Shown piece after piece: positions 1-64,000 of a DNA stretch of 64,000 nucleotides. This stretch comes from Anaerolineae bacterium. GTDB lineage: Bacteria > Chloroflexota > Anaerolineae > B4-G1. How positions within the stretch are numbered: position 1 is the stretch's first letter; each line of letters starts with the position of its first letter. The notes below the pieces were generated by a model. That model saw only the letters and a program-made list of their open reading frames with translations, was not told the origin of the DNA and did no database searches. The position numbers were made by a program, and so were the translations under genes. The stretch is taken from positions 5,483 through 69,482 of the forward strand of contig DAOUBA010000058.1 of assembly GCA_034432855.1 (NCBI GenBank). Reading direction: 5' to 3'.

Positions 1-868
1 GCGGCAGATAGACGAACCGATCTGTCGGCATCACGCGCACCGTGTCGGTGAGAATGGGCGTGCTGTTTACCATTGCGTTGAGGGTGACGGTGTACCAGAC
101 GTAGTTGGTCAGCCCGGTCAGGGTGTAGGCGCGGGTGGGGTTGAGGATGCCGGTGATGGGCGAGGGCTGGTCGCCTGTTGGCCCCATGTAGCCGATGCGC
201 CAGGTGCTGGTGGGCGGCAAATCGGTGTGGACCTGCCAGGTCAGGTGGATGGCGCGGTCGGCCGGCGCGCCGTGGAGCACAAGCCCTTCGAGTGGGATTT
301 TGTAGATGTGAACGGCGTTGCGGGCAAAGGTGTCGCTGAATGAGCCGCCCACCACGGGCACGCTGCGGCCCTCGTCCACCACTTCGGCCAGACCGCTGAC
401 AGAGGTATCCAGCAGAAAGTTGACGTTGATGGTGGCCGGTTCGGTCACCGTGTAGAGCGCGCCGGGGATCGGGTCCGGCTCGGTCAGGCGGACGGCAAAG
501 ACATAGATGTAGCCGTCGTGGTAACGGACCATCGTGTCCACCCGGTTGGCCTGCGTGTTGGCATTATCGCTGACGTGGATGTTCGGCTCCGGGCCGAGAA
601 TGGCCGGCGCCAGGCGGGTGACCTGGTCGGTGAATTTGGCCATCGCGCCGTACCGGATGGTGTCGTATTCAAAGTAGTGAAACCAATTGATGCCTTTCAT
701 GCCGTGCACGACGTTCAGCCAGGCTTCCATAAACACCTGCTCCTCGGTTGGGGGAGGCGTTTCGTTCGCGCGGACATCGCAGACTTCGACGAAGGAGAAC
801 ATGGGGATCAGGTCATAGTTCCTGGCCACAAGGAGATCCATGGCCGCGGCACAGGTCCATCGGCCCCC
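1..868 (-). CDS. C-terminal portion of a secreted glycosidase-like protein; continues ORF 813..2945 in a different frame (probable frameshift) and runs off the window start; ends in an FN3-like domain with a ...RFVYLP tail
   Basis: Hand translation of the minus strand gives a stop-free frame from about 868 to position 1 reading MDLLVARNYDLIPMF...EQVFMEAWLNVVHGMKGINWFHYFEYD...IHLTWQVHTDLPPTSTWRIGYMGP...YTLTGLTNYVWYTVTLNAMVNSTPILTDTVRVMPTDRFVYLP. It is absent from the ORF track because it has no in-window stop. Confidence 0.45.
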
Positions 869-2945
869 GGTCGGCTTTGTTGAGGTTGACCTGCAGCCGA
901 CGCTCCAGCGGGTAAATGTCAAAGCCCATCACGTCTACGGTAAATTGCCTTTTGCCGCCAAAGATGAAGGCGTTGTTCAAAAAGTCATAGTCTGTCCCGT
1001 AAGAGCCATAGTGGGGCAAATAGGTGCCCGCCAGGTTGATGATGACGGGATGTTGTGGGTCGTGCAGATGGCTGGCATAAGTCCAGGCGCGCAGGACGGC
1101 CGGCGGCACCCGCTGGGAGTGACCGCCCAGGTCGGGCTCGTCCATCCACATCCAGCCGGCCAGCGCCGGCATATCGCGCGTGGCGGTGACATAGTCGGTC
1201 AACACGTTGATGTTGGCGTTGCGCGCAAAGTGCCGACGGCGCTCCGGCTTGAGCGGGAGGGGCAGGCCGACGTCAAACCAGCGTTCCGGGCCAAACGCGT
1301 AGAACCCGTACTTGTGGGCATTGGTCAGGTAGTCGGTCCACGTGGCGACGTTGTGCGTCTGATACCACCCTTCGGCATACAGAGCGTTAATGTAACCGTT
1401 GTTTTTCCACGCGGCCATTTCGCTCGTGTTCAGGATCCAGGGCGTCACGGGGAAGAAGGGTTGGCCGTCCACGCGGAACGCGTTGTTTTCGTCAATGCCC
1501 ACGCGCGGCGCGCCGTTGTAGGGCTTGTCCAGGTACTCGTTGATCTGGTCCAGGACGCCGCCGCCTGAATTGAGCAGTTGGGCCGTGAGGGTATAACTGC
1601 CGGCCGGCAGGTCGGCGTTGCGGAAGAGGAATTTCTCTTCAGCGGCAAGGCCGGTCTTTTCAAACACGATGGCACTGTAGCCATTGTTCCCGGCGATGCT
1701 GACCCTGAGGCGATTGGTCGGGTTGCCGTAGGCCGCGCTGGGAATTTGTGCATAGATGTACTGAGCAATGCGGGCGTGGAACGGCGCATGCCAGAGGTCA
1801 AAGCCGGTAAAAAGGTCGTTGAGGGACAGGGTACGATTGTAGATGCGCACTTCGTCCACATAGCCGTTGAACACCTGGGGATCGGAAGCCGACCGACCGA
1901 TCAGCAGGTTGCTGGTTGAGTTGGCAATCGTCCCGCTGTAGGGCAGCGTGGCCATTTCCTTGCCGTTTATAAAGGTACGCACCGCACTTCCGTCATACGT
2001 GAACGCATAATGATTCCAGTGGGTGTTGTCCACGTCATAGGCCAGGAACCAGTTCGCGCGGGCTGTGCCTCGCGTGGTGATGAGCTGGACATATAATGCG
2101 CGCCCGCTAATTTGCACGTTGAACTGCCCCGGCTTATCCAGCAGGGTCCCATAGGTGCTGGTCAGCGCCTTTTTTGCCCAGAAGGAGACGCTGATCTGGT
2201 TCAGGCCGGAAAAGACGCCGCTGTCGGTGACGCTGATGTAGGCGCCGCCGGTCAGGTTGGCGGCCTGGTTGGCAATACCGGCGACAAAACCGCCGGCGCC
2301 GCCCTGCCACTGTCCCACCAGCCCGCTGGGAGAACTGTCGGTCAGGTTGCCGTCCAGACGCATATCCAGGCGCGTGCCGGCATCAGGCCAGGGCGGGAGC
2401 TGAGGCGGCTGGCCGGTCACGGTGATGAAGGTGGTGGTGCTGGCCACCGCAGTCGGGCTGCCGATGGGGTTATCACCGGAATCAAATTGACTCCACACCG
2501 AGACGGTGAGCGTGACGGTGTAGACGCCGGGGCGCATGTAGAAATGCGAGATGGCGATCCCGCTGTCGCCGGAGTAATAGTAGGGATCGCCGAATTTGGC
2601 GACATAGTCGTCGCCAAAATCCCATTCGTAGCGCCCCTTAAGGAGCATCTGCGTGTCCGTGTAGGTGGTGCCGGTCGCATCGAACAGGACTTCCTCGCCC
2701 ACACGTATCGTGGAAGCAGGCCGCACGACAATGCGGGGTACGAGAGCAGAGGCCATACTTTCAGGGCCGTCCGCGGCCGTTGCCGCGCCGGTTAGCCATA
2801 CGTGGAGCAAGACAATGAAAGCGAGCGGGGCAAGCGTGACTGCCAAAAGCCGGGTGATTTTCATTTTTCCCTCCTTGCACAATGAAATCTGTTGCTTTAT
2901 GCACGGTGGCCGCATTCCTCCAGGTAGAGAAGAGCTACGAGCCAT
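813..2945 (-). CDS. Secreted multi-domain protein (signal peptide, PKD/Ig-like region, laminin-G/concanavalin-like domain, TIM-barrel glycoside-hydrolase-like C-terminal half); 710-aa ORF probably frameshifted into 1..868
   Basis: N-terminal signal peptide MKITRLLAVTLAPLAFIVLLHVWLTGAATAA; LamG-like motif NGYVDEVRIYNRTLSLNDLF; hydrolase-like region WMWMDEPDLGG...VINLAGTYLPHYGSYGTDYDFL. The ORF tail ...RGPMDLCRGHGSPCGQEL looks like out-of-frame read-through. Confidence 0.6.
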   Translation of the reverse strand: MARSSSLPGGMRPPCIKQQISLCKEGKMKITRLLAVTLAPLAFIVLLHVWLTGAATAADGPESMASALVPRIVVRPASTIRVGEEVLFDATGTTYTDTQMLLKGRYEWDFGDDYVAKFGDPYYYSGDSGIAISHFYMRPGVYTVTLTVSVWSQFDSGDNPIGSPTAVASTTTFITVTGQPPQLPPWPDAGTRLDMRLDGNLTDSSPSGLVGQWQGGAGGFVAGIANQAANLTGGAYISVTDSGVFSGLNQISVSFWAKKALTSTYGTLLDKPGQFNVQISGRALYVQLITTRGTARANWFLAYDVDNTHWNHYAFTYDGSAVRTFINGKEMATLPYSGTIANSTSNLLIGRSASDPQVFNGYVDEVRIYNRTLSLNDLFTGFDLWHAPFHARIAQYIYAQIPSAAYGNPTNRLRVSIAGNNGYSAIVFEKTGLAAEEKFLFRNADLPAGSYTLTAQLLNSGGGVLDQINEYLDKPYNGAPRVGIDENNAFRVDGQPFFPVTPWILNTSEMAAWKNNGYINALYAEGWYQTHNVATWTDYLTNAHKYGFYAFGPERWFDVGLPLPLKPERRRHFARNANINVLTDYVTATRDMPALAGWMWMDEPDLGGHSQRVPPAVLRAWTYASHLHDPQHPVIINLAGTYLPHYGSYGTDYDFLNNAFIFGGKRQFTVDVMGFDIYPLERRLQVNLNKADRGPMDLCRGHGSPCGQEL

Positions 2946-5442
2946 TTTTGAGAGCGAGCGGTAGATAAACCCGAAAGATGTCTTTTACGACATAAAACAT
3001 TTTCGGTGGCGTCTCCGTGCCGTTCGGCGGCGGGGCCGGATCGTAAACCGTCACCGGGAAACTGCCCACCGTGCTCACGTCGGCGGCCCTGATGGTGGCC
3101 CTCAAGCGCGTGCTGCTGACAAAAGTGGTCGGACGGTCGCTGCCGTTCCAGCGCACCACGCTATTGGCCGTAAAGCCGGCGCCGTCCACGGTCAGAGTGA
3201 AATCGGCCGCCTCGTCCACGTCGAAAAAGGACGGGTTAATGCTCAACAACGTGAGCGGGGCCGGGCCGTTGTCCACCAGGATTTTGGACGTAAATGGCGC
3301 AAGGGTCAGGCTGCCGATCACGGTGTTTTGATCCAGGTCCAGATATTGCCGGTCGCCCAGGTTGATGACTATTGCCGTCTTGCTGGCGTTGTAAAATATC
3401 TTGCCGCGCGAGGGCTCGCCCTGAGGTTGGGTAAACCAGTTGGTCTTGGAGTGGGCCTCCAGGCCGCTGAACGCCTTCCAGCCGGAGAACGTGTAGCGCG
3501 TCCAGGAGGGGCCATAGGCGATGTGATTGTTCACGTAGGGGTGAAACAGGTAGTTATAGTCCGAGGACACCCAGTTGCTGAGACTGCGCGAGTATATCGT
3601 CCAGGCCTTGCTGTTCAGCCCAAAGAGGATGTTGTTGGCTACGGTCGCGCGGGTCTCGTCGCCACCCAGGCTGATGTGCGCGGCGTACTCGGTGCCGTAG
3701 GAGGCATTGTACACCGTATTGCCGACGATGGTGCCGGTCGAGCGCTGGTAGTTGATGCCGGTGATTGTCGTGCTGATGACGGTGTTGCCACGCGCCTCCA
3801 CATCACGGGAATAGTGGTCTACGTACAGCCCCATCCCAAAGGCCGCGCGCGAGGGATGACAGCCGTCCACGTTGCCGGGGATGTCCACGATGATGTTGTT
3901 GAGCAATCGGACGTTGTACACTTCGGTCGCCGAGAGGTTGTCGGTGCCGAACGTCCTGACGCCGCCGCAGTCGGCTTTGGAATAGCAGGACTGGGTGATG
4001 AAATTCTTTTCCAGCGTCGTGTCGTGGCCGAACACATCTACGCCGTTGTAGCCGATCCGCTCCAGACGATTGTAGCGCAGCGTGTTGCCATAGCCGGAAT
4101 CGCGTGGGTCATATGTCCTGATCCGAATTCCGTCGCCGTTCTCGGTGCACTCGTCGCTGGTCTGGCCGCAGCCCATGCCGGATTTGCCCAGATTCTGGAT
4201 GAGCGCGATGTTGCGGATGACATTATCCTCGAAGGTGGATTCGGCGAAATAGCCGGTGATGCCGAAATGGTTGGCCCCATCAATGAGGTTGTTCGTGAAC
4301 GTCATATGATGTCCACCGCGCAACCCCTTGCGACCGTCGGAGGGCCGCTCCAGCCAACTGCTCAGCCGGACGCCGGCGGAATTCACGTCGCGGATGGTGA
4401 CGTTGCGCACCGTGATGTGATGATAGATATCTCGGCTCATCCCGCCCGGCGTGCCGATGCCGTGATTGAACCAGTTCTTGATCTCGAGATTGTCAATGAT
4501 GATATAGGCGGTTTCCGAGCCGTCGCTGAGCATGATGCCCCCATCCCTGATCCGGTTGGGGTCGGGGTCGGTCGCGAACACCACCGACCCTTCGATGTTG
4601 GCCGGCGTGCCCGAGTCCGAATACAGGTAGACCCGCCGCGTTCCGGCGTCATAGTACCACTCGCCGTCCCGGTCCAGCGTGGCCAGATGGTTGTTGATGA
4701 AATACCCCCAGCCGATACAATCGCCCCAACTGGAGATCAGGCAGGACAATCCTTTGTTCAGCGTCAGCGTGGTGCCGCTGGAGCCGGTGACCTGGCGTTC
4801 GAGCATGGACCAGCGGATGTTCTTGATGTGCACGATGGCGCCGGTCCAGTTTATGCCGGACGGCAGTTCGTTGTCTACAATCTGGTTGCTGCCGGCGCTG
4901 TGGCTGTCCACGAACGAATAGCCGCCGTTGGCCGTGCCCAGGTTGGGCCAGCGGCCCAGCGTCAAGCGTTGACCATTGCGGAACAACTGGTTGATGCCCA
5001 GCGGGAACGCGCTCTCCGGCACGCTGGCCCAGTAGATTTTGCCCGAGTAGACGGCCCAGCCGGTGATCGGCAGCGAACCGGAGAGGATCGGTTTATTGGC
5101 GCATCCCGCCGGGTACGAGCCGAAAGTGATCGGGGCGTCTGCCGTGCCCGCCCATTTGATGACCAGTTGCTCGGCCCGCCAGGTGTCGCCGCACTTGAAC
5201 AGCACCCGGTCGCCGGGCTGGAGGTTCAGCGAGTTGATCTTGGCAATGGTCTTGAACGGCGTTGACTCGGACCGGCCGTTGTTGCTATCGCTGCCGCCCG
5301 AACTGGAGACGTAATAGGTCGTCCCGCCAGCCCGCACAGGCCGGACCGGCATGATGGCGGCGAGCAGGGCCAGCGAGATGACAAACCGGAGGGGAAATCC
5401 CAAAATAGAAAAAACGGTCTTGTTCATAGCCACCTCACGCAT
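2935..5442 (-). CDS. Secreted right-handed parallel beta-helix (pectate-lyase-fold) protein, 835 aa, with a C-terminal Ig/IPT-like domain and a ...FRVYLPLALKNGS tail
   Basis: Signal peptide (true start possibly MNKTVFSIL.. at 5427); N-cap GTTYYVSSSGGSDSNNGRSESTPFKTIAKI..LQPGDRVLF typical of beta-helix carbohydrate-active proteins; repeated NN[IL]I / G-rich beta-helix rungs; the C-terminal region VTVYDPAPPP...YVVKDIFRVYLPLALKNGS. Confidence 0.6.
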   Translation of the reverse strand: MREVAMNKTVFSILGFPLRFVISLALLAAIMPVRPVRAGGTTYYVSSSGGSDSNNGRSESTPFKTIAKINSLNLQPGDRVLFKCGDTWRAEQLVIKWAGTADAPITFGSYPAGCANKPILSGSLPITGWAVYSGKIYWASVPESAFPLGINQLFRNGQRLTLGRWPNLGTANGGYSFVDSHSAGSNQIVDNELPSGINWTGAIVHIKNIRWSMLERQVTGSSGTTLTLNKGLSCLISSWGDCIGWGYFINNHLATLDRDGEWYYDAGTRRVYLYSDSGTPANIEGSVVFATDPDPNRIRDGGIMLSDGSETAYIIIDNLEIKNWFNHGIGTPGGMSRDIYHHITVRNVTIRDVNSAGVRLSSWLERPSDGRKGLRGGHHMTFTNNLIDGANHFGITGYFAESTFEDNVIRNIALIQNLGKSGMGCGQTSDECTENGDGIRIRTYDPRDSGYGNTLRYNRLERIGYNGVDVFGHDTTLEKNFITQSCYSKADCGGVRTFGTDNLSATEVYNVRLLNNIIVDIPGNVDGCHPSRAAFGMGLYVDHYSRDVEARGNTVISTTITGINYQRSTGTIVGNTVYNASYGTEYAAHISLGGDETRATVANNILFGLNSKAWTIYSRSLSNWVSSDYNYLFHPYVNNHIAYGPSWTRYTFSGWKAFSGLEAHSKTNWFTQPQGEPSRGKIFYNASKTAIVINLGDRQYLDLDQNTVIGSLTLAPFTSKILVDNGPAPLTLLSINPSFFDVDEAADFTLTVDGAGFTANSVVRWNGSDRPTTFVSSTRLRATIRAADVSTVGSFPVTVYDPAPPPNGTETPPKMFYVVKDIFRVYLPLALKNGS

Positions 5443-5502
5443 AAGGTCGTGAACTCGATCTGGGATAAGGTTCTCCCCCAGTTTTCGGTCAGCGCCCCCG
5501 CA

Positions 5503-5650
5503 ACACCAGCGGCAGGTACACGAACCGGTCCGTCGGCATCACCCGCACCGTGTCGGTGAGAAACGGCGTGCTGTTCACCATCGCGTTGAGGGTGACGGTG
5601 TACCAGACGTAGTTGCGTAGGAATGGCTGAATAGTTACCTTGTTCCTTCA
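5503..5650 (-). pseudogene. Remnant 3' gene fragment (about 48 codons, no start codon) duplicating the C-terminus of the window-start gene
   Basis: The minus-strand translation ...RNYVWYTVTLNAMVNSTPFLTDTVRVMPTDRFVYLPLVLRGR* is near-identical at DNA level to positions 1..110 (about 90% identity by eye). It lies in the intergenic space between the beta-helix gene start and the iclR stop. Confidence 0.55.
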
Positions 5651-5660
5651 ATATCTCCGA

Positions 5661-6428
5661 TTACTGCAACAAACAGCCCAAACGTTTCGAGATTTCGCAG
5701 GCGTGCCTCATCACCACCTCGCCTAGATGGGGAAGCGTCTCGACGGTCAGCCGGGTTGCCGGCCCCGAAATGCCCAGCGAGGCCAGCACCGTCCCGTCGT
5801 ACCCCCGGATGGGCGCCGCGATGCATCTGACGCCCGGATAGAGTTCCTCGTCGTCCACTGCATACCCCTGGGCGCGAATCTGCTGGCAGTGGGTCCGGAA
5901 CCGGTCGGGATCGGTGATCGTGGCGGGGGTGTAGCGCCGAAAATCCAGCCGCTCGATCACCGCTTCGCACTCCTCATCGGGCAAAAAGGCCACCAACGCC
6001 TTGCCGACCGCCGTACAGTGAATCGGCTCCCGCTGGCCGATCTCCGTGTTGACGCTCACTACTTCCGGACTGATCTCCTGGGCGATATAGACTACCTGGT
6101 TCTCCATCCGCATGGCCAGATGGACCGTCTCCCGAGTCTCTTGCAACAATTTCTTCATAGCCGGGCGTGCCTGAAGATAGACGTCGTTGTTGCCCAGAAT
6201 CCGGCTGCTCAAGGCGATCATTCTCGGACCAACCGTGTATTTTCTGGTCTCCGGGTCCTGCTCTACATACCCCCTGGTCCTCAGAATAGACAGCAGCCGA
6301 TAGACCGTGCCCTTGTCCAGGCCCAGTGCCCTGGACAATTCGGAGACTCCCATCGCCCGACCGGCATCTGCCAGGGCCTCCAGTAACCTTGTTCCTTTTG
6401 CAAGGGAACCGGCACTCACTTTGGTCAT
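5661..6428 (-). CDS. IclR family transcriptional regulator
   Basis: wHTH N-terminus GTRLLEALADAGRAMGVSELSRALGLDKGTVYRLLSILRTRGYVEQD plus an IclR effector domain. The start is refined to MTKVSAG (the ORF-track start at 6536 has an unlikely N-extension). Confidence 0.85.
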   Translation of the reverse strand: MTKVSAGSLAKGTRLLEALADAGRAMGVSELSRALGLDKGTVYRLLSILRTRGYVEQDPETRKYTVGPRMIALSSRILGNNDVYLQARPAMKKLLQETRETVHLAMRMENQVVYIAQEISPEVVSVNTEIGQREPIHCTAVGKALVAFLPDEECEAVIERLDFRRYTPATITDPDRFRTHCQQIRAQGYAVDDEELYPGVRCIAAPIRGYDGTVLASLGISGPATRLTVETLPHLGEVVMRHACEISKRLGCLLQ

Positions 6429-6550
6429 CGTCACGCCCCAGAAGGATTCTTGCTGCCGAGAGGGAGAGGAAAGCGCGATTCTGCAACGGCCACAGATCAT
6501 ACCGCAAGCCTCCTCACCCTCTCCCAGATTATACAAATATGTTGTGCTAT

Positions 6551-6592
6551 TGTCAACGCTTTATTGACATTTGCAACATAAAGTTATATAAT
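6551..6592 (+). promoter_or_regulatory. Consensus sigma70-like promoter TTGACA(6564-6569)-17 bp-TATAAT(6587-6592) overlapped by a perfect inverted repeat TGTCAA-N7-TTGACA (6551-6569), a candidate IclR operator
   Basis: Read directly: tgtcaacgctttattgacatttgcaacataaagttatataat. The region is AT-rich against a high-GC background and sits 58 bp upstream of the TPP-enzyme start, divergent from iclR. Confidence 0.5.
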
Positions 6593-6649
6593 TGTGAAAC
6601 AAGATGCCCCACAATGACGCTGCACGCACATCTCAAGAGAGGTTCCCCC

Positions 6650-8446
6650 ATGATATTGACCGGTGGCGAAATCGTCGTAGAGTTCCTTGTCCGTCATCGC
6701 ATCCCCTATCTGGTGGGTATCCCCGGCCACGGTTGCCTGGGCCTGGTGGATGCGCTGAGAAACTACCCGCAGCAAATCCAACTCCTTCAGGTTCGTCACG
6801 AACAGAGCGCCGTCCATCTGGCCGACGGCTATTACCGGGTCACCGGCACGCCCCTGGCTGTCTTGACTTCCATCGGCCCCGGCGCGATGAACACGGTGAT
6901 CGGCGTGGCCTCTTGCTTTGTGGATTCCATTCCCGTGCTGGTGCTCACCGGCAACGCACACACCCACATGGCCGGACGCGGCGTGCTGCAAGAGATCGAG
7001 CGCCGGCATGATGCCGATAGCCTCAGCGTGTTTGCGCCGATTGCCAAGCGTACATGGCGGCCCTCGCGGGTTGACCGACTGCCGGCCATCCTCCGGCGGG
7101 CCTTTATCGAGATGCTCGGCGGGCGGCGCGGCCCGGTCGTCGTTGACCTGCCGATGGATGTGCAATGCGACAGCGCCGAGGTGCGGGTGGAGGAACTGGC
7201 CAGCGTCCGCCCGCCGGGCTGCCCCATGCCCGACCCGACGTTGATCGAGCAGGCCGGGCGGCTGCTCCTGCAGGCGCAACGCCCCGTCCTGGTCGCCGGA
7301 GGAGGCGTCATCGCCGGCCATGCGTGGGACGAGTTGCGCGCGCTGGCCGAATTCCTCGGCGCGCCGGTGGTGACCACGATGATGGGCAAAGGGGCCTTTC
7401 CCGAAGACCATCCCCTTTCCGGATTTCACGGCGGCTCCAAAGGCACCACCTGCGGCAACGCGCTCACCGCCCGCGCCGACGTGCTCCTGGCCGTCGGCAT
7501 GCGCTTTGCCGACGAGTCCACGTCTTCCTACCGGCATGGCGTGACCTATGCCATTCCCCCCACGCGGTTGATCCACGTTGACCTGGACCCTGCCGAGATC
7601 GGCAAAAATTACCCGGCCGAGGTGGGCATCGTGGCCGATGCCAGGGCCGCGCTGGCGGCGCTGTTGGAGTGGCTGAGAGCCAGTAGCGCCCCACGAGATT
7701 ACCGCCGCAGCGCCTACTTCGCCGAAATTCAGCGCCTGCGGGAGGAATGGCTGGCCCGCGTGCGCGAACTCGCCACCTCCGATCACACCCCGGTCACCAT
7801 CTCCCGCCTGATCGCCGAACTGCGCGCTTTTCTCCGCCGGGATGCCATCGTCCTTACCTCGTCGGGGAACACCCAGGCCCAATGGTTCCAGGAAGCGATG
7901 GTCTATGAACCGCAGACCAACCTGACCACCGGGGGTTTTAGCACGATGGGCTGGACGCTGCCCGCCGCGTTGGGGGCCAAACTGGCTGCGCCGGAACGCC
8001 AGGTGGTCGGGCTGTTGGGCGACGGCGATTTCCTGATGACGGTGCAGGAACTGGCGACGGCGGTGCAGTACGACCTTCCCGTCGTCTATGTGGTGGCCAA
8101 CAACGCCGGCTGGATCGCCATCCGCGACCTGCAGGCGGCCGTCTATGGGCCGGCGCGGGCAGCCGGCGCCGAGTTCCTCAAGGATGGACGCCCTATCTCG
8201 CCCGATCTGGCAGCCATCGCCCGCGGCTTTGGCTGCTACGCCGAACGCATCTCGGCGCCTGAGGAGGTGCGTCCGGCGTTGGAGCGGGCCTTTGCCTCCG
8301 GGCAACCGGCGGTGATCGAGGTGCTGGTCGAGCGGGACTATCCTCTCTCCGGCAGCCCGGCGGTGGGCTGGTGGGATGTGCCGGTGCCCACCTATCTGAC
8401 CCAACAACGGGCCCGCTATGAGCAGGAACGGGCCGAGGAACAATAA
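6650..8446 (+). CDS. Thiamine-pyrophosphate-dependent enzyme of the acetolactate-synthase large-subunit / IolD-like family
   Basis: N-terminal TPP-enzyme fold (GIPGHGCLGLVDAL...VRHEQSAVHLADGYYRVTG...IGPGAMNTVIGVASCFVDSIPVLVLTG) and a C-terminal TPP-binding motif GLLGDGDFLMTVQELATAVQYDLPVVYVVANNAGW; RBS agagagg 7 nt upstream of ATG 6650. Confidence 0.8.
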   Translation: MILTGGEIVVEFLVRHRIPYLVGIPGHGCLGLVDALRNYPQQIQLLQVRHEQSAVHLADGYYRVTGTPLAVLTSIGPGAMNTVIGVASCFVDSIPVLVLTGNAHTHMAGRGVLQEIERRHDADSLSVFAPIAKRTWRPSRVDRLPAILRRAFIEMLGGRRGPVVVDLPMDVQCDSAEVRVEELASVRPPGCPMPDPTLIEQAGRLLLQAQRPVLVAGGGVIAGHAWDELRALAEFLGAPVVTTMMGKGAFPEDHPLSGFHGGSKGTTCGNALTARADVLLAVGMRFADESTSSYRHGVTYAIPPTRLIHVDLDPAEIGKNYPAEVGIVADARAALAALLEWLRASSAPRDYRRSAYFAEIQRLREEWLARVRELATSDHTPVTISRLIAELRAFLRRDAIVLTSSGNTQAQWFQEAMVYEPQTNLTTGGFSTMGWTLPAALGAKLAAPERQVVGLLGDGDFLMTVQELATAVQYDLPVVYVVANNAGWIAIRDLQAAVYGPARAAGAEFLKDGRPISPDLAAIARGFGCYAERISAPEEVRPALERAFASGQPAVIEVLVERDYPLSGSPAVGWWDVPVPTYLTQQRARYEQERAEEQ

Positions 8447-8460
8447 CTTCAGGAGGAGGC

Positions 8461-9531
8461 ATGTCGCCGATTCGCGTGGCCATTGTGGGCTGTGGCCGAA
8501 TTTCCGATTTGCACGCGCTGGGCTACCGTGACGTGGAAGGGGCGCGCATCGTTGCCGTGTGCGACACCAACCGCCGTCGCGCGCAGACGAAGGCCCGCGC
8601 ATGGGGAGCGGAACGGGTCTACACCGATTACCGGCAGGTGCTGGATGACCCGGAGATAGATCTGGTGGAGTTGCTGGTGCCGCACGACCTGCACGCTCCG
8701 ATGACCGTCGCCGCGTGTCGCGCCGGCAAGCACGTCTCGGTGCAAAAGCCGATGGCGCACACCGCTGCGGAGGCCGATCAGATGATCGCGGCGGCCCAAG
8801 AGACGGGGGTGGTGCTGCGGGTGTACGAGAATTTCGTCTTTTATCCACCGCACGTCCGGGCCAAGGAGATGATCGAGGCCGGCGAGATCGGCGAGCCGCA
8901 GATGATCCGCCTCCACGTGAGCACCGGCAGGAGCAAAACCGGCTGGAAGGTGCCGTTGAGCGCGTGGGCCTGGCGATTCGACGAGAAACGCTGTGGCGGC
9001 GGGCCGCTGGTTTTCGACCACGGCTATCATCTGTTCTCGCTGGCCTATCACCTGATGGGGCCGGTGGAGCGAGTGGTGGCCTGGATTGACCGCTCGCCGG
9101 TCATGCCGACCAAATATCTCGACGCGCCGGCGGTGATGATGTTTCAGTTCAAAGCCCCCCGTCGCTATGGGGTGATGGACTTTGCCCACACGCCCGAGAT
9201 GGTGATGGAGTCGCTCTATTACAACGACGACGACCGGGTAGAGGTGATCGGCGAACGCGGCATCATCCTGGTCAACCGCTGCACGGCCAAAACGGTGGAC
9301 CTGCCGCCGTTGATGCTCTTTCGGGACGGCAAAACCACCGCCATCCCCGTGGAACGCTTTGAATGGCACGACAGTTTTGTGGACTGCACCCGGCACCTGA
9401 TCAAGGTGCTGAGCAGCGGCGGGCAGCCGGTGCTGGACGGGCCGACGGGCAAAGCGGTGCTCCAGTTTACCCTTGCTGCCCACATCTCGGCCCGCGAAGG
9501 CCGCGAAGTGCGCCCGGACGAGGTACGTTGA
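8461..9531 (+). CDS. Gfo/Idh/MocA family NAD(P)-dependent oxidoreductase
   Basis: Rossmann N-terminus IRVAIVGCGRISDLHALGY...VVAVCD and the typical GFO_IDH_MocA core ...AGKHVSVQKPMA... Confidence 0.85.
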   Translation: MSPIRVAIVGCGRISDLHALGYRDVEGARIVAVCDTNRRRAQTKARAWGAERVYTDYRQVLDDPEIDLVELLVPHDLHAPMTVAACRAGKHVSVQKPMAHTAAEADQMIAAAQETGVVLRVYENFVFYPPHVRAKEMIEAGEIGEPQMIRLHVSTGRSKTGWKVPLSAWAWRFDEKRCGGGPLVFDHGYHLFSLAYHLMGPVERVVAWIDRSPVMPTKYLDAPAVMMFQFKAPRRYGVMDFAHTPEMVMESLYYNDDDRVEVIGERGIILVNRCTAKTVDLPPLMLFRDGKTTAIPVERFEWHDSFVDCTRHLIKVLSSGGQPVLDGPTGKAVLQFTLAAHISAREGREVRPDEVR

Positions 9532-9547
9532 TGCCGAAAGGAGACGA

Positions 9548-10900
9548 ATGATGAACGAGCAGACGGAAAAACTCTCGGTCAAAACCAAACTGCTCTACGG
9601 CGTGGGCGATGTCGGCAATGCCGTCGTCAACTCGGCCATTCAGTTCTTTCTGCTGGCTTTCTACACGGACGGCGCGCTCATTGCGGCGGGCTTAGCCAGC
9701 ACCGCCCTCTGGGTAGCCAAGTTCTGGGATGCGGTCAACGATCCCTTGTTCGGCTGGATTTCCGACCGCACCACCTCGCGGTTTGGCAAGCGCCGCGTCT
9801 ATATAATCTTTGGCGCCCTGCCACTGGCTATTTCCATCGCCTTGCTCTGGCGCGTGCCCCTCGGCCTATCCGAGTGGGGGTCTTTAATCTGGATTGCCCT
9901 GACCTTTGTGCTCTTCGACACGTTGTGGACGCTGACCAACGTGCCCTACTATGCGCTGACCGCCGAGTTGACCGAGGACTATGACGAGCGTTCCAGCCTG
10001 ACCGCCTTTCGTATGGTGCTCGGCGTGCCGGCGTACATCGTGGGCGCTGCCCTGACCCCCTTCCTGGTCGGCCTGTTCGCGGACAAACGGACGGGATACG
10101 GCGTGGTCGGCGTGGTCTACGGCCTTCTGGCTGCCATTGTGCTGTGGATCGCGGCCGCCGGCATTCGCGAACGCCAACAGATCGCCGCGAGCAAGGCCGA
10201 AACGCCCCCGTTGCGCACGTTTTTAGAAACCTTCCGCAACCGGCCGTTTGTGCGGCTGATTGTGGCCTTTTTGCTCGCCAACGTGGCCTTTGCGCTGATC
10301 AAGACGCTGCTCTACTATTTCCTCACCTACCAACTGGACATGGAAAAGCAGGTGTCGGTGGTGATGTTCATCCTGTTGCTCCTGGTGGTTCTGTTTCTCT
10401 TTCCCTGGAAAAAATTGTCCGAGCGCCTCGACAAGGGGCCGGCTTACGCCCTGGGGCTGCTCATCGGCGGGGTGGCCATGGCGCTGACCTTTTTCCTGCC
10501 GCATCGGCCGACGCCCTGGGTGTACGTCATCGCGGTTTTGGCCGGCATCGGCTTTTCGGCGCAGTGGGTCTTTCCCTGGGCGATGGTGCCCGATGTGGTC
10601 GAGATTGACCGGCTGGACACCGGCGAGCATCGCGGGGGAATGTATTACGGGGTCTGGGGGCTGGCTACCAAACTGTCCGATGCGCTGGGCCTGGTCGCTG
10701 CCGGTTGGGTCTTGCAGCTCTCCGGTTATGTGCCCAACGTGGCGCAGAGCGCCAGCACGCTGTTGGGCATCCGCTTGTTCTTCGGGCCGGTTCCATTGCT
10801 CTTTATCCTCTTCTCGCTGCCGTTGTTGTTCCGGTATCCAATCACCCGCCGGAGTCACGCCGCGCTGTTGGCGAAACTCGAGACGGCCGGGAAGGAGTAA
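9548..10900 (+). CDS. MFS transporter, glycoside-pentoside-hexuronide (GPH):cation symporter family
   Basis: GPH/MelB-like signature KLLYGVGDVGNAVVNSAIQFFLLAFYTDGALIAAG...DAVNDPLFGWISDRTTSRFGKRR; 12 predicted TM segments; RBS aaaggag before ATG 9548. Confidence 0.8.
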   Translation: MMNEQTEKLSVKTKLLYGVGDVGNAVVNSAIQFFLLAFYTDGALIAAGLASTALWVAKFWDAVNDPLFGWISDRTTSRFGKRRVYIIFGALPLAISIALLWRVPLGLSEWGSLIWIALTFVLFDTLWTLTNVPYYALTAELTEDYDERSSLTAFRMVLGVPAYIVGAALTPFLVGLFADKRTGYGVVGVVYGLLAAIVLWIAAAGIRERQQIAASKAETPPLRTFLETFRNRPFVRLIVAFLLANVAFALIKTLLYYFLTYQLDMEKQVSVVMFILLLLVVLFLFPWKKLSERLDKGPAYALGLLIGGVAMALTFFLPHRPTPWVYVIAVLAGIGFSAQWVFPWAMVPDVVEIDRLDTGEHRGGMYYGVWGLATKLSDALGLVAAGWVLQLSGYVPNVAQSASTLLGIRLFFGPVPLLFILFSLPLLFRYPITRRSHAALLAKLETAGKE

Positions 10901-10903
10901 CGG

Positions 10904-12568
10904 ATGAAAGGACGCGGGTTGGTCGGCGCGTATGCGCGTGGGTTGTACCATGCATGTGGGGTGCGACAACCGGAAGGACGGCCGCTCATCGGGATCGCCA
11001 ACTCGTGGAACGAACTGGTCCCCGGCCACATTCATCTCCGCCAGGTGGCACAGGCGGTCAAAAGAGGTGTGCGGGCGGCCGGCGGTATCCCGCTCGAGTT
11101 CAACACGATTGGGCTGTGCGACGGCATCTGCCAGGGTGCGGGGATGCACGCCGTCTTGCCCAGCCGCGAGATCATCGCCGCCTCGGTCGAGTTGACGGCG
11201 CGGGCCTACGGATTCGACGCCATCGTCTGCCTGGCCTCGTGCGACAAGATCGTGCCGGGGATGTTGATGGCGGCGGCACGGCTCGACCTGCCGACCCTCT
11301 TTGTCAGCGGCGGGTTGATGGCCGAGGGGGAATGGGAGGGCAAACGGCTGGTGACCAGCGACATCAAAGAGGCCATCGGCCGCGCCCGCCGGGGTGAGAT
11401 CAACCGCCGCCAGTTGCACCAGATCGAGCGGGCGGCGTGTCCCGGCCCCGGCATCTGCAATATGATGGGCACCGCGAACACGATGTGTATGGCCCTGGAG
11501 GCGGCGGGGCTGAGCATGCCCGGCAATGCGACGATCCAGGCCACCGAACCCGCCTCGCGTCGGGTCAACCCCGCACTGCTGGACATGGCCCGCGCTGCAG
11601 GGCAGCATGCTGTAGCAAACATAGAGCGCGGAATCGCCTTTCGTCAGGTCGTGACCGCCGCGACGCTGCGCAACCTCATTGGCGTGGTGCAGGCAGTCGG
11701 CGGTTCGACCAACGTGGTGTTGCACCTGGCGGCGCTGGCGACGGAGCTGGGCCTGACGCTCGACCTGGACGAATGGGACCGCATTGGACGGCAAACGCCT
11801 TTGCTGGCGCGCTTCAAGCCGTCGTCGCCGCGCCCGGTCTCCGACCTTGGACGGGCGGGTGGTGTGCCGGCCCTGCTTAAACGGCTGGCCCCGCTTCTGG
11901 ACATGGACATCCCCACCGCTTTCGGCGGCACGCTGGCCGAGGTAGCGGCGCAAGCCGAGATCGCCGACCCCGAAATCATCCGCCCGTTGGACGACCCGTT
12001 GTCTCCCCTAGGGGGTATCGCCGTGCTGCGGGGCAACCTGGCGCCCGACGGCGCCGTGGTCAAGATGAGTGGGGTCTCGCCGGCGATGATGCGTCACGTG
12101 GGGCCGGCGCGGGTGTTCGACCGTGAGGAGGACGTGCAGGAATGTCTGCTGGGCGGGCGGGTCCGGCCGGGGGATGTGCTGGTCGTGCGCTACGAGGGGC
12201 CGCGCGGCGGGCCGGGGATGCGCGAACTGTCGCTGCCGGCGGCGATCATGGTCGGCATGGGGCTGGCGGACTCGGTGGCAATGGTCACCGACGGGCGGTT
12301 TTCCGGCGCGACACGCGGGCCGTGTATCGGGCACGTCTGCCCGGAGGCCGCCGTCGGCGGGCCGCTGGCCGCCCTGCGCGACGGCGACATCATAGAAATT
12401 GACATCCCGGCCCGCACGTTGAACGTCCGCCTGAGCGACGAGGAACTGCGGGCGCGTCTGCGCGACTGGGTGCCACCATCGAAAGAAATCCCGCCGGGAT
12501 TCCTGCGCCTCTATGCCCGTCACGTTGGTCCCGCCAGCCATGGAGCGGTACTCGGGCTGGGCGAGTAG
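10904..12568 (+). CDS. IlvD/EDD family dehydratase (dihydroxy-acid / sugar-acid dehydratase)
   Basis: The conserved motifs [17 protein letters not shown], ...[10 protein letters not shown]... (Fe-S ligands) and ...[21 protein letters not shown]... match the IlvD/EDD family. Confidence 0.85.
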
Positions 12569-12688
12569 GGCCGGGGTGTTCGTGTGCGTCCTGTGCCACG
12601 CATGGCAGATTTTGCTTGCGCACACCTATACCCGGCACGAGGGCTGGATAGACTCAGTGGGTCGGGTCACGTCGTAGCGGGGCATCTA

Positions 12689-14821
12689 CTACGCCGTGCG
12701 CGGCAGCGTGAGCGTGACGCGGGTTGAGACGCCGGGGACGCTATCTACCGTGAGAGTGCCCCCGACGACGGCCATCAGCGTGCTGTGGAGCGCCAACCCC
12801 TGGCCGCTTGTTTCGGACGGGCTGAAAGCCTGATCCACGCCTACTCCGTCGTCCTCAACGGTGAGTACAAGTCCGCCTGTCCTGGAATCCACCGCAGGAT
12901 CGCGCCAGGCAGCGGCAATGCGGAGATGGAGCGGTCGCTCCGTGTCCTGGCCGCGTCCGTGACGGGCAGCGTTGCGAATCGCCTCGCGCGCTGCGCAAAA
13001 GAGCACCTCTGCAATGACCGGAGGGAGCAGACGAGCCTCCCGTTCCGCCTGGGGTTCAATATCCCACGCCACCCGGTCGAAGGTCTGCCCGAATTCCTCC
13101 TCCACGGCGCGGCGCAGCGCGTCCACCAATCCCCAACGGGCAACCTCCGGCACGACCGCCGTGGGCATCTCGCGCAAGAGATCGGCAATCTGGCGATGGG
13201 CCTGGGTCAGCAGCGCGGCGACCTCCTCCGGCCGGCCGCTGTCCAACGTGAGCAGCGCGGCGTGCAGGCGCGGGAGGACGTCGTCGTGCAGCGTGCGACG
13301 GGCGCGGTGGTCGAGCACCCAACTGTGGGCCAGCCGCTCGCGCTGCAGGGCCATCAGGCGGCGGGCCATCTCGGCGCCGGCCTGCGCGTCAATCAGCCGC
13401 TCTCCACCGGCGCGGGCGATTTCGATCTCCTCCTGGGTGTACAGGCCACCGTCGCGCTTTTCCCCCAACAGCAACACCCCGATCAGACCCCGTTCGCTCC
13501 ACAGGGGCACGGCCCACACGGCGCCCGCGTACTGCGCCGGATCGAGCGGCACGCACATCGTCTGCGGCGAAGTGAATCGTCCGGCGAGATCGCCGAGCGA
13601 CGGCGGTTCGCCGCCGGGGTAGGCCAGTGGCGCGCCTGCAAGCGGAGCAAGCGGCCCCAGGGCGATGAGGTAGGCCACACGCGCCCCCAGCACATCCGCG
13701 CACAGCGCGCGGAAAGGCGTGGCCGCGTCAGCGTCAGACGACGCCGCTGAAGCGAGCAGGTGTTCGTACAGCCGCTGGCTGCCGATGAAGGGGCGCAGGT
13801 TCTCGATGCTGCGCTCACGCTCGGCAAAGGAGCGCCAGCCGAACAGCGCATAGAAGGCAATGATCAGCAGTGTGCTCAAGAGAAGGCTGTAGGCCGGGCG
13901 CAGGTGGATGGCCAGGCTCCAGCCGGTCAGCGCACTGTAACCGGCAGCGAGAATCACGGCGCTACGCCACTGGCGGAAAAATCCACGCCGTGGCAGCGCC
14001 TTGCCGGTGAAAATCTCATAGGAGACGACGCCCTGTCCCAGCAGGATGACCGCTAGGCCGATCAGCATGGCGGTGACGAGGTCGAACCAGGCGACGGCGA
14101 GGGCAATGTCAGCATAACCGATGCCGGTACGAGAGAGTGAACCGTAGCGGAAAGTCAGTGCGACCCATCCCATCACCAGCGCCACGAGCAGGCTGACGGC
14201 GAGCAGCGCGAGCGAGGAGGCGATCAGCCAGGGGCGGGCGCGGCGGCGGGCGAGATCGCCCATCACGCGGGCCGAGGGCCCCGGACGGCGCAGTGCATCG
14301 AGTGAGAGCGTGATACACAGAACGATGTAGATGGGGTAGACCACGAGCAGGAGCGGGACGCCGCCTACCGCCAGCGTTCCGGGAAGAACCAACGCCGTCA
14401 CCTGCCAGAAAGAGGGAAGCGCCCCCGCAGCAAGCATCCCCAAGAGGCCCAGGCCAAGGAGGAGCACCAGGGGGAGCCAGAACCGGTGCCGGCGACGGGG
14501 CAGGGTCTGTGCGCCATCCCAGAAACCAGCGTACCAGAGCATTGCCACGTACCAGGCCGGCGGTGAGAGGATCACCGGCACCCAGCCCACGCGCCACCAA
14601 AACTCGAGCCCCCTTCCCAGGTAGTCCAGGCCGCGCCCCAGGATGGCGGTGTGGCTGATGAAGAACACGCCGCCCATCAGCAACCCTCCACCCGCAAGCC
14701 AGACGCCCCAGGAACGACGTTCGGCGTTGAGGAGCACCGTCAGCCCCAACCAGAGCAGCAGGAAGGTGTTGAACAGCGAGACGGCCAGCCCAGCCCAGTC
14801 GAGGAAAAAATCGCCGGTCAT
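12689..14821 (-). CDS. Sensor histidine kinase: polytopic membrane N-terminus (about 10 TM), GAF-like domain, HisKA_3 (NarL-type) and HATPase_c
   Basis: H-box HDDVLPRLHAALLTL; ATPase motifs EAIRNAARHG...LVLTVEDDGVGV; extensive hydrophobic N-terminal half. Confidence 0.8.
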   Translation of the reverse strand: MTGDFFLDWAGLAVSLFNTFLLLWLGLTVLLNAERRSWGVWLAGGGLLMGGVFFISHTAILGRGLDYLGRGLEFWWRVGWVPVILSPPAWYVAMLWYAGFWDGAQTLPRRRHRFWLPLVLLLGLGLLGMLAAGALPSFWQVTALVLPGTLAVGGVPLLLVVYPIYIVLCITLSLDALRRPGPSARVMGDLARRRARPWLIASSLALLAVSLLVALVMGWVALTFRYGSLSRTGIGYADIALAVAWFDLVTAMLIGLAVILLGQGVVSYEIFTGKALPRRGFFRQWRSAVILAAGYSALTGWSLAIHLRPAYSLLLSTLLIIAFYALFGWRSFAERERSIENLRPFIGSQRLYEHLLASAASSDADAATPFRALCADVLGARVAYLIALGPLAPLAGAPLAYPGGEPPSLGDLAGRFTSPQTMCVPLDPAQYAGAVWAVPLWSERGLIGVLLLGEKRDGGLYTQEEIEIARAGGERLIDAQAGAEMARRLMALQRERLAHSWVLDHRARRTLHDDVLPRLHAALLTLDSGRPEEVAALLTQAHRQIADLLREMPTAVVPEVARWGLVDALRRAVEEEFGQTFDRVAWDIEPQAEREARLLPPVIAEVLFCAAREAIRNAARHGRGQDTERPLHLRIAAAWRDPAVDSRTGGLVLTVEDDGVGVDQAFSPSETSGQGLALHSTLMAVVGGTLTVDSVPGVSTRVTLTLPRTA

Positions 14822-14825
14822 TCGT

Positions 14826-15224
14826 CTACTTTACTCGCAACTCCTCCCATTCGCCACCCCGGTTGATCTGGCACTCCCACCGGTAACCATCCAGCCCTTC
14901 ATTGATTCTGGCGCAATGGATGGTCACGGTGTGGTTCTGCGCTTGTTCGATGTATTGGTGGCCGATTCTTTCGACGATGGCATCGGCCAGGTCAACGATG
15001 GCAGGTTCGGGGATTTCGGGTTCCGTGACCTTGCAGTGGAGCCATTCGGCCATTTGACAGGAAACCGTCCAGGCATCGGCGTTGGGGTTGCTTGCGTGGA
15101 TATAGTCCATCACGGCGTCGGCGGTGTTCTCCGAGAGATATATCTCCCGTGGCAGCCAACCGCACGCCAGAAGGAGAATCGCGAGCGTCGTACCCAATAT
15201 AAGAATTCTCCAGAAGGATTGCAT
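14826..15224 (-). CDS. Small Cys-rich lipoprotein (hypothetical) encoded between the response regulator and the histidine kinase
   Basis: Lipobox LLLAC-G after a hydrophobic leader; four further Cys; no recognisable family; 5 bp from the histidine-kinase start. Confidence 0.45.
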   Translation of the reverse strand: MQSFWRILILGTTLAILLLACGWLPREIYLSENTADAVMDYIHASNPNADAWTVSCQMAEWLHCKVTEPEIPEPAIVDLADAIVERIGHQYIEQAQNHTVTIHCARINEGLDGYRWECQINRGGEWEELRVK

Positions 15225-15230
15225 GTCTCC

Positions 15231-15968
15231 CTACAAATCCAATTCCACCCACTTGCCCGACGGGTCCGCCACGCGAGGGATACCGTCTTCGTCCCACAGG
15301 ATCAACTGGCGGCGGTGGTAGATGAGCGCCGCTCGCGTGCGCGCCACCTTGTCGTCCGTCGTGCTGCCGGCCAAACCCCAGGCGGCATAGATCTGCCCGT
15401 TGGTGCGGCTGACGGCGCGCGCATCCCGAAAGCCCAGTCGTGCGGCGATTTGCTCGTTGGTCAGCCCCTGCGCCAGCAATGCCACCACCTCGCGTTCGTT
15501 CGGCTCCAACAGCGCCAGCGGGTCATATTCGTCTTTGTAGCGCACCTCCTGCACCCGCGCCTCGATTTCCGGGTCAATGAAGGAGCGTCCGGCGACGGCG
15601 TCGCGCAGCAGGGGCACGATGCTCTCCGGCAGCAGATAGTTGCTCTTGCGGACGTAGGCATAATGGCTCAGGATGCCCGAGCGCAGGAAATCGCGGTAGT
15701 AGGCATCATCGTCCTGGATGGAGTAAAAGACGACCGGCAGGCGCGGATATTCGCGCCGCAAGGCGACGGCGGCCTGGATGCCGTTCATCTCCCCGGCCAG
15801 TTGCACATCCATCAACACCACGTCGGGCGGAACGGAAAGGCAACACGCGAGCGCCTTCTCGCCGTTGGCGGCCTCGCCCACCACCTGCACACTGCCAGTG
15901 GCCTCCAGCCCAATTTTGAGCGCGCGGCGCAGTGCGGCGTTGTCTTCCACCAGGAACGTCTTGAGCAT
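15231..15968 (-). CDS. NarL/LuxR family two-component response regulator with a roughly 60-aa C-terminal extension beyond the HTH
   Basis: Receiver domain MLKTFLVEDNAALRR...VVLMDVQLAGEMNGIQ..; LuxR HTH ...EREVVALLAQGLTNEQIAARLG...; start refined to MLKTF at 15968. Confidence 0.85.
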   Translation of the reverse strand: MLKTFLVEDNAALRRALKIGLEATGSVQVVGEAANGEKALACCLSVPPDVVLMDVQLAGEMNGIQAAVALRREYPRLPVVFYSIQDDDAYYRDFLRSGILSHYAYVRKSNYLLPESIVPLLRDAVAGRSFIDPEIEARVQEVRYKDEYDPLALLEPNEREVVALLAQGLTNEQIAARLGFRDARAVSRTNGQIYAAWGLAGSTTDDKVARTRAALIYHRRQLILWDEDGIPRVADPSGKWVELDL

Positions 15969-16015
15969 TGCGACCTCGGTGCAGCCCATAATTGTAACCG
16001 ATTTGCCCCCGCGCA

Positions 16016-16077
16016 TCAAGCACTCAAGTGCATGCAGGTCGAATTGCCAATTCGAACTGCGTCAAGCACTCAAGTGC
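16016..16077. promoter_or_regulatory. Two copies of a 16-bp direct repeat TCAAGCACTCAAGTGC (16016-16031, 16062-16077) in the divergent region between the response regulator and the small-protein/rSAM operon, a candidate regulator-binding site
   Basis: Read directly; each copy contains a GCAC-N4-GTGC mini-inverted repeat; the copies are 46 bp apart and lie upstream of the putative promoter at 16100-16129. Confidence 0.4.
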
Positions 16078-16099
16078 GCGGAATTGTGACATCGAGGCG

Positions 16100-16129
16100 T
16101 GGACTCAGTCTCGCCTCTTGCGGTAGAAT
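16100..16129 (+). promoter_or_regulatory. Putative promoter TGGACT-18 bp-TAGAAT for the small-membrane-protein/radical-SAM operon
   Basis: tggactcagtctcgcctcttgcggtagaat, 28 bp upstream of ATG 16157. Confidence 0.35.
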
Positions 16130-16156
16130 GGTCGTAGAACGAAGGAGCAAGCGCCT

Positions 16157-16342
16157 ATGATAGACACAATATTCAACCTGTGCATCTGGCTGTTGTACCG
16201 GCTGGCCGGCCTGCTCCACACAACTTACCAGGCGGTCAATGTATGGATTTTTGTGGTGATCTGGCCGTTGATCACCCTCGCCCTGATCGTAGCCGTGGTG
16301 GTGCAGCGGTCGGAGATTCGGCGACTGCGCGCCAGGAGGTGA
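16157..16342 (+). CDS. Small hydrophobic protein (61 aa, two predicted TM helices, basic C-tail), translationally coupled to the downstream radical SAM gene
   Basis: Strong RBS gaaggag 8 nt upstream of ATG; sequence MIDTIFNLCIWLLYRLAGLLHTTYQAVNVWIFVVIWPLITLALIVAVVVQRSEIRRLRARR; its stop lies 5 nt before the rSAM ATG. Confidence 0.5.
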   Translation: MIDTIFNLCIWLLYRLAGLLHTTYQAVNVWIFVVIWPLITLALIVAVVVQRSEIRRLRARR

Positions 16343-16347
16343 GCCCG

Positions 16348-17793
16348 ATGAAAGTCAAGATGATTCTGCCGGCGCTGACCGAGGCCAAAAGCCCGTATTG
16401 GCGCCCCATCAAGTACTCGCTCTTCCCGCCGTTGGGACTGGCGACGCTGGCGGGGTATCTCTCCGCGGACGACGAGGTCGTAATCCAGGATGAGCACGTC
16501 GAGACGCTGGGCCTGGACGACGAGCCGGACCTGGTTGCGATTGAGGTGTACATCACCTCGGCGCGACGCGCCTACGAACTGGCCGACCACTACCGGGCGC
16601 GGGGGGCGCACGTGGCGCTGGGCGGCCTGCACGTGACCGCACTGCCCGAGGAAGCCACCCGCCACGCCGATACGATCTTTCTCGGCCCCGGCGAGGACAC
16701 CTGGCCCGCCTTCCTGGCCGATTTGCGGGCGGGACGGCCGGGGCGGGTCTACCGCTCAACCGTGCGCTGCCTGGCGGGGATGCCACGCCCGCGCCGCGAT
16801 CTCATCAAGCGCCACCTCTATCTTGCGCCCAATTCGCTCGTCGTCTCGCGCGGCTGCCCGCACCACTGCGATTTCTGCTACAAGGATGCCTTCTTCGCGG
16901 GCGGCAAGTCGTTCTACACCCAGCCGCTGGACGAGGCGCTGGCGGAGATCGAATCGCTGCCGGGCCGCCACCTGTTTTTCCTCGATGATAACATCTTGGG
17001 CGACGCGCGTTTCGCAGCGGCTCTATTCGACGCGATGCGTGGGATGGGGCGGGTATGGCAGGCAGCGGGAACGGTGCAGGCTGTTCTCCAACCCGGCCTC
17101 CTGGAAAAGGCCGCGGCGAGCGGCCTGCGCAGCCTGTTCGTCGGCTTCGAGACGCTTCATCCGGGCAATCTGAAGGCGCAGCACAAGATGCATAATCTCA
17201 ACCGTGATTACCGCGTCGCCATCCGCCGTCTGCACGATCACGGGGTCATGGTCAACGCGAGTTTCGTCTTTGGGATGGACGAGGACAACGAGACGGTGTT
17301 CGACCGCACAGTGGAATGGGCGCTCGAGCAGGGCATCGAAACGGCGACGTTCCACATCCTCACCCCCTACCCCGGCACGGCGCTCTTTGCGAGGATGGAG
17401 GCCGAGGGGCGTATCACGACCTACGACTGGGACCTCTATGACACGCGCCACGTGGTCTTCCGTCCGGCCAGGATGTCGGCAGAGGCGCTGGAAGCAGGCT
17501 ACTGGCGCGCCTACGAGCAGTTCTACCGCTGGGGATCCATCTTCCGCGCAGCCTGGGTGCAAGGTACGTGGCGCGAGCGGCTACGCCATCTGGCCTATGC
17601 GGGGGGCTGGAAGAAATTCGAGCCGCTATGGGACGTGATCATCCGCGCCGGTCAGGTCTCGCGGTTTCTGCCGCTGTTGGAGAGGGTGCTGGATGGGGCA
17701 AGTTTGCAAGTAGGCAAGTTTGCAAGTATGCAAGCATGCAAGTATGCAGGTGGGCAGAGGTATGCAGGGTGGCAAACGGGGGTGCGTTTATGA
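16348..17793 (+). CDS. B12-binding radical SAM protein (class B rSAM with a DUF4070-type C-terminal region)
   Basis: N-terminal cobalamin-binding domain (..VVIQDEHVETLGLDDEPDLVAIEVYITSARRAYELA..); CxxxCxxC cluster SRGCPHHCDFCYKD; DUF4070-like C-terminus. RBS aggaggtgag. The last roughly 30 codons read through the 8-bp tandem repeats. Confidence 0.85.
   Translation: MKVKMILPALTEAKSPYWRPIKYSLFPPLGLATLAGYLSADDEVVIQDEHVETLGLDDEPDLVAIEVYITSARRAYELADHYRARGAHVALGGLHVTALPEEATRHADTIFLGPGEDTWPAFLADLRAGRPGRVYRSTVRCLAGMPRPRRDLIKRHLYLAPNSLVVSRGCPHHCDFCYKDAFFAGGKSFYTQPLDEALAEIESLPGRHLFFLDDNILGDARFAAALFDAMRGMGRVWQAAGTVQAVLQPGLLEKAAASGLRSLFVGFETLHPGNLKAQHKMHNLNRDYRVAIRRLHDHGVMVNASFVFGMDEDNETVFDRTVEWALEQGIETATFHILTPYPGTALFARMEAEGRITTYDWDLYDTRHVVFRPARMSAEALEAGYWRAYEQFYRWGSIFRAAWVQGTWRERLRHLAYAGGWKKFEPLWDVIIRAGQVSRFLPLLERVLDGASLQVGKFASMQACKYAGGQRYAGWQTGVRL
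17695..17775. repeat. Tandem 8-bp repeat array, GCAAGTNT x about 9-10, at the extreme 3' end of the rSAM ORF
   Basis: gcaagttt gcaagtag gcaagttt gcaagtat gcaagcat gcaagtat gcaggtgg ... read directly. The period is 8, not a multiple of 3. Confidence 0.6.
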
Positions 17794-17941
17794 AGTGGTC
17801 ATTGGGTAAACAGGCTGGTCTGGTGCAGGAGCCCTTGTGGGCGGAGGCGCAGAGGAGCGGGAGAGCAGGGTAGCCGGGGTGAGAGGGAGACAGGGGAGGG
17901 GTCAATACTCTCGTCGGCCAGAAATCGCAAAGGGGTACCCA

Positions 17942-18190
17942 TCAGGCCGGCTGTAACAGGATAGTTTCGTGAGCCAGTGTATCCGCAGCGTAAGCCAGGG
18001 CTGCTAGGATCTCGGCGTGGGTCGGGCGAGGATAGGCATCCAGCAAGTCGGCTTCGGTGGCCCCTTCACCAAGTTTCTGGATGATGAGTTCGACGGAGAT
18101 GCGCGTGCCGCGAATGACGGGCTTGCCCATCATCACGTCTGGGTTGATCTCGATGCGATCCGCCAGGGATAGCGCGCTGATTAGCGACAT
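17942..18190 (-). CDS. DUF433 domain protein (antitoxin-like small DNA-binding protein), orphan
   Basis: MSLISALSLADRIEINPDVMMGKPVIRGTRISVELIIQKLGEGATEADLLDAYPRPTHAEILAALAYA matches the DUF433 pattern (GKPVI.GTRI.V..I). RBS gagg; no DUF5615/PIN partner downstream. Confidence 0.7.
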   Translation of the reverse strand: MSLISALSLADRIEINPDVMMGKPVIRGTRISVELIIQKLGEGATEADLLDAYPRPTHAEILAALAYAADTLAHETILLQPA

Positions 18191-18233
18191 CTCAACCTCC
18201 CTCGTTATCTGCAGGCGATTGTAACACACTTCG

Positions 18234-18488
18234 CTATAGACTGTCAAGACCGAGGCGGCAGTGGAGTTCATAGCCGTCCCGCTGAGGGGGCAGCCCCAGC
18301 ACCCGGACCGTCCCCCGGTCGGGGCGGCGCAGCCCCTCCACGCACTCAATGGTGGTGGTCTTCCCGGCGCCGTTGGGGCCGACCATGCCGAAAATCTCCC
18401 CCTCCTCCACGGTGAAGGAGACGCCGTCCACAGCGCGCACCGGCCCGTAGGATTTATGCAGGCCGTTGACCTCTATCGCGATGCTCAT
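18234..18488 (-). pseudogene. Truncated ABC transporter ATP-binding protein (N-terminal 84 aa only)
   Basis: Walker A GPNGAGKTT within MSIAIEVNGLHKSYGPVRAVDGVSFTVEEGEIFGMVGPNGAGKTTTIECVEGL.., but the ORF stops after about 80 aa with no Q-loop, signature or Walker B. Confidence 0.6.
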
Positions 18489-18492
18489 TGGC

Positions 18493-18663
18493 TCACTCCT
18501 GTAGAAATGTCAGCGCGAGGGCCAGCAGGCCGATCCCCAGCAGCAGGACCATCGTCCCCACATCCGCCGCGCCCAGGATGTGAAGAATAACCACCGCCAC
18601 ACCCATTGCCAGGGCCAGCGCCCTGAGGATCAGAGTGACCATTTTGTCGATCTTACTGCTCAT
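18493..18663 (-). CDS. Small membrane protein (56 aa, two TM)
   Basis: MSSKIDKMVTLILRALALAMGVAVVILHILGAADVGTMVLLLGIGLLALALTFLQE; RBS agggagg; overlaps the stop of the upstream regulator gene. Confidence 0.45.
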   Translation of the reverse strand: MSSKIDKMVTLILRALALAMGVAVVILHILGAADVGTMVLLLGIGLLALALTFLQE

Positions 18664-18967
18664 GCGTGCCTCCCTGTCTGGGATACAGGATATTTTCCAA
18701 TGCGTCCATATAGGCCGCAAACGCCGCCCGCCCCTCCGGGGTGGCCCACACCCACGTTTTGGGGCGCCGGCCGACGAAGGTCTTTTCCACCCGCACATAG
18801 CCTGCCTCTTCCAGCCGCTGTAGGTGCACGCTGAGGTTGCCGTCGGTCAGGCCCAGCAGGTCCCGCAGAAAGGTAAAGTCAGCCCGGTCGCCTTCATCCA
18901 GGCCGACCAGCGCGGCCATAATGCGCAGCCGGGTTGGCTGATGGATGACAGGGTCCAATTCCGGCAT
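18653..18967 (-). CDS. Winged-helix transcriptional regulator (PadR/ArsR-like)
   Basis: MPELDPVIHQPTRLRIMAALVGL..DFTFLRDLLGLTDGNLSVHLQRLEEAGYVRVEKTFVGRRPKTWVWATPEGRAAF is a wHTH with a wing; RBS gggaggtg; start refined from the ORF track. Confidence 0.6.
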   Translation of the reverse strand: MPELDPVIHQPTRLRIMAALVGLDEGDRADFTFLRDLLGLTDGNLSVHLQRLEEAGYVRVEKTFVGRRPKTWVWATPEGRAAFAAYMDALENILYPRQGGTHEQ

Positions 18968-18968
18968 G

Positions 18969-19307
18969 TCACCTCCCATACCGGAGGGCCCGGAGGCCGC
19001 CGCCGATGAGGGCCCCGCCGCCCAGGAGCGCGACACCCAGGTTGAAATACCCTGGCAACCACGTCGCCAGCGCCACGGCCAGCAGGCCGATGAAGAGCCC
19101 GATGATGCTGATGCTCCAGTGGGTGAAGAGGCCGAATTGGACGTAGCCCAGCGCGATGGTCAGGACGATGAGCAGGGCAAGGTGGAGCCCGCTGGTGTAG
19201 AGTTGTAACTTCCAGATGAGCACGCCGTCAAAGGCCGCCAGGGCCAGCCAGTAGAGGAGAAGAGACGACCAGAGGCTGGAGGATTTCGTCCGCGCCCGCT
19301 GGGCCAT
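18969..19307 (-). CDS. Membrane protein (112 aa, 3-4 TM), first gene of the regulator operon
   Basis: Hydrophobic sequence with a Gly-rich C-terminus; its stop is 1 nt from the regulator start. Confidence 0.45.
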   Translation of the reverse strand: MAQRARTKSSSLWSSLLLYWLALAAFDGVLIWKLQLYTSGLHLALLIVLTIALGYVQFGLFTHWSISIIGLFIGLLAVALATWLPGYFNLGVALLGGGALIGGGLRALRYGR

Positions 19308-19563
19308 CCGAATGCCCAGATAGATGCTGCCCAGGATGCCGAGGGTGTTGAGGGGCGCCCAGAGCCAGTTGATGGTCTGCTACCGCGTTTCTGCACGATT
19401 TGCGGCTGGGCGGGGTGGGGAGGCATTGCACTGCTGCTGGTGATTGCCCACATTTGCGGCACTTCTACCCGAGGGAGGGACTTTCGGAGGGGCGAGCGCT
19501 TCGCGCCCGCCCCTCCGATTTCTTCTTTCTCTGGACATGTGGGTAATCCCAGTGCGTTTGACC

Positions 19564-19606
19564 TTGACAAATCAAAGGGATCGGTGTATAATGTTGTTAT
19601 AACAAG
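19564..19606 (+). promoter_or_regulatory. Consensus sigma70-like promoter TTGACA(19564-19569)-17-TATAAT(19587-19592), immediately followed by the palindrome TTGTTATAACAA (19595-19606), a GntR/HutC-type operator candidate
   Basis: ccttgacaaatcaaagggatcggtgtataatgttgttataacaagac read directly; the palindrome GT-TATA-AC fits the GntR-family GT-N-AC operator architecture; 46 bp upstream of the gntR-like gene. Confidence 0.55.
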
Positions 19607-19651
19607 ACTACAGGATTACAGGATATTGACATATCAGGCGCGAGGAGCATT

Positions 19652-20419
19652 ATGGTTGATCGCGTTGAGATTGCTAACGTCGGAGCCATAAGCAAAGACA
19701 GCCCTATTCCCCTCTATTTTCAGCTCAAGGAACTCTTGCGGCAGGAGATGGAAAGTGGACGCTGGCTGCCAGGACAGCAAATTCCTTCCGAACCGGAGTT
19801 GTGCGAAGCCTTCGGCGTGAGCCGTACGGTTGTGCGTCAGGCGCTAAGAGAGTTGGAGTATCAGGGGCTGCTATATCGTGAGCAAGGCAAGGGCACTTTT
19901 GTAGCACAGCCCAAGATCAGCGAGAGCCTGATGCAAGACCTGTCTGGCTTCTACGAGGATACGGTGTCCAAAGGACTCGCGCCGGTCACGCAGGTGTTAA
20001 GGCAAGAGGTTCAACCAGCCTCTAAGAAAATCGCCGACTATCTCCAGATCGAGCCCGGTGACAAAGTTATTGTGATCGAGCGTCTGCGCTCTGTGGGCAG
20101 CGAGCCTATTGTGTTGGTGACGACCTACCTTCCTTATGACTTGTGTCCCGATCTCGTCAACGAGGACCTGAGCACTCAATCCCTTTATGCTCTGTTGGAG
20201 GGCAAATATGGCCTGTTGCTTTCTCACGGTCGGCGGACAATCGAGGCTGTGGCAGCAAATCAGTACGAGGCTGAGCACTTGCACATCAAGGTAGGATCGC
20301 CACTTGTTCTGCTGAACAGCGTTAGCTATCTGAAGGATGGTCGCCCTATTGAGTACTTCCATGCAGTACACCGTGGCGACCGAAGCCGATTTGAGGTGGA
20401 GGTCGTCCGCAAACGGTAG
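19652..20419 (+). CDS. GntR family (HutC/UTRA subfamily) transcriptional regulator
   Basis: N-terminal HTH PLYFQLKELLRQEMESGRWLPGQQIPSEPELCEAFGVSRTVVRQALRELEYQGLLYREQGKGTFV plus a C-terminal UTRA effector domain. Confidence 0.85.
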   Translation: MVDRVEIANVGAISKDSPIPLYFQLKELLRQEMESGRWLPGQQIPSEPELCEAFGVSRTVVRQALRELEYQGLLYREQGKGTFVAQPKISESLMQDLSGFYEDTVSKGLAPVTQVLRQEVQPASKKIADYLQIEPGDKVIVIERLRSVGSEPIVLVTTYLPYDLCPDLVNEDLSTQSLYALLEGKYGLLLSHGRRTIEAVAANQYEAEHLHIKVGSPLVLLNSVSYLKDGRPIEYFHAVHRGDRSRFEVEVVRKR

Positions 20420-20814
20420 AGGGAGTCTCCTTCGACCAAATGACAGAACCTGGTAGCGATTAGAGGTTCGCATCAACAGTGAAAAGGTCCGTCCCAGGCG
20501 ACCATTCGTATCCTCAACAGCATCACCGGCGTCGAACTCCTGGCCGTGGTGCCATCCTACTTTCCTCGGTCACCGGCACGGCAATTCAAGCCCGTAGTAG
20601 GGGATGACCTCTACCAGGCCCAGGTCTACCGGCGGCTGGCGACTCCGATGCAACGGCATACCGACCGTGTTAGGACTAGCAGATAGGGTATAACAGCAAA
20701 GGAGGAAATATGAGAGTGAAGATTTGACCCATTTTCCAGAACTCGGCTGACGAGCGTCCCCGTCCTCCGGCACATCTGACGGGGAAACTAGCAAGATAGA
20801 AAAAAGGAGGAAAA

Positions 20815-22269
20815 ATGGATACAAAGGGGTTAACCCGCCGTGAGTTCATTCGCGGCGCAGCATTGACCGGCGTTGGACTGGCAGCAGCAGCATGCGCCCC
20901 CAAACCCACACCGACTGCAGCGCCTGCTGTGGCTCCTGCCCCTGCACTCCCTGCTGAAGAGAAGGAGAGGGAAAGACTGGCCCAGCAATACAAGAACGCC
21001 GAGCCCGGGCAAAAGTTCATGATTGGCCACATCACTTGGGGGCTGGCGCAAGAATATCTGATGATGTGCTACCAGGCTTGTGAACAGGCGTGTAGACAAC
21101 TCAATCTGGATTTTGCCGGTGCGGTGGCCGAGACCGATGCGGCGTGGCTCGAGACAACCGAGAGCATGATCGCTGCTGGTGCAAAGGCAATAGTCTACAA
21201 CTGCCCATCCGCGGCTATCCTGGCCGAGCTGGCAAGGATCTGCAACGAGAACAACGTGTTCATGGCCACACACTTCGGATATACCGGGGATATGTTCCCA
21301 GGAGACCTTGGGCCGCGATGGGTCGTAGACAACACGCCGCTGTCGGACGAGCAGACTTTTCTCCCATTGATGCTGCTCTTCGAGAAGATGAGGCAAAATG
21401 GGAAGACCAAGTTACTGCACCACCAGGCGCACAAAACGGCCGCTACCTGCTCCACCGTCTACATCAACCTTGGAGTCTTCCAGGCCTGGAAGTTCTATCC
21501 CGAGATGCAGGTGTTAGGCCACCAGTACGGCAACTGGAACTTTGAAGGTGGGAGAGCAGCAGCCGAGGCCTCGCTGGCAGTTCGGACGGACTATGAGGCT
21601 CTATGGGGCGCCAACGACTCGCAAACTACGGGCGCCTTGAGGGCATGCGAAGACCGTGGCTTGAGGATCGGCCCCTACACGGCCTCGAGAGACATGGAGA
21701 TGACTACGGCGGAAGAGATCCTGAAAGGGAATTTCCTCGTGACCGCTGGATTCGCCATTCCCTACTTTGGCGGAAGAATGGTCCCCATGCTCTACGATAT
21801 GTGCGTTGGCGCCTGGTATCCGCTGAAGGACGAGATGGTTCAGGCCGGCAGGATAGATTGTTACGGCCGGCCTGGTGAAGTCGAGCAACTGGCCGAGGCT
21901 GCCCGTATCACTTACCATCCGAGTTTCAAGCTGGGCCCAACCCAGGACAATCTGAATCAGGTATTGAAGCAAATGAAAGCGTCGCCGCCGGAGTATCCGT
22001 ACGACTTCAGGCTAATCTCTGTCTCAAAGTGTAGGGAACTCGGTCTGACGTATGACCGCCATGCCGGTGGCGGAACCTATCTGGGCCAGCATGACTATTA
22101 TTTCCCAGCGAAACTCAAAAAGTTCGGCAGCATCGAGGCCCTCAAGGCCCACGTCGCCGCTCTCCATGAGCACTTTCTCGACTTCAGCTGGGCCGACACG
22201 TGGGAGCAGGCAGAAGAGTATGCGAAAAAGTTTCCGCCGGAACTGAAGACGGAGCCTATCTGGCTGTAA
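20815..22269 (+). CDS. Periplasmic sugar-binding protein (PBP type I fold) with a Tat-type signal and lipobox; substrate-binding component of the adjacent ABC transporter
   Basis: Twin-arginine leader MDTKGLTRREFIRGAALTGVGLAAAAC; type-I PBP core FMIGHITWGLAQEY...AKAIVYNCPSAAILAELARICNENNVFMATHF; strong RBS aaaaaggagg. Confidence 0.7.
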   Translation: MDTKGLTRREFIRGAALTGVGLAAAACAPKPTPTAAPAVAPAPALPAEEKERERLAQQYKNAEPGQKFMIGHITWGLAQEYLMMCYQACEQACRQLNLDFAGAVAETDAAWLETTESMIAAGAKAIVYNCPSAAILAELARICNENNVFMATHFGYTGDMFPGDLGPRWVVDNTPLSDEQTFLPLMLLFEKMRQNGKTKLLHHQAHKTAATCSTVYINLGVFQAWKFYPEMQVLGHQYGNWNFEGGRAAAEASLAVRTDYEALWGANDSQTTGALRACEDRGLRIGPYTASRDMEMTTAEEILKGNFLVTAGFAIPYFGGRMVPMLYDMCVGAWYPLKDEMVQAGRIDCYGRPGEVEQLAEAARITYHPSFKLGPTQDNLNQVLKQMKASPPEYPYDFRLISVSKCRELGLTYDRHAGGGTYLGQHDYYFPAKLKKFGSIEALKAHVAALHEHFLDFSWADTWEQAEEYAKKFPPELKTEPIWL

Positions 22270-22361
22270 TGGCGGATTGGCGATTCCCTTTTCCACCCTA
22301 TCTGCTAGTTCTAACACGGTTGGTATGCGAGTAGCAAGAGTCGTGATTGGAAGAGGCTAGT

Positions 22362-23894
22362 ATGGCAATGCCGATGGATGTCCCATTGTTGGAAGTCAAG
22401 AGCGTTTCCAAGACCTTCGACGGAGTCGTGCGCGCCTTAGACGATGTGAGTATAGCCGTCTACCCCAATGAAATAGTGGGCGTTGTGGGAGAAAACGGGG
22501 CCGGCAAATCTACGCTCATGAAGATTCTGGTAGGTGTTTATTCGCCAGATAAGGGGGAATTGTATTATCGGGGAAGAAAAGTCCCATTTCCCAAGAATCC
22601 CAAAGAGGCGGCTCAAAGGGGAATCTCGATTGTCTATCAGGAAAAAGGGGTCATCCCCCTCTTGAGGGTATACCAATTCCTCCTCTTGGGGCACGAGGAT
22701 AAGTATGTCAGATTCTCGGGGCTGCAGATAGACAAAATGAAGGGGCTTGCAAGCGAGATATTGGAGGAGTTTCATGTAAAGTGCGATGTCGAGAGTTTTA
22801 TGTATGAACTGCCGCTTTCCACCCAGAAGATGGTTGAAATCGTGAGGGCGATTCTGAGTGTAAGGTTGGAGCATGGGGATGACGACGTTACGTCGGTCAT
22901 CATACTCGACGAGCCAACCGCACCGTTAACCATCGAGGAACGTCGGGAGTTGTTCAGTGACATACTGAACATGAAGAAGAATGCCTCGTTCGTCTTTGTC
23001 TCACACATCATACCCGAAGTGATGGAATTCACAGACAGAGTACACGTGCTGCGGGATGGTCGGCTGGTGGCTCACTACGACCTATCCAGGGAGAAAGTAA
23101 CAGAGGAGGATCTGTTCAGGGCGATAGTCGGTAGAGAATCTTCCGAGTACGTCTACAGACCGGAAACTAGGGTGGTAGGCGAGGAGATCGTTTTAGCGGT
23201 CAGGAATTTGACTAAGAGTGGCTGCTATTATGATGTCTCGTTCGAACTGCAGAAGGGCGAATGCATAGGAATCTTTGGGCCGGCGGGATCAGGCAAGAGC
23301 GAGATCATACAGACAATCGCCGGCCTCGTAAGTTTTGACAAGGGGGGCCTGAGCGTCAAAGGCCAAGAAGTGATGGCCGACGAGCCCCCTCACGCTAGAT
23401 TAGAGAGGGGTATTGGATATTTCTCGGGAGAGACCGGAAAAGAACTGTTTCTGAACTGGCCGATCACGAAGAACATCTCTATAGTCAATATTGAGAAGAT
23501 ATCAGGAAGGTCCATCCCGGTGATCAGTTTCAAAGCCGAGAGGAAGATGGCAGAAGAGATCGTAAGGAGGCTGAGAATCAAAGCCCCAAGCGTTAGCGCA
23601 GATTGCTATTCTCTGAGTGGCGGCAACAAGCAGAAGGTCTCTGTGGGGAAATGGATTGAGCGGAACCCCGACATACTTTTGCTAGAGGATCCGACGATAG
23701 GAATAGATGTGGGAGCCAGAAGCGATATCTTTGAAACCATCTTGGAGATGAAGATGCGCGGCACCTCGATGATCCTTGTGAGCGACGACCCTAAAGAATA
23801 CTCCATACTGTGCGATAGGATCATGTTCATCAAGAACGGGATCGTTCAAAGAGTCCTCAGTCCGGAACAGTTCGGGGAGATGATGGTGGCATGA
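22362..23894 (+). CDS. Sugar ABC transporter ATP-binding protein with duplicated NBDs (CUT2/RbsA-MglA type)
   Basis: Two Walker A motifs (GENGAGKST ; GPAGSGKSE), two signature motifs (LSTQKMVEI ; LSGGNKQKV) and a D-loop. Confidence 0.9.
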   Translation: MAMPMDVPLLEVKSVSKTFDGVVRALDDVSIAVYPNEIVGVVGENGAGKSTLMKILVGVYSPDKGELYYRGRKVPFPKNPKEAAQRGISIVYQEKGVIPLLRVYQFLLLGHEDKYVRFSGLQIDKMKGLASEILEEFHVKCDVESFMYELPLSTQKMVEIVRAILSVRLEHGDDDVTSVIILDEPTAPLTIEERRELFSDILNMKKNASFVFVSHIIPEVMEFTDRVHVLRDGRLVAHYDLSREKVTEEDLFRAIVGRESSEYVYRPETRVVGEEIVLAVRNLTKSGCYYDVSFELQKGECIGIFGPAGSGKSEIIQTIAGLVSFDKGGLSVKGQEVMADEPPHARLERGIGYFSGETGKELFLNWPITKNISIVNIEKISGRSIPVISFKAERKMAEEIVRRLRIKAPSVSADCYSLSGGNKQKVSVGKWIERNPDILLLEDPTIGIDVGARSDIFETILEMKMRGTSMILVSDDPKEYSILCDRIMFIKNGIVQRVLSPEQFGEMMVA

Positions 23895-24859
23895 AGATGG
23901 AGAGAAATCGGCTGATCGCGGTCATGATGCAGACCGTGAAGGCTCACCCTGTCATTGTCGTGCTAATCGCTCTCGTTGCGATGTTTTCAGGTTTATATCC
24001 GGAAAGATTTCTATCACCCTTGAATTTCTCGACAATTCTGAAACAGTTTGTAACGCTTACATTATTTGCGCTTGGCCCTTCAATGATCGTGGTGACCGGC
24101 TCGCTAGACCTGTCGTTCGTGGGGATCTGGATGCTGGGAGGTATCCTGGTGTGGCTTTTCACGCCGATCCTGGGGACATTCTCAATTCTTGTCATTCCCT
24201 TATTGGGGTTAGTCACGGGGTTCTTCGTCGGCGTCGTACAAGTCAAGGCAAAAATACCCTCTTTCATCCTGACGTTGAGTTTATTGGTCACATACTGGGG
24301 ATTGACGGCCACGCTCTCAGGGGGATACCCGAGGCCCGTTCGTGGATACGAGTTTATCACTGCGCCGTTGATACCCTATCTGCCCACGGCCTTTCTATGG
24401 TCTATCCCAATCATAGCCGCTGCCGTGTTCATCATGAAACGCACCAAGGTAGGCACGTATCTATACGCCATCGGGTCAAACGAAGAAGGGGCCCGGTTAG
24501 CCGGAATCAACGTTGATAGGTACAAGATACTGGCTTTCTCGTTAAGCGGACTGTTTACGGGCATAGGGTCAATTATCCTGTTCCAACACCTCGGAGGCGC
24601 GGCGCCGGTGGAACTCAATCTAAATAACATGGTGTGGCCGCTCGTTGCCATCGTTCTGGGTGGAACGCCGCTCGTTGGGGGGAGCGGCGGGCCCCAAAGA
24701 ACGATACTTGGCGCGTTGACCTTTGCCGTGGTGAATCGCGGATTGGTCCTGTCGCTATTGCACCCCGAGGCGATACAACTCCTTTTGGGGTTATTGCTCA
24801 TCATCTCCATTGTAGTGGGGAGTAGGGGGTTGAAGTTGAAAGGGGTAACGATCACATGA
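23891..24859 (+). CDS. ABC transporter permease (RbsC/branched-chain-type BPD_transp_2)
   Basis: Polytopic; ..GSNEEGARLAGINVDRYKILAFSLSGLFTGIGSII.. conserved permease loop; 4-nt overlap with the ATPase gene. Confidence 0.85.
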   Translation: MKMERNRLIAVMMQTVKAHPVIVVLIALVAMFSGLYPERFLSPLNFSTILKQFVTLTLFALGPSMIVVTGSLDLSFVGIWMLGGILVWLFTPILGTFSILVIPLLGLVTGFFVGVVQVKAKIPSFILTLSLLVTYWGLTATLSGGYPRPVRGYEFITAPLIPYLPTAFLWSIPIIAAAVFIMKRTKVGTYLYAIGSNEEGARLAGINVDRYKILAFSLSGLFTGIGSIILFQHLGGAAPVELNLNNMVWPLVAIVLGGTPLVGGSGGPQRTILGALTFAVVNRGLVLSLLHPEAIQLLLGLLLIISIVVGSRGLKLKGVTIT

Positions 24860-25833
24860 AGGGCGAGAAAACGATGGTCAGACCACCGCTTGCCCAGGAA
24901 TGGCTTCGAAGCAATAGGACTACAGTCGGGCTGATTGTCGCTGCGCTGGTGATTATCGCCGGATTTCAGGTGGTGAACCCTTTCTTTCTCAGTTATGATG
25001 GAATACTCACGTTGGTCTACGCTATGTCATACTTCCTGATAGCCGCCTGCGGATTGACTTTCGTCATCATGATGGGCTCTTTCGACTTCTCGGTGGTCAG
25101 CGTATTGAAACTCGCTGCGCTCCTATGCGTCCTGTACATTGACCGGCTCGGACTCTGGGTAATTCCCCTGGCTTTACTGATCAGCGTGGGGTTTGGCTTC
25201 ATCAACGGGCTATTCTTCGCCAGATTCAACGTCCCCTCGTTCATGGCGACGCTCGGCGTTTCCGTCGTGGTCGAGGGAATCGCGTTGTATCTCTCGAAAG
25301 GCTTTCTCCACATCATGGGCAATGCGACCTTCAGAGCCCTGGCAACGACCTTTATAGCCGGCTTGCCCTCGATATTCTATTGGGCGATGGGCATCTGGCT
25401 CATCAGCACTTTCGTGGCTCTGTGCACGCCCTTCGGAAGGCGCATCTACGCGGTCGGAGGCAACCCGATAGGCGCCGGACTCTCGGGCATAGACGTGGAG
25501 AGGCACAGAATTTATGGCTTCATGCTCAGCAGTTTCTTTGCCGGTCTGGCAGGAGTTTTGTACATGGCGCAGTTGGGGGGCGGCTCTATGGAAATCGGTG
25601 CAGACCTGGCCATACCGCTTTTCGCGAGCGTGGTCGCAGGCGGCACAGCCCTCACGGGAGGCATAGGGGGGCCGCATAGGACTCTGCTTGGAGTGGTCAT
25701 CCTTACCTGGCTGCGAGCCGGGATGTTAATGCTTGCAATCGGTCGTGATGTGCAGATGATCACGTTTGGCCTGATCGCCCTGGCCGTGGCTATCGCCACA
25801 ATAGATAGGAAACGGATAAAGTTTGTCAAGTGA
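24856..25833 (+). CDS. ABC transporter permease (second BPD_transp_2 subunit)
   Basis: ..AVGGNPIGAGLSGIDVERHRIYGFMLSSFFAGLAGVL..; overlaps the upstream permease by 4 nt. Confidence 0.85.
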   Translation: MKGEKTMVRPPLAQEWLRSNRTTVGLIVAALVIIAGFQVVNPFFLSYDGILTLVYAMSYFLIAACGLTFVIMMGSFDFSVVSVLKLAALLCVLYIDRLGLWVIPLALLISVGFGFINGLFFARFNVPSFMATLGVSVVVEGIALYLSKGFLHIMGNATFRALATTFIAGLPSIFYWAMGIWLISTFVALCTPFGRRIYAVGGNPIGAGLSGIDVERHRIYGFMLSSFFAGLAGVLYMAQLGGGSMEIGADLAIPLFASVVAGGTALTGGIGGPHRTLLGVVILTWLRAGMLMLAIGRDVQMITFGLIALAVAIATIDRKRIKFVK

Positions 25834-25875
25834 GTTCGCCGATTACCTCCGATAACAGCATCTTTCCGTCCGTAG

Positions 25876-26640
25876 ATGGCAGGCGCGTACATGCAGGCCT
25901 TGAAGAATAAAGTGGCTATCGTCACGGGTTCGTCGAGGGGCATTGGCAGAGCAATTGCCATTGCTTTTGCCAAAGAAGGCTGCAAGGTGGTGGTGAACTA
26001 TTGCCATTCCAGAGAGCATGCCGTCGCAGTTTCAGGGGAGATCGAAAAAGTTAACCCGAAAGGAAGTATCGTTGTCCAGGCTGATGTATCGGTGGAAGAC
26101 GACGTGGAAAGAATGGTGAACGAAACCATTGCCGCATTTGGAACACTGCACATCCTGGTGAATAACGCCAGTATTGCTCATAGATGCGCGTTCCTCGATA
26201 TGTCACTTGGCGAATGGGAACGCATGATCCGCAACGACCTCACGAGCGTCTTTCTGTGTACCCGCATCGCTATTCCACATATTCTGAAAAACGGCTGGGG
26301 CAGGATCATCAACATTGCTTCGACGTCTGGAATAACAGGCGGAACCTCCGGTGCCCATTACGCGGCTGCGAAGGGCGGCGTGATTGCGTTGACAAAGGCC
26401 CTCAGCAGCGAGTTCGCACCGTATGGAATAACGGTTAACGCCATCGTGCCAAGTAAAATAGAGACGGATATGCTGTGGGAATCTCTTGATGAGAAAGGCA
26501 GGGAGGCGACACTCAAAAAGATTCCTGTAGGAAGGTTCGGCAGGCCGGAGGAAATCGCAAACCTCGCTCTTTTTCTCGCTTCTGACGACGCCGGATACAT
26601 TACGGGCGAAACGATTGTAGCGTCAGGAGGATACCGATAA
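25876..26640 (+). CDS. SDR family oxidoreductase (short-chain dehydrogenase/reductase)
   Basis: TGSSRGIGRAIA cofactor motif; NNAS..; catalytic YAAAKGG (YxxxK). Confidence 0.85.
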   Translation: MAGAYMQALKNKVAIVTGSSRGIGRAIAIAFAKEGCKVVVNYCHSREHAVAVSGEIEKVNPKGSIVVQADVSVEDDVERMVNETIAAFGTLHILVNNASIAHRCAFLDMSLGEWERMIRNDLTSVFLCTRIAIPHILKNGWGRIINIASTSGITGGTSGAHYAAAKGGVIALTKALSSEFAPYGITVNAIVPSKIETDMLWESLDEKGREATLKKIPVGRFGRPEEIANLALFLASDDAGYITGETIVASGGYR

Positions 26641-26911
26641 GGGTGGGGCACTCTCCCCGGTTTTCTGCGCCTCTGATGGAGTCGGCGCGGAGGCGATCCG
26701 CCGGATCGCCCCCACTGGCGCGAGCACCCCATGCAAGGGAAGGAGGTGCTGCCAAGAGTCGGATTCAGCAATCGCTCTATGTAGACCCAAGAATGCCGAA
26801 ACGTGGAGAAGGGAGGTGAAATGAAGGTCAGATTTCAGAACAGTTAGGTTGAGGATCGTAGTAACCAAAGCCGGAACGTCTAATTTTCAGAAACTTGAGG
26901 AGGAAGGAAAA

Positions 26912-28174
26912 ATGAAAAGGTCTGTGTATCTGTTGATCGCTGTTGCTCTGCTGTTGAGCCTGGTAGTGAGCGCCTGTGCTCCCCAGCCTGGTCCGACGGC
27001 CGTCGCGACAGCAGTTGTCACTAAGGTGGTCGAGGTGCCGGTTGAAGTCGTGGCCACGCCGACGCCGCTGCCGGAAAAAGTGGGGTGCCCCGATAATATC
27101 GTCATCTGCTGGACCCCGCCCGATATCACGGGCGTCTTCAGGACGGCGACCGACTTTTTCATGAAGTCGGCTTTGGATGCCCGAAGGGCCGGGATCAACG
27201 TCTCGCTCGTCTCTCAGGCGCCTACCAGCCACTTGGCCTTCGGAGATCAGGTGGCCATCATCGAGGACTTTGTGGCCCGGAAGTGTGATGTCATCGCCAT
27301 CTCCCCCATCGAGGTCGAGGTGGTCATCCCGGCCATCAAGAAGGCCAATGAGGCGGGCATTCCGGTGATCATCGTCAACCTGCTGGAACCCATCGCCGGC
27401 GTGGAGGTGGCTTCCTACATCGGCTTCGACAACACCGAAGCCGCGAGGATCACCGCCTTTGCCCTGGTGGACTACTTCGGAGGGCCGGGTATTCTGGGTA
27501 CAGGTCGTAAGGTGGACGTAGAACTGGACACGTATCTCGACCTGGCCTGGTGGGAGGCTCTCTACGAGACCATCACCGAGGAGGAGAGGGCAGCGGTCAA
27601 GGCCAAGGTGGCCATCATCGAGGGCGTCGCCGGGGGCTTCTTCTCCCAGGCGCGGCTGAATGGCTTCCATAGCGTCGTGGACGAGTTCCCGGGTATCGAG
27701 ATCGTGGGAGCGCCCTGCGCTGCGGACTGGAACCGCGAGAAGGGAATCAAGTGTGCCGAGGACTTTCTGACCGCCTATCCCGATCTGGACGGCATCTGGG
27801 CTGCTTCCAACGAGATGGGTCTGGGGGCCATGCTCGCTGCCGCGGGTGCTGGTCGGCTGGAGTTGGCCGGGGAAGGCCCGGTGCTGGGTGATGGTAAGGT
27901 GGCCATCTTCACCAACGACGTCACGCCCGAGTCTGCCGACCGGGTAGCCGAGGGGAAGATGATCGCCGAGACCACTCATGGCTTCCCAGACTGGGGGTGG
28001 TATGGAACCGAGTTTGGGGTGACTATGGCCTGCGGCGGGCAGGTGCCCAAGATCTTTGACATCCGGCCCCGCATCATGTATCAGGCAAACGCGCGTCTGT
28101 TCTATCCCGAACCGGCGCTGGAGCCCATTGACTGGGAGACCATTAGCCAGGGCGGGTCGCCGCGCATGCCATAG
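26912..28174 (+). CDS. Periplasmic sugar-binding lipoprotein (PBP type I), substrate-binding protein of the second ABC system
   Basis: Lipoprotein signal MKRSVYLLIAVALLLSLVVSAC; PT-rich linker; type-I PBP core ..ISPIEVEVVIPAIKKANEAGIPVIIVN..; RBS gaggaggaagg. Confidence 0.75.
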   Translation: MKRSVYLLIAVALLLSLVVSACAPQPGPTAVATAVVTKVVEVPVEVVATPTPLPEKVGCPDNIVICWTPPDITGVFRTATDFFMKSALDARRAGINVSLVSQAPTSHLAFGDQVAIIEDFVARKCDVIAISPIEVEVVIPAIKKANEAGIPVIIVNLLEPIAGVEVASYIGFDNTEAARITAFALVDYFGGPGILGTGRKVDVELDTYLDLAWWEALYETITEEERAAVKAKVAIIEGVAGGFFSQARLNGFHSVVDEFPGIEIVGAPCAADWNREKGIKCAEDFLTAYPDLDGIWAASNEMGLGAMLAAAGAGRLELAGEGPVLGDGKVAIFTNDVTPESADRVAEGKMIAETTHGFPDWGWYGTEFGVTMACGGQVPKIFDIRPRIMYQANARLFYPEPALEPIDWETISQGGSPRMP

Positions 28175-28371
28175 CCATAAGTGTGCAACTCGGCAAGGGA
28201 GGGTCGCATCCTTCTGCTGGAGGGGCGACCCTCCCCTCCGAATGGAAACTGAGGCTGTCCCTAGTACTCTGTCAACCATGATTGGGTGGTAGAAATCGGC
28301 GTCAGAGACTCCTACCGTAGTTTTGTACCGGAAACTAGCCCCTCGTGGGCTTGTGAGGAAGGAGACGCAAG

Positions 28372-29133
28372 ATGAGGCTGGTTGATAAAGTTGCAATCAT
28401 CACAGGTGCAGGCGCAGGGATCGGTCGTTCTACTGCGCTCCTCTTTGCCCGGGAGGGTGCCAGGGTCGTGGTTGCCGACCGCGATCCGCAAGAGGGAGCA
28501 AAGACCGTGAGCCTGATCGAGGAGAACGGCGGCGCGGCAATATTCGTTCAGGTGGATGTGTCTAAAGCGGCCGACGTGAGGAAGATGGTCGAGACAGCCA
28601 TCGAGACGTACGGTAAACTCGATATCCTGGTAAACAATGCCGGGATTTACGTGCAGGCCGACGTGGTGGAAACCACGGAAGAAGAATGGGATCGGATTTT
28701 GAACGTCAACCTGAAAGGGGCTTTTCTGTGTTCCAAGTACTGTATTCCTGAGATGATTAAGAATGGAGGCGGGTCTATTGTCAACGTCGGGTCTGAGGCG
28801 GGCATCGCGGGCATCAAGAACCAGGTGGCTTACAATGTATCCAAGAGCGGGATGATAGCTCTGACCAAGAGTACGGCCATAGATTTTGCGGCCCACAATA
28901 TCAGGGTCAATTGTGTCTGCCCCGGCACCACGGAAACACCCTTGGTCAAGATGGCACTGGAGAGAGCGCCAGACCCGGCAGCGGCGCGCCGCGCCCTGGA
29001 ACAAGTTCGTCCCGCCAACAGGCTGGGGCGGCCGGAGGAGATAGCCGCCGGTATTCTCTATCTGGCCTCTGATGAATCCCCGTACGCCACGGGTTCAATA
29101 CTCTCTATAGACGGCGGGTACACAGCTCAATAA
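28372..29133 (+). CDS. SDR family oxidoreductase
   Basis: TGAGAGIGRSTA; NNAGI; YNVSKSG (YxxxK). Confidence 0.85.
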   Translation: MRLVDKVAIITGAGAGIGRSTALLFAREGARVVVADRDPQEGAKTVSLIEENGGAAIFVQVDVSKAADVRKMVETAIETYGKLDILVNNAGIYVQADVVETTEEEWDRILNVNLKGAFLCSKYCIPEMIKNGGGSIVNVGSEAGIAGIKNQVAYNVSKSGMIALTKSTAIDFAAHNIRVNCVCPGTTETPLVKMALERAPDPAAARRALEQVRPANRLGRPEEIAAGILYLASDESPYATGSILSIDGGYTAQ

Positions 29134-29140
29134 GGAGGCC

Positions 29141-30637
29141 GTGCAAACCATGTCTTCGCTTATCTTGCGTACTGAGGCGATTGACAAGCGCTACCCGGGC
29201 GTTCACGCGCTGAATCACTTTGATTTCGATCTCTGCGAGGGAGAAGTCCATATTCTCCTGGGCGAGAACGGGGCGGGCAAGTCAACCTTCATGAAGATTC
29301 TCAGCGGCTCTGTGCCGCCGGATAGTGGCCGGATTTTCCTGCGCGGCCGGCAGGTTCACATCGTAAGCCCGCATCATGCACGAGAATTGGGAATAGGCAT
29401 GGTTTATCAAGAACTAAGCCTCATTCCCCGTCTTAGTGTAGCCGAGAATATTTTCCTGGGCAGACTCCCCAAGCGCAGACCATTCGGGACCGTTGATTGG
29501 CCCGCAGCCATGTCGCAGGCCAGGAGAATCTTGGATGATCTGGGCGTTGACATTGACCCCGGGGAACGCGTCGGCAACCTCAGTATGGGCGAGCAGCAAT
29601 TGATCGAGATCGCCAAGGCTTTGTCTATGAATGCGCAAATCCTGCTGCTGGATGAGCCTACCTCGGCCCTATCCGATGAGGAGCGCGAGCGACTCTTCAG
29701 CATCTTGCGAGGGTTTCAGGAGAGGGGGGTGGCGATCATCTATGTCTCCCACCGCCTGGCCGAGGTTCCTCGGATCGGGCATCGAGTGACCGTCCTGCGC
29801 GACGGCGCGAAGGTAGACACCCTTCCGGTAGACCAGGCTGATGAAGCCACCTTGATTCGGATGATGGTGGGCCGCGAGTTGGGAGAACAATTCCCCAAAG
29901 AGAAAGTGAAGCGTGGCCGGGAACTGTTGAGGGTTGAAGGTTTGACGGTAAAAGGGGTGCTGAACAACCTCAGCCTGAGCGTTCACGAAGGTGAGATTGT
30001 GGGCATTTCTGGCCTGTTGGGGGCGGGCCGCACAGAGTTTGCTCGCGCCCTCTTTGGGCTTGATCCGATTGACGGGGGTGAGATCTTTGTAGATGGAAGG
30101 AAGGTCAAAATCACTTCCTCCTCGGAGGCTATTGCGTTAGGCCTCGGTTATCTCACCGAAAGCAGGAGGGATGGACTCGTGCCGCGATTGCCCATCCCGC
30201 CCAACATCACTTTGGCCAACCTGAAAAGGATGTGTCAACTGGGCTTTCTCAAACGCAATGAAGAAAGAACGTTGGCAGAGACATACGTCAAAGAATTGAA
30301 CATCCATACATCCAGGTTGAGTCAAATGGTCGAGTTTCTCAGCGGCGGCAATCAGCAAAAGGTCGCCCTGGCCAAGTGGTTGTGTACTCAGGCAAAAGTC
30401 CTGATTTTCGATGAGCCTACCAGAGGGATCGACGTGGGAGCCAAGGCGGAGGTCTTCCGTCTGATGAACGACCTGGCGAAAAAAGGGGTGGGGATCATCT
30501 TGATTTCCTCCGAGATGCCGGAGATTCTAGCCATGTCCGACCGTATTCTGGTAATGGCCAGGGGTTCCTTCGTGGCCGAATATGCGGCCGGGCAGGCATC
30601 TCAGGAAGATCTCTTGAGAGACGCCGTAGCAAAATGA
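29141..30637 (+). CDS. Sugar ABC transporter ATP-binding protein with duplicated NBDs
   Basis: Walker A GENGAGKST and a second NBD (GLLGAGRTE); signature LSMGEQQLIEI / LSGGNQQKVAL. Confidence 0.9.
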   Translation: MQTMSSLILRTEAIDKRYPGVHALNHFDFDLCEGEVHILLGENGAGKSTFMKILSGSVPPDSGRIFLRGRQVHIVSPHHARELGIGMVYQELSLIPRLSVAENIFLGRLPKRRPFGTVDWPAAMSQARRILDDLGVDIDPGERVGNLSMGEQQLIEIAKALSMNAQILLLDEPTSALSDEERERLFSILRGFQERGVAIIYVSHRLAEVPRIGHRVTVLRDGAKVDTLPVDQADEATLIRMMVGRELGEQFPKEKVKRGRELLRVEGLTVKGVLNNLSLSVHEGEIVGISGLLGAGRTEFARALFGLDPIDGGEIFVDGRKVKITSSSEAIALGLGYLTESRRDGLVPRLPIPPNITLANLKRMCQLGFLKRNEERTLAETYVKELNIHTSRLSQMVEFLSGGNQQKVALAKWLCTQAKVLIFDEPTRGIDVGAKAEVFRLMNDLAKKGVGIILISSEMPEILAMSDRILVMARGSFVAEYAAGQASQEDLLRDAVAK

Positions 30638-30653
30638 GAAAGGAGCACACATA

Positions 30654-31688
30654 ATGATCAAGAATCTTTCGGGATCGAGCGTTTCGGACTTGGGACGGGT
30701 CAAGACGTGGGTGGCTACGCCTCAACTGCGGGTACGGCTGGTGATCCGAGCCGTACTGGTGTTGGCCGTGATGCTATTCATCTACTATGTTGCGACGGCG
30801 CCCCGCTTCTTCAGTGTTGCCAACGCAGCCAACGTGGCCGCGCGAACGGCGCCGGGCATCATCTTGGCCGTGGCGCAGACGATGGTTATCATCTCGGCGG
30901 GCATTGACTTGTCCGTAGGGGCCATCCTCGCCTTTTCAGGCTCGTTGGCTTCGATAGCCTATTGCTATTGGGGCGTCCCCGTCTGGCCGGCTATGCTGCT
31001 CGCCCTTGCAGCAGGCGCCCTGTTGGGCTGTATCAACGGCCTGATTATCATGAAGGGCAAGATTCCCGATTTTATCGCTACACTGGGGATGATGGGCACA
31101 GCCCGTGGCATAGCCCTCATCCTGACCGGTGGGTTGCCTGTCCCTTCTCACCTGACCGCCGTTACTCTCAAGGCTTATCTGCCCAATGAGATCATTTGGA
31201 TGGGGAGCGGGAACATCCTTGGCTTCCCGGCAGGTGCCCTTATCGCCTTGCTGGTCGTCGTTGCCGGTTGGGTGATCCTGAGGCACACCGGTTTTGGACG
31301 CGCTATCTATGCCGTCGGTGGGAATAGAGAGGCGGCCAGGGTCTCGGGCATTGATGTTGACCGTACCAAGATCATGGTCTACACCCTCTCGGGATTGCTG
31401 GCGGGGCTGGCCAGCCTAGTGCTAGTAGGGCGCATGAACTCTGCCAACGCTCTGATGGCAGAACCGGCGAATCTGGAAAGCATCTCGGCTGCGGTCATCG
31501 GGGGCACCAACCTCTTCGGGGGCGAGGGTGGCGTGATCGGCTCCTTGATCGGTGCTCTCATCATGGGCATCCTGGGCAACGTTCTGAACCTGCATAATGT
31601 GCAGGATTTTGCGCAGCGGGTCTTTATGGGGTTGCTGATTATCGGCGTCGTACTGTTCGATCAGTTACGGAGAAGGTACGGCGCCTGA
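30654..31688 (+). CDS. ABC transporter permease (BPD_transp_2)
   Basis: ..AVGGNREAARVSGIDVDRTKIMVYTLSGLLAGLASLV.. polytopic. Confidence 0.85.
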   Translation: MIKNLSGSSVSDLGRVKTWVATPQLRVRLVIRAVLVLAVMLFIYYVATAPRFFSVANAANVAARTAPGIILAVAQTMVIISAGIDLSVGAILAFSGSLASIAYCYWGVPVWPAMLLALAAGALLGCINGLIIMKGKIPDFIATLGMMGTARGIALILTGGLPVPSHLTAVTLKAYLPNEIIWMGSGNILGFPAGALIALLVVVAGWVILRHTGFGRAIYAVGGNREAARVSGIDVDRTKIMVYTLSGLLAGLASLVLVGRMNSANALMAEPANLESISAAVIGGTNLFGGEGGVIGSLIGALIMGILGNVLNLHNVQDFAQRVFMGLLIIGVVLFDQLRRRYGA

Positions 31689-31712
31689 AACTGGTGAAAG
31701 GTGAGGGAGGCT

Positions 31713-32576
31713 ATGAAGTATTCTATAAGCAACTGGATATATGCCGACGAGCCCTTGCGGATCACTTTCCAACGCCTGCAGAAGTACGGTTACGACGGTG
31801 TAGAACTGGTAGGCGAGCCTCAGCGTTACAACGTCCAGGAGATCAACGGGCTTTGCCAGGAGTTCGGGCTTTCCGTCCTCTCCGTCCTCGGCTGGGCCAT
31901 CTGGCCCCTGGAGAGAGACCTGGCTCACCCGGACCCTCAGATGCGCCGGAAAGCCCTCAAGTACGCCGCCGAATGCGTGGACCTGGCCGTGGCCGTAGGG
32001 GCCCCCCTGGTGGTGGTTATCCCCGCCTCGGCAGGGAGAACCAGCCCGATTGGCCGGCTGGATAGCGGGGAAGCCTGGAAGGAGGCGGTGGCGAGGGAAT
32101 GGGACTATGCTGTGGAATCCGTCAAGGCCGCAGCAGCCTGTGCTGAGGAATACGGCGTGCTGATCGCCGTAGAGCCCATTAATCGGTACGAGAGCTTTCT
32201 CGTCAACAACGTGGATCAGGGCCTTCGCTTCGTCCAGGAGGTGAACTCTACAGTGGCAAGGCTGCATCTCGATGCGTTCCATATGAACATCGAAGAGAAG
32301 GATGTGGCCGAGGCTGTCCGCAAGGCCGGTGATCTCCTGGTCAACATGCACATTTCCGATTCCAACCGGGCGGCAGTGGGCCACGGCCACACCGACTTTA
32401 GGGCCATCATGCAGGCTTTGCAAGAGATCAACTACCAGGGTATACTTACCATGGAGCCTGTGCCGCCGGTGCCCGATGCCTTCATGGCTATCTCGATGGA
32501 AGAGTTCCTGCCCCTCAGGGATGTTTACGCTGAGGAGTGCATCACGCGCCTTCGCCAATACGAACGAGAGGTCTGA
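31713..32576 (+). CDS. Sugar phosphate isomerase/epimerase (xylose-isomerase-like TIM barrel)
   Basis: AP_endonuc_2 / XylA-like fold: ..LIAVEPINRYESFLVNNVDQGLRFVQEV..LHLDAFHMNIEEKD..; RBS gagggagg before ATG 31713. Confidence 0.75.
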   Translation: MKYSISNWIYADEPLRITFQRLQKYGYDGVELVGEPQRYNVQEINGLCQEFGLSVLSVLGWAIWPLERDLAHPDPQMRRKALKYAAECVDLAVAVGAPLVVVIPASAGRTSPIGRLDSGEAWKEAVAREWDYAVESVKAAAACAEEYGVLIAVEPINRYESFLVNNVDQGLRFVQEVNSTVARLHLDAFHMNIEEKDVAEAVRKAGDLLVNMHISDSNRAAVGHGHTDFRAIMQALQEINYQGILTMEPVPPVPDAFMAISMEEFLPLRDVYAEECITRLRQYEREV

Positions 32577-32622
32577 ACGCATCAGCCTGCTTGTGTGCGG
32601 ATTGTAGGGATAAAGGTTAAGA

Positions 32623-33486
32623 ATGAACAAGATCGGCATATACTATGCCTATTGGACGCACGATTGGGACGCGGACTTTCACCCTCTCATTGACAAGGTC
32701 GCTGAACTGGGATTTGATGTTCTGGAGGTCAATGCGGGTACCATAGCCGGCATGACATTTGAAGAACGCCAAAGCCTGAAAGCACACGCCGACGATAGGA
32801 ACATCATCCTGTCGCATTGCATTGGTCTTCCCCACCAATACGATATCGCCTCTGTAGACAAAGCCATCCGGGAGAATGGCATTGCCTACCTCAAGAAAAT
32901 CGCCAGGGCGATAGGCGAAATGGGTGGAGGGAATCTGGGTGGGATCATCTATGGTTCCTGGCCCGCAACGATGCCCGCAGGCGAGACGGATAAACGACCC
33001 TATGTCGAGCGCAGCGTTGTCAGCATGAAAGAAGCGATCAAGGCTGCAGAAGACAACAACGTCATTTTCAACGTGGAGGTGGTCAACCGTTTTGAGCAGT
33101 TCCTCATAAATACGTGTGAAGAAGCAATTGCTTACGTGGAAGCGGTTGCTAGCCCTAATGTCAAGATTCTGCTAGATACCTTTCATATGAACATCGAGGA
33201 GAATTTCATTGGCGAAGCGATCCAGAAAGCCGGTGACAAGTTGGGGCATCTCCATGTTGGGGAGAACAACAGGATGCCGCCCGGCTATGGCCATATCCCT
33301 TGGACAGAGGTCGGCGCTGCGTTGCGGAAGGTTGATTACCAGGGATACGTCGTTATGGAGCCCTTCCTGATGCCTGGCGGGGAAGTAGGACGCGACATCA
33401 AGGTTTTTCGAGACATGAGCGCCGATCTGGAGTTGGATGATGAAGCGCGAAAGGCTTTGATGTTCATTCGCGGTGTTTTGAAATAG
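32623..33486 (+). CDS. Ketose 3-epimerase (D-psicose/D-tagatose 3-epimerase family)
   Basis: Near-motif-by-motif match, from memory, to characterised D-psicose 3-epimerase: GIYYAYW..W.AD....I.KVA.LGFD.LE ; EV[VL]NRFE.[FY]LINT ; [ML]LDTFHMNIEE..IG.AI..AG..LGHLH.GE.NR.PG.G.IPW ; VVMEPF...GG.VG..IKV[FW]RD. Confidence 0.75.
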   Translation: MNKIGIYYAYWTHDWDADFHPLIDKVAELGFDVLEVNAGTIAGMTFEERQSLKAHADDRNIILSHCIGLPHQYDIASVDKAIRENGIAYLKKIARAIGEMGGGNLGGIIYGSWPATMPAGETDKRPYVERSVVSMKEAIKAAEDNNVIFNVEVVNRFEQFLINTCEEAIAYVEAVASPNVKILLDTFHMNIEENFIGEAIQKAGDKLGHLHVGENNRMPPGYGHIPWTEVGAALRKVDYQGYVVMEPFLMPGGEVGRDIKVFRDMSADLELDDEARKALMFIRGVLK

Positions 33487-33579
33487 GTGAAGTGAGGTGG
33501 GGCGCATGTAAATCTTGCGGGGGGACGAACGTCGGTTGAGCGCCGCCGTGTGCTCAAAGCACACGGCTGAGCCCACCGA

Positions 33580-33600
33580 AAGCCCTGCCGGGCTTATTTT
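33580..33600 (+). terminator. Putative intrinsic terminator (AAGCCC-tgcc-GGGCTT + TATTTT) after the epimerase gene, within a hairpin-rich 220-bp intergenic region
   Basis: Read directly; a further perfect 10-bp-stem hairpin sits at 33545-33567 (gccgtgtgct-caa-agcacacggc). Confidence 0.4.
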
Positions 33601-33706
33601 CAGCCCCTTAAGGAGGCTTTTGCCTGTTCAGCCCGGTGCTTTAGCGCCGGGCACGAGACAGTCAGCACTTCCCCCCCAAGTGCTACATGCGCCCAGTGAG
33701 GTGCAC

Positions 33707-34753
33707 ATGGAACACATGGAATCAGTCCGCATCTGTCTGGTAGGGGCCGGGCGTGCCGGTATGGTGCACGCCTTCAATTTCCGTCATCGCATCGCTGCGG
33801 CCCAACTGGCGGCCATCGTGGATGCCGACCAGACGCTGGCCCGCAGGCAGGCTGACGAACTGGACGTCCCGCACGTTTTCGAGAGCATCGAGGCGGCGCT
33901 TTCGGGGGTGGACTTTGACGCCGTCTGCATTGCCACACCGACGTTCACCCACGCCCCCATCGCGGTGGCAGCGGCGCGGGCCGGGAAACACGTCCTGTGC
34001 GAGAAGCCGATGGCGCTGACGCTGGACGAGGCGGACGCGATGATCGTCGCGGCCCAGGAGGCGGGGGTGATCCTGCAGATGGCCTTTATGCGCCGCTTTG
34101 ACCCGGCCTTTCGCGTGGCCAAGGAGCAGATCGAGGCCGGCGCTATCGGCGAGCCGATCATGATCCGCACGCTCACTCGGGGGCCGGGCCTGCCGCCGCG
34201 CTGGGCGTGTGATCCGGCTACCAGTATCGGCATGCTGGCCGAGGTGAACAGCCACGATTTCGATACCGTCCGTTGGCTGACAGGCAGCGAATTCGCCCGC
34301 GTCTACACGGAGGCGGCCACCTTCAAGGTTCCGCAACTGAGAGAAGAGTTCCCCAACTTTTACGATACCGCCGTGGTGAACATCCGTCTGGACAGCGGGG
34401 CGCTGGGCGTCATTGACGGTTGCTGTCCGGCAGAGTACGGCTACGATGCGCGGGCCGAAGTCCTCGGCACCAGAGGGGTGCTCTTCATCGGCGAACTGCG
34501 GGAGCGTGCGCTGGTGCGCTGCACGCGGGAGGGCGGTGTGGTAACGAAACAGTTCACCTCCTGGCCCACGCGGTTCGAGGCGGGCTATCTGGCGGAGGAC
34601 GAGCACTTTGTCAACTGCGTCCGTACCGGCGAACCGCCGGCGGTGACCGGCGAGGACGGGAAGCGGGCGCTGGAAGGGGTGTTGGCGGCGACCCGCTCGA
34701 TTCAGACGGGTGCCTCGGTGGCCCTTCCCCTTGGCGAAGGCGCGGGGGAGTAG
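33707..34753 (+). CDS. Gfo/Idh/MocA family oxidoreductase
   Basis: VRICLVGAGRAGMVHAFNF..; ..AGKHVLCEKPMA..; start refined to MEHMESVRI (RBS gtgagg). Confidence 0.8.
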   Translation: MEHMESVRICLVGAGRAGMVHAFNFRHRIAAAQLAAIVDADQTLARRQADELDVPHVFESIEAALSGVDFDAVCIATPTFTHAPIAVAAARAGKHVLCEKPMALTLDEADAMIVAAQEAGVILQMAFMRRFDPAFRVAKEQIEAGAIGEPIMIRTLTRGPGLPPRWACDPATSIGMLAEVNSHDFDTVRWLTGSEFARVYTEAATFKVPQLREEFPNFYDTAVVNIRLDSGALGVIDGCCPAEYGYDARAEVLGTRGVLFIGELRERALVRCTREGGVVTKQFTSWPTRFEAGYLAEDEHFVNCVRTGEPPAVTGEDGKRALEGVLAATRSIQTGASVALPLGEGAGE

Positions 34754-34757
34754 CCTG

Positions 34758-35810
34758 ATGGAGACTATGCTGGCTGCCGTGTATCATGGCCCCCATGATG
34801 TCCGATTGGAGGAAGTGGCGCGTCCACAGCCGGGCCCGGGAGAGGCCATGATGCGCGTTCGCGCAGCGTCCATCTGCGCGACCGACCTGCGTATCTTCAA
34901 CCACGGCCACTTCAAGATTCCGCCAGACACGGCTCGCATCCTGGGCCACGAATTGGCCGGAGAGATCGTGGCCGTGGGCGAAGGAGTCATCGGCCTGACA
35001 CCCGGCATGCGCGTCGCGGTGGCCCCGAACGTCGGTTGCGGCAGTTGTTGGGAGTGCATCCAGGGGTACAACAACCTCTGTCCCGACTACGACGCCTTGG
35101 GGATCACACTCGATGGCGGCTTTGCGGAAACCATGCGCATCACCGCGCCGGCGGTGCGGCAGGGGAACGTGGTCGCGATACCGGAGGGCCTCTCGTTCGA
35201 GGAGGCCGCTCTTGCCGAACCCCTGTCCTGTTGTTTCAACGCGCAAGAGGTCTGCCACCTATCGCCTGGTGAGACACTGCTCATCATCGGCGCGGGTCCC
35301 CTGGGCCTGATGCACCTGCTCCTGGGCCGCTACAGCGGGGCGGGCCAGGTCATTGTGAGCGAGGTGCAGGAAAAGCGCGCGCAGCAGGCCGCTGCGTTGG
35401 GCGCGGACCTGGTTGTGAATCCCAAAGAACAGGACTTGAAGAGTGCAGTCCTGGAAGCGACCGGTGGACACGGTGCGGATGTGGTCATGGTCGCCGTCGG
35501 ATCAGCAGAGTTGCAGGAACAGGCGGTGGAACTGGCTGCAAGGCGCGGCCGGGCGTGCTTCTTCGCCGGGCTGGCTGCCGGGCGCGACCGCGTCGGCATC
35601 AACGCCAACCACATCCACTACGGGCAGGTGACGGTCGTCGGCACCACCGGGTCGAACCTTCGCCAGTATCGCCAGACCATGCAGATACTCGGATCGGGCC
35701 GGCTCTCGCTTGCATCGCTGGTGACGGCCAGGCGACCGCTGCAGGAGATCGCGCAGGCACTTGCCGACGCGGCATCGGGTGAGCAATTCAAGGTGGTCGT
35801 CGTCCCGTGA
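34758..35810 (+). CDS. Zinc-dependent alcohol dehydrogenase (MDR family; sorbitol/threonine-dehydrogenase-like)
   Basis: Catalytic Zn ligands C..H..E (ICATDL..GHELAGEIV); structural Zn GCGSCWECIQGYNNLC; Rossmann IIGAGPLGL. Confidence 0.8.
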   Translation: METMLAAVYHGPHDVRLEEVARPQPGPGEAMMRVRAASICATDLRIFNHGHFKIPPDTARILGHELAGEIVAVGEGVIGLTPGMRVAVAPNVGCGSCWECIQGYNNLCPDYDALGITLDGGFAETMRITAPAVRQGNVVAIPEGLSFEEAALAEPLSCCFNAQEVCHLSPGETLLIIGAGPLGLMHLLLGRYSGAGQVIVSEVQEKRAQQAAALGADLVVNPKEQDLKSAVLEATGGHGADVVMVAVGSAELQEQAVELAARRGRACFFAGLAAGRDRVGINANHIHYGQVTVVGTTGSNLRQYRQTMQILGSGRLSLASLVTARRPLQEIAQALADAASGEQFKVVVVP

Positions 35811-35829
35811 ACGGCAAAAGAGAGGCGCT

Positions 35830-36402
35830 ATGGAAGTCATGAAACCATTTGCAACGACGTTGTCCTTCGCTGAACGGACCATCACACCGTACAGCCAGAG
35901 GATCGTGCGGCGGCTGAGCAACATGCGCGGGATGTACCAGGACGCAGCCGCGACTGAGGCGATCCTGGCGCAGCACGACCCCCTCATCTATGAGGTCTAC
36001 ACGGTGGATGTCCCGGAAAGTGAGGGGCATTTGCTACACTGTCTCACCGTGCTCTATCCGGGCCGGGTGGGGGATGAATACTATATGACCAAAGGCCACT
36101 TTCACGTTGCGATGGGCACGGCCGAGATCTACCTGGGGCTGGAAGGCGAGGGTTATCTGCTGATGCAGACCAAAGAGGGCGATGTGCAGGCGTTGAAGAT
36201 GGAGCGCGGGACGATAGCCTACGTGCCCCCCGATTATGCCCATCGCACCGTGAACACGGGGCAAGGCCCCTTTGTCTTCTTTGCCGTCTGGCCCGGTCAC
36301 GCCGGCCACGATTACGGCACGATCGAGGAGTGCGGTTTCATGCGGCTCATGGTGGAGCGGGACGGCCAACCCGTGCTGATCCCCAGCCCCCGTTACACCT
36401 AA
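35830..36402 (+). CDS. Cupin-type glucose-6-phosphate isomerase (cPGI, archaeal-type)
   Basis: Strong motif-level resemblance, from memory, to Thermococcales cPGI: VRRLS.M.G.[FY]..E..DP.[IV]YEVY.V......G.L...T.VLYPG.VG.E...TKGHFH...AE.Y..L.G.G..L.QT.EGD.....ME.GT..YVPP..AHRTVN.G..PF.F.A..P..AGHDYGTI.E.GF. Confidence 0.75.
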   Translation: MEVMKPFATTLSFAERTITPYSQRIVRRLSNMRGMYQDAAATEAILAQHDPLIYEVYTVDVPESEGHLLHCLTVLYPGRVGDEYYMTKGHFHVAMGTAEIYLGLEGEGYLLMQTKEGDVQALKMERGTIAYVPPDYAHRTVNTGQGPFVFFAVWPGHAGHDYGTIEECGFMRLMVERDGQPVLIPSPRYT

Positions 36403-36429
36403 AAGTGGCGCAAGAGAGGAGGACGTCGG

Positions 36430-37992
36430 ATGAACCCCTGTCTGATCGGCGTAGACCTGGGTACGATGGGCACCAAGGCGGCGATTTTCGACGCCGAGGG
36501 GCAATTGCTGGCCAGCGCCTACGAAGAGTCACGGCTGCACTACCCGCAGCCCGGCTGGGTGGAACAGGATCCAGAGGACTTTTACGGCGCCGCAGTGCGC
36601 ACGATCCGCCAGTGCGTGGAGTCGAGCGGCATTGACCCGGCGCAGGTAGCCGCTATCGCCTTCGACGGGCAGATGGCCGGCATCGGTACGGTGGATAAGG
36701 ACTGGGGCACTCCCACAGTCTACGATTCCTGGCTGGATACCCGCTGCAAGCCGGCCATCGAGCAGATGCGGCCCTTCGAGGAGACCATCATCCAGCGCGC
36801 AGGCGGCCCGCCGACCTACTCTCACGGCCCCAAGATGCTGTGGTGGAAGCAAGAACGGCCCGAGGTCTTTCGCAAGATTCACAAGTTCGTCGTCCCCGGC
36901 GGTTACGTCGCTGGGCGTATGGCCGGACTCAAGGGGGAAGACGCCTTCATGGATTATACCTACATTCACTTCTCATGTCTCAGCGACACGGTGAAGGCGA
37001 CCTGGGACGAAGACCTGTGCCGCGAGTTCGGCATCCCGCTGGAGAAACTGCCCCGCATCGTGTCCCCCTGGGAGGTGATCGGCAAGTTGACGCCAGCGGC
37101 GGCCAGGGACTGCGGGCTGAAGGCCGGGACGCCCATCGCCGCCGGGGCAGGCGACCAGGCGGCGGGAATGTTAGGCGCTGCGATGGTCGAGCCGGGCCTG
37201 GTGTTCGACGTGGCGGGCACTGCTTCCGTCTTTGCGATCTGCGTGGACCGCTTCGTGCCGGACGTGACGCACAAGACGCTGTTCACCGCCCGGCTGGTGC
37301 CGCGGGACCTGTGGTACGCGCTGGCCTACATCAACGGGGGTGGGCTGAACCTGCGCTGGTTCCGCGACGAGTGGGCGAACGAGGTCAAGGAAGAAGCCAG
37401 GGCGCGAGGCGAGAGCGAGTACGTGATCCTCGACCGGCTGGCGGCAGAGGTGCCGCCTGGTTCAGATGGCCTGCTCTTCCTGCCTCACCTGCAAGGGCGG
37501 GTCTGCCCCAGCGACGCCGACGTGCGCGGCTTGTGGATGGGCTTCACCTGGGCGCACCGCAAGCCCCACTTCTACCGGGCGATGCTGGAGGCGGTGGCAT
37601 ACGAGTACGCTTACTATCTGGGCATCGAGAAGGCGCTCCTGCCGGAGGCTGAGTTCAGGGAGGCGCGCGTCATCGGTGGTGGCGCCCGCAGCCGGCTGTG
37701 GAACCAGATCAAAGCGGATGTGCTGGGACTGCCTTACGTGCGCTTGAACCGGGAAGAGTTTTCGGTACTGGGCTCTGCCATCGTCGCAGGGTATGCGGTG
37801 GGAGTGTTCGACGACCTCAAGGCCACTGCCCGCCGCTTCGTGGCGGCCACCGAGCGGATCGAGCCGCAGTCGGAACACCATCGGTTCTATCAACCCTACG
37901 TCGAGCAGTACGTTGCCCTTCTGGCCGAGACCGCGCCATTTTATCGGCGGCTGGCGACCCTGCCAGAACCGCCTGATGGCGGGGCGTCGTGA
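36430..37992 (+). CDS. FGGY family carbohydrate kinase (xylulokinase/glycerol-kinase-like)
   Basis: N-terminal LIGVDLGTMGTKAAIFD; FGGY_N and FGGY_C conserved blocks (..GGGARSRLWNQIKADVLGLP..). Confidence 0.85.
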   Translation: MNPCLIGVDLGTMGTKAAIFDAEGQLLASAYEESRLHYPQPGWVEQDPEDFYGAAVRTIRQCVESSGIDPAQVAAIAFDGQMAGIGTVDKDWGTPTVYDSWLDTRCKPAIEQMRPFEETIIQRAGGPPTYSHGPKMLWWKQERPEVFRKIHKFVVPGGYVAGRMAGLKGEDAFMDYTYIHFSCLSDTVKATWDEDLCREFGIPLEKLPRIVSPWEVIGKLTPAAARDCGLKAGTPIAAGAGDQAAGMLGAAMVEPGLVFDVAGTASVFAICVDRFVPDVTHKTLFTARLVPRDLWYALAYINGGGLNLRWFRDEWANEVKEEARARGESEYVILDRLAAEVPPGSDGLLFLPHLQGRVCPSDADVRGLWMGFTWAHRKPHFYRAMLEAVAYEYAYYLGIEKALLPEAEFREARVIGGGARSRLWNQIKADVLGLPYVRLNREEFSVLGSAIVAGYAVGVFDDLKATARRFVAATERIEPQSEHHRFYQPYVEQYVALLAETAPFYRRLATLPEPPDGGAS

Positions 37993-38016
37993 AATGATGA
38001 GAGGTGGAGGTGAAGG

Positions 38017-38769
38017 ATGAGATTCCAGGGGAAAATTGCTATCGTGACCGGAGGGGGCCGAGGGATGGGGCAGGCAATTGCCCGCGCCCTGGCAAAGGAA
38101 GGCGCGACCGTCGCCATCTTCGAGAAGGACGTGGAGGCCGGACGCGAGACGGCGGCGCAGATCGAGGCCGAAGGGGGAAAAGCGTTCTCTCTCCAGGTGG
38201 ACGTCAGCGACAAAGAGCAGGTGCTACGTGCCGTCGGCGAGACGGTTGAGCACATGGGGCGAATTGACATCCTGGTCAACAACGCGGGCATCCATACAGC
38301 GGCGCCTTTCGAGCAAGAAACCCGCTCCGATTGGCTACGGCTCTTCGAGGTGAACGTGCTGGGGACGGTCTTCCCCTCCCAGGCGGTTGCGCCCTATATG
38401 ATCAAGCAGGGCAGCGGGCGCATCGTCCACATCTCGTCCAAGGCGGCCGTAGTGGGGGAGCGCGGACACGTGGCCTACAGCGCATCCAAGGGGGCGGTGC
38501 TCTCCATGACGCGGGCCATGGCGGTGGACCTGGCGCCCCACAACATCACCGTAAACGCCGTGTGCCCAGGGCCCGTCGTCACCGACATGTTGCTGACCGC
38601 CATGCCGGACGCTGCCGACCGCCAGGCGTTGGCGCAGAAAGCCCCGCTGGGACGGCTGGGGCAACCTGAGGACATAGCCGCGGCAGTGCTCTACCTGGCG
38701 TCGGACGAGGCCGGCTGGTGCACCGGACAGGCGATTTCAGTGGATGGCGGTTTTTCGATCCTGTTATAA
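38017..38769 (+). CDS. SDR family oxidoreductase
   Basis: TGGGRGMGQAIA; NNAGI; YSASKGA (YxxxK). Confidence 0.85.
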   Translation: MRFQGKIAIVTGGGRGMGQAIARALAKEGATVAIFEKDVEAGRETAAQIEAEGGKAFSLQVDVSDKEQVLRAVGETVEHMGRIDILVNNAGIHTAAPFEQETRSDWLRLFEVNVLGTVFPSQAVAPYMIKQGSGRIVHISSKAAVVGERGHVAYSASKGAVLSMTRAMAVDLAPHNITVNAVCPGPVVTDMLLTAMPDAADRQALAQKAPLGRLGQPEDIAAAVLYLASDEAGWCTGQAISVDGGFSILL

Positions 38770-38782
38770 CTGGGAAGAAAAA

Positions 38783-39706
38783 GTGAACAAAGTATTGGTC
38801 ACCCCGAGGTCGTTGACCAAAAAGGGACATCCTGCGCTCGACGCGCTCCGGGATGCCGGTTACGAGGTGATATTCTCCACACCGGGCGTGCAGCCGGATG
38901 AGGAGGAATTGTTGCGGCTACTCCCCGGTTGTGTAGCATACCTGGCCGGCGTAGAGAAGATTTCGGCGAGAGTGCTGGAGGCGGCACACGACCTGCGTGT
39001 GATCAGCCGTAACGGGACAGGAATAGACAACATTGACCTGGAGGCAGCCAGGCGGTTAAACATCACAATTTGCGTTGCTAGGGGCGCCAATGCCAACGGT
39101 GTGGCCGAACTGACGATCGCGCTGATGTTCGCGTTGGCGCGCGCCATTCCGTTCAGCGACGCAAGTATGAAGAGCGAGCAGTGGGCAAGACGCGAAGGAA
39201 TTGAACTTACGGGTCGTACCCTCGGGCTGATCGGCTGCGGCATGATCGGGAAAAAAGTCGCCGTACTCGGCTCCGCCATCGGGATGCAGGTCGTGGCGTT
39301 CGACCCTTACCCCGATCCCTCCTTCGCACCGGCCAACTTCTGCTGGGGTTCTCTGGACGAGGTGTATAAGCATTCGGACATCGTCAGCCTGCATTGTCCG
39401 GCGCCAGCAGACGGAAAGCCGCTCATTGACCGGGACGCCATCGCAAAGATGAAGCCCGGCGTTTACCTGATCAACACAGCCAGAGCCGCTTTACTCGACG
39501 AGGAGGCCGTGCTCGAAGGGCTGGCGAGCGGGCAGATCGCGGGCGCGGCGGTTGACGTGTTTGCGAAAGAGCCGCCGGAAGACTACCGGCTGGTGAAACA
39601 TGACCGCGTGATTGCGACGCCTCACATCGGAGGCTACACCGCCGAGAGCGTCCAGAGGGCGACCCAAGAAGCGGTGGATAACATCCTCAAGAATCTGGGA
39701 GGCTAG
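38783..39706 (+). CDS. D-isomer-specific 2-hydroxyacid dehydrogenase (phosphoglycerate/glyoxylate-reductase-like)
   Basis: NAD-binding GLIGCGMIGKKVA; catalytic ..ATPHIGGYTAES..; start placed at GTG 38783, just after the SDR stop (the ORF-track ATG at 38744 would overlap the SDR). Confidence 0.75.
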   Translation: MNKVLVTPRSLTKKGHPALDALRDAGYEVIFSTPGVQPDEEELLRLLPGCVAYLAGVEKISARVLEAAHDLRVISRNGTGIDNIDLEAARRLNITICVARGANANGVAELTIALMFALARAIPFSDASMKSEQWARREGIELTGRTLGLIGCGMIGKKVAVLGSAIGMQVVAFDPYPDPSFAPANFCWGSLDEVYKHSDIVSLHCPAPADGKPLIDRDAIAKMKPGVYLINTARAALLDEEAVLEGLASGQIAGAAVDVFAKEPPEDYRLVKHDRVIATPHIGGYTAESVQRATQEAVDNILKNLGG

Positions 39707-39711
39707 CCTAA

Positions 39712-40377
39712 ATGGGGTACACCGAGTTATTCGAGACGTTACGCCAGTATGGGGTCGTGCCGGTCATCGCCATCGAGTCCCCTGAATCCGCCCTACCCCT
39801 GGCCGACGCTTTGATCGCCGGGGGCTTGCCCGTAGCGGAGATCACGTTCCGCACAGCGGCTGCCGGAGAGGTCATCGCCACGCTCAAGAAGGAGCGGCCC
39901 GAACTGATTCTGGGGGCAGGGACGATCCTGTCGCTGGAGAACCTGAGGCTGGCGCATGAGCACGGCGCGCAGTTCGGCGTGGCGCCGGGGTTGAATCCGG
40001 AGATCGTCAAAGAGGCGCAGCGGCTGGGCCTGCCCTTCATCCCGGGAGTGCTCACCCCAAGCGAGATCGAGCATGCGATGGGATTGGGCGCAAGAGTGCT
40101 CAAGTTCTTCCCGGCGGAAGAGAGCGGCGGCGTGGCCATGCTCAAGGCCTTGGCTGCGCCCTATCGGCACACGGGCGTCAGGTTCGTGCCCACGGGGGGC
40201 GTCACAGCCGCCAACCTCGAGAGTTATCTGGCACAGGACGTGGTCCTGGTCGTGGGTGGCACGTGGGTGGCGAAGAAGGAGGTCATCGCCACACAGGGTT
40301 GGGACGCGATTCAGACAAACTGCCGGCAAATACGTGAGATCGTCGCGCGCGTCCGGGGCCAGAAACACAAGTCATAG
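39712..40377 (+). CDS. 2-dehydro-3-deoxy-(phospho)gluconate aldolase (KDPG/KHG aldolase family)
   Basis: Family pattern ..VVPVIAIESPE.ALPLADALIAGGLPVAEITFRT..GAGTILS..GAQF.V.PG; Schiff-base Lys context ..RVLKFFPAE.. Confidence 0.8.
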   Translation: MGYTELFETLRQYGVVPVIAIESPESALPLADALIAGGLPVAEITFRTAAAGEVIATLKKERPELILGAGTILSLENLRLAHEHGAQFGVAPGLNPEIVKEAQRLGLPFIPGVLTPSEIEHAMGLGARVLKFFPAEESGGVAMLKALAAPYRHTGVRFVPTGGVTAANLESYLAQDVVLVVGGTWVAKKEVIATQGWDAIQTNCRQIREIVARVRGQKHKS

Positions 40378-40388
40378 GAGGTTCGTAA

Positions 40389-42215
40389 ATGTTCCAAGGC
40401 GGATACCTGGGCAAAATTCTTCGGGTCAACCTCTCCGCGCGGGAACACCGCGTCGAGCGGCTGGAGGAGAGCGAGGCGCTCAAACTGCTGGGTGGACGCG
40501 GCCTGGCAGCCAAGAGGTACTATGACGAGATCGGCCCCGAGGTGGAGCCGTTCGACCCGGCCAACGAGGTCATTCTGATGACCGGCCCGCTGACGGGAGT
40601 GGACCTGCCATCCACAACCAAGATCGGGTTCAGCACCAAATCGCCGGAGACTGGCATCTATCTGTGCGCTAATAGCGGCGGCGATTTTGGCCCCCAACTC
40701 AAGTGCTGTGGCTTCGACGGGCTAATCATCGAGGGACAGGCCAACGATTGGACGTACCTGCTTATCAGGGACGGTGAAGTGACTTTTGGCGACGCCCGCC
40801 CCTGGCAAGGCCTGACCACGAGTGAGACGCAGGAGGCGCTGAAAGAAGCCATGGGCGATCGGCGGGCCACGGCGCTCTCTATCGGCCCGGCCGCCGAGCG
40901 ATTGGTGTGCTTTGCCTACATCAACGTGGACTCGCGTGCCGCCGGACGGGGAGGAGCCGGGGCCGTGCTTGCCTCGAAACGGCTGAAGGGTATCGCTATT
41001 CTGGGCAGCGGCAGGATTCCCGTGGCCGATCCGGACAGGGTCAAGGAGATTCGGCGAGCCGCCATCGCGGACCTACGCCAGTCGCGGGCCAATCACACCA
41101 AGTACGGCACCCCGCAATATATCGAGGTCATCAACGAATTGGGCTGCATGCCCACGCGCAACTTCCAGACCGCCTATTTCGAGGGCGCGGACAAGATAGA
41201 CGCCCACGTGATGCGCGCGAAATACTGGACGAAAAACTATGGCTGCTATCACTGTCCGGTCGCCTGCGGCAAGGTGTGCGAGGTGAAGGATGGCCCCTTC
41301 GCCGGAGCGCGCGCGCGGACCGAGTTCGAGACGGTCGCGCTCCTGGGCCCCAACTGCGGCGTGGACGATTACGGCGCCATCGTCGCAGCCAATCAGGCCT
41401 GCGACGAGATCGGCATAGACACCATCTCGGCGGGCAACGCCGTCGCCCTGGCAATGGAACTGTACGAGCGCGGGCTGATCACCAACGCGGATACGGAAGG
41501 CATCGAGGCCCGCTTTGGCAACGGGCAGGCGCTCGTGGACCTGATCCGGCTGATCGGGGAGCGGCGCGGGATCGGCGACCTGCTGGCCGAGGGGATGCGG
41601 CACGTGGCGCGCGCGCGACCGGAATGGCGTCGCTACATCCTGGCGGTCAAGGGGCTGCCCTTCGCGGGCTACGATCCGCGCGGCTTTCACGGCAACGGCC
41701 TGACCTACGGCACCTCCAGCCGTGGGGCCTGCCACAACGTGGGTGGTTGGACGATCCGCGCCGAATTGCAGAGCGGGCAGTACGACCGCTTTGCCCTGAA
41801 AGGCAAAGGGGTGCTGGTCCAAACCCTACAGGACAACCGGGCCTACGTGGACAGCCTGGGCCTGTGCACCGTGGTCAGGGGTGCGCTGGGCTTTGGCGAC
41901 ACGCCCGCAGGCGACGTGCTCGCCGCCGTGACCGGCCACGATTTTACCCCCCAGTTGATGGAGATCGGCGCCCGCATCTATACCCTGGAGCGGTTAATCC
42001 TCAACCGTGAAGGCATACGGAGAAAGGACGACCTGCTGCCCGAACGCATCACCCAAGAGGCCATTCCGTCCGGCCCGACCCAGGGACGCATCCTGACAGA
42101 GGAGATGTATGCCGTTATGCTGGACGAGTACTACGCGGTGCGCGGCTGGGACGAGGACGGCGTGCCCACGCCGGAGACGATTCACAGACTGGGCCTGGAT
42201 GAACTGCTTGCCTGA
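40389..42215 (+). CDS. Aldehyde:ferredoxin oxidoreductase (AOR family, tungstopterin enzyme)
   Basis: AFOR_N: GKILRVNLS...RGLAAK...GPLTG...KSPETG...GGDFGP.LK..G.D.L...G; Fe-S Cys cluster ..YHCPVACGKVC..; AFOR_C tail ..DEYYAVRGWDEDGVPTPETIHRLGLDELL. Confidence 0.9.
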   Translation: MFQGGYLGKILRVNLSAREHRVERLEESEALKLLGGRGLAAKRYYDEIGPEVEPFDPANEVILMTGPLTGVDLPSTTKIGFSTKSPETGIYLCANSGGDFGPQLKCCGFDGLIIEGQANDWTYLLIRDGEVTFGDARPWQGLTTSETQEALKEAMGDRRATALSIGPAAERLVCFAYINVDSRAAGRGGAGAVLASKRLKGIAILGSGRIPVADPDRVKEIRRAAIADLRQSRANHTKYGTPQYIEVINELGCMPTRNFQTAYFEGADKIDAHVMRAKYWTKNYGCYHCPVACGKVCEVKDGPFAGARARTEFETVALLGPNCGVDDYGAIVAANQACDEIGIDTISAGNAVALAMELYERGLITNADTEGIEARFGNGQALVDLIRLIGERRGIGDLLAEGMRHVARARPEWRRYILAVKGLPFAGYDPRGFHGNGLTYGTSSRGACHNVGGWTIRAELQSGQYDRFALKGKGVLVQTLQDNRAYVDSLGLCTVVRGALGFGDTPAGDVLAAVTGHDFTPQLMEIGARIYTLERLILNREGIRRKDDLLPERITQEAIPSGPTQGRILTEEMYAVMLDEYYAVRGWDEDGVPTPETIHRLGLDELLA

Positions 42216-42483
42216 GAAAGCCAGCATCACGGTGCAGATCAAGTATCTATCCACTCTGCGAGACCGGACGGGACGCCGGCAAGAGACGGTCGGTTTCCCG
42301 CTGGGCGCTACTTTGCAGGACGTGGCCGACTGGCTGAATCAGCGTTATGCCCTCTCGCTGCCTGACCCCCAGGTGATGGCGACCCTCAATGGGAAGGGGT
42401 GGGAGCAGTTCCCGGCGAAACTGTCTACCGAGATCAGGGAAGGAGACGTCATCTATCTGTTTCCCCCTATCGCCGGTGGGTAG
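42199..42483 (+). CDS. MoaD/ThiS-like beta-grasp protein ending in Gly-Gly; overlaps the 3' end of the AOR gene
   Basis: ..ITVQIKYLSTLRDRTGRRQETVGFPLGATLQDVADWL...EGDVIYLFPPIAGG* (MoaD pattern, C-terminal GG). The start is ambiguous (ATG 42199 or GTG 42232). Confidence 0.55.
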   Translation: MNCLPEKASITVQIKYLSTLRDRTGRRQETVGFPLGATLQDVADWLNQRYALSLPDPQVMATLNGKGWEQFPAKLSTEIREGDVIYLFPPIAGG

Positions 42484-42515
42484 TACCCGCTGTTCTTCAG
42501 AGACCGCGTTTCCCC

Positions 42516-42553
42516 AACCACGCTGCTGTGAATGGACGGCGTGGTTGTTTTTT
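42516..42553 (+). terminator. Rho-independent terminator after the AOR/MoaD-like genes
   Basis: aaccacgc-(15 nt loop)-gcgtggtt followed by gtttttt, read directly. Confidence 0.6.
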
Positions 42554-42599
42554 CATAAGAGGCCCCACCAACGCCGGTCCTTTCCAGGCCGTTCGGGGC

Positions 42600-43268
42600 T
42601 TATGGATGTGGGCCTGATTTGCCGGAGTAGGCGGGCCGGTAGAGCCCGGCGGGGTTGGCGCCGAGAAAGCCGGCCTCGTAGGTGCGCGCATCCACCGGCG
42701 AGAGCGCGGCGGCCATCTGCGGTGTGATGACGGGAAAGCGCCGCAGTTCCCCCAGGCGGCGGATGATCGGCTCCAGGCCATTGTCGCTGCACGTCCAGTC
42801 CAGGGGGTCGAAGGATTTCAGGTTTAGCGGCACCGTGTACTCGCGTAGCGTCTTTTCCCCCTCGACGTTGAAGTAGAACTCGAAGTACGACATCACCAGT
42901 TCGCGCAGGCTGCGATAGATCGGCTCGCGGAAGCGCAATCCGACGCAGTTCGACTTGGCGACAGCGCCGAGAAATCCGTCGCGCCGGTAGATGGCGATGG
43001 TGTGGTCGTCGTCGGTTCCGGGCGCAGCGAGCAGGTCCACGATCACCGGTGGGTGGCCCAGGCGGCGCAGGGCAGCGGCGGCGAACATGGCGCCGTCGAA
43101 GCAATTGCCCCGCCCATCCTGCAACACCCGCAGCGGGCAGCGGTTGAATTTCTCGTCGGTGTATGGCAGCGCATCCAGGAAGGCTTGAATTCGATAGGGG
43201 CTGTCCAGGCTGGTGAGAATCCGACGCTGATCGGGGGTCAGGTGCTCTTCGAAGGTTTCGCTCATCAA
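42600..43268 (-). CDS. Transglutaminase-like (cysteine-protease fold) domain protein
   Basis: Core-like motif RGNCFDGAMFAAAALRRLG (G-x-C-x-x-x-A..R) with downstream His/Asp candidates; family assignment is tentative. Confidence 0.4.
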   Translation of the reverse strand: MMSETFEEHLTPDQRRILTSLDSPYRIQAFLDALPYTDEKFNRCPLRVLQDGRGNCFDGAMFAAAALRRLGHPPVIVDLLAAPGTDDDHTIAIYRRDGFLGAVAKSNCVGLRFREPIYRSLRELVMSYFEFYFNVEGEKTLREYTVPLNLKSFDPLDWTCSDNGLEPIIRRLGELRRFPVITPQMAAALSPVDARTYEAGFLGANPAGLYRPAYSGKSGPHP

Positions 43269-43286
43269 ACGTGCTCTCTCCGGCCG

Positions 43287-44726
43287 TCACTTCTCCCAAT
43301 GTGGTTGGGGCACAATACGCAGGGCGTGTGCCGGCCAAGGGGATAGCCGCTCAGGGAGTGTGATCATCAGCCGACCGTCGTCCTGTGTCCAGGGCAGCGG
43401 CCCCTCGTGGCCCAACAGGTGTACACGCGTGGCAGGTGCGGCCACGAGCGATTCAATGGCAATCTGGGGGCCGTGCGGTGTGCCGAGCAAGATGGCATAC
43501 AGCGCTTCGCCCTTCTGGGTGAAGCGGATCGCCGTACCGTCCGTCGTGCGTCCTTCGGCCCGAAGCCACGGGTACGTATCGAATACTGCGTCGCCGTTCA
43601 CGGCCAGCCAGGCGCCCAACCCCAGCAACCGCTCCTGCTGCACCTGCGGGATGGTCCCGTCGGCAGTCGGCCCGACGTTCAGGAGCAGGTTGCCGTTCTT
43701 GCTGACAATGTCCACGAAAAGGTGCACAAGTTCCTCGACCGAGAGCATGTGCTCTGGCTGCTCCTGTTGGTTGTAGCCGAACGAGTAGCCCAAACCGCGT
43801 GTGGCCTCCCATTTCCCGCGCACGATCCTCTTGTACGATGTGTATTCAGGTGTTCTGAAGTCGAAGTGGATGCCGCTGGACGTCCCGCCGCCGGTTTTCA
43901 ATGCCAGCCGGGCCGCTAGGCGAAAGAGGGCTTTAACAAACCGGTGGTCAGGGATGCGGAGTTGGACGAAGCGGTCGTTGATCACGCCATCGGGCACGGC
44001 GTTGTAATAGTCGGCGAAGAGGCGTTTGACGTTTGCCGCTGCCGGATAGCCGATGTCGTTCCATATCACCGCCGGCTGATAGCGGGCGATCAACTCGCGC
44101 CAGTGACTGTCGGCATAACGGACGTACTCGTTGCTCTGCGGGATGGTGGTGAAGAGTTCGGCCACGTCGCGGATGGGGCCGGGGTTGAAGGTCCAATCCA
44201 GCCCGCCGGAGTAGTACAACCCCATACGCAGGCCGCGCGCTTGCACTGCCTGGGCCACTTCCCCCACCAGATCGCGCGTGGCGTGATAATCCGGTCTGTG
44301 TGGGTTGGGGTGCACACTTGGCCACAGGAGAAAACCGTCGTGGTGTTTGGCTGTCAGCACGACGTAGCGGGCGCCGGCGTGTGCGAACAGGTCGGCCCAG
44401 GCGGCGGGATCCATCCGCGCGGCAGCCTGGTCGAAGAGCGGAGCAAACTGCTCGTAGGTGAAATCGGCGCCGTAGGTGGCAACATGGTGCCGGTGTGTGG
44501 GGCTGCCCTCGATCCTGATCGAGTTGCCGTACCACTCGGCGTAGGGATTATGGGCGAACCAATAGGCCCAACCCTTACGGGCGACGATTTCCTGAAAGTT
44601 GCCGACCACCGGTGCCCAGGCGGGGACGGAGTATAGCCCCCAGTGGACAAAGATGCCCAGTTTGGCCCCGGCGAGCCAGGGGGGCAGGGGATGCCGGCGC
44701 AATGAGCGAAGGGTGGGGTGGTACAT
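43287..44726 (-). CDS. Alpha-L-fucosidase, glycoside hydrolase family 29 (no signal peptide)
   Basis: GH29 N-terminal block W..AKLGIFVHWGLYSVPAW..., ..AGARYVVLTAKHHDGF.LW.S..., ..MGLYYSGGLDW... Confidence 0.85.
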   Translation of the reverse strand: MYHPTLRSLRRHPLPPWLAGAKLGIFVHWGLYSVPAWAPVVGNFQEIVARKGWAYWFAHNPYAEWYGNSIRIEGSPTHRHHVATYGADFTYEQFAPLFDQAAARMDPAAWADLFAHAGARYVVLTAKHHDGFLLWPSVHPNPHRPDYHATRDLVGEVAQAVQARGLRMGLYYSGGLDWTFNPGPIRDVAELFTTIPQSNEYVRYADSHWRELIARYQPAVIWNDIGYPAAANVKRLFADYYNAVPDGVINDRFVQLRIPDHRFVKALFRLAARLALKTGGGTSSGIHFDFRTPEYTSYKRIVRGKWEATRGLGYSFGYNQQEQPEHMLSVEELVHLFVDIVSKNGNLLLNVGPTADGTIPQVQQERLLGLGAWLAVNGDAVFDTYPWLRAEGRTTDGTAIRFTQKGEALYAILLGTPHGPQIAIESLVAAPATRVHLLGHEGPLPWTQDDGRLMITLPERLSPWPAHALRIVPQPHWEK

Positions 44727-44740
44727 TCTCTGACCGGGGG

Positions 44741-45814
44741 CTATTGGCCGGTGGCTGGGTTCCTGACAGGCAGGCGCACAGTGAACGTCGTCCCCTTACC
44801 GACCTGGCTCTCGACGGCGATCTCGCCGCCCAGCAACCGGCAGTACCGTTGACTGACCATCAGCCCAATGTCGCCATATTTCAGCGTGTCAGAATTGCCG
44901 GCCTCGGCAAGCCGCTGCACCTGTTCGGGCGTCATGCCGAGACCGGTATCGGCAATCTGTAGGATGACCCATTCGGCCCCGTCAACTATGTCGCGGGAAA
45001 TGGTCAGTGAGACGTTGCCCTTTCGGGTGAACCTGGCTGAGTAGCCGAGCAGGTTCATCAGCACCTGCTTGAGCAGGTTGGGATCAGAATGCATATACGC
45101 CGGGGTGTCCAGGTAATGAACTTCCAGGGTGTTGCCGGACTCGTCAAACAGGGGTTGGAGTTCAGCGGCCACGGCGCCGACCAGGGTTGCCAGGTCGAGT
45201 TCCTTTGCTTCCACGTCCAGCACGTCTGCCTCGATTTTTTCGATGTTGAATACGTCGTTGATAAAGTTGAGCAGTTTTTGGCCGCCCTCGTAGATGGCCG
45301 TCAGGTCCTGTGTCTGCAAATCGGTAAGCGGCCCGTCAACCCCCTTCAGAATGACGCGGGAAAAGCCGATGATCGCGTTGAGCGGAGCGCGCATGTCGTG
45401 ACTGGTGGTGGAGAGAAACTGGCGGCGCACCGTTTTGACGTATCTGGCATTCTCGCGGACGAAACCGATCGCCAATTCGCTCAGAATCCCGGCGACGAGG
45501 GGGTGAAGCGCCGTGACCTGTTCTGCGGAAAGCCCTTCGACGAATTGCCGGGCCAGCACGTCCTGGGTGACTCCCAGGATCGGCGCTTCTGGGGAGATGT
45601 CATGCGCCAGCGCCTCTCCGATGGCCTGGGCCTTCTCGCGTTCGAGGGGTTCGGCGAGGAGGTTGATGGCCTGCTGCGTCCATTCGGCAAGACGCGCCCG
45701 CGCCTCGGCCACGTTCAGTCCGGGGACGAGCGGCACGATGGCCTTATACCAGCGGTCGGCAATGGTTGCCTGGTGGCCACGTAGGATTTCCCGATAGTCC
45801 TGGTTCTCACTCAT
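44741..45814 (-). CDS. Cytoplasmic sensor histidine kinase (HisKA + HATPase_c)
   Basis: H-box TTSHDMRAPLNAIIGFS; N/G boxes ..NLLGYSARFT.. GLGMTPEQ.. GKGTTFTVRLP. Confidence 0.8.
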   Translation of the reverse strand: MSENQDYREILRGHQATIADRWYKAIVPLVPGLNVAEARARLAEWTQQAINLLAEPLEREKAQAIGEALAHDISPEAPILGVTQDVLARQFVEGLSAEQVTALHPLVAGILSELAIGFVRENARYVKTVRRQFLSTTSHDMRAPLNAIIGFSRVILKGVDGPLTDLQTQDLTAIYEGGQKLLNFINDVFNIEKIEADVLDVEAKELDLATLVGAVAAELQPLFDESGNTLEVHYLDTPAYMHSDPNLLKQVLMNLLGYSARFTRKGNVSLTISRDIVDGAEWVILQIADTGLGMTPEQVQRLAEAGNSDTLKYGDIGLMVSQRYCRLLGGEIAVESQVGKGTTFTVRLPVRNPATGQ

Positions 45815-45854
45815 GCCACCCCTCCGCGCGGATGGACGCCGTGTAGCGCAGGCT

Positions 45855-46619
45855 TCACCGGGGCTGGCGTTTTCCCTGGAGGAACATGCCCACGAACAGC
45901 ATCGCGGCTGCCACCCCCGCCATCACCCAGGCGGTCATAGCGACCGGTGGAGTACCGGCGTGCTTGACAGCGATGCCTGTGAAGGCCCAGATGATGACCA
46001 GCGTGTAGGGGACATCGGCCCGTGTGAGGCTTACCGCCGAGGCGACGCCCGCTCCTACGATCAGCATAATGATCGCCCATACTTCCGGGCTGATCCCCCA
46101 ACCACTCCAGCGCAGGTAGTCCAGCACGGCCGTCACGTTGGCGATGGTCGCCACAGTGATCCAACCCAGATAGAGGCTGAAGGGGATGTGGATGCACCAC
46201 TTGTCGGCCAGAGACACCCGTGCGCGGCCAATGCCCACGCGCAGGTAGATGGCGATCAGGAGCAGCAGAAGCGCGAACATTGCGACCAGGGTGAGCACAA
46301 AGACCTCATAGTGCCAGAGGAACAGCCAGGCAATGTTCGCCACGCACGAGAGGGCAAACAGGTAGCCGATGCGGCGCAAGAGCGGGTTCTCTCGTTGGGC
46401 CGGCAGCGCCTGATAGACCGCGAAGGCGATCAGGCCCAGGTAGATGAGCCCCCAGATGGAGAAAACGTAACCCGCCGGCACAAAGTAGACCTGGAAGCGA
46501 TCCGAGATCTCGCCGGTGGTCTGGCCATTGAGCGGGAGCGCGTTTGCCAGCCCGTTGACCACGATGGTGGCGAGCACGGCCAGCACATTGATCGTCTGTC
46601 GCACGATGTCTTTCTTCAT
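45855..46619 (-). CDS. TspO/MBR-like tryptophan-rich multi-pass membrane protein
   Basis: TspO-like blocks F.VYF.PAGYVFSIWGLIYL, ANIAWLFLW, IPFSLYLGWITVATIAN; longer than canonical TspO (about 255 aa). Confidence 0.5.
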   Translation of the reverse strand: MKKDIVRQTINVLAVLATIVVNGLANALPLNGQTTGEISDRFQVYFVPAGYVFSIWGLIYLGLIAFAVYQALPAQRENPLLRRIGYLFALSCVANIAWLFLWHYEVFVLTLVAMFALLLLLIAIYLRVGIGRARVSLADKWCIHIPFSLYLGWITVATIANVTAVLDYLRWSGWGISPEVWAIIMLIVGAGVASAVSLTRADVPYTLVIIWAFTGIAVKHAGTPPVAMTAWVMAGVAAAMLFVGMFLQGKRQPR

Positions 46620-46657
46620 TCCGCGCCTCCTTTTGTGTGGATGGCCTTTTGGCACAA

Positions 46658-47761
46658 CTAAAAGTACGCTTCGTAACCGGTCAGGCCCAACTCGTCGCGC
46701 ATCACCTGGAACTCGTGGCGCAGGTTGGGGTTGGTGGGGATACCCTGCGCGCGCACGTGCTGCTCGCTCTCGTATTCCTTCTCGCCCGCCACGTAAATGC
46801 GTTCTGCGCCAGGGGCCTTGCGCGCCGCCTGCAACGCGCGCATAATCTCGCCGGTGATGTGGCGCGATTCCTCCAGCGGGATGAAATGCGCGATGTCAAT
46901 CGCCAAGAAAAAGTGGCCCAGCATAAAGGGGCGGCGGGAGCCATCGGGAGCGCGCCCCAGCAGGTCCTTCATGAACATCCCGCCACAGAGTGAAGCGCAG
47001 AGGATTTCGACCATCGTGGCCAGGCCGTACCCCTTGTACCCGGCAAATTCTTCTCCTGCGCCGCCGAGTGGCAAGAGCGCCGCTGCCCCCTTGTCCAGGT
47101 CCACCAGGATACGGCCGGGGTCGGTCAACGGGTTGCCCGTGCCGTCAATCACGACGCCTTCAGGCAGCGGCTTTTCGGCGCGCGCGGCGACTTCGACCTT
47201 GCCACGCTGGATGATCGAGGTGGCCGCGTCGAAGCAAAAGGGGTGTGGTCCGTCGGAGGGTGCAGCGAAAGCGATAGGGTTGGTGCCCAGCATTGGTTCG
47301 ACGCCGAATGTGGGCGCGATGGAAGGGCGGGCATTGGTCACGGTAAAGCCCATCATGCCCTCCCGGGCCGCCATCAGCGCGTAGTAACCGGCGATGCCAT
47401 AGTGGGTCGAGTTGCGCACGGCAACCGCTCCCAGCCCATAGCGGCGGGCTTTGTCTATCGCCATCTGCATCGCACGGTGGGCGATGACGTGGCCCATGCC
47501 GTGATGGCCGTCTATCAGCGCGGTGGTCTCGGTCTCCTTTGTGACTTCGATCTCGGTCCTGGTAGACTGAACGCCGGCCTTGATGCGGTCGTAGTAGTAC
47601 TTGAGACGGGCCACGCCGTGCGACTCGATGCCGCGCAGGTCGGCGGCGATGAGCACATCGGTGCAGATGCGGGCGTCCTCGGGGGGGACGCCCAAACCCA
47701 CGAAAACGTCGTACATAAAGGCTTCGATGATGGGGACGGGGATGTAAGTTACTTCTGTCAT
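46658..47761 (-). CDS. Ldh_2 family (malate / L-lactate / L-sulfolactate type-2) dehydrogenase
   Basis: ..DLRGIESHGVARLKYY.., ..HHGMGHVIA.., ..NSTHYGIAGYYA.., ..GTNPIAFAAP.. family blocks. Confidence 0.85.
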   Translation of the reverse strand: MTEVTYIPVPIIEAFMYDVFVGLGVPPEDARICTDVLIAADLRGIESHGVARLKYYYDRIKAGVQSTRTEIEVTKETETTALIDGHHGMGHVIAHRAMQMAIDKARRYGLGAVAVRNSTHYGIAGYYALMAAREGMMGFTVTNARPSIAPTFGVEPMLGTNPIAFAAPSDGPHPFCFDAATSIIQRGKVEVAARAEKPLPEGVVIDGTGNPLTDPGRILVDLDKGAAALLPLGGAGEEFAGYKGYGLATMVEILCASLCGGMFMKDLLGRAPDGSRRPFMLGHFFLAIDIAHFIPLEESRHITGEIMRALQAARKAPGAERIYVAGEKEYESEQHVRAQGIPTNPNLRHEFQVMRDELGLTGYEAYF

Positions 47762-47786
47762 AGGTCTCCTTCCAGGTTAGTGGGTT

Positions 47787-47824
47787 ATTCGTTCATTCGT
47801 GCATTCGTGCGATTCGCGTGATTC
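47787..47824. repeat. Tandem 8-bp repeats (ATTCGTKC x about 4) in the 5' leader of the Ldh_2 gene
   Basis: attcgttc attcgtgc attcgtgc gattcgcgtg attc, read directly, 26 bp upstream of the Ldh_2 start codon. Confidence 0.5.
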
Positions 47825-48455
47825 AAAGATGTCGGGTGATGAATCCTCTCTCGTGCACCCTGTTCTTATCGGGCCACCTGTTTAGGGCGGCCCGGCGAGA
47901 TTCGATTCTTGAGGACCTGGTGTGATGTGGTAACCCAACTACGGGTGCCTATGGACAAGTTGATACATTTTACACCTGACCGTGTATCCTGGCAAGAACC
48001 GCGGCTTGGTGATATCGGCTTGCGCAAAACCGCTTGTAAGCCTGCTCTGGATTCTGGCCTGATCTAGAGTATTGCTCGCGAAAAACATCACAACCGCGAA
48101 GATTTTTGGAGCGTAGATTCGCGCAGATTTTCGCAGAATGAAGAAAAAAACCAGCGTTCATCTGCGTTTATCTGCGTCCGCGCTTTTTAGGTTGCGGACG
48201 GAGGCCGCGTTATGCAATAGCCTTGTCTCTTCCCACGGATCTGGTCTTGAGCGTAGCGCAAAACTAACCCTGTGGGCGTGGCGCTAATGCTCCGCTCACA
48301 TTGCCTGCGTCGGGTCTGCAAGTGGTGGCAGGCTTTCAGCCTGCCTGCACGGGCTGGAAAGCCCGTGCCACTCCCGCTGTCACGAGACTTTGCCGTGCCG
48401 GCCGGACCTGCCGGGTTGTGACCCGGCAAGCACAGCCGGCGCGCGATGCAGTGGT

Positions 48456-48483
48456 TTGACTAGCGTGAGAGGCGGGGTATAAT
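48456..48483 (+). promoter_or_regulatory. Near-consensus sigma70-like promoter TTGACT(48456-48461)-16-TATAAT(48478-48483) driving the DNA methyltransferase gene
   Basis: ggtttgactagcgtgagaggcggggtataatcgagg, read directly, 9 bp upstream of the ORF start. Confidence 0.55.
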
Positions 48484-48491
48484 CGAGGACG

Positions 48492-49565
48492 ATGCAGAGG
48501 GTCGTTACCTACCAACAACCGCTCTTCCCTTGCCTGGTCGCCGGCTTTCCCTCCACGCGCTACCAGGGCAGCAAGGCGAAATTGGTAGACTGGATATGGG
48601 AGCAAATTGCTGTCCTGGATTTCGACACCTGCCTGGATGCTTTCGGCGGCACCGGTGCCGTCGCCTACCGCCTGAAACAAGAGGGCAGGGCAGTGACGTA
48701 TAACGACCTGCTCCGGTTCAACTACACCTTCGGCTTGGCGCTCATTGAAAACGCGAGAGTGCGGCTCGACTCCAGCGACCTGGATTGGCTCCTTCAGTGG
48801 CATCCTGACGTCACCTACCCCCGCTTTGTGCAGGATACTTTCCCCAACATCTATTTCACCGATGAGGAAAACGCCTGGATTGACCGGACCATCACCAACA
48901 TTCGCCGACTCGCCGATCCATACAAGTTTGCCCTGGCTTTCTTTGCATTGTGTCAGGCGTGTCTCGTGAAACGGCCCTTCAACTTGTTCCATCGCAAGAA
49001 TCTCTACCTTCGCTTTGCTGACGTGGAGCGCTCTTTTGGGAACAAGGCCTCTTGGGACAGGCCATTCGAGGAATGGTTCTGTACCTTTGTCGAGGAGGCG
49101 AACAAGGCTGTTTTCGATAACGGTCGGACGAATCGCGCGCTGAACTATGACGCAGTGGGCGTGCCAGGGGAATATGACCTGGTGTATGTAGACCCGCCTT
49201 ACATCTCGGCGCGTGGCGTTGCAGTGGACTATCGAGACTTTTACCATTTCCTGGAAGGGCTGACGATGTACGATGATTGGGAGCGATATATTGACCGTCA
49301 CTCCAAACATCGCCGCCTGAAACCGCAGCCGAACGGGCGGACGGATAGGCGATGTATCTATGAAGCATTCGACCGGCTGTTTCGGCGCTTCCGCAAGAGT
49401 ATTCTGGTCGTCTCCTACCGTAGCGATGGCATTCCGTCCGAACCAGAACTGGTTTCTCTTCTCAGACAGTACAAACGCAACGTGCGTGTCGAGCACTATG
49501 GTCAGTACAAGTACGTATTGTCCACTAACTCGGAGTCAAAAGAAATCCTCTTGATCGGAGTGTAA
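48492..49565 (+). CDS. DNA adenine methyltransferase, D12 class (Dam family), orphan (no restriction partner in window)
   Basis: Family motifs ..TRYQGSKAKLVDWI.., ..LDAFGGTGAVA.. (FxGxG AdoMet motif), ..DLVYVDPPY.. (DPPY catalytic motif); coding GC lower than the neighbours. Confidence 0.8.
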   Translation: MQRVVTYQQPLFPCLVAGFPSTRYQGSKAKLVDWIWEQIAVLDFDTCLDAFGGTGAVAYRLKQEGRAVTYNDLLRFNYTFGLALIENARVRLDSSDLDWLLQWHPDVTYPRFVQDTFPNIYFTDEENAWIDRTITNIRRLADPYKFALAFFALCQACLVKRPFNLFHRKNLYLRFADVERSFGNKASWDRPFEEWFCTFVEEANKAVFDNGRTNRALNYDAVGVPGEYDLVYVDPPYISARGVAVDYRDFYHFLEGLTMYDDWERYIDRHSKHRRLKPQPNGRTDRRCIYEAFDRLFRRFRKSILVVSYRSDGIPSEPELVSLLRQYKRNVRVEHYGQYKYVLSTNSESKEILLIGV

Positions 49566-49624
49566 GGCATGGGTGTAGACGATTTCCGGAAAAAGTGAGA
49601 GCCCGCCTCCTGGAAGGAGTACCA

Positions 49625-50353
49625 ATGGACTATACCTACGAACAAATTGCCAAGATGATTGACCATTCGCTGCTGAACCCCACTCTGACGGCGGACGATC
49701 TGGAACGGGGCTGCCAGATTGCGCGGCAATACGACGTGGCGAGCGTGTGCATTATGCCCTATTACCTGAGACGCTGCGCCGAGATCCTGGCCGGGAGTTC
49801 GGTCAAGCCGACTACGACGATTGGCTTCCCGCATGGCGGGCACACCACCGCCGTCAAGATTGCCGAGGCAAAGCAGGCGCTGGCCGACGGCGGCCAGGAA
49901 CTGGACATGGTGGTCAACATCAGCAAGGTGCTCAGCGGCGACTGGGCCTATGTGCGCGCCGACATCCAGGCCGTCGTGGATACTGCTCACGCGGAAGGAA
50001 AGAAGGTCAAGGTCATCTTTGAGAACTGCTACCTGCAGGACGAGCACAAGATCAGGCTGTGCGAGATCTGCGGCGAAGTGGGCGCCGATTGGGTCAAGAC
50101 CTCGACCGGATACGGGACGGGTGGCGCGACCGACGGGGACGTCCAATTGATGCGCCGGTACAGCCCGCCGCACGTGCAGGTCAAGGCCGCGGGTGGCATC
50201 CGCACGCTGGACCGATTGCTGGAAATGCGGGCGTTGGGGGTTACCCGTGTGGGGGCTTCTGCAACGGCGGCGATTCTCGACGAATGTCGCAGACGGCTGG
50301 GACTTCCGGCCATTGCAGGCATCGGTGGAGAGCATAACGCACAGGGATATTGA
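49625..50353 (+). CDS. deoC: Deoxyribose-phosphate aldolase
   Basis: ..IDHSLLNPTLT.., ..ASVCIMPYY.., ..LDMVVNIS.., Schiff-base region ..ADWVKTSTGY.. match DeoC. Confidence 0.85.
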   Translation: MDYTYEQIAKMIDHSLLNPTLTADDLERGCQIARQYDVASVCIMPYYLRRCAEILAGSSVKPTTTIGFPHGGHTTAVKIAEAKQALADGGQELDMVVNISKVLSGDWAYVRADIQAVVDTAHAEGKKVKVIFENCYLQDEHKIRLCEICGEVGADWVKTSTGYGTGGATDGDVQLMRRYSPPHVQVKAAGGIRTLDRLLEMRALGVTRVGASATAAILDECRRRLGLPAIAGIGGEHNAQGY

Positions 50354-50368
50354 AGCCAAGGAGGAGCG

Positions 50369-51247
50369 ATGGAACCGATCTGGGAATGGGGGTTGGAGGT
50401 CATTCGTACCATCCAGCAGGTACACGGACCGGCGCTGGATGCGTTCTTCAAGGCCATCACCTTTATGGGCGAGGCTGAATTCTTTCTTCTGCTGTTACCG
50501 GCGGTCTTTTGGAGCGTGGACCTGGCGGTGGGTGTGCGGATGATTTTCGCCTTCCTGCTCTCCACCTACGTGAACAGCGGGCTCAAGTACCTGTTTGCCC
50601 ACCCGCGCCCGCCCGATCTTGATCCCGCCGTGCGGCTTGCCAGCGCAGAGGGCTATGGATTGCCCAGCGGTCACGCCCAATCGGCGGTGATCGTGTGGGG
50701 CTATCTTGCCTCCGCTTTCCGCAAGACCTGGCTGTGGATCGTCGCGCTCCTGCTGATCCTGCTGATCGGCTTTTCCCGTATCTACCTGGGGGTGCATTTT
50801 CCTACCGACGTACTGGGCGGCTGGATCGTCGGCGTCATCTTCCTGCTGGCGTATCTGGCGCTCGAGTTCCGGGTGGAGACCTGGCTGAAGCGCCTCAGCC
50901 TGGCTGCACAACTGGCGCTGGCCGTATTCGTGCCGCTGGTCTTGTTGCTGCTCTTCCATTCCGGGGATGCGCCCAAGGTGATGGGCGCCATGCTGGGGGG
51001 CGGCGTGGGGTTGGTGTGGCTTGTGCGCACGGTGCCCTTCCGCACTGCCGGCCCGCTGTGGCAGCGCGTTGTGCGCTTCCTGGTCGGTGTCGTCGTCCTG
51101 TTCGTCATCTATTTCGGCCTGAAGGCAATCTTTCCTGCCGAGGGGGAACCGCTCTACCTGTCCTTTAGCATTGTGCGTTATGCGCTTTTGGGGCTGTGGA
51201 TGAGCCTGGGCGCGCCGTGGCTGTTCCTGCGGCTGCGGCTGGCGTAG
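50369..51247 (+). CDS. PAP2 superfamily membrane phosphatase
   Basis: Acid-phosphatase motifs KYLFAHPRPP ; LPSGHAQSA ; ..GVHFPTDVLGG..; 6-7 TM; RBS aaggagg. Confidence 0.8.
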   Translation: MEPIWEWGLEVIRTIQQVHGPALDAFFKAITFMGEAEFFLLLLPAVFWSVDLAVGVRMIFAFLLSTYVNSGLKYLFAHPRPPDLDPAVRLASAEGYGLPSGHAQSAVIVWGYLASAFRKTWLWIVALLLILLIGFSRIYLGVHFPTDVLGGWIVGVIFLLAYLALEFRVETWLKRLSLAAQLALAVFVPLVLLLLFHSGDAPKVMGAMLGGGVGLVWLVRTVPFRTAGPLWQRVVRFLVGVVVLFVIYFGLKAIFPAEGEPLYLSFSIVRYALLGLWMSLGAPWLFLRLRLA

Positions 51248-51381
51248 CGCGCTGCGTAGACGGATTGCCAGGATCGGCTTCAAAGACGCCTCCTGCTCGC
51301 ATTTTGTACCGGAAACCAGCGGCGATGATGGTGCCCGCCAGACATCGCAGTACACACCAGGCAACCGGGATTTCTGCGTCT

Positions 51382-53145
51382 CTATACCGTGTCGTCAGCC
51401 TGACGCTTGAATGCCGTACCGATGAAGACGGCCAGGATCAGAAGGATCGCCAACCCCAGCAGGATCGGCCAGGCGGGCTCGGCGGACGTCGTGGGAGCAG
51501 GTGACATCGGTGTGGGCGGGGCGGTGGGTGGGGCCAGCGTGGCGGTGGGGGATGGTGTATCGGTAGGCAGCGGGGTGGGAGACGGTGTCTCGGTTGGGAG
51601 TGGGGTGGAGGTCGGCGTTTCGGTGGGGGTCGCCGTCGCTGTCGGTGTGGGCACGGGAGTGGGAGATGGCGTCACAGTCTCCCCGGCCACGGCGGGCGTC
51701 CCGGTAAGCACAGGCGTGGCCGTCGGGGTTGGAAGTGGTGTGCCGCCAACCTCTTCGACGAGCAGGTACGTCTTGCCGCCGATGATGCAGGGAGGGTGTG
51801 GGATATCCGCATTGGGGGATACCGGCGGGCAGCGGGCCCCGGAAAGGTTCAGCATATATTTCCCGCTCACCGGCGCGATGATCTGCTCCACCCCGGCCTG
51901 ATCAACCAGCCGGGCGTGGGCTGCGATGGCAGGTAATGAGACTGTGACGTCCCTCTGCTTGCGCGCCCACACGACGCGCGTCGTGCGATCGCCCCGATTG
52001 AGCGTGACCACGCTGTAGAGCGCATGGCGCTCCTCACGGGCCGAGATGGTGCCGGCGTAGTGGGTTGTGATCAGCCGGTAGGCGTCGAATGCCGGGCGGC
52101 GGCTATGGTCTAGGCGGATGATGCCGAACGGCTCCTCTCCCACCCGTGGTGCGTTGTCCACCCACCTGTAGACCGCGATGCGCTCCACCCCCTGGCTGAG
52201 CGCCAGCGCGAATGCCTGGAGCAGAAAACCGGCCTGTTCTTCCAGCGTGATGTCGAAATTCGCCCCCGGCAGGCTCCAGTAGGGCGGGTCGGCGTTGGAT
52301 GGCGCGTTGGTCTCGTTGATCCAGATGGGTTTGGTCAGCCCGTGGGCGGAGAGCGTCGCGCGGGTCTCGCCGACAATCGCAGGGATCGTTTCGGTCTGGA
52401 AGTAAATGTGCAGCGTGACGACGTCGAAATAGTAGCCGTGTTCCGGTCCGCTGGGGTCCTGTTTGGCGACCGCCAGAAAGCGAGCCAGGTAGGTCTTGTC
52501 GTGATGGAAGGTCAGGCCGGCCAGGTGGATGACGACGTTGGGGTTGGCCTGGTGGGCAGCAAGGTAGGCGACCTTGAGCAGTTGGTAGTATTCCTCTACC
52601 GAGCCGCACCACTCGGCGCCAAACGTGGCGGGCGGAATATTCGGCTCGTTCCAGATGATCCAGCGATTGATGCGCCCGGCGTACCTGCCGACGACGCGAC
52701 GCACGACCGCTGCCCACGCGTTGCCGGGATCGTCTAGCGGCAAATCCAGGCCGCGAGGGACGCCGCAATCAGGCAACCCATCGGTGGCCCAGGCCGGGGT
52801 GTTGATCAGGAGACCGACCACCTCGCGTCCGGCGGCCTCGTCCCGCGCCAGCCATACGTCTCGCTCCTGCAGGTGCGTTTCGTTCCAGTCCTGGGCGCTA
52901 TGAGGTTGCAGTTGCGACCAGTCGAACAGGATGCGTTCCCAGCCCACGCCGGCTTCGGTTGCAGCAGCCACATCCCAGAATGCCTCGACCGCGCCGAAGC
53001 GCCGGTCAGGAGGCGGGGTCTGGGCGAGAGCCGGCACGGTCAATAATGAGCACAGGACAGATGAGCAAATGACAAATGAGCGAAAGGCGAAAGGCGAAAG
53101 GCGATAGGCGATATGTGATTGGGGCTTGGTGTGAGGTTCGATCAA
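51382..53145 (-). CDS. Cell-anchored glycoside hydrolase (GH5-like TIM barrel, WNEPN motif) with Pro/Thr-rich linker and C-terminal TM anchor
   Basis: Signal peptide; ..RWIIWNEPNIP.. (NEP catalytic acid/base context) and ..IWINETNAPS..; linker PTPTATPVLTGTP...TPSPTPLPTDTPSPT; C-terminal WPILLGLAILLILAVFIGTAFKRQ. Confidence 0.6.
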   Translation of the reverse strand: MIEPHTKPQSHIAYRLSPFAFRSFVICSSVLCSLLTVPALAQTPPPDRRFGAVEAFWDVAAATEAGVGWERILFDWSQLQPHSAQDWNETHLQERDVWLARDEAAGREVVGLLINTPAWATDGLPDCGVPRGLDLPLDDPGNAWAAVVRRVVGRYAGRINRWIIWNEPNIPPATFGAEWCGSVEEYYQLLKVAYLAAHQANPNVVIHLAGLTFHHDKTYLARFLAVAKQDPSGPEHGYYFDVVTLHIYFQTETIPAIVGETRATLSAHGLTKPIWINETNAPSNADPPYWSLPGANFDITLEEQAGFLLQAFALALSQGVERIAVYRWVDNAPRVGEEPFGIIRLDHSRRPAFDAYRLITTHYAGTISAREERHALYSVVTLNRGDRTTRVVWARKQRDVTVSLPAIAAHARLVDQAGVEQIIAPVSGKYMLNLSGARCPPVSPNADIPHPPCIIGGKTYLLVEEVGGTPLPTPTATPVLTGTPAVAGETVTPSPTPVPTPTATATPTETPTSTPLPTETPSPTPLPTDTPSPTATLAPPTAPPTPMSPAPTTSAEPAWPILLGLAILLILAVFIGTAFKRQADDTV

Positions 53146-53148
53146 CGG

Positions 53149-53544
53149 CTACTCCGGTAAGCCCAATTTGTCGCGCACGAAGTGGCGTACAGTTTTCATT
53201 GCTTTTACCGCCTCGCGGGCTTCTTCATCGGTTGCCCCTTCGCCAGGGTAGCGAAACTCGACAGCATAGGGATTCAAAAGCAGCAGCAGGTCGGTGATCA
53301 GATCGAAGGCAGGGTCAACCGCCAGCGCCAGGCGGCGTAGTTCGCGCAAGTCGTGAGTTTTGGGGAATGTTGCTCCTCGCTGTACGAGGAAAGCCTTGAG
53401 ATATTTCTCGGCACATTGCTGGCAGTGGAAACAAACGGTATTCGGTGTTGGCCGTTTCCGTTTGCGGATCAATGTGACGGCGGTGTCATAGTCCTCTTCC
53501 GCTTTACGCACCCACTCTGCCAGGTGTTCATCGGTCCCGTTCAT
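53149..53544 (-). CDS. HEPN domain protein (toxin-like partner of the nucleotidyltransferase)
   Basis: ..DYDTAVTLIRKRKRPTPNTVCFHCQQCAEKYLKAFLVQRGATFPKTHDLREL.. is a HEPN fold with an R-x(4-6)-H-like motif; start placed at MNGTDEH, overlapping the nucleotidyltransferase stop by 17 nt. Confidence 0.65.
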   Translation of the reverse strand: MNGTDEHLAEWVRKAEEDYDTAVTLIRKRKRPTPNTVCFHCQQCAEKYLKAFLVQRGATFPKTHDLRELRRLALAVDPAFDLITDLLLLLNPYAVEFRYPGEGATDEEAREAVKAMKTVRHFVRDKLGLPE

Positions 53545-53848
53545 AGAGTACCTGTCCCCGTTGAATGATTTCTTGAATAAAGCAGTCGCCAATGCGCAAG
53601 CGGTGCTGGATTTCTTCTGGCGTGCGTACCAGGATGTCCATAGGGAAGGGGATATCCAGCAGGGCGCGAGCGATGCGAGCGCTGCGCCGGGCAGGCCGAT
53701 CGCTATCTTCCATTACGACCAGCAGGTCTATGTCGCTGTCTGGCGTGGGCTGGCCCCAGGCGTAGGAGCCGAACAGGATGACTTGTTCTGGTTTGAACGT
53801 TTGCGCGATGCGTTGCGCCACTTCCGCGATCTGTTGCTCTGTGATCAT
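53528..53848 (-). CDS. Minimal nucleotidyltransferase (MNT, Pol-beta-like), antitoxin-like partner of HEPN
   Basis: MITEQQIAEVAQRIAQTFKPEQVILFGSYAWGQPTPDSDIDLLVVM.. (GS..x..DxD NTase motif); RBS ggagggagg; the ATG overlaps the recJ stop (ATGA). Confidence 0.75.
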   Translation of the reverse strand: MITEQQIAEVAQRIAQTFKPEQVILFGSYAWGQPTPDSDIDLLVVMEDSDRPARRSARIARALLDIPFPMDILVRTPEEIQHRLRIGDCFIQEIIQRGQVLYERDR

Positions 53849-55608
53849 TTTGCGCCTTCCTCCCTCCGGTTGAGCCAGAGGCGAGCAACGGCGTCGTCCA
53901 GTACAGCAGGTCGCAGGTCCTGTACGTTCAGTTGCAGCCGCTGCTGACCGTTCCACTCGTTGGCTTCGAGGTGGTAGACGATGTCCACCCGGTCGGGCAG
54001 TTTGCCGGCCCATTCTCCCTGCCGGAAAGCGATGCCGTCCCAGACCACCCGGCCGTCGGAGAACGTGAGCCGAAGATGCCTGCCGTCACCACCGATAGCC
54101 CGCTGGCCCAGCAGGCGGACGCTCCGGCTGAGGAAGAGGGGCTGGGGATTGGCGTAGCCACAGGGCTCCAGCCTGACCAACTCGCGGTACAATTCCCCCG
54201 ACATCTGTGCGAGTTCTACCTCGGCATCTACCGCCAAGACGGGGGTCAATTCCAGACCGGCCAGTTGCTCGGCGGCCAGTCTATGCAATCGCTCCGCCAA
54301 TTCATCGAGGTGTTCGTTCGAGACGGTAAAACCGGCGGCGGCAGCGTGCCCGCCGTGGCGTACCAGCAGGTCGGCGCATGCGTCGAGCGCGGCGGTGATG
54401 TGGAATTCGGGGATAGAGCGGGCGGAGCCTTTGCTGTACTTTTTGTCCACTTCGACGATGACCGCCGGGCGGTAGAACTCGTCCACCAGTCGGCTGGCGA
54501 CCAGCCCGACGATGCCGGCCAGGAAATCGGGCGCGGCGGCGAAGAGCAGCGGCGTGTCCTCACCTGCCTTTAATACCATTTCACGGGCGCGCTCGTGCGT
54601 TTCGAGCGTGAGTTGCTGGCGCTCGCGATTCAGCCGATCCAGTTGCCCGGCCAACTGCTCTGCCTCGGCAGGGTACTCGGTCTCCAGCAGCCGGTAGGCC
54701 TCCTGCGCGTGGGTCAGTCGCCCGGCGGCATTGAGCCGCGGCCCCAACGCAAAGCCGATAGCGGTGGCGTCCACCTGCCCGGCCTTGAGCCCGGCCTGCC
54801 GGCAGAGCGCCTCGACGCCTGGGCGCTCCATCCGATTGATGGATGCCAGCCCGCGCCGTACCAGGGCGCGGTTCTCGCCTAACAGGGGGGCCAGATCGGC
54901 CACCGTGCCCAGCGCGACCAGGTCGAGCAGGTCGTCTTCCTGTAATCGCACCCCATGGCTGGTCACCGGTGTCTGAGAGTGGCTGCGTAGCAGGGCCTGG
55001 GCCAGTTTATAGGCCACGCCTACGCCGGCCAGTTCGCACGGGTATGGGCAGTCGGTGCGCTTGGGATCAATTACGGCTACGGCGTCGGGGAGTCGCGGGC
55101 CAACGGAGTGATGGTCGGTGACGATGACCTCGAGGCCCAGCCGTCTGGCGTAGGCGACCTCGTCCACCGAGCGGACGCCGCAATCCACGGTGACGACGAC
55201 ACGCACCCCCTCGCGCGCCAGTTGCGCCAGCGCCGGCTTGTGCAGGCCATAGCCTTCGTCCACGCGATGGGGGATGTAGTGGCATACGTTGCCACCGAGC
55301 GCCCGTAAAATCTGTACCAGGAGCACTGTAGCGGTGACCCCATCAGCGTCGAAATCCCCGTACACGGCGATCTGCTCGCCCTGGCGCAGGGCGCGGCGCA
55401 GACGGGTGACGGCGGCGGGTACTCCCTCGACGGCAAAAGGATTGGCCTCGCCGCCTTCGCCGCTGAGGAAAGCCGCCACGTCGGCCGGGTCGGTGACGCC
55501 ACGGTTGTAAAGCACCTGCACGATGAGCGGGTGCAGGTGGGGAAAACGAGCGATGTGGCTGGGCGGGGCAGGTGGTGCGATCTGCCAGCGTTTGGGGCGT
55601 AGAGCCAT
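53845..55608 (-). CDS. recJ: Single-stranded-DNA-specific exonuclease RecJ
   Basis: DHH motifs ..IAVYGDFDADGVTA.., ..VVTVDCG.., ..VIVTDHH..; DHHA1 region ..GGHAAAAGF..; OB-fold C-terminal region. Confidence 0.9.
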   Translation of the reverse strand: MALRPKRWQIAPPAPPSHIARFPHLHPLIVQVLYNRGVTDPADVAAFLSGEGGEANPFAVEGVPAAVTRLRRALRQGEQIAVYGDFDADGVTATVLLVQILRALGGNVCHYIPHRVDEGYGLHKPALAQLAREGVRVVVTVDCGVRSVDEVAYARRLGLEVIVTDHHSVGPRLPDAVAVIDPKRTDCPYPCELAGVGVAYKLAQALLRSHSQTPVTSHGVRLQEDDLLDLVALGTVADLAPLLGENRALVRRGLASINRMERPGVEALCRQAGLKAGQVDATAIGFALGPRLNAAGRLTHAQEAYRLLETEYPAEAEQLAGQLDRLNRERQQLTLETHERAREMVLKAGEDTPLLFAAAPDFLAGIVGLVASRLVDEFYRPAVIVEVDKKYSKGSARSIPEFHITAALDACADLLVRHGGHAAAAGFTVSNEHLDELAERLHRLAAEQLAGLELTPVLAVDAEVELAQMSGELYRELVRLEPCGYANPQPLFLSRSVRLLGQRAIGGDGRHLRLTFSDGRVVWDGIAFRQGEWAGKLPDRVDIVYHLEANEWNGQQRLQLNVQDLRPAVLDDAVARLWLNRREEGAK

Positions 55609-55720
55609 CTGGACTGACCTTCGTGCGTTTTTATGACGCTAATCTTACCACAACGCGCACAAAAGGAAAAGCCCTTCTCCGCTACGGAAGAGGGCTTTCC
55701 TGTCGGTGCAGGGCGCGAGT

Positions 55721-56050
55721 TTAGCCCTTGGTGGCCCAACCCTGCTTCTGGACCAGGTCGGTGATCACCGGCACGTTCACCCACTCGCCTTTGTAGGCTT
55801 TGATTCCCAGGACAACGGCGTAGATCCACGCGATCAGGCCGATGCATGCCCAGCCCAGGAGAACGACGATAACGCCCAGCCAGATGGATACCCAGGCATT
55901 GTACTTGATGAATGGGCGCTTCTTCTTGTCCTCGATCAGCAGCATGATGATGCCGATCACAGGGCAGAAGATGTAACTCAAGAGTGCCCATAACTTGTCG
56001 TCCTGAGTGATCTCGCCGCCGCCCATTGGTGCTCCAACCATTTCTGCCAT
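55721..56050 (-). CDS. DUF4870-type small membrane protein
   Basis: ..DDKLWALLSYIFCPVIGIIMLLIEDKKKRPFIKYNAWVSIWLGVIVVLLG.. pattern; RBS gaaaggtgg; a hairpin with flanking A/T tracts downstream. Confidence 0.5.
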   Translation of the reverse strand: MAEMVGAPMGGGEITQDDKLWALLSYIFCPVIGIIMLLIEDKKKRPFIKYNAWVSIWLGVIVVLLGWACIGLIAWIYAVVLGIKAYKGEWVNVPVITDLVQKQGWATKG

Positions 56051-56158
56051 GCGTTTCACCACCTTTCCGCCCGGCACGCGTGGGATTTGGTGAAGCACCC
56101 ACGTGTCGTGCTCCACCGCCGGAACTGGGTGTTATTTTAGCAAATCCCGATGTAGATG

Positions 56159-56989
56159 TCAAATCCGTCGTGTTTCCAGCAACCCATCCCCTACCAGGTT
56201 CGCTGCCAGCACGGTCAGCGTCAGCGCCAGGCCGGGGAAGAGGCTGACCCAGGGCGCGTCGCGCAGGTAGCCGCGGCCTTCGGCCAACATGGCGCCCCAC
56301 TCCGGGATACCAGGGGGCACACCCAATCCCAGAAAGTGGAGGGCGGCGCCGTTCAGCAGCACCCAGCCTAACTGCGCAGCGGCGAACGCCACCAGAGGTG
56401 CTGTTGCGTTAGGCAGGATGTGATATCTCAAAATGTACCACTCGCTGCACCCTACCGCTCGCGCAGCCTCGACATAGGGCTGCATGCGCACCTCCAGTGT
56501 GGCGCTGCGGGCCACACGCGCGTATGCGGGCGCTGCCGCCAGCCCCACCGCCACGGCCACCGCGCCCGCGCCCGGCCCCAGCACGGCTACTGTCGCCATC
56601 GCCAGCAACAGGCCGGGGAAGGCCAGACACGCATCGGTCAGACGCATCAGCAGGGCCTCGATCCAGCCGCCGAAAAAGCCGGCCAGCAGCCCGACCGGCA
56701 AACCCAGCCCCACGGCGAGCGCCAGCGCGGTCAGGCCCATCCCCAGCGTCCAACGTCCACCCCACAGCAGCCGCGCCAGCACGTCCCGGCCCAGGGGATC
56801 CGTCCCCAGTGGCCTGCCGGGGGCCGGTGGCAGGAGCGCACGGGCCGGGTCAGCAGCCCAAGGCCCTGCGGGAGCCAACAGCGGCGCAGTGAACGCCCCG
56901 AGGGCGATCAGCACCAGCCAGGCCAGCGCGGCCAATGTGACGGCCTGACGCCGTAGAGGACGGCGGGGTGGGGCGGCCCAGCGGATCAC
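56159..56989 (-). CDS. ABC transporter permease, DppC/OppC-like (BPD_transp_1)
   Basis: EAA-like loop ..YVEAARAVGCSEWYILRYHILPNA..; start at GTG 56989 overlapping the upstream permease stop (GTGA); RBS gaggagg. Confidence 0.8.
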   Translation of the reverse strand: MIRWAAPPRRPLRRQAVTLAALAWLVLIALGAFTAPLLAPAGPWAADPARALLPPAPGRPLGTDPLGRDVLARLLWGGRWTLGMGLTALALAVGLGLPVGLLAGFFGGWIEALLMRLTDACLAFPGLLLAMATVAVLGPGAGAVAVAVGLAAAPAYARVARSATLEVRMQPYVEAARAVGCSEWYILRYHILPNATAPLVAFAAAQLGWVLLNGAALHFLGLGVPPGIPEWGAMLAEGRGYLRDAPWVSLFPGLALTLTVLAANLVGDGLLETRRI

Positions 56990-57918
56990 ACGGCCTCCTC
57001 GCGCAAGCGTGGATCCAGCCACAGTTGTGCCAGGTCTGCGAGCAGGTTGACCAGCACGTAGACGAGTGCTGTGAACATGACCACCCCGCGCACCACCGGC
57101 AAATCGCGCCATAGGATCGCCTGCACGGCCAGTTTTCCCAGCCCGGCGCGGGCAAAGACCGATTCGGTGATCACGGCTCCGCTCAGGAGAAAACCGAATT
57201 GCAGGGCGACGACGGTGAGGGCCGGAGCGAGAGCGGCCCGCAGCACGTGACCGAGGAGCACCCGCCAGGCTGGCAGGCCGCGCGCTCGCGCGGCCAGTAC
57301 GAAAGGCTGCACCATCACCTCTGCCACGCGAGCGCGCACCAGCCGGGCGATGGGGCCGGAGAGGGCAAAGCCCAACACGAGCGCGGGCAACACAAGGTGG
57401 CGCAGGTCGCCTGAACCGGTGGCGGGCAGCCAGCGCAGGTGCAGCGAGAACAGCAAGATTGCCAGGAGACCCGACCAGTAGGTGGGGGTGGAGAGGCTCA
57501 CGACCGAGATGGCCGTGACCGCCGTGTCCAGCCAGGTACCACGCCGGATCGCCGCCAGGGTTCCCAGCGTCAACCCCAATGCGGCGGCGACGATGATCGC
57601 GGCGACGGCAAGTTCCGCCGTCGGCGGGAGTTGTTCGAGGATCATCTGACCTACCGGCCGGCCGTGTAGCCAGGATTGGCCCAGGTCACCGCGCGCGAGG
57701 TCCGCCAGAAAGCGGATGTACTGCCCAGGCAATGGGTCGTCCAGGCCCAGTTGGGCGCGGCGCTCGGCGACCTGCGCAGGGGTGGCGCCGGAGGCGGCCA
57801 GGAGCGCCTGGGCCGGATCGCCCGGCGCCAGTTGCAGGGCGGCAAAGGCCAGCGTCGCGGCCAGCCAGAGGACGAGGATTGCCTGTGCGAGTCGCTGCCC
57901 TACGTGTGTGAGCGCCAT
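56986..57918 (-). CDS. ABC transporter permease, DppB/OppB-like (BPD_transp_1)
   Basis: ..ILVLWLAATLAFAALQLAPGDPA.. N-terminus and the conserved ..FVLAARARGLPAWRVLLGHVLR.. loop. Confidence 0.8.
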   Translation of the reverse strand: MALTHVGQRLAQAILVLWLAATLAFAALQLAPGDPAQALLAASGATPAQVAERRAQLGLDDPLPGQYIRFLADLARGDLGQSWLHGRPVGQMILEQLPPTAELAVAAIIVAAALGLTLGTLAAIRRGTWLDTAVTAISVVSLSTPTYWSGLLAILLFSLHLRWLPATGSGDLRHLVLPALVLGFALSGPIARLVRARVAEVMVQPFVLAARARGLPAWRVLLGHVLRAALAPALTVVALQFGFLLSGAVITESVFARAGLGKLAVQAILWRDLPVVRGVVMFTALVYVLVNLLADLAQLWLDPRLREEAV

Positions 57919-57930
57919 TCCGCGGTCATT

Positions 57931-59013
57931 TTACCACAGGGGAAGGGAACGGCAACTCATAGCACGGACTTTGATTCCGGGCGGCAATCTGCGTTTCAGC
58001 TGATCCCATAGACGCACAAGGCGATCCGTCAGTGCAACGACTCCAACCGTCAGAAGTATGAGCACCGGGATGCTGTGCCGGGTGTGGCCGATGAGGCCGA
58101 TGCCCCAACCGAGCAGGAGCCAGTGAACGAAGTAGAAGGCGGTGATGCGCGCACCCCAGTAAGAGAGCAACCGCAAGGGCGCGTTCTCGCGGAACCGTTT
58201 GACCAGCCAATGGCACACCGAGAGCCACGCGAGTACGAAGCCGGTGCAGGCGATCACCATGCCGGGGCCGCTGCGAAAATAGTCGCCGATGTGAAAGGCA
58301 GGTCGGTACAGGATCAACAGGGTGCCGGCGAGAAACAACGTCACACCCATACCCGCCGCGCATTGGTATACTGCGTCCCGGTCGGTGCTGGCGGCCAGCC
58401 ACGCTCCGAACGTCATCCCGGCGAGCGGGTAACTGATCCACGGTAGTACGGGGAATTGCACCATCTCACCGGTTCCCCACAGCGGAACGAGCCATCGGTC
58501 GAGGGGAGGCCAGCCGCTCATCCGTCCCCACAGCGCCGGCGCCCCCATCGCCACTGCCGCTGCCAGCACAACCCATATCCATGGCCTGGGCAGGAAACGC
58601 TGTACAGCGATGAGGATCATCAGCGAGAGTCCAGCACAGTGGAGGATATCCACGATCCAGAACAGGTCGGCCGGCGTGTGGAACATCAGGTCGCGGGGCG
58701 CGATGATACCCAACCGCAAGCCCAGGAAAGCGGGCAGAGTTCCACGCAGCAGGTTCAGCAGGTAAGCCAGTGCGATCAGGAAGAGGCTGCGGCGCAGGGT
58801 GGGGCGTCTCGAGAACGCCAGCGACGTGCCCATCAGGAACAGGAAGAGCGGTGCGGCGGGCGGCCCGCCCAGAAGCCGGACGGCGGCGCCGTAGATGGAG
58901 TGATTGGCCGCGCTATCCCCATACAGGAGCAGGACATGCACGGCGACCATGCCCAGTGCCCCCACACCCCGCGCTACATCGAAGGAGAGCACGCGTTCCC
59001 GGTTTCCGCTCAT
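57931..59013 (-). CDS. Polytopic acyltransferase-family / DUF1624-like membrane protein
   Basis: N-terminal RVLSFDVARGVGALGMVAVH.. typical of acyltransferase_3/DUF1624 proteins; about 10 TM. Confidence 0.5.
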   Translation of the reverse strand: MSGNRERVLSFDVARGVGALGMVAVHVLLLYGDSAANHSIYGAAVRLLGGPPAAPLFLFLMGTSLAFSRRPTLRRSLFLIALAYLLNLLRGTLPAFLGLRLGIIAPRDLMFHTPADLFWIVDILHCAGLSLMILIAVQRFLPRPWIWVVLAAAVAMGAPALWGRMSGWPPLDRWLVPLWGTGEMVQFPVLPWISYPLAGMTFGAWLAASTDRDAVYQCAAGMGVTLFLAGTLLILYRPAFHIGDYFRSGPGMVIACTGFVLAWLSVCHWLVKRFRENAPLRLLSYWGARITAFYFVHWLLLGWGIGLIGHTRHSIPVLILLTVGVVALTDRLVRLWDQLKRRLPPGIKVRAMSCRSLPLW

Positions 59014-59171
59014 CCTGACGATTGACGACCGACCACTGTGGTTGTGCTGCCTTCGCTCAGGGTCCGCCCGGGATGCTCACCCTCCCGCAGATCCAGGAAT
59101 CGGGAGATACAGCCCGCCTTGGGCGCTTGCTCGCGGGGTTAGTGCGGGAGGGTGAGCGGTTTCCCTCGGTG

Positions 59172-60581
59172 CTATTCCAGGGCGCATGCGAAGTACAGCC
59201 ACGGCGACTGCGGGCCGTGATTGCCGGCGTTGTCAATCGCCCATACGGCCCAACGGAGAGTGTGAAGGTACTCATGCGGCCTCGTCCACTGGGTCACATC
59301 CGCCGAAGTGCCGTAGATGATGAAGTACGGCTCGCTACTCTGCCACTGGTTGCCATCGTACCACTGCAGGTTGACCCGGTAGCCCTGGATGCCGCTGGGA
59401 TCGGAGACGCTGTTCCAGCGCAACACAGTGGTGCCACACTGCTGGGTCGGATCGTTCGGATTGTTGCTGCCTGGGCCGATGGGGACAGGAGCGGGTGGCG
59501 GGGTCTTGTCCTCAGGTGGCGGCTGAGTGGACGGCGGCTGTGTGGGTTGTGGTGCGCTGAGGCAGATGGTCAGGGTGCGGATGTCGTGGGAGCCGTCTCG
59601 CAATACAACATCCAGGGTGTAGGTCTCGCAGGTGGTACTGGGACAGGCCCGGTAGGTTCCCACACCGGCGACGCCCTGCCCGTTGAAGTAGACCGCCTGG
59701 ACGTTAGCCGTCTCCCAGTGGATGGTGGTGCAGGAGCCGGCAGGGACGGTGGTCGCCTCGGCCCAGAAGTTGATCAGGGCCTGAGGTGTGGAAGTGGGAA
59801 GGGGGGTGTTGGTGGGCCGTGGAGTGGGAACCGGTGTTCTGGTAGGCTGTGGGGTGGACGTCGCACAGGAACCGGTGACGTTGATGGTCACGCTCTGCAC
59901 GTATTTATCTTCTGCCAGGACAATCAGGTTATAGGTCGTGGTCTGGCAGGGGCAGACCTGGAGCGAACCTTCTGAGGCTACCGGTTGCCCGTCCAGATCG
60001 ATGCTCTGGGGCTGGACGTTGGAGACTCTCCAGCGCAGGAAGGTGCAACTGCCGGCAGCGAGTGAAGTGGCGTCGGCCGTGAGTTCGAGCACGGGACCCA
60101 GAGGTATGGCTGTCATCTCGAGAGGAGTGACCATCAGCCCCGGCGTTCCCGTGGGTGCTGCAAGGAGCGGAGCAGGGGTCGGTTGTGCGACCACGTGGAT
60201 CTCGATGGACTCTGAGGTGGCCTCCCCGTCTTCTGCCTGTGCGCGGACGCTCAGGGAGTGGTCTCCGGGGATGCCCGGTGTCCACATTGCCATCCCCTGC
60301 CACAGGTCTGCGCCGGCCCCGCTCACCGAGAGAGGTATCGTATCGTGTCCATCTACCCGCAGCCACATATCCACCGCGGCGCTGCTTGCAGCCCGTGCTT
60401 GTACGGCAACCGGCTGATTGACGGCCACTGCTGCGCCATCTGCCGGAGCGTCAATCCAGACACCGTTGATCGGACCGGTTTCATCGTCTTTGTTGCTATA
60501 GTACAGGCTACATCCCGAGGCGAGCGGAACCGCGACCAGCAATAGTAGGACGATGAGCCTGTAGATTCTGTTCTTATCCAT
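59172..60581 (-). CDS. Secreted lipoprotein with internally duplicated Cys-framed Ig-like domains, PT-rich linkers and a C-terminal fibronectin-III-like domain
   Basis: Lipobox LASGC; duplicated modules CTFLRWRVSNVQPQSIDLDGQPV..VCPC vs CTTIHWETANVQAVYFNGQGV..ACP; ..GYRVNLQWYDGNQW..WAVWAIDNAGNHG (FN3-like). Confidence 0.6.
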   Translation of the reverse strand: MDKNRIYRLIVLLLLVAVPLASGCSLYYSNKDDETGPINGVWIDAPADGAAVAVNQPVAVQARAASSAAVDMWLRVDGHDTIPLSVSGAGADLWQGMAMWTPGIPGDHSLSVRAQAEDGEATSESIEIHVVAQPTPAPLLAAPTGTPGLMVTPLEMTAIPLGPVLELTADATSLAAGSCTFLRWRVSNVQPQSIDLDGQPVASEGSLQVCPCQTTTYNLIVLAEDKYVQSVTINVTGSCATSTPQPTRTPVPTPRPTNTPLPTSTPQALINFWAEATTVPAGSCTTIHWETANVQAVYFNGQGVAGVGTYRACPSTTCETYTLDVVLRDGSHDIRTLTICLSAPQPTQPPSTQPPPEDKTPPPAPVPIGPGSNNPNDPTQQCGTTVLRWNSVSDPSGIQGYRVNLQWYDGNQWQSSEPYFIIYGTSADVTQWTRPHEYLHTLRWAVWAIDNAGNHGPQSPWLYFACALE

Positions 60582-60612
60582 CGCTTTCCTCCCATTTCAC
60601 GAGTGCGTTCCA

Positions 60613-62358
60613 TCAAGGGCAAGAGTCTCGACAGATTTGATAGTAGAGCGTGAACGTGTGATTGGCTCCTTCACTGGTTGCCTCCAGGGCCGTGCCGCTC
60701 CAGTCGTCGCGGGGGTGATGACGCGTTATGCGTCCAAGGCTGACCGGTGGGCCGACCAGGTCCGGCATCCCATAACATTCTATGGAAAGGCTCAAGACCA
60801 TCTCCTCTGTTGTCAAGTGGAGGCTTCGATGCTGGCGGTCGCCCAGTTTCCAGACCGAGGAGGCCTCCCTGTCCAGATACTGGTCATCCACAGGCAACCG
60901 CGCGGACGGCACGCCTTCCACCTCTGCATAACAGTAGACCCCGTGCCAGTCCCGATTGGTGTACAGCCGTTCGCCCAGGCGGATTTCCACGTCTACCGGC
61001 AGTCCGACCGCCACTCCCCCAGGCTCCAGGGAGCCCCGGCAGCCCAGTATGTCGCCCGGACTATCGGGACAGCCGTCCTCATTGTCCATGAACCCGTCGT
61101 TGTCAGAGTCGGTGCAGGCCGCCGGGGCGATAGAGCACCAAAGCGGCGAAAGCCCGCCGTTGATGATGGCGATGCCCTGTCCAGCCGGCGAGGAACAGCC
61201 CCCCCAGATGGCCGGGCCCGCTTCCTGGGGACAGCGATCGTCGGCATCCGTCAGCCCGTCGTCATCAGAGTCGTTGCAGAAGGGCGGCAGTTCTCCCCCT
61301 CCCAAGCGGGCCAGCGCGCAAAACAGGCCATCCGCCCAGTCGGGCACAGGGAATTGTGGGTCATTTCCTGCAACCGGGCAGCCGTCGTCTTCACCCCCGG
61401 GCCAGAGGGGACAATCGTCCTGGTCGTCCACGTTCCCGTCGCCGTCCTGATCGTCGGCGTCCACCAGCGGACAGCCCGCATTTTCCTCCGGCCCGGCCAC
61501 GTCGCCGCACTGGTCCTGGTCATTGAGCACACCGTCGTTGTCCCGGTCGTCGCTCTGGCCGGGGCATCCCAGGCTGCCGCCGGCACCGGGTTGATCGTCG
61601 CACTGGTCCTGGTCGTCGGGCACGCTGTCGCCGTCCTGGTCGCCTGCCCCCGGGTCGGGAGAACCCTGGGATTCGAGTGGGCCGGCCTGGTCGGGGGAGG
61701 CGTCCACATTGTTCGGCAGCCCGTCTCCATCTCCGTCGGCAGGCTGCGGACACCCCTGATGTTCACCCAGGCCAAACTGGTCGGGACAGCGGTCCTGGGA
61801 ATCGGCGATGCCATCCCCGTCCCTGTCGGTTGCGCTTGCCGTTGGACAGCCCTGGGCGGGGATGAGACCTGCTTCGTCGGGGCAGGCATCCTGTTCATCC
61901 GGGACCCCATCTCCATCTCGATCGGGGGCCTGGAGGGCCTGGACGCGGATGGAGGTGTTGGCCGAGCCGCCGGGGCGGGTGTAGGCCCAGGCGGTTAGCG
62001 TGTGGTCGCCGGGCGTGCGGGAGACCCAGAACCAGACGGCCTGCGCGCTGGTAGACATGGCCGGCATATCGCCGATCAGTTGCCCATCGGCCCAGAGTTG
62101 CAATCGGACGAGAGGCTCGTCGGCAGAGGTTGCCTGGACATGTACCGGCACTGCGGCGCCGAGTCCGATTTGCGCGCCGTGTGCCGGGCTCAGGAAGGAG
62201 ACAATAGGTGGGGTGGCTTCCCGGCGTGCGATCGCTTTGGCGCCGGCCCGTTGCAGGGCCAGTAACCCCGACGCCGCTATAAGCAGAAACACGCAAAGGC
62301 ATGCTGCCGTGATCCATACGAGGATCGTCAGTACGCGAAGGTTTTTAGTTCTACTCAT
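60613..62358 (-). CDS. Secreted/anchored protein with about 8 thrombospondin type-3 (TSP3) calcium-binding repeats
   Basis: N-terminal TM/signal; repeated D-x-D-x-D-G-x-x-D-x-x-D modules: DRDGDGVPDEQDACPD, DRDGDGIADSQDRCPD, DGDGDGLPNNVD, DQDGDSVPDDQDQCDD, DDRDNDGVLNDQDQCGD, DDQDGDGNVDDQDDCP, DSDDDGLTDADDRCP, DSDNDGFMDNEDGCPD. Confidence 0.75.
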   Translation of the reverse strand: MSRTKNLRVLTILVWITAACLCVFLLIAASGLLALQRAGAKAIARREATPPIVSFLSPAHGAQIGLGAAVPVHVQATSADEPLVRLQLWADGQLIGDMPAMSTSAQAVWFWVSRTPGDHTLTAWAYTRPGGSANTSIRVQALQAPDRDGDGVPDEQDACPDEAGLIPAQGCPTASATDRDGDGIADSQDRCPDQFGLGEHQGCPQPADGDGDGLPNNVDASPDQAGPLESQGSPDPGAGDQDGDSVPDDQDQCDDQPGAGGSLGCPGQSDDRDNDGVLNDQDQCGDVAGPEENAGCPLVDADDQDGDGNVDDQDDCPLWPGGEDDGCPVAGNDPQFPVPDWADGLFCALARLGGGELPPFCNDSDDDGLTDADDRCPQEAGPAIWGGCSSPAGQGIAIINGGLSPLWCSIAPAACTDSDNDGFMDNEDGCPDSPGDILGCRGSLEPGGVAVGLPVDVEIRLGERLYTNRDWHGVYCYAEVEGVPSARLPVDDQYLDREASSVWKLGDRQHRSLHLTTEEMVLSLSIECYGMPDLVGPPVSLGRITRHHPRDDWSGTALEATSEGANHTFTLYYQICRDSCP

Positions 62359-62517
62359 TTCTGTCCTCCTACAAGTTTATTATTTTCCGGGCGAGGTGCA
62401 GAATCCCATTCTTCCCTGCTTCCCTGATTCCCTTCCTGGCCTTTCCCAGAAGCGGAGGTCTTTCCCCTCCTCCTGCCGGGTGGCGGCGCAGCCGCCGGGG
62501 TGGGGCGAGGATGTATA

Positions 62518-62597
62518 CCCCCTTTCCCCACCCCCATCCCCCTCCCCTTTCCCCCGCTGCGGGGGAAAGGGGAGGGGGTAGGGGAGGGGTTAGGGGG
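62518..62597. repeat. Long G/C-tract palindrome; the core is a perfect 19-bp inverted repeat CCCCCTCCCCTTTCCCCCG-ctg-CGGGGGAAAGGGGAGGGGG (62538-62578) with imperfect extension
   Basis: Read directly; immediately 3' of the stop of the minus-strand gene 62598..62864; six runs of four or more G on one strand. Confidence 0.7.
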
Positions 62598-62864
62598 TCA
62601 ATAACCCCTCATCACCAGCGGCAGGTAGACCAGGTACTGTGCCGTGCCGCACCAGAAGCCGGCGCAGAGTTCATAATTCCCTTGCGAGACCGTGCCTACG
62701 ATCGGCTGGCCGATGGTGCCGTCCAGGGAGATGCCCCCGGCCTCCGTGTGCCCGCCCCCGCCGCCGAGGACGGACCAGGGGATGGCTGTTGTGCCCTGCG
62801 CCAACGCTGTGCCGGCCAGCATAAGGAGAGCCAGCGCCGTTGCGAAAAGTGCCATCCGTTTCAC
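62598..62864 (-). CDS. Small secreted protein (88 aa) ending in the ...YLVYLPLVMRGY tail motif
   Basis: Signal peptide MKRMALFATALALLMLAGTALA; mature part GTTAIPWSVLGGGGGHTEAGGISLDGTIGQPIVGTVSQGNYELCAGFWCGTAQYLVYLPLVMRGY. Confidence 0.5.
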   Translation of the reverse strand: MKRMALFATALALLMLAGTALAQGTTAIPWSVLGGGGGHTEAGGISLDGTIGQPIVGTVSQGNYELCAGFWCGTAQYLVYLPLVMRGY

Positions 62865-62879
62865 GGTTCACCTCCGGCG

Positions 62880-64000
62880 CTATGGGCAGGTGTAGGCGTT
62901 GTAACTGCCGTCGTACACCTGAAAGCAGGTGCGCGTGCCGCCGGTGCGGTTGAGGCCGCCGTCCAGTTGGCTGACGGCAAGGTAGAGGACTCCGCTGTTC
63001 TCTCTCACTGCTGCGGTGCTGCCTCTGAAGCGGCAGGAGTCGGCCCGCACTGTACCATATGACGTGTAGAGGCCGTAATTGGATGTGCCGTTCTCCCCCA
63101 GCGCGAAGGCGCCCTGAACGGTCAGGTCGCCGACGTTGTGCATCCCGGCTGCCAGGTTGCCGCCCTGGGCGATGAAGGAGCCGCTGTAGACCCGGGCCAC
63201 AGAAGTGCCCACTTCGTTTCTCAGCCCCTGGTTATTGGTGGTTCCTCCCCACGCTCGCGCCGTCACGTCGTGGGCCTCCAGGACGGCGCCGTTGGTATTG
63301 TGAATCGCCCAGGCGTAGGTTTCCCCCGCCGCATTGGCAGTGAAAGAGCCGCCCCGCAGGATGGCGTTTCCATCTGCCTTGTTGTTGCAGAAGGCAGTCG
63401 CTGAATATGTTGCATTTTCTCCCTGCGCCGTCACTCCCTCGGCTTCCAGGTGGGCATCAGAGTTGTAGATGCCGTAGGCAGAATGTCCCCCGCTGCCCAG
63501 GAAGAAGCCACCCTGTAGGAGAACGGTGGGATAGGTGTCGCTCTCCAGGCCGACGTTGGTGGTGCTGGCACCTGTGCCGCTGGCGCGCACATCTGCTGCA
63601 CCCAAGAAGGTGCCCAAGCCGCCGTACACCCGGATGCCATAGGCGTTGGTGCCTCCGGTGCCGGTGAACGTCCCGCCGTGCAGTGTGACTTCCGGTCCAC
63701 CATCCGTATCGGCTTCAACGCGCAGGCCGACGTTGTCGGTGCCGGTCTTGCCTGCAAAGGCCGTGACATTCTCCAGCGTAATTTGGGTGTCGCCCGTTAG
63801 GTAGATAGCGATGTTGGAGGTGCCGGTCCCTCCGGCCTCCACGTACACATTGGACACCCGCACGTTGGTGACGTCCGCGCCGTATATTCCATAGTTCGTC
63901 GCGCCGGTGCCGACGTTGGAGATGCTCAGGTCGCGCACGGTGGTATCACTGGCCAGTTCCAGTGTCCGCCCGCCGTCAAACGAAGGCGCCGCCTGGATGA
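62880..64000 (-). CDS. Secreted repetitive beta-helix-like protein (partial; N-terminus lies beyond the window end)
   Basis: About 20-residue Gly/Thr/Asn-rich rungs (..TNYGIYGADVTNVRVSNVYVEAGGTGTSNIAIYL.. ; ..NAYGIRVYGGLGTF.. ; ..SAYGIYNSDAHLEA..); Cys-containing C-terminus ..CFQVYDGSYNAYTCP. Confidence 0.55.
   Translation of the reverse strand, partial: IQAAPSFDGGRTLELASDTTVRDLSISNVGTGATNYGIYGADVTNVRVSNVYVEAGGTGTSNIAIYLTGDTQITLENVTAFAGKTGTDNVGLRVEADTDGGPEVTLHGGTFTGTGGTNAYGIRVYGGLGTFLGAADVRASGTGASTTNVGLESDTYPTVLLQGGFFLGSGGHSAYGIYNSDAHLEAEGVTAQGENATYSATAFCNNKADGNAILRGGSFTANAAGETYAWAIHNTNGAVLEAHDVTARAWGGTTNNQGLRNEVGTSVARVYSGSFIAQGGNLAAGMHNVGDLTVQGAFALGENGTSNYGLYTSYGTVRADSCRFRGSTAAVRENSGVLYLAVSQLDGGLNRTGGTRTCFQVYDGSYNAYTCP

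Follow-up and report, generated by a model that had tools for sequence, protein, structure and literature searches.

Organization of the locus

In the stretch of DNA that was analyzed, which is 64,000 nucleotides long and is referred to as the window, a GntR/HutC-family regulator gene with GntR and UTRA domains (19652..20419, + strand) is followed on the same strand by an SBP gene (20815..22269; 484 amino acids, Peripla_BP_4), an ABC ATPase gene (22362..23894), and permease genes. We read the N-terminus of the SBP as a twin-arginine-type signal with a lipobox. The SBP cistron is enclosed by the two arms of an inverted repeat, both given here on the + strand: the 5' arm at 20656..20689 and the 3' arm at 22295..22328. 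The ATG of the ATPase gene is located 33 nt past the 3' arm; the public gene call at position 11548 of contig L001 corresponds to position 22362 of the window.

The likely operon promoter (19564..19605, + strand) consists of TTGACA and TATAAT separated by 17 nt (12/12 consensus positions, at 19564-19592) and is the sole consensus promoter in the region. A unique palindrome, TTGTTATAACAA, abuts the promoter at 19594-19605 and is a candidate GntR/HutC operator; the arrangement of promoter and palindrome recurs directly upstream of the SBP gene in three loci without arms (L004-L006). The initial annotation had proposed the repeat itself as an operator, a role for which the palindrome at the promoter is the likelier sequence, the arms being non-palindromic. 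The consensus scan predicted no promoter or terminator between the gntR promoter and the ATPase gene. Because there are no consensus matches to either between the arms, we infer that both arms are co-transcribed, probably on the sense strand of a single transcript that starts from the promoter at 19564, has the regulator gene as its first gene, and continues through the SBP, ATPase, and permease genes. No site for an outward promoter inside the 5' arm passed the scan in the window, L019, or L153. The best candidate found by eye in the 5' arm has 8/12 matches, with a C at the last -10 position. In locus L012, a promoter-like site overlaps the arm, and in the clade of this locus the arm may fall outside the mRNA.

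The inverted repeat

The repeat was initially described as a 20-mer, GTTAGGACTAGCAGATAGGG, with an inverted partner. The 20-mer is present, though at 20669-20688, one nucleotide away from the position first given (20668-20687); its partner is at 22296-22315 and is identical at 19/20 positions, as reported. The similarity extends further than these 20 bp. The arms are 34 nt long with two differences between 20656-20689 (GCATACCGACCGTGTTAGGACTAGCAGATAGGGT) and 22295-22328, and a looser extension of the pairing covers 41 nt at 88% identity. They are 1.6 kb apart and enclose the SBP gene, in agreement with the initial annotation. The genome-wide count of the 20-mer that had been envisaged was made in the 64-kb window only, where two copies were found irrespective of whether the 20-mer, a 14-nt core, or the 34-mer was used as the query, and with relaxed matching included. 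Both copies of the 34-mer in the window belong to this one locus. Shuffled versions of the window contained no matches to the 20-mer at ≤3 mismatches (expected count 0.00).

The 3' arm is a clean 34-nt insertion, bordered on one side by the T-run that follows the SBP gene and on the other by a conserved spacer (GTAGC..CGTGATT). We dropped the idea that this arm had diverged from a copy of the ATPase start, since the true ATPase start region is located at ~22348-22380 and the arm is an insertion.

Relation of the arms to IS982-family termini

Homologous stretches of 34 nt, identical to the 5' arm of the window at 29-30 of 34 positions, were found in four orthologous loci (L019, L056, L146, and L153). 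In these loci the same 34 nt contain the last codons and the TAA stop codon of an IS982-type transposase remnant, which tblastn places directly before the arm. The ORF in L056 (2032-2313), for example, ends in ...LAEILTPHVIAYQPC*, with the final codons and the stop inside the arm. This ORF and its homologues have matches to the C-terminal half of NF033520 (IS982 family transposase; E-values from 1e-10 to 1e-23) and also match Pfam DDE_Tnp_1.

In L153, the homologue of the 3' arm (2204-2237) forms the left end of an insertion of 1,162 bp. This element (2204-3365) starts with ACCCTATCTGCTAGTTT... and ends with the inverted terminus ...AAACTAGCAGATAGAGT; it is flanked by T5/T6 runs on both sides, where relatives free of the IS have a single T6 run. 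In those relatives, T-run and spacer are contiguous, with no 3' arm between them. The L153 element thus has two inverted ends and a flanking direct duplication, a combination not preserved in the window.

The consensus for the ends of IS982 elements is AC-N6-T-N5-TT (PMC7335449). The sequence at 22295-22310 of the window, ACCCTATCTGCTAGTT, fits this consensus, and so does the reverse complement of 20674-20689, ACCCTATCTGCTAGTC, except that the last T is a C. By homology to the four loci above, we assign the arms in the window to the IS982 family as relics: the 5' arm as a right terminal inverted repeat (IRR), with its outer terminus (...GATAGGGT) towards the SBP gene, and the 3' arm as a left terminal inverted repeat (IRL) of a second IS982-type element. 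No similarity to a transposase was detected anywhere in the 64-kb window, and contiguity of the arm with a transposase gene is found in L019, L056, L146, and L153, not in the window. We considered 20420-20655 as a decayed transposase remnant and dropped this candidate because the segment has no detectable homology to the remnant at either the protein or the DNA level. Among the loci examined no intact autonomous copy of the IS was recovered, and a scan of viral contigs for the arm was also empty. In more distant remnants (L148-L152 and L154), the ends (...GCAGATAGAGT) differ or are similar only in part, and a second terminus is not clearly recognizable.

Very probably, an ancestor acquired two IS982-family elements, one at each side of the SBP gene, and the arms are what survives of their termini. 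The first element would have inserted shortly before the ribosome-binding site, its transposase oriented towards the SBP gene, and its right end would have become the 5' arm. The second would have inserted just after the T-run behind the SBP stop codon, its left end becoming the 3' arm. Loss of both element bodies in this genome would have reduced the pair to an inverted repeat of 34 bp with its outer termini turned towards the gene.

The likeness to IS982 elements comprises the NF033520 match of the transposase remnant, termini that begin with AC and fit the family consensus, the size of the L153 element compared with a family mean of ~1 kb, and its short duplicated T-run flanks. In contrast to such elements, the window keeps neither a transposase nor the second terminus of either element, and its two ends come from separate insertions that face each other across a gene. 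Furthermore, the sole complete element bounded by terminal inverted repeats (TIRs), that of L153, carries a vWA-like ORF instead of a transposase.

A probable duplication or recombination in the leader

As the initial annotation had noted, the sequence AAAGGAGG precedes a start codon twice, at 20698-20705 and at 20803-20810. The ATG follows after 4 nt in each case, and the surrounding 15-nt blocks (20698-20712 and 20803-20817) are 93% identical. The first block leads into the five-codon ORF ATG AGA GTG AAG ATT TGA (MRVKI), which is present as described but is located at 20710-20727 rather than 20709-20726. The second block (20803..20817, + strand) contains the functional Shine-Dalgarno sequence and ATG of the SBP gene, the start used in the public annotation. 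The third partial copy of the 20-mer, ACTAGCAAGATAG, was likewise found where it had been reported (20787-20799, + strand); 12 of its 13 bases match and one A is inserted. Colinear with the second Shine-Dalgarno-ATG block, it appears to duplicate the outermost 12 nt of the IS terminus in decayed form and to be part of a second copy of the leader.

Relatives have AAAGGAGG at a distance of 7-14 nt past the IS terminus, and after it the real ATG of the SBP gene (MKTE...). The mini-ORF is not conserved, and its position is that of the true SBP start codon in these relatives; the relic Shine-Dalgarno sequence and mini-ORF (20698..20727, + strand) are probably a decayed ancestral SBP start. Similarity between the codons of the mini-ORF and the 5' coding region of the relatives' SBP genes is not significant beyond the Shine-Dalgarno block, so the reading as an old start rests on position. 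Positions 20776-20900 of the window align with a second, in-frame SBP start in L147 (score 110, reached by 0/500 shuffles), and the SBP of that locus (P0018) carries both N-termini. Judging by position, a duplication or recombination in the leader would have produced the mini-ORF, the third copy, and the doubling of AAAGGAGG-ATG as by-products. Such an event would have placed another N-terminal (signal-peptide) variant, together with a ribosome-binding site of its own, downstream of the old SBP start, which would then have decayed to the five-codon ORF.

The proposal that the leader acts as an attenuator found no support. In addition to the lack of conservation of the mini-ORF, the scan yielded no terminator, and 20560-20830 folds locally no better than shuffled sequences (z = -0.28). 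A search against Rfam 15 gave no match at the gathering score in the window, and a single chance-level match at E≤1 within 20380-22420.

A predicted long-range helix

When 20600-22400 was folded, all 34 of the 34 possible arm-arm pairs were part of the minimum-energy structure, with pair probabilities of at least 0.997 for every pair other than the terminal one (0.92). The predicted helix is an uninterrupted 34 bp, 32 Watson-Crick and 2 G.U pairs, and the energy of the arm-arm duplex is -64 kcal/mol. The long-range helix is also part of the minimum-energy fold in 6/6 of the other loci with arms. The arms should pair in the mRNA because neither promoter nor terminator is predicted from the gntR promoter to the ATPase gene. 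An RNase III-type stem comprises at least ~20 bp of near-perfect double-stranded RNA, which the predicted 34 bp exceed, provided that the single transcript derived from these predictions exists.

Conservation of the arms

Six loci other than the window have arms, and ~130 orthologous operons have no such repeat; the flanking of SBP orthologs by these repeats, which had been suggested as a check, is confined to a few relatives. The arms in the window are 85-94% identical to those in L153 and L146, compared with 63-67% identity at third codon positions of the SBP gene. In the comparisons with the window the arms are the better conserved (p from 5e-5 to 6e-7), a contrast that may be inflated, since the window locus is mosaic at its 5' end and the gene body may thus differ in history from the arms. 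Among L153, L146, L019, and L056, the arm is 94-100% identical and the adjoining transposase pseudogene 82-91%, a modest difference.

The arms of L003 have diverged by ~30% (22-27 of 34 positions identical) and still pair over 27-28 nt. Two-sided changes, six in four sequences, were reached by 4/500 shuffles. The IS bodies were lost in two lineages, the window and L003, and both arms were kept; 5' relics with no visible partner, in L065 and L147, look decayed. In a sister clade (L012, L071, and L072), a different complementarity of 19-31 nt connects the same position in the leader with the region of the ATPase start codon. Differences that give G.U outnumber those that give A.C (12/15, p=0.018), an excess inflated by the use of a G.U-tolerant score to set the ends of the helix; when identity sets them, ~7-9 of 10-12 are G.U, which is not significant. 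We accordingly downgraded the G.U bias as proof of selection at the RNA level, as it depends on the choice of helix ends. Taken as they stand, conservation and compensatory changes hint at selection on the arms. Co-variation of the arms could also reflect concerted evolution of intact IS copies, or gene conversion.

Discussion

The explanation that we favor combines the origin of the arms as IS982 termini with a consequence of the helix for expression; as a whole, this combination seems to us about evenly balanced between right and wrong. If the repeat has a regulatory role, it would act through this long-range RNA helix, a mechanism absent from the initial annotation. Once the 3' arm is transcribed, the arms would pair and loop out exactly the SBP cistron. 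A helix of ~34 bp is a natural substrate for RNase III. Cleavage would free an SBP mRNA that has its own ribosome-binding site and both ends in duplex and would hence be stable, while the part encoding the ATPase and permeases would receive an exposed, monophosphorylated 5' end and be less stable. Binding protein would then be in excess of the membrane components, as is usual. That the helix forms and matters for expression we hold with middling confidence; that it is maintained by selection is more doubtful. More specifically, and only tentatively, the termini of dead IS elements may have been co-opted as a processing and stabilizing stem in the manner of rRNA, which would excise the SBP cistron and set its level apart from those of the regulator, ATPase, and permeases; the other route taken in the sister clade would then point to recurrent selection for pairing between leader and junction.

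The most serious competing possibility, to which we give a considerable probability, is that the arms are inert, IS982 termini left by deletions and without effect on expression, with their similarity due to slow change or recent history. The arms could be on separate RNAs, or the helix might not form in vivo, or form without consequence. The IS origin is the same in this account as in the one that we favor, most orthologous operons do without any repeat, the arms of four loci are conserved only modestly above the adjacent pseudogene, concerted evolution of IS copies can explain the co-variation, and the G.U bias is not robust. Yet the arms outlast the third codon positions of the SBP gene in comparisons with the window, complementarity is kept in L003 at ~30% divergence, and both arms were retained in two lineages after the loss of the IS body; the partnerless 5' relics look decayed, and the sister clade has an independent complementarity at equivalent positions. 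In addition, a helix of -64 kcal/mol is hard to avoid if the arms are co-transcribed. The arms might instead be recombination sites that flip the SBP gene off (phase variation), inasmuch as inverted repeats of similar size flank known invertible segments and the arms bracket the whole gene with its ribosome-binding site. We regard this as very unlikely: no recombinase or invertase appears in the gene and Pfam lists for the 10 kb on each side, all contigs with two arms (L001, L002 and two similar contigs, L003, L146, and L153, a small sample) have one orientation, and the 3' arm of the sister clade is the start codon region of the ATPase gene itself.

Binding of both arms by a protein, either the adjacent GntR/HutC regulator, with looping, or a transposase-derived protein, is just as improbable. 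A GntR/UTRA regulator gene is located directly upstream, and transposases bind IS termini; however, the arms are not palindromic, and 34 bp far exceeds a HutC-type operator, for which the palindrome at 19594-19605, also present upstream of the SBP gene in the arm-free loci, is the better candidate. Nor are the two-sided changes in L003 expected for sites read by one protein, and the window contains no transposase gene. The initial annotation had further suggested terminal repeats of a small cassette. It was correct as to the kind of sequence, the ends of transposable elements, and not as to topology: because the termini of the arms face the gene, the SBP gene lies between two former insertions, not inside a cassette. 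With its order IS-gene-IS, the locus looks like a composite transposon by which the SBP gene was brought in, a reading that we consider highly improbable, since outer termini that point at a gene cannot end an element containing it. Relatives free of the IS share the order SBP-ATPase-permease, so the repeat pair did not bring the SBP gene; they also share the junctions, and the downstream element is a simple insertion at a T-run. Control by a leader peptide, in which translation of the mini-ORF steers alternative structures and SBP expression, has in its favor a strong Shine-Dalgarno sequence 4 nt before the ATG of a five-codon ORF just past the 5' arm. This is extremely improbable given that the ORF is not conserved and relatives start the real SBP there, that no terminator is predicted, and that the unremarkable local fold has no Rfam match.

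Compared with known systems, the locus shares with composite transposons (IS-cargo-IS, e.g., Tn10 and Tn5) two related IS-type elements that flank a gene, with inner ends that form an inverted repeat around it. It differs in that the flanked SBP gene was already part of an operon, nothing indicates that the unit ever moved, and the elements are deleted to 34 bp. In ribosomal RNA operons, RNase III excises the 16S and 23S precursors at processing stems. There, as predicted here, a long-range helix between flanks delimits a unit of 1.5 kb in a longer transcript, whereas the unit in the window is an mRNA cistron and its helix would be of recent transposon origin, found in few related genomes. Stem-loops that follow binding-protein genes, such as the malE-malF REP and the one after hisJ, protect the upstream mRNA. 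The result to be expected is shared, namely that a single operon yields more SBP than membrane components, and relatives free of the IS have a local hairpin and T-run at the equivalent place; those hairpins are local, in contrast to the 3' partner in the window, which pairs with a leader 1.6 kb away.

The Correia repeat-enclosed elements (NEMIS) of Neisseria are MITEs with TIRs that form folded structures in mRNA, where RNase III binds or cleaves them (PMC2649163). They resemble the present case in having TIRs of a transposable element within a transcript and a long, perfect helix predicted beside the start of a gene. The arms of a Correia element, however, are ~100-150 nt apart and belong to one element, whereas those in the window derive from two, with 1.6 kb and a complete translated cistron between them, and cleavage here is a prediction. 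The 5' and 3' UTRs of the icaR mRNA of Staphylococcus aureus pair with one another, which is reported to be linked to RNase III (PMC3868564). In both cases a leader would pair with a region past the stop codon of one gene. The icaR mRNA is monocistronic, and its short pairing is directed at the ribosome-binding site and keeps translation down, whereas in the window the SBP site would be free and the mRNA polycistronic.

Two IS982-type insertions and subsequent deletions, an ordinary course of events, can account for the striking repeat at this locus, and no new regulatory element is needed to explain it. The case calls for caution in the discovery of RNAs through covariation, as inverted repeats of mobile elements co-vary for reasons other than RNA. 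If the helix is real and used, the locus would clearly exemplify the reuse of transposon ends in the post-transcriptional control of one cistron of an operon, with a geometry closer to that of rRNA processing stems than to known mRNA elements, and it would offer a simple and testable way in which ABC importers could come to have more binding protein than membrane components.

The inverted repeat and its operon

The initial annotation placed a 20-mer at 20668-20687; it is present, at 20669-20688, one base further to the right. The inverted copy at 22296-22315 (one mismatch) and the partial direct copy at 20787-20799 (ACTAGCAAGATAG) were where described. The ribosome-binding block AAAGGAGG with an ATG does occur twice (20698-20712 and 20803-20817), and the five-codon mini-ORF MRVKI exists, at 20710-20727 rather than 20709-20726. 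There are no further copies of the 20-mer in the window at up to three mismatches, and none of 100 shuffles matched it at that threshold. The repeat extends beyond the original description: over its full length of 34 nt, the 5' arm (20656-20689, GCATACCGACCGTGTTAGGACTAGCAGATAGGGT) and the 3' arm (22295-22328) differ at two positions.

The repeat encloses the gene of a sugar-type substrate-binding protein (SBP; Peripla_BP_4, 20815-22269). This gene is preceded by a GntR/UTRA regulator gene (19652-20419) and followed by an ABC ATPase gene starting at 22362, two permeases, a short-chain dehydrogenase, and a second transporter, all on the + strand. The window belongs to contig CAZSEQ010000001.1 (assembly GCA_964605935.1). 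The sole strong promoter match is a perfect sigma-70 consensus (TTGACA-17-TATAAT, 19564-19592). The palindrome directly 3' of it (TTGTTATAACAA; joint span 19564-19605), which occurs once in the window, is a likely candidate for the HutC-type operator of this transporter family. Between this promoter and the ATPase gene no promoter or terminator was predicted, and no Rfam family matched in the window. The leader by itself folds no better than shuffles, and with no terminator predicted before the ATPase gene the proposed attenuation-like leader was not borne out. In the related loci L004-L006, where the GntR gene forms the operon end, the SBP gene is immediately preceded by a promoter and palindrome nearly identical to these (TATAATGTTGTTGTAACATGA).

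The region from about 20000 to 34000 has a G+C content of 51-59%, against 61-69% in its flanks (one 1-kb exception, 27001-28000, is at 63%), and holds two sugar-type ABC systems and short-chain dehydrogenases. The lower G+C and the gene content suggest that the block was acquired horizontally, which would fit the IS traces described below. A tandem array of the octamer GCAAGTAT (6.4 copies, 17698-17748) lies at the 3' end of a B12-binding radical SAM ORF (16180-17793).

Related loci

Many relatives of the binding protein share 65-90% identity with it. From genomes and metagenomes we compiled a set of 154 loci and searched both flanks of every SBP gene for complementarity, with shuffles as the control. 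The same repeats flank SBP orthologs in a few loci only; almost all of the 154 are without flank complementarity. Those that have it split into two groups. In group 1, L003 (an Anaerolineae MAG), L146, and L153 have, like the window itself, the arm sequence of the window on either side of the SBP gene; for L019 and L056 the 5' arm is present, and the contigs stop before the 3' side. Group 2 (L012, 2932-2951/4650-4669; L071, 1922-1940/3515-3533; L072, 192-222/1942-1972) has a different complementarity of 19-31 nt, between the same leader position and the ATPase ribosome-binding site, start codon, and first codons, 1.6 kb downstream. It may stem from an inverted micro-duplication or from selection. 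The group 2 leader resembles a decayed IS982 end (reverse complement ACCAATGCT...).

Directly 3' of the SBP stop, L012 (about 4451-4573) and L072 (about 1724-1850) contain an extra hairpin-rich insertion of ~125 nt, bounded by a perfect 12-nt inverted repeat (ACCCCGTTAGAA/TTCTAACGGGGT), which looks like a MITE. Among loci L011-L144, binding proteins 65-90% identical occur in MAGs labeled Anaerolineae, Armatimonadota, Atribacterota, Spirochaetota, Desulfobacterota, Bacillota, and even one Thermoplasmata bin; this spread over many phyla suggests extensive horizontal transfer, or mis-binning for some of the MAGs.

The arms as relic ends of IS982-type elements

In L056, the 5' arm contains the final codons and stop of an ORF (2032-2313, C-terminal end ...LAEILTPHVIAYQPC) that matches the final part of the DDE_Tnp_1 domain. 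Every homologue of this ORF is a short fragment, many of them with an identical ...YQPC end, and they match the C-terminal half of NF033520 (NCBIfam, IS982 family transposase; E 1e-10 to 1e-23). A tblastn search found this transposase remnant directly upstream of the arm in L019, L056, L146, and L153, and none there in the window, L003, or group 2. In L153, the 3' arm (2204-2237) directly follows the T-run after the SBP stop and opens a 1,162-bp insertion, which closes with an inverted terminus (...AAACTAGCAGATAGAGT) and a second T-run before the usual spacer and the ATPase start; IS-free relatives have one T-run, contiguous with the same spacer. The arm's outer 16 nt (ACCCTATCTGCTAGTT) match the conserved IS982 end pattern, AC-N6-T-N5-TT (PMC7335449). 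From the remnant's stop inside the 5' arm, the L153 insertion, and the fit to the end pattern, we infer with high confidence that the 5' and 3' arms come from two separate IS982-type elements, as a right and a left end, respectively.

The outer termini of both elements point toward the SBP gene. This orientation and the IS-free relatives exclude the suggestion that the arms are the ends of a small cassette carrying the SBP gene, and likewise a composite transposon that brought it in. An invertible segment carrying the gene is unlikely: no recombinase is encoded within 10 kb, and the orientation is the same in all contigs. In the window, the bodies of both elements have been lost; the 64 kb contain no transposase similarity and no further copies of the IS end, no IS derivation is recognisable in the 235 nt that precede the 5' arm, and the 3' arm is followed by 2 nt and then the normal spacer.

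The L153 element (2204-3365), with IS982-type ends and T-run duplications on both sides, has, in place of a transposase, a 226-aa ORF whose matches to the vWA domain are weak, and may be a non-autonomous or cargo-carrying derivative. More distant IS982-type remnants ending ...CCCGCAGATAGAGTA lie beside unrelated genes in L150 (3370-3410) and L154 (about 455-475); a wider group of elements therefore has the last ~11 nt of the terminus (GCAGATAGRGT) in common.

The mini-ORF and the SBP start

In the relatives, the IS terminus is followed by a gap of 7-14 nt, AAAGGAGG, and the true SBP start, MKTE...; in the same place the window has AAAGGAGG and the mini-ORF. The functional start in the window lies 105 nt further on and encodes another variant of the N-terminus (MDTKGLTRREF...). 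Ahead of this start come the partial direct copy, a decayed duplicate of the final 12 nt of the IS terminus, and then a AAAGGAGG of its own. Sequence past the mini-ORF ATG has no significant similarity to the relatives' SBP coding sequence, so it is from position that the mini-ORF would be the decayed old SBP start. In L147 (341-1885, protein P0018), two alternative N-termini follow one another in the same reading frame (MDTEGNSKKITRRQ... then ...MGTRSFSRREFLRGAALTG); the second has its own AAGGAGG and a start that aligns strongly with the window's SBP start; this is the architecture of the window's mini-ORF and real start.

A predicted long-range helix in the mRNA

Transcription from 19564 would place both arms on a single RNA. 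In the fold of 20600-22400, all 34 arm-arm pairs are within the minimum-energy structure, with pair probabilities of at least 0.997 except for the terminal pair (0.92); the isolated duplex has -64 kcal/mol. The helix is likewise predicted for all six other loci with arms. L153 and L019 have an 11/12 promoter match upstream of the arm, within the IS remnant. In the group 2 clade the arm may be outside the mRNA, since a 10/12 match overlaps it in L012.

Several observations are consistent with selection on the helix, which we regard as possible but rather doubtful. The window arms are identical to those of L153 and L146 at 29-32 of 34 positions, against 63-67% at SBP third codon positions; in L003, about a third of arm positions have changed with pairing kept. 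Two-sided changes (six pairs, four sequences) were matched by 4 of 500 shuffles, and the independent complementarity of group 2 at corresponding positions also counts for selection. The same similarity and covariation could arise through concerted evolution of IS copies, without selection on the RNA: copies within one genome evolve in concert, and the two ends co-vary for the transposase. The window locus is mosaic, and its gene and arms may therefore differ in history. In the four loci that keep a remnant, the arm is conserved only modestly better than the adjoining pseudogene, and the G.U excess (12/15) loses significance when identity is used to define where the helix ends.

At 34 bp, such a helix is a textbook substrate of RNase III. 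The predicted helix ends 8 nt ahead of the first ribosome-binding site and resumes 25 nt past the stop codon, so that cleavage would leave the SBP cistron intact with both ends paired, and would free the 5' end of the ATPase message. In Neisseria, RNase III is known to target inverted repeats of transposon origin within mRNAs (PMC2649163). The repeat is of ordinary origin, as relic IS982 ends; for the long-range helix they would form in the mRNA, a role, such as the RNase III processing proposed here, is physically plausible, if weakly supported.

Follow-up and report, generated by a model that had tools for sequence, protein, structure and literature searches.

An aldehyde:ferredoxin oxidoreductase gene within a conserved sugar module of an Anaerolineales operon

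Introduction

The class I aldehyde:ferredoxin oxidoreductases (AORs) of the Pyrococcus furiosus clade, represented by P. furiosus AOR (PfAOR) and CsWOR87 of Cetobacterium somerae, are single large subunits built of AFOR_N and AFOR_C domains. Known members are standalone and have been assigned to detoxification. Adjacent MoaD-like and AOR genes were described in 2006, with a predicted role in tungsten-cofactor synthesis (PMC1779556), and the MoaD-like neighbour has been named WorX in a study that also treats ThiF (PMC13328260). Other tungsten enzymes belong to glycolysis: GAPOR of the Thermococcales and GOR of Caldicellulosiruptor bescii oxidise glyceraldehyde 3-phosphate, a step for which C. 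bescii has an enzyme linked to NAD as well as one linked to ferredoxin. In the archaeal semi- and non-phosphorylative Entner-Doudoroff (ED) pathways the oxidation of glyceraldehyde is ferredoxin-linked, and an AOR has been proposed for Thermoproteus tenax; the Sulfolobus enzyme contains molybdenum and is of another family. Cupin-type phosphoglucose isomerases (cPGIs, PF06560) are known from P. furiosus and T. litoralis, and Hansen et al. 2005 reportedly found PGI activity in the bacterial cPGIs of Salmonella and Ensifer. Within the tungsten family, GAPOR falls in clade 23 and GOR in clade 20, the latter with a small subunit (PMC13328260).

Here we describe a sugar operon in the window, that is, the whole 64-kb stretch of DNA analysed, from an Anaerolineales (Chloroflexota) genome. 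As in the archaeal ED branches, there is genetic linkage between an AOR-family enzyme and an aldolase that forms pyruvate, ferredoxin being the likely acceptor. However, the bacterial Eda (PF01081) stands in place of the DapA-type KD(P)G aldolase, the gluconate dehydratase, KDG kinase and glycerate kinase of those branches are absent, and the association of the AOR with a cupin isomerase is closer than that with the aldolase. With GAPOR and GOR, the reading proposed below shares the logic of a ferredoxin-linked, non-phosphorylating oxidation of a sugar-phosphate aldehyde in catabolism, as well as the use of NAD and ferredoxin enzymes for one step, but the window AOR reaches just 52 bits on the GAPOR model (cutoff 1300). 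The inositol route of Thermotoga maritima (IolG, IolM, IolN, IolO) and related polyol and rare-sugar clusters are similar in another respect: IolG, IolM and IolO are the top matches of three operon enzymes, all under their NCBIfam equivalog cutoffs, and the ribose-type transporter is of a kind that often serves inositols and polyols. Profile comparison with that route gave no match to IolN in the operon. The Thermotoga hexuronate route differs in that the cupin, FGGY, PGDH-like, Eda and AOR genes stand downstream here.

Gene content of the operon

The block of the preliminary description (33707-42553) is the distal, catabolic part of a single long operon, a same-strand run from 28372 to 42483. 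Every gene listed in that description was found, on the plus strand and at the same coordinates; the genes are close-packed and the NCBI gene calls for the contig concur. Tentatively, we read the operon as serving the uptake and breakdown of a rare ketose- or polyol-type sugar, a judgement that applies to our best explanation as a whole. The features are as follows.

26849-28174: transporter binding protein, upstream of the run
28372-29133, plus: short-chain dehydrogenase (SDR), start of the run (Pfam, NCBIfam, gene calls)
29141-30637, plus: sugar ABC ATPase (Pfam, NCBIfam, gene calls)
30654-31688, plus: ribose-type permease (Pfam, NCBIfam, gene calls)
31701-32576, plus: xylose-isomerase-like TIM-barrel enzyme (AP_endonuc_2; Pfam, NCBIfam)
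32623-33486, plus: D-psicose (ketohexose) 3-epimerase (NCBIfam equivalog NF051856, 380 bits, cutoff 300)
33707-34753, plus: Gfo/Idh/MocA NAD dehydrogenase, inositol-dehydrogenase-like (PF01408/PF02894)
about 34755-35810, plus: Zn-dependent polyol or polyol-phosphate dehydrogenase (Zn-ADH) of the MDR family (ADH_N/ADH_zinc_N)
35830-36402, plus: cupin-type aldose-ketose isomerase of the phosphoglucose isomerase family (PF06560, 101 bits)
36430-37992, plus: FGGY-family sugar or polyol kinase (FGGY_N/FGGY_C)
38017-38769, plus: SDR (adh_short)
38783-39706, plus: D-isomer-specific 2-hydroxyacid dehydrogenase, phosphoglycerate dehydrogenase (PGDH)-like (2-Hacid_dh_C)
39712-40377, plus: class I KDPG/KHG aldolase, Eda (PF01081, 221 bits)
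40389-42215, plus: AOR, large subunit of the WOR family (AFOR_N and AFOR_C)
42199-42483, plus: ThiS/MoaD-family protein ending in Gly-Gly, a WorX-type AOR partner (PF02597)
42516-42555, plus: hairpin followed by a T-run (sequence reading, with an overlapping site in a scan)

The last feature, a probable intrinsic terminator, closes the operon; beyond it a convergent gene lies on the minus strand (42600-43268). Several enzymes fall below the cutoffs of the models that they match best. The TIM-barrel enzyme is closest to the 5-keto-L-gluconate epimerase IolO (158 bits, cutoff 300) and the Gfo/Idh/MocA enzyme to IolG (TIGR04380, 289 bits, cutoff 355); the top solved relative of the latter is 3ezy (215 bits), which we take to be T. 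maritima TM0414, followed by inositol dehydrogenases. The Zn-ADH scores 204 bits with IolM and 192 bits with Tdh, both under cutoff, and its relatives in the PDB are threonine and sorbitol dehydrogenases. The FGGY kinase (XylB 277 bits, cutoff 380; GntK 236 bits, cutoff 648) stands at much the same distance from the kinases of glycerol, AI-2, xylulose and gluconate. The 2-hydroxyacid dehydrogenase scores 253 bits on the PGDH model (cutoff 454), with the PGDH 1wwk as top PDB match (222 bits), and the SDR at 38017-38769 is above the cutoff of NF005559, a broad subfamily model for glucose 1-dehydrogenases (266 bits, cutoff 215).

The cupin protein matches the solved Thermococcus and Pyrococcus cPGIs (1j3p/1x7n/4lul) over its full length with 200 bits, and is about 55% identical to proven PGIs, a figure read off the alignment. 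The hallmarks TKGHFH and AHRTVN are real, and a residue survey found P. furiosus His88, His90, Glu97, His136 and His158 all kept, Glu97 presumably being a metal ligand like the histidines of TKGHFH and AHR. Tyr152 of the P. furiosus enzyme acts in proton transfer (residue roles in PMC6627849). Its counterpart in the window is Trp154, a difference from the known cPGIs that counts against the pathway proposed below. The genetic context (kinase, dehydrogenases, Eda, AOR) is a further difference and favours a ketose phosphate beyond or instead of fructose 6-phosphate (F6P) as substrate.

The aldolase is a classical bacterial Eda. It scores 249 bits on TIGR01182 (cutoff 156) and is no archaeal DapA-type KD(P)G aldolase; it also matches 4e38 and 1vhc (190 bits) and E. 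coli Eda (158 bits). It retains the motifs AEITFR, GAGT, LKFFP, PTGGV and GGTW, and the residues that presumably form the phosphate-binding motifs for KDPG are kept. The archaeal flavour earlier ascribed to the block, with a KDPG/KDG-type aldolase and a cPGI said to be rare in bacteria, finds no support: the aldolase is bacterial, and cPGIs are common in bacteria, their homologues being spread over at least 597 species genomes of bacteria and archaea. The ED-type aldolase at the end of the pathway remains.

The AOR and its MoaD-like partner

The families expected from the preliminary description, AFOR_N/AFOR_C, cupin-PGI (PF06560) and MoaD (PF02597), were all matched by profiles. The AOR scores 432 bits to 9g7j and 424 bits to PfAOR (1aor), with identities of 40% and about 41%, respectively. 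The four cysteines of the [4Fe-4S] cluster and the aligned pterin and active-site motifs are conserved, and no small-subunit gene adjoins it, as in the P. furiosus clade. It differs from that clade in an apparent Ala at the position of Glu332, the Fe-bridge ligand of PfAOR, and a neighbour-joining tree sets all 19 module AORs in a cluster separate from PfAOR and 9g7j. The protein is a single-subunit (class I) AOR, presumably containing tungsten. It is closest to the ferredoxin-dependent Pyrococcus enzyme, in keeping with the ferredoxin link first suggested for it.

A ThiS/MoaD-like gene directly downstream is again a trait of the P. furiosus clade, and such a gene adjoins 12/12 AORs with at least 70% identity to that of the window; ThiF comes next in three loci (L008, L091, L093). 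The MoaD-like protein passes the moaD_arch model TIGR01687 (55.7 bits, cutoff 49.5). In our reading it is no catalytic subunit but a sulfur carrier of the WorX type that would make the pterin dithiolene of the AOR cofactor, and the maturation role first surmised for it fits the known AOR cofactor-maturation gene (PMC1779556; WorX, PMC13328260). Because the AOR stop TGA occupies 42213-42215, the reported 17-nt overlap of the two genes is real given a start at ATG 42199; translation might instead begin at an in-frame GTG (42232), and homologues align from about residue 7-12 only. No genes for tungstate transport or molybdenum-cofactor biosynthesis were found within the 64-kb window, which counts against the pathway proposed below.

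A sugar module shared by several phyla

The operon contains a module that recurs in Chloroflexota, Spirochaetota, Bacillota, Actinomycetota, Thermodesulfobacteriota and Proteobacteria. It comprises a Gfo/Idh/MocA dehydrogenase, a Zn-ADH, a cupin PGI, an FGGY kinase, a PGDH-like 2-hydroxyacid dehydrogenase and usually Eda. When AORs 70-100% identical to that of the window were taken as the starting point (n=9: window, L003, L004, L006, L007, L008, L091, L092, L093), the AOR lay within this module in 9/9 neighbourhoods, which bears out the link to a sugar block first noticed in the window. The cupin gene was 0-1 genes away in each, and a ThiS-family gene was likewise present in 9/9. Gene order varies among these neighbourhoods, one of which comes from a complete Spirochaetota genome. 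The tie between this AOR lineage and this widespread bacterial module looks new.

The presence of the lineage inside the module in all neighbourhoods sampled, across several phyla, suggests a metabolic job and not general aldehyde detoxification. The AOR and MoaD pair might instead be a mobile cassette at the operon end, for general detoxification or for the reduction of acids to aldehydes and on to alcohol, with no particular tie to the sugar pathway. Such pairs have been described as a sporadic, probably mobile cluster (PMC1779556), those class I AORs of the P. furiosus clade that have been characterised accept a broad range of substrates and are assigned to detoxification (PMC13328260), and here the pair does stand at the 3' end of a mosaic operon. 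We regard a cassette as very improbable, however: in the 9/9 AOR-first neighbourhoods and in nine further cPGI-first loci the AOR is internal to the module at varied positions, module AORs form their own tree cluster and never accompany the aldehyde dehydrogenase described below, and in the window only 11 nt separate Eda from the AOR gene, near which a promoter scan gave a single weak promoter-like site, inside the AOR 3' end.

Alternative enzymes at the same step

A second survey started from the cPGI and covered the best 80 species-genome loci, of which 27 carry the module. These fall into three groups without overlap, with an AOR (9 loci), an NAD(P) aldehyde dehydrogenase (ALDH; 3) or a shikimate-dehydrogenase (SDH)-like enzyme (15). 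The mutual exclusion of AOR and SDH-like enzyme gives a Fisher p of 4.7e-5 across the 27 module loci, a statistic without correction for common descent. Exceptions to the alternation exist, as L091 and L093 hold an AOR together with a pair of PTE-family lactonase and SDH-like enzyme; AOR and ALDH were never seen together in the module loci surveyed. Each of the three genes tends to adjoin the cupin gene. As the presence of SDR genes also varies along with the AOR and ALDH variants, the exchange may not be one-to-one.

In two loci (L012, L057) the layout is nearly that of the window, at about 50-65% protein identity, with an ALDH and no AOR. This ALDH is closest to AldA (471 bits, cutoff 500) and SSADH. 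These enzymes act on small non-phosphorylated aldehydes, which would make the ALDH at least as fitting for an aldolase product as for a sugar phosphate. Among the SDH-like loci, 10/15 carry the PTE-family lactonase, and the variants together show three unrelated candidate lactonase families in the module (PTE, MBL-fold, SGL), which points to a step from aldose through lactone to aldonate. Homologues of the ALDH, PTE and SDH-like enzymes are absent from the window, which leaves the AOR as the one dedicated candidate there for converting an aldehyde directly to an acid, although in principle C1 of an aldose could also be oxidised by the three SDRs and the Gfo/Idh/MocA enzyme of the window.

The alternation also bears on direction. 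Run in reverse, the AOR would use reduced ferredoxin to turn a sugar acid (aldonate or uronate) into an aldose that passes through isomerase and kinase to central metabolism. With donors of low potential, AORs do reduce non-activated acids (PMC9295118). As fermentative anaerobes, the hosts are likely rich in reduced ferredoxin, and the AOR adjoins the isomerase gene. Yet acid reduction is strongly uphill, the alternatives in the same position, NAD(P) ALDHs and dehydrogenase-lactonase pairs, are physiologically oxidative, and the downstream 2-hydroxyacid dehydrogenase and Eda require an acid and not an aldose. Reversal thus seems a remote prospect.

Proposed pathway

Gene identities, operon layout, conservation and alternation patterns are the direct basis of our reading, and from them we infer reaction direction, substrate, order of steps and metal. 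The AOR could well perform the aldehyde-to-acid step of the module with ferredoxin, probably on an aldose or aldose phosphate made by the isomerase. The product of the kinase would be converted by the cupin isomerase to an open-chain aldose, probably an aldose phosphate, the preferred AOR substrate; its aldehyde would become a carboxylate, with electrons passing to ferredoxin. The PGDH-like enzyme would oxidise C2 of the resulting (phospho)aldonate, and Eda would split the 2-oxo acid into pyruvate and an aldehyde phosphate at the triose level, an ED-like ending without the usual dehydratase. In sister operons the same step would fall to the NAD(P) ALDH, or to the SDH-like enzyme with a lactonase. 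It counts against this reading that hexose phosphates exist almost wholly in ring form, in which an AOR would use them poorly.

The preliminary description had envisaged a bacterial, ferredoxin-linked, branched ED-like route, after archaeal pathways in which an AOR-family enzyme oxidises the glyceraldehyde from the aldolase. Spelled out, this would be a semi- or non-phosphorylative branch: Eda would free an aldehyde without phosphate, such as glyceraldehyde, lactaldehyde or glycolaldehyde, the AOR would oxidise that aldehyde with ferredoxin as acceptor, and the 2-hydroxyacid dehydrogenase would act on the 2-hydroxy acid formed. The order Eda-(cPGI)-AOR is repeated in seven loci (window, L006, L007, L008, L081, L091, L093), the ALDH of the sister operons is nearest to AldA, a lactaldehyde/glycolaldehyde dehydrogenase, and PfAOR oxidises glyceraldehyde in vitro. 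A D-2-hydroxyacid dehydrogenase also lies beside or near the AOR, as does an Ldh_2-family dehydrogenase in L003, L080 and the window. We nevertheless consider this branch unlikely, and glyceraldehyde from the aldolase a less likely AOR substrate than an isomerase-made aldose. Eda is of the canonical KDPG/KHG type with its presumed phosphate motifs, and the module has a kinase and neither gluconate dehydratase nor glycerate kinase. Eda was undetected in 6/9 AOR-carrying module loci, some cut by contig ends, and L009, the locus most closely related to the window operon, lacks it as well; AOR, ALDH and the dehydrogenase-lactonase pair tend to adjoin the cupin gene, not the aldolase. Additionally, a dehydrogenase with a lactonase would be senseless for C2 and C3 aldehydes, which cannot form lactones. 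Of the initial interpretation, the AOR-sugar link, the ferredoxin AOR, the ED-type aldolase and the MoaD partner are supported, and the archaeal flavour and the glyceraldehyde substrate are not.

A module feeding a hexitol or ketohexose into the ordinary ED pathway is quite improbable. The cupin enzyme would then be a true PGI (F6P to glucose 6-phosphate, G6P), the AOR, or the SDH-like enzyme with a lactonase, would replace glucose-6-phosphate dehydrogenase and 6-phosphogluconolactonase, and 6-phosphogluconate dehydratase would be encoded elsewhere. The identity of the cPGI to proven PGIs with all metal ligands kept, the activity reported for the Salmonella and Ensifer enzymes, and a D-psicose 3-epimerase that would yield fructose all agree with such a feeder, as do the S. 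meliloti cPGI, grouped only with an ABC transporter, a GatD-like Zn-ADH and an FGGY kinase, and an ILVD/EDD-family dehydratase close to the module in Marinovum. Against it, G6P is nearly all cyclic and an unlikely substrate of AOR or ALDH, the conserved PGDH-like enzyme would be left without a role, and organisms that have a housekeeping PGI could do without another for F6P. Moreover, no dehydratase occurs among the gene families common to at least 5 of 85 loci.

The dehydratase also concerns the aldose-oxidising pathway that we prefer. Eda acts on a 3-deoxy-2-oxo acid and neither module nor window holds a dehydratase, so the proposed order of steps is chemically incomplete. Three ways around this can be envisaged: the sugar may already be deoxy, a TIM-barrel enzyme may dehydrate it earlier, or a dehydratase may be encoded elsewhere.

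The operon and its composition

Every gene named for the sugar catabolic block in the preliminary description was recovered by profile searches and gene calls, and the block represents the distal part of an unbroken same-strand run. The gaps within this run are mostly 5-50 nt; a single larger one, of about 220 nt, precedes the Gfo/Idh/MocA gene. The features are as follows:

19652-26640: second ribose-type ABC system, with an SDR and a GntR/UTRA regulator, upstream of the run
28372-42483 (+), first half of the run, in order: SDR, ABC ATPase and permease, IolO-like TIM-barrel enzyme, D-psicose 3-epimerase
28372-42483 (+), second half, in order: Gfo/Idh/MocA dehydrogenase, Zn-ADH, cupin-type phosphoglucose isomerase (cPGI, 35830-36402), FGGY kinase, SDR, PGDH-like D-2-hydroxyacid dehydrogenase (2HADH, 38783-39706), Eda aldolase (39712-40377), aldehyde:ferredoxin oxidoreductase (AOR, 40389-42215), MoaD-like gene (42199-42483)
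About 42516-42555: hairpin and T-run at the operon end, then a convergent downstream gene

The D-psicose 3-epimerase is an equivalog match (380 bits, cutoff 300). Two ABC binding proteins are encoded at 20815-22269 and 26849-28174. In protein and species-genome searches, the closest protein relatives of the window's genes are labelled as Anaerolineales or Anaerolineae MAGs. The G+C content ranges from 0.51 to 0.58 across the half with the transporter and epimerase genes (window 20000-34000) and 0.62-0.65 from the Gfo/Idh/MocA gene onwards (window 34000-48000), and from this shift the operon looks compositionally mosaic. The stretch from the epimerase to the SDR, together with the AOR, is 79-90% identical to L009, the locus in another genome that is the closest relative of this operon. 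L009 lacks Eda and has a 2HADH of only 41% identity; the nearest match of the window's 2HADH-Eda pair (38783-40377) is instead a different locus, L081, at 71% and 75% identity. By these identities the operon looks mosaic at the protein level too.

The AOR and its MoaD-like partner

The AOR bears the domains PF02730 (AFOR_N, 220 bits) and PF01314 (AFOR_C, 420 bits) over its full length. Among solved structures it scores highest against 9g7j (432 bits) and the AOR of P. furiosus (1aor, 424 bits), while formaldehyde oxidoreductase (318), WOR5 (236) and BamB (176 bits) are weaker matches. Alignment to 1aor places CYHCPVAC, LGLCT, TEFET, RGACH and DEIGIDT at corresponding positions. The cluster cysteines (CYHCPVAC, LGLCT) are conserved, as are the pterin motif DxxGxD and the counterparts of Glu313 and His448. 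We take the [4Fe-4S] ligands to be P. furiosus Cys288, 291, 295 and 494, and the pterin and active-site residues to be Glu313, His448 and DxxGxD. The tungsten bis-pyranopterin cofactor, electron acceptor and activity of the enzyme are predicted from these sequence features. Identity as a GAPOR or GOR was rejected on the score of the GAPOR equivalog model NF040818, which reaches 52.6 bits (cutoff 1300) and matches the N-terminal 120 residues only. Genes for tungstate transport or molybdenum cofactor synthesis (tup, wtp, moe, moa) were absent among the ORFs of the 64-kb window.

The immediate neighbours of the AOR are Eda and the MoaD-like gene, and no Fer4-type gene (small subunit or polyferredoxin) was found either in this operon or around the 8 other AORs sampled. 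Class I tungsten oxidoreductases (WOR) consist of the large subunit alone, are ferredoxin-linked, and may be accompanied by a ThiS-like protein, WorX (PMC13328260). Given the lack of a small-subunit gene nearby, the window's AOR fits this class I scheme.

The MoaD-like protein matches PF02597 (44 bits) and TIGR01687, the archaeal-type MoaD (55.7 bits, cutoff 49.5), and ends in PPIAGG, a C-terminal Gly-Gly. Its 17-nt overlap with the AOR, described earlier, holds with an ATG at 42199 and the AOR stop codon at 42213-42215; an alternative in-frame GTG start at 42232 would make the overlap vanish. The corresponding junctions of the relatives are 1-4 nt overlaps or short gaps, so the two genes are tightly coupled whichever start is used. 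No E1-like MoeB/ThiF or MoaE was seen in the window; in three related loci (L008, L091, L093) the MoaD-like gene is followed by one of the ThiF family. The suggestion of a possible cofactor-maturation partner beside the AOR agrees with a pairing already on record. A MoaD gene strictly adjacent to the AOR gene was described in 2006 as a sporadic, probably mobile pair, and predicted to make molybdopterin for the tungsten cofactor (PMC1779556); a 2026 classification names the ThiS-like AOR neighbour WorX, with ThiF beside it (PMC13328260). The MoaD-like gene is therefore an expected companion.

In a neighbor-joining tree, all 19 AORs that lie in related sugar modules group apart from the two references, 9g7j and the P. 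furiosus AOR. Identity to the window's AOR is 53-100% within this group and about 40% for the references. WorX lies beside the AOR in 12 of the 12 that reach at least 70% identity to the window's, and no MoaD-like gene was found within the flank of the seven at 53-55% (L016, L019, L027, L042, L058, L077, L085). AORs at this 53-55% level form a second module-embedded sub-lineage, found in Moorellaceae, Clostridia, Syntrophobacterales and other MAGs.

The cupin isomerase

The isomerase belongs to PF06560 and aligns over its full length, at 200 bits and about 55% identity, with the solved enzymes of T. litoralis and P. furiosus. The metal ligands His88, His90, Glu97 and His136 are kept, and are invariant across 74 of 74 surveyed sequences. 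The proton-transfer residues of the P. furiosus enzyme are Tyr152 and His158 (PMC6627849), of which His158 is kept in the window's protein and Tyr152 is replaced by Trp154. Among the 74 sequences, this position holds Y in 51, W in 18 and F in 5; cupins directly adjacent to an AOR mostly have Y, with one F. Interconversion of G6P and F6P is a candidate activity.

The earlier view of this isomerase as rare in bacteria does not stand. The search returned 2664 protein clusters (E <= 1e-10) and at least 597 species-genome loci, which span Chloroflexota, Actinomycetota, Thermodesulfobacteriota, Bacillota, Acidobacteriota and Proteobacteria as well as Thermococci. These numbers rule out a rarity or a recent archaeal transfer.

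Two further settings of the gene were observed. In six loci (L036, L038, L040, L046, L074, L084) from Phototrophicaceae, Aggregatilineales and other Chloroflexota MAGs, a binding protein, FGGY kinase, shikimate-dehydrogenase-like (SDH-like) gene and cPGI are followed by a sulfatase and a PfkB kinase, which hints at a route for sulfated sugars. In four loci (L023, L025, L026, L029) from Syntrophaceae and Thermodesulfobacteriota MAGs, the order is M20 peptidase, cPGI, a gene of unknown function and an aminotransferase; branched-chain-type ABC transporter genes lie alongside in 3 of the 4, and none of the sugar-module genes occurs in this setting.

A sugar module with three alternative enzymes

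The 80 best of the at least 597 cPGI loci were searched with the window's proteins, and their ORFs were clustered. A recurrent module surrounds the cPGI gene, consisting of Gfo/Idh/MocA, Zn-ADH, FGGY kinase and PGDH-like dehydrogenase genes, with Eda in about half to 60%; the FGGY kinase is the most frequent neighbour. When a module locus is required to hold cPGI and three or more of these five genes, there are 27, and they fall without overlap into 9 AOR loci, 3 loci encoding an NAD(P) aldehyde dehydrogenase (ALDH) and 15 loci with an SDH-like gene. The separation of AOR from SDH-like gives p = 4.7e-5 in a Fisher test that counts loci as independent and ignores phylogeny. A hydrolase of the PTE family is also present in 10 of the 15 SDH-like loci, rhizobial and roseobacter plasmids carry the same module with an SDH-like gene and an MBL-fold hydrolase, and one AOR locus has a gene of the SGL family, which includes lactonases. 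The occurrence of three unrelated possible-lactonase families (PTE, MBL-fold, SGL) suggests an aldose-to-lactone-to-aldonate step in those variants.

The ALDH lies directly upstream of the cupin gene in L012, L024, L057, L030 and L083, and two of these (L012 and L057) have a layout near that of the window's operon, with the ALDH instead and no AOR. In about nine loci the AOR is a direct neighbour of the cupin gene, a position that the SDH-like gene also often takes. No homologue of the ALDH, PTE or SDH-like genes was found in the window. A strict one-to-one swap of SDH-like gene and lactonase for AOR is weakened, and one-to-one replacement is not proven, because the AOR occurs together with the PTE and SDH-like pair in L091 and L093, and because SDR genes co-vary with the AOR and ALDH variants.

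The association is also visible from the side of the AOR. The window and 8 further AORs at 70-86% identity give nine contexts, among them a complete Spirochaetota chromosome (L006). In every one of the nine, a cupin-PGI gene lies 0-1 genes from the AOR and a ThiS-family gene is present; ThiF is found in 3, Eda in 7 and the PGDH-like dehydrogenase in 7, and most have Gfo/Idh/MocA, Zn-ADH and FGGY kinase. The order is Eda-cPGI-AOR in L006-L008, L091 and L093, AOR-cPGI-ThiS in L004, AOR-ThiS-cPGI-2HADH-Eda in L092, and cPGI-2HADH-AOR-ThiS-Ldh_2 in L003. As the order of AOR and cPGI varies, the association is more than inherited synteny. These patterns speak for the AOR as an integral step of the module, rather than a passenger.

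The aldolase and the missing dehydratase

The preliminary description had an archaeal KD(P)G-type aldolase in this position. The gene is a class I KDPG/KHG aldolase, Eda, which scores 249 bits on TIGR01182 (cutoff 156), 190 against 4e38 and 1vhc, and 158 against the E. coli enzyme. PF01081 is its sole Pfam match, with no DHDPS-family match at E <= 0.001. It contains LKFFP, AEITFR, PTGGV and GGTW, which we equate, after E. coli Eda, with the Schiff-base lysine, the general-base glutamate and the loops that bind phosphate. These matches and motifs rule out the archaeal bifunctional enzyme of the DapA/NAL family.

Neither the aldonate dehydratase nor the KDG or glycerate kinase of a semi- or non-phosphorylative Entner-Doudoroff (ED) pathway was found in the window, where the ORFs scanned gave no match to the ILVD_EDD, enolase-superfamily, UxuA/UxaA, PfkB or glycerate-kinase families. 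Likewise, no dehydratase, KDG kinase or glycerate kinase family recurs among the gene families common to at least 5 related loci. Since Eda needs a 3-deoxy-2-oxo acid and no dehydratase was found, the substrate is already deoxy, is dehydrated early, or is served by a dehydratase encoded elsewhere. An IolE-like early dehydration by a TIM-barrel enzyme is conceivable; as ideas about the substrate sugar, 3-deoxy sugars, pentose or tetrose phosphates and this early dehydration are all speculative. A conserved protein of about 446 aa without a Pfam or NCBIfam match recurs in the module (L017, L058, L060, L065, L068, L073, L092), as does a 561-aa protein weakly resembling L-fucose isomerase (L027, L042, L048), and either could supply a missing catalytic step.

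The proposed pathway

We argue that the AOR performs an aldehyde-to-acid oxidation, which is done with NAD(P) in other lineages. The main rival for its substrate is the model of the preliminary description, in which the AOR acts on a small free, glyceraldehyde-type aldehyde released by the aldolase. The ALDH fits such an aldehyde through its AldA-like nature, its best matches being AldA (471 bits, cutoff 500) and SSADH. We favour the aldose from the cupin isomerase as the substrate of the AOR, because all three alternative enzymes cluster around the cupin gene, because one alternative is a dehydrogenase-lactonase pair, and because Eda went undetected in 6 of the 9 module loci with an AOR (some cut by contig ends) and in L009. 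The isomerase product is probably phosphorylated, since the FGGY kinase so often accompanies the isomerase and the characterised homologues of cPGI, PGDH and Eda use phosphorylated substrates.

With the aldose as substrate, the FGGY kinase would phosphorylate a sugar and the cupin isomerase would yield an aldose phosphate. The AOR may then oxidise C1 of the aldose (phosphate) with ferredoxin, giving a (phospho)aldonate, which the PGDH-like enzyme would oxidise at C2 before aldol cleavage by Eda. The conserved order cPGI-2HADH-Eda suggests this sequence of C2 oxidation, then aldol cleavage. The logic of the AOR would resemble that of GAPOR or GOR, as a non-phosphorylating, ferredoxin-linked oxidant of a sugar-phosphate aldehyde. 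Taken in full, the proposal is that this AOR lineage is a dedicated sugar-aldehyde:ferredoxin oxidoreductase, most likely for an aldose phosphate, in a hitherto undescribed, dehydratase-free ED-like pathway for rare sugars or polyols across at least six phyla, in which anaerobes swapped NAD(P)-dependent C1 oxidation for tungsten and ferredoxin; we offer it tentatively, as possible and on balance doubtful.

Known pathways were compared. Pathways for inositol of the T. maritima type and for L-glucose or L-galactose show family resemblance only, with the needed dehydratases absent here; for the former, IolG reaches 289 bits (cutoff 355), IolM 204 (450) and IolO 158 (300), and IolN has no match. 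Sulfoquinovose degradation was considered because a sulfonate mimics a phosphate and a sulfolactate-dehydrogenase-like gene lies nearby. It found no support, as no sulfoquinovosidase or sulfonate exporter was seen and the cupin of known sulfoglycolysis clusters is the unrelated DUF4867. The nearby gene encodes an Ldh_2-family dehydrogenase (46658-47761, reverse strand) 4 kb downstream, with L-sulfolactate dehydrogenase as best match (265 bits, cutoff 500); in L003 (12113-13228) and L080 (about 13694), the gene right after the MoaD-like one is a homologue with 43% identity.

Significance

Each protein family here, and the AOR-WorX pair, is already known. What appears new, judged from sequence comparison, is a class I AOR lineage resembling that of P. 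furiosus, tied to a sugar module for which no pathway is described in the literature searched. We found no paper there linking cupin PGIs with AORs or describing the module, nor anything relevant on IolM, IolN and IolO, and the words sugar, isomerase, cupin and Chloroflexi are absent from the 2026 WOR classification (PMC13328260). Only 5 of 92 tungsten-oxidoreductase clades in that survey have a defined physiological role, and within the P. furiosus AOR clade most enzymes are regarded as serving to detoxify aldehydes (PMC13328260). If the proposal is true, a bacterial member of this group gains a defined catabolic role. The placement of the lineage inside one conserved sugar operon, alternating with an ALDH or a dehydrogenase-lactonase pair, makes that role concrete and testable, and anaerobes could redirect a sugar oxidation step to ferredoxin, potentially to H2 production. 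Additionally, this widespread bacterial module around cupin PGIs appears to reach Eda without a canonical dehydratase.

Other genes in the window

The gene convergent with the operon (42600-43268, reverse strand) encodes a 222-aa protein with a sub-threshold transglutaminase-core match (E = 0.003); among the matches seen, its homologues occur only in near-identical contigs. A GH29 alpha-L-fucosidase (43287-44726, reverse strand) is encoded just downstream of the operon, and a histidine kinase comes next; no evidence was found that ties fucose to the operon. In a local low-GC patch (0.565) lies a D12-class DNA adenine methyltransferase (48492-49565), and no restriction-enzyme partner was recognised among the genes near it. 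Long ORFs of 505-835 aa without a Pfam match occupy 2935-5442, 6584-8848, 10223-11953, 14643-16160 and 51382-53145, the last with a Pro/Thr-rich C-terminal region. A B12-binding radical SAM protein is encoded at 16180-17793.

Follow-up and report, generated by a model that had tools for sequence, protein, structure and literature searches.

The methylase gene described here is very probably the M half of a horizontally acquired Type II restriction-modification (R-M) operon of the order M then R, from which the gene of an EcoRV-family nuclease has been deleted in situ. As an example of how orphan methylases originate, the locus is ordinary but exceptionally well documented. The features that bear on this reading, located in the 64-kb window (the whole stretch of DNA that was analysed), are the following:

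48492–49565, + strand: apparently intact gene of a D12-class N6-adenine DNA methyltransferase (M), 357 aa
49569–49598, + strand: probable stub of the deleted EcoRV-family restriction endonuclease gene (R), ATG GGT GTA GAC GAT TTC CGG AAA AAG TGA, encoding MGVDDFRKK*
49599–49613: probable deletion junction, bounded by the R stub and by the resumed homology to the region upstream of DeoC in locus L062
49625–50353, + strand: gene of a DeoC-family aldolase (Pfam PF01791), 86% identical to the DeoC that follows M and R in L062

Comparison with 67 related M loci (57–85% identical protein, at least 10 phyla) revealed an EcoRV-family R gene, intact or decayed, directly downstream of M in 46 of them. 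R was classified as intact-like in 31 loci, split or partial in 15 and absent in 18, and three loci reached the contig end. A conserved gene of about 260 aa was found at −22 to +30 nt after M in 36 of the 59 GTDB loci; its product belongs to PF09233 (Endonuc-EcoRV, E 1e-102) and, in the PDB, aligns with EcoRV chains (5e-44). The nuclease of the relatives is 37% identical to R.EcoRV, and the QN, PD, D-x-K and GSGNT residues, the catalytic and base-contacting (recognition) residues of EcoRV, are aligned with those of the latter. As a rule, the nearest relative of a methylase without R is one accompanied by R, which indicates that the loss of R is recurrent. In loci L063–L065, M is followed by a 302-aa gene that was flagged as NmeDI_C in a precomputed table, and a Pfam search gave no match for it.

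The closest relative, L062, contains M (85% identical), an EcoRV-like R, DeoC (86%), PAP2 (64%) and a 587-aa gene (71%) in this order, and the gene order downstream of the methylase in the window is the same, minus R. DeoC is the downstream syntenic anchor and lies outside the R-M module. The stub begins 3 nt past the M stop codon, and R starts 0–30 nt past M in the relatives. The encoded peptide resembles the N-termini of the nucleases of loci L006 (MIVDDFRKSLL) and L062 (MKVDSFRESL), and with a PSSM score of 21.3 bits it ranks first among the 107,086 stop-free 8-mers in the six frames of the window, the runner-up scoring 13.4 bits. Among the other R-less loci no N-terminal stub of the nuclease with a comparable score was found, the best one reaching 10.4 bits. 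The blastn homology to L062 resumes at 49614 (position 10358 of L062), 11 nt before the DeoC start, and at the junction L062 has about 1.25 kb made up of R (9083–9865) and a 490-bp spacer. A tblastn search of the window with 42 R ORFs and fragments from the relatives gave a best E-value of 0.028 and no EcoRV-like sequence. The M-stub-DeoC arrangement was also found in L061, a contig of a separately built Logan assembly that may derive from the same sample.

The original prediction described the methylase as an orphan with no restriction endonuclease neighbour. As far as intact genes are concerned this holds, and the enzyme is indeed solitary within the 64 kb, but the nine-codon R stub stands immediately behind M, and the position of R downstream of M in the related loci argues that the gene is not an orphan by origin. 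The cognate nuclease, whose discovery nearby had been said to speak against a solitary methylase, was found in fossil form only.

The composition of the gene was also correctly described as being below the background: its GC content is 54.5% (GC3 67.6%), compared with 60.5–65.0% (GC3 76–81%) in seven flanking genes, which supports the view that the methylase gene is compositionally foreign. In L062, M and R likewise form low-GC islands (54% and 53%, respectively, compared with 61–66% in their neighbours). The dN/dS ratio between the methylase and its L062 counterpart is 0.07. The dS values in the same comparison are 1.22 for the methylase and 0.64 for DeoC, about a twofold difference, which may reflect allele replacement by transfer instead of strictly vertical descent.

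The 357-aa product matches Pfam PF02086 (MethyltransfD12) over residues 24–244 with an E-value of 2.8e-16 and 60.4 bits, the gathering cut-off being 22 bits. The best PADLOC profile is MTase_II PDLC03261 (E 2.3e-67), matched at profile positions 302–624 of 643. The predicted FxGxG and DPPY motifs are present: motif I is LDAFGGTG at residues 48–55, DPPY occupies residues 234–237, and D49, G53, G55, D234, P236 and Y237 fall in invariant columns of both family alignments. Of the residues conserved in the family, 128 out of 130 are kept; W283R is a non-conservative replacement of a residue shared by at least 95% of the relatives. Judging from its sequence, the methylase looks intact, and its N-terminus is conserved from residue 1 in the relatives. 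An AlphaFold2 model built from a 32-sequence alignment had a mean pLDDT of 51.9, too low for a reading of the fold or the active site, and neither sequence nor profile searches of the PDB gave a significant match.

The attribution of the enzyme to the Dam family is acceptable in the broad D12 sense, as PF02086 indicates, but not in the strict sense: with the GATC-specific TIGR00571 model it scored 20.4 bits, and the NCBIfam cut-off is 114.85 bits. The gene should not be annotated as “Dam”. An assignment to the M.EcoRV type was rejected as well, the similarity to M.EcoRV and to methylases located beside other EcoRV-family nucleases being confined to two short motif-level segments (pairwise E 5e-4 to 1e-7).

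It is likely that M and R stood directly before DeoC in the common ancestor with L062. A deletion of about 1.25 kb in the lineage represented by the window would then have taken out R, starting near codon 9 and ending shortly ahead of the ribosome-binding site of DeoC, and spared M. Such a loss of R would be harmless, whereas a prior loss of M, with R active, would be lethal, and this asymmetry would explain why M persists. The enzyme is probably still made from its near-consensus sigma-70 promoter, on an mRNA that would be leaderless or nearly so, and may still N6-methylate adenine in the site formerly cut by the lost nuclease. That site is most likely GATATC, since the nucleases of the relatives keep the catalytic and base-contacting residues of EcoRV. 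The observed-to-expected ratio of GATATC is 0.62 in the loci with intact R, 0.82 in those with decayed R, 1.06 in those without R and 0.92 in the 64-kb window; the intact-R loci show a modest depletion, by which GATATC takes 18th place among 64 palindromes.

How orphan methylases, which are common, originate is a matter of debate. According to a large pan-genome survey (Oliveira et al. 2014, PMC4176335), recent decay of a complete system in situ is seldom the source of a solitary methylase, and the prior probability of this route is consequently not high. At the M-DeoC locus, the stub and the synteny outweigh this low prior. The locus makes a clean counter-example to the rarity of in-situ decay, because the first 8–9 codons of the nuclease survive and the full gene is found in a syntenic relative. 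Moreover, every stage of nuclease decay can be seen within one methylase family spread over at least 10 phyla: intact, frameshifted and internally deleted R genes, a stub, and loci with no trace of R. The case is useful as an example of R-M turnover, and no new mechanism is revealed.

The DNA on the other side of the methylase was analysed separately. The features concerned are:

46658–47761, − strand: gene of an Ldh_2-family dehydrogenase (Pfam PF02615, E 6e-123)
47762–48491: divergent intergenic region from Ldh_2 (−) to M (+), 730 bp, non-coding
47787–47816: imperfect 8-bp tandem repeat ATTCGTGC ×3.6 (TRF score 44, 90% matches)
47967–47995, − strand: promoter-like site TTGCCA-17-TAAAAT facing Ldh_2 (10 of 12 consensus positions)
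48112–48176: six ATCTGCG-like heptamers with 10-bp phasing, three per orientation, with an A-rich centre (inverted and direct repeats, TRF period 10)
48322–48443: cluster of three GC-rich hairpins with perfect stems of 8–9 bp (48327–48345, 48347–48368 and 48409–48428)
48456–48483, + strand: sigma-70-type promoter TTGACT-16-TATAAT (11 of 12 consensus positions)

The consensus promoter that had been predicted before the methylase is confirmed and is a strong one. Six matches with at least 11 of the 12 positions occur in the 64 kb, compared with 0.1 expected from shuffles. The −10 element ends 8 nt before the ATG of the methylase, so the predicted mRNA has no leader or one of about 3 nt at most. 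The copies of CGATGCAG(T/A)GG at 48444 and 48490 were considered as the possible trace of a short duplication from which the promoter arose; their similarity ends after about 16 nt and was taken as chance.

The 730-bp gap is the largest in the surrounding 21 kb of called genes, and its GC content is 51.9% at 47762–48299 and 65.6% at 48300–48491. Searches of this region against the 67 M loci (blastn and tblastx) and 80 Ldh_2 loci (blastn) found similarity in the same genome only. No blastn match was found among GenBank phages and PLSDB plasmids, no repeat copy longer than 13 nt exists in the rest of the window, and the comparison of eight small ORFs with Pfam gave a noise match only (E 0.076). 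The relatives with 88–91% identical Ldh_2 have different genes upstream of it. It seems that the 730 bp are lineage-specific DNA at a synteny breakpoint, outside the R-M module: a rearrangement may have joined the Ldh_2 block to the methylase, with the 730 bp standing at the junction and carrying the putative Ldh_2 promoter region, the phased heptamer array and the hairpin cluster. A replication origin (oriC) was considered for this divergent, AT-richer, repeat-bearing gap and rejected, as the cumulative GC skew rises steadily without a switch and neither dnaA nor dnaN is among the called genes within ±10 kb.

The earlier description of this region as structured and non-coding was borne out by real repeats and three clustered hairpins. 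The 8-bp tandem repeats and the direct repeats are real too, but their setting differs from the one first assumed. The ATTCGTGC repeat lies in the 5' region of the divergent Ldh_2, preceding its start by 26–55 nt, and is separated from the methylase by about 675 bp; the direct repeats, ATCTGCG(T) at 48160 and 48170, are part of the six-heptamer array, in which TRF also found a 10-bp repeat of 2.4 copies (48154–48177).

It is possible, although unlikely, that the 730 bp constitute a functional non-coding element, namely a small RNA or leader with three hairpins, or a heptamer array controlling the divergent Ldh_2 and M promoters. The cluster accommodates, within 102 bp, three of the approximately 15 perfect hairpins (stem of at least 8 bp) of the window, and the folding z-scores of its 156 nt are −4.6 (+ strand) and −7.3 (− strand). 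The array, which looks like an operator or iteron, is non-random: all four matches of the window to ATCTGCG-N3-ATCTGCG (up to two mismatches) are in it, and none of 100 shuffles reached four. In relatives whose Ldh_2 is 91% identical, this gene is likewise preceded by a long region rich in hairpins (455 bp). On the other hand, the covariance-model scan suggested for the region upstream of the methylase gave no relevant RNA family, the only Rfam 15 match at 47500–48700 with E up to 1 being a microRNA model (E 0.91) inside a coding region; no match was found at the gathering thresholds in the whole window. Searching 929 kb of related loci with a covariance model of the hairpin cluster returned self-hits only, and since no sequence or structure homologue occurs there, the cluster has no covariation support. 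By reading of the sequence, none of the three hairpins is followed by a U-tract, and the predicted fold of the heptamer region is no more stable than that of shuffled sequences (z = −1.6).

Domestication of the methylase after the loss of R, as an epigenetic regulator like Dam or CcrM and possibly a phase-variable one, is doubtful. The low dN/dS indicates strong purifying selection, but it spans time when R was still present. M was kept after R loss in several lineages, but this is also expected from a simple lack of counter-selection, and the clade is not uniformly orphan, as L062 keeps R. The near-consensus promoter of the leaderless type is consistent with a regulator. So is a GATATC at 48011, just upstream of the putative Ldh_2 promoter; however, a single site in 730 bp has a chance expectation of about 12%, given 11 sites in the 64 kb. 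As to the suggested phase variation, no simple-sequence tract exists in or beside the methylase: TRF was run on 47700–48560 and the remaining ORF was checked by reading, and neither of the two repeats found by TRF, including the imperfect ATTCGTGC one, is anywhere near the promoter or the ORF.

A further reading would make the methylase, instead of a passive leftover, a recruited, constitutive writer of an epigenetic mark (consensus promoter, leaderless mRNA), with a new regulatory module in the 730 bp, composed of the six phased ATCTGCG heptamers and a three-hairpin RNA, coupling methylation to the expression of the divergent Ldh_2 operon. This we regard as quite improbable.

The arrival of a solitary methylase on a phage or a large mobile element, with an anti-restriction role and with the 730 bp as a remnant of that element, is very improbable. 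Such arrival is the usual route for solitary methylases (Oliveira et al., PMC4176335), the gene is low in GC and matches PHROG methyltransferase families, and the 730 bp have no homologue and stand at a synteny break. However, the R stub lies directly after M and the M-R-DeoC synteny is seen in L062, the 64-kb window lacks tRNA genes, and the called genes within ±10 kb, which are metabolic or housekeeping apart from a HEPN/MNT pair, include neither an integrase nor a transposase. IMG/VR contains no relatives, the matches in GenBank phages are distant (at most 35% identity), and the 730 bp resemble neither phage nor plasmid DNA. The suggestion of a phage or mobile-DNA remnant is thus not borne out.

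We give hardly any credence to a system that is still functional, with the cognate nuclease or another partner encoded elsewhere: only about 64–80 kb of the genome are visible and split R-M systems are known from work cited within PMC4176335, but the truncated stub occupies the cognate position, the 64 kb are devoid of EcoRV-like sequence and GATATC is not depleted in them.

The in-situ loss of R from an M-R operon, which we favour, can be set beside several known systems. Like Dam (GATC) and CcrM, the housekeeping orphans, the enzyme is, within the 64 kb, a solitary adenine methylase, and Dam is also of the D12 class; unlike them, it is far below the Dam cut-off and its orphan state is not conserved across the clade. 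The closest annotated homologues, with 35–41% identity over nearly the full length, are the C-terminal halves of the tandem double D12 methyltransferases that accompany AlwI-family Type IIS nucleases (e.g., on Geobacillus pGS18). Those are fused two-domain enzymes of 630–710 aa with asymmetric sites and a nuclease of a different family, whereas the methylase described here is a single domain of 357 aa whose family partner is an EcoRV-type nuclease.

With the EcoRV R-M system of the E. coli plasmids of the pLG13 / pLG74 type, the locus shares the D12-class N6-adenine methylase and a partner nuclease that in the relatives also belongs to PF09233. Unlike in that system, the nuclease is deleted at the M-DeoC locus, and the homology of the methylase to M.EcoRV is limited to motifs I and IV (BLASTP E 5e-4, 43 aa). 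The gene order differs as well: M and then R, co-directional, in the family studied here, M divergent from an HTH gene and R in pLG13, and R and then M in the Rhodothermus and Antarctobacter plasmids. The solitary methylases left by decayed R-M systems are similar in having an intact M, a lost nuclease, a foreign composition and purifying selection. The in-situ route is uncommon in pan-genome surveys (PMC4176335), whereas here its intermediates are visible in one family.

The product of the methylase gene (357 aa) matches Pfam PF02086, the D12 class of N6-adenine DNA methyltransferases, with an E-value of 2.8e-16. The catalytic DPPY and motif I (LDAFGGTG) are both intact, falling on alignment columns that do not vary across the family. 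The original prediction assigned the protein to the Dam family; the D12 class stands, but Dam in the strict sense was ruled out by a TIGR00571 (Dam) score of 20.4 bits versus a cut-off of 114.85. As had been noticed, the coding GC is below the background, with 54.5% (GC3 67.6%) against 60.5-65.0% (GC3 76-81%) in seven surrounding genes. The predicted structure model reached a pLDDT of only 52. The features of the locus are as follows.

Features around the methylase gene (window coordinates)
46658-47761, minus strand: Ldh_2-family dehydrogenase gene, upstream flank
47787-47816: tandem repeat ATTCGTGC, 3.6 copies, 26-55 nt from the Ldh_2 start
47995-47967, minus strand: putative Ldh_2 promoter, TTGCCA-17-TAAAAT
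48112-48176: heptamer array with 10-bp phasing, six copies, three of them in each orientation
48327-48428: three perfect hairpins with 8-9 bp stems, within 102 bp
48456-48483, plus strand: promoter TTGACT-16-TATAAT, 11 of 12 consensus positions
48492-49565, plus strand: methylase gene
49569-49598, plus strand: nuclease stub, ATG GGT GTA GAC GAT TTC CGG AAA AAG TGA (MGVDDFRKK*)
49625-50353, plus strand: DeoC-family aldolase gene, downstream flank

A search of 5.8 billion proteins found thousands of methylase relatives; the best 120 share 73-85% identity with the window protein, and almost all have a length of about 357 aa. Among GTDB species representatives, a scan found 59 loci whose methylases are 57-78% identical; they belong to Anaerolineae, other Chloroflexota, Planctomycetota, Omnitrophota, KSB1, WOR-3, Verrucomicrobiota, Desulfobacterota, Nitrospiria, Aminicenantes and one Methanosarcina. 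Clustering of all ORFs flanking the methylase revealed that in 36 of these loci it is followed, at -22 to +30 nt, by a gene of ~260 aa on the same strand. Its product matches Pfam PF09233 (E 1e-102), PADLOC REase_II and the chains of EcoRV crystal structures (5e-44), and the PDB alignment with EcoRV matches QN, PD, D-x-K and GSGNT, which correspond to the Q-loop, catalytic residues and recognition loop of EcoRV. By these matches, the gene encodes an EcoRV-family restriction endonuclease, and its place after the methylase in related loci indicates that the window protein belongs, as its M subunit, to a mobile Type II module of M-then-R order whose nuclease is of the EcoRV type.

Of 67 methylase loci, 31 have an intact-like nuclease and 15 a split or partial one (a class that takes in frameshifts, internal deletions sparing only both ends, and contigs ending within the gene); it is absent in 18, and three contigs end too early. 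In three related loci (L002 5525-5695, L040 1616-1825 and L055 2311-2472), only nuclease residues ~1-40 and ~230-258 remain, and the near-identical end points suggest either the spread of a shared ancestral allele or a hotspot at which deletion recurs. In L063-L065 (9151-10059), where the methylase is 82% identical, a 302-aa gene occupies the place of the EcoRV-like nuclease; it has a PF27126 NmeDI_C flag in a precomputed table and no match in the Pfam scan, and may be a different nuclease swapped in beside the same methylase.

The closest relative of the window locus, L062 (NCBI FWPU01002371.1), has a methylase 85% identical to that of the window, followed by an EcoRV-like nuclease, a 490-bp spacer, DeoC, PAP2 and, further downstream, a 587-aa gene. 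The L062 methylase (54% GC) and nuclease (53% GC) are both low-GC islands. The window shows this same order, its DeoC being 86%, its plus-strand PAP2 phosphatase gene 64% and its counterpart of the 587-aa gene 71% identical, with 59 nt from the methylase stop to the DeoC start. Directly after this stop lies the nine-codon stub; the nucleases of relatives begin with MIVDDFRKSLL (L006), MIVDDFRESLL (L010) and MKVDSFRESLL (L062). On a position-specific score matrix derived from 26 nuclease N-termini, the stub scored 21.3 bits, the top of 107,086 stop-free 8-mers in the six frames of the window (second-best 13.4), and genuine nuclease N-termini scored 13.9-29.3. Nucleotide homology to L062 picks up again 11 nt ahead of the DeoC ATG, at 49614. 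The stub and the resumed homology point to a deletion of ~1.25 kb that took out the nuclease gene from about codon 9 onwards together with the spacer.

No EcoRV-like sequence was found elsewhere in the 64-kb window, and the statement that the methylase has no restriction endonuclease neighbour holds for an intact gene, but not for the stub. The M-stub-DeoC-PAP2 arrangement is also present in L061, a separately built Logan assembly contig that is perhaps from the same sample as the window; a MAG-specific misassembly at M-stub-DeoC is unlikely. Among the loci without the nuclease, the window alone has a recognisable N-terminal stub. The methylase most probably became an orphan by decay, as the M gene of an EcoRV-nuclease-type R-M operon whose R was deleted in situ. 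The original observation was correct and its interpretation partly right, missing this origin of the orphan.

At 130 columns conserved to at least 95% in 30 methylases whose nuclease partner is intact, the window methylase keeps the consensus residue in 128, departing by K66R and W283R; its relatives show 0-3 such departures each. Comparison with L062 gave dN 0.082 and dS 1.22 (ratio 0.07) for the methylase, and dN 0.085 and dS 0.64 for DeoC. This shows purifying selection on the methylase over most of its divergence from L062, an interval from which the period after nuclease loss is not separable.

The nearest relative within the set has an intact nuclease for 9 of 13 methylases without one; such pairs include L056 with L044/L045 (91%), L024 with L010 (91%) and L022 with L014 (88%). 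By this pattern, R has been lost and M retained many times. The asymmetry of R-M systems makes R loss with M retention expected. The repeated loss is noteworthy because solitary genes were seldom found in the same pan-genome families as complete systems (Oliveira et al. 2014, PMC4176335). The locus is a clean, datable example of orphan methylase formation, and it also corrects a "Dam" annotation.

The recognition loop is conserved in the nucleases of the family and suggests GATATC as the likely target. Site counts under a maximal-order Markov model provide a weak independent test.

GATATC sites, observed and expected
Loci with intact nuclease (315 kb): observed 47, expected 75.4, O/E 0.62
Loci with decayed nuclease: observed 24, expected 29.4, O/E 0.82
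Loci without nuclease: observed 45, expected 42.6, O/E 1.06
Window: observed 11, expected 11.9, O/E 0.92

The depletion in intact-nuclease loci is modest (rank 18 of 64 palindromes), and the trend is consistent with a GATATC target and avoidance relaxed once the nuclease was lost. The only GATATC within 47000-50000 is located at 48011-48016, 16-21 bp upstream of the putative Ldh_2 -35 element; the chance expectation of one per 730 bp is ~0.12. In the 64-kb window, GTCGAC (0 observed, 10.6 expected) and ATCGAT (1 versus 9.0) are strongly depleted, which hints at present or past restriction systems at these sites in this genome.

The consensus promoter reported before the methylase was confirmed as one of six matches of at least 11/12 positions in 64 kb, compared to 0.1 in shuffles. 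This excess indicates that the organism uses this promoter type, with 48456-48483 among its best examples. The -10 element ends 8 nt short of the ATG and the methylase N-terminus is conserved in relatives from residue 1; the mRNA is probably leaderless or has a leader of at most ~3 nt. Two perfect 12/12 sigma-70 promoters, TTGACA-17-TATAAT, were also detected at 6556 (minus) and 6564 (plus), with adjacent -35 boxes and opposite directions, the plus one ending 11 nt before an ATG.

Within the surrounding 21 kb of called genes, no other stretch between two genes is as long as the 730-bp gap (47762-48491). The 8-bp tandem repeats described there are real, but they lie beside the divergent Ldh_2 gene, ~675 bp from the methylase. 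The direct repeats, two copies of ATCTGCG(T), proved to be members of the larger heptamer array; all four window matches to ATCTGCG-N3-ATCTGCG with at most two mismatches fall in 48112-48176, and four were reached in 0 of 100 shuffles. The hairpins were also borne out, the 156-nt cluster having fold z-scores of -4.6 (plus strand) and -7.3 (minus strand); the whole window contains ~15 such perfect hairpins versus 8.75 in shuffles. No other perfect hairpin in the window comes near the length of CCCCCTCCCCTTTCCCCCG-CTG-CGGGGGAAAGGGGAGGGGG at 62538-62578, which is GC-rich and has a 19-bp stem.

Homology to other methylase loci ends ~15 nt upstream of the ATG, the upstream regions being unrelated across the family, and homology to loci with 88-91% identical Ldh_2 ends where Ldh_2 starts; upstream of it, those relatives carry different genes, co-directional with it. 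A DUF5107 gene found upstream of the methylase in L062 and L063 is missing from the window. The loss of homology on both sides, together with the missing gene, argues that the 730 bp lie at a rearrangement junction and are themselves lineage-specific. A covariance-model scan for ncRNA families gave no Rfam match to the region, which also has no phage or plasmid match, no Pfam match for its eight small ORFs and no second copy elsewhere in the window; over 929 kb of related loci, a covariance model built on the hairpin cluster found no match. The best guess is that 47762 to ~48000 comprises a putative Ldh_2 leader and promoter; the heptamer array looks like a candidate protein-binding site, and the hairpins may represent either relic terminators or an uncharacterised RNA. 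In two Ldh_2 loci (L097 3046-3500 and L068 666-1120), a 455-bp hairpin-rich non-coding spacer, without sequence similarity to the window's region, precedes a 91% identical Ldh_2; this gene may generally have a long structured leader in the clade.

Beyond Ldh_2, TspO-like, histidine-kinase and fucosidase genes follow on the minus strand. The proposed remnant of a prophage or other mobile element was rejected: tRNA genes are absent from the 64-kb window, no integrase is present among the called genes within 10 kb either side of the methylase, the methylase has no IMG/VR relative, and its GenBank phage matches are at most 35% identical. Phase variation was dismissed, as no repeat tract was seen within the methylase gene or close to it. 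A pair of HEPN and nucleotidyltransferase (MNT) genes, a typical toxin-antitoxin module, is located ~3.6 kb downstream of the methylase at ~53149-53848 (14658-15357 in the related locus L060). Directly upstream of the L062 methylase (7381-7958), two short ORFs (76 and 82 aa), whose fragments are separated by an in-frame stop, are a candidate decayed MazF/PemK-like toxin-antitoxin pair, without a Pfam match.

The window methylase was rejected as a homologue of M.EcoRV (pLG13), since BLASTP aligned the motif I and motif IV segments alone, and the same is true of Rhodothermus and Antarctobacter plasmid methylases located beside EcoRV-family nucleases. The nearest annotated homologues (35-41% identity) come from double D12 methylases of 630-710 aa, of which they form the C-terminal half; these enzymes adjoin AlwI-family Type IIS nucleases; in agreement, the best PADLOC profile is matched at positions 302-624 of 643. 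The lack of M.EcoRV homology and the kinship with double D12 enzymes indicate that the module joins an EcoRV-type nuclease to a different D12 lineage. Its genes stand in the order M then R, whereas in pLG13 M diverges from R and an HTH gene.
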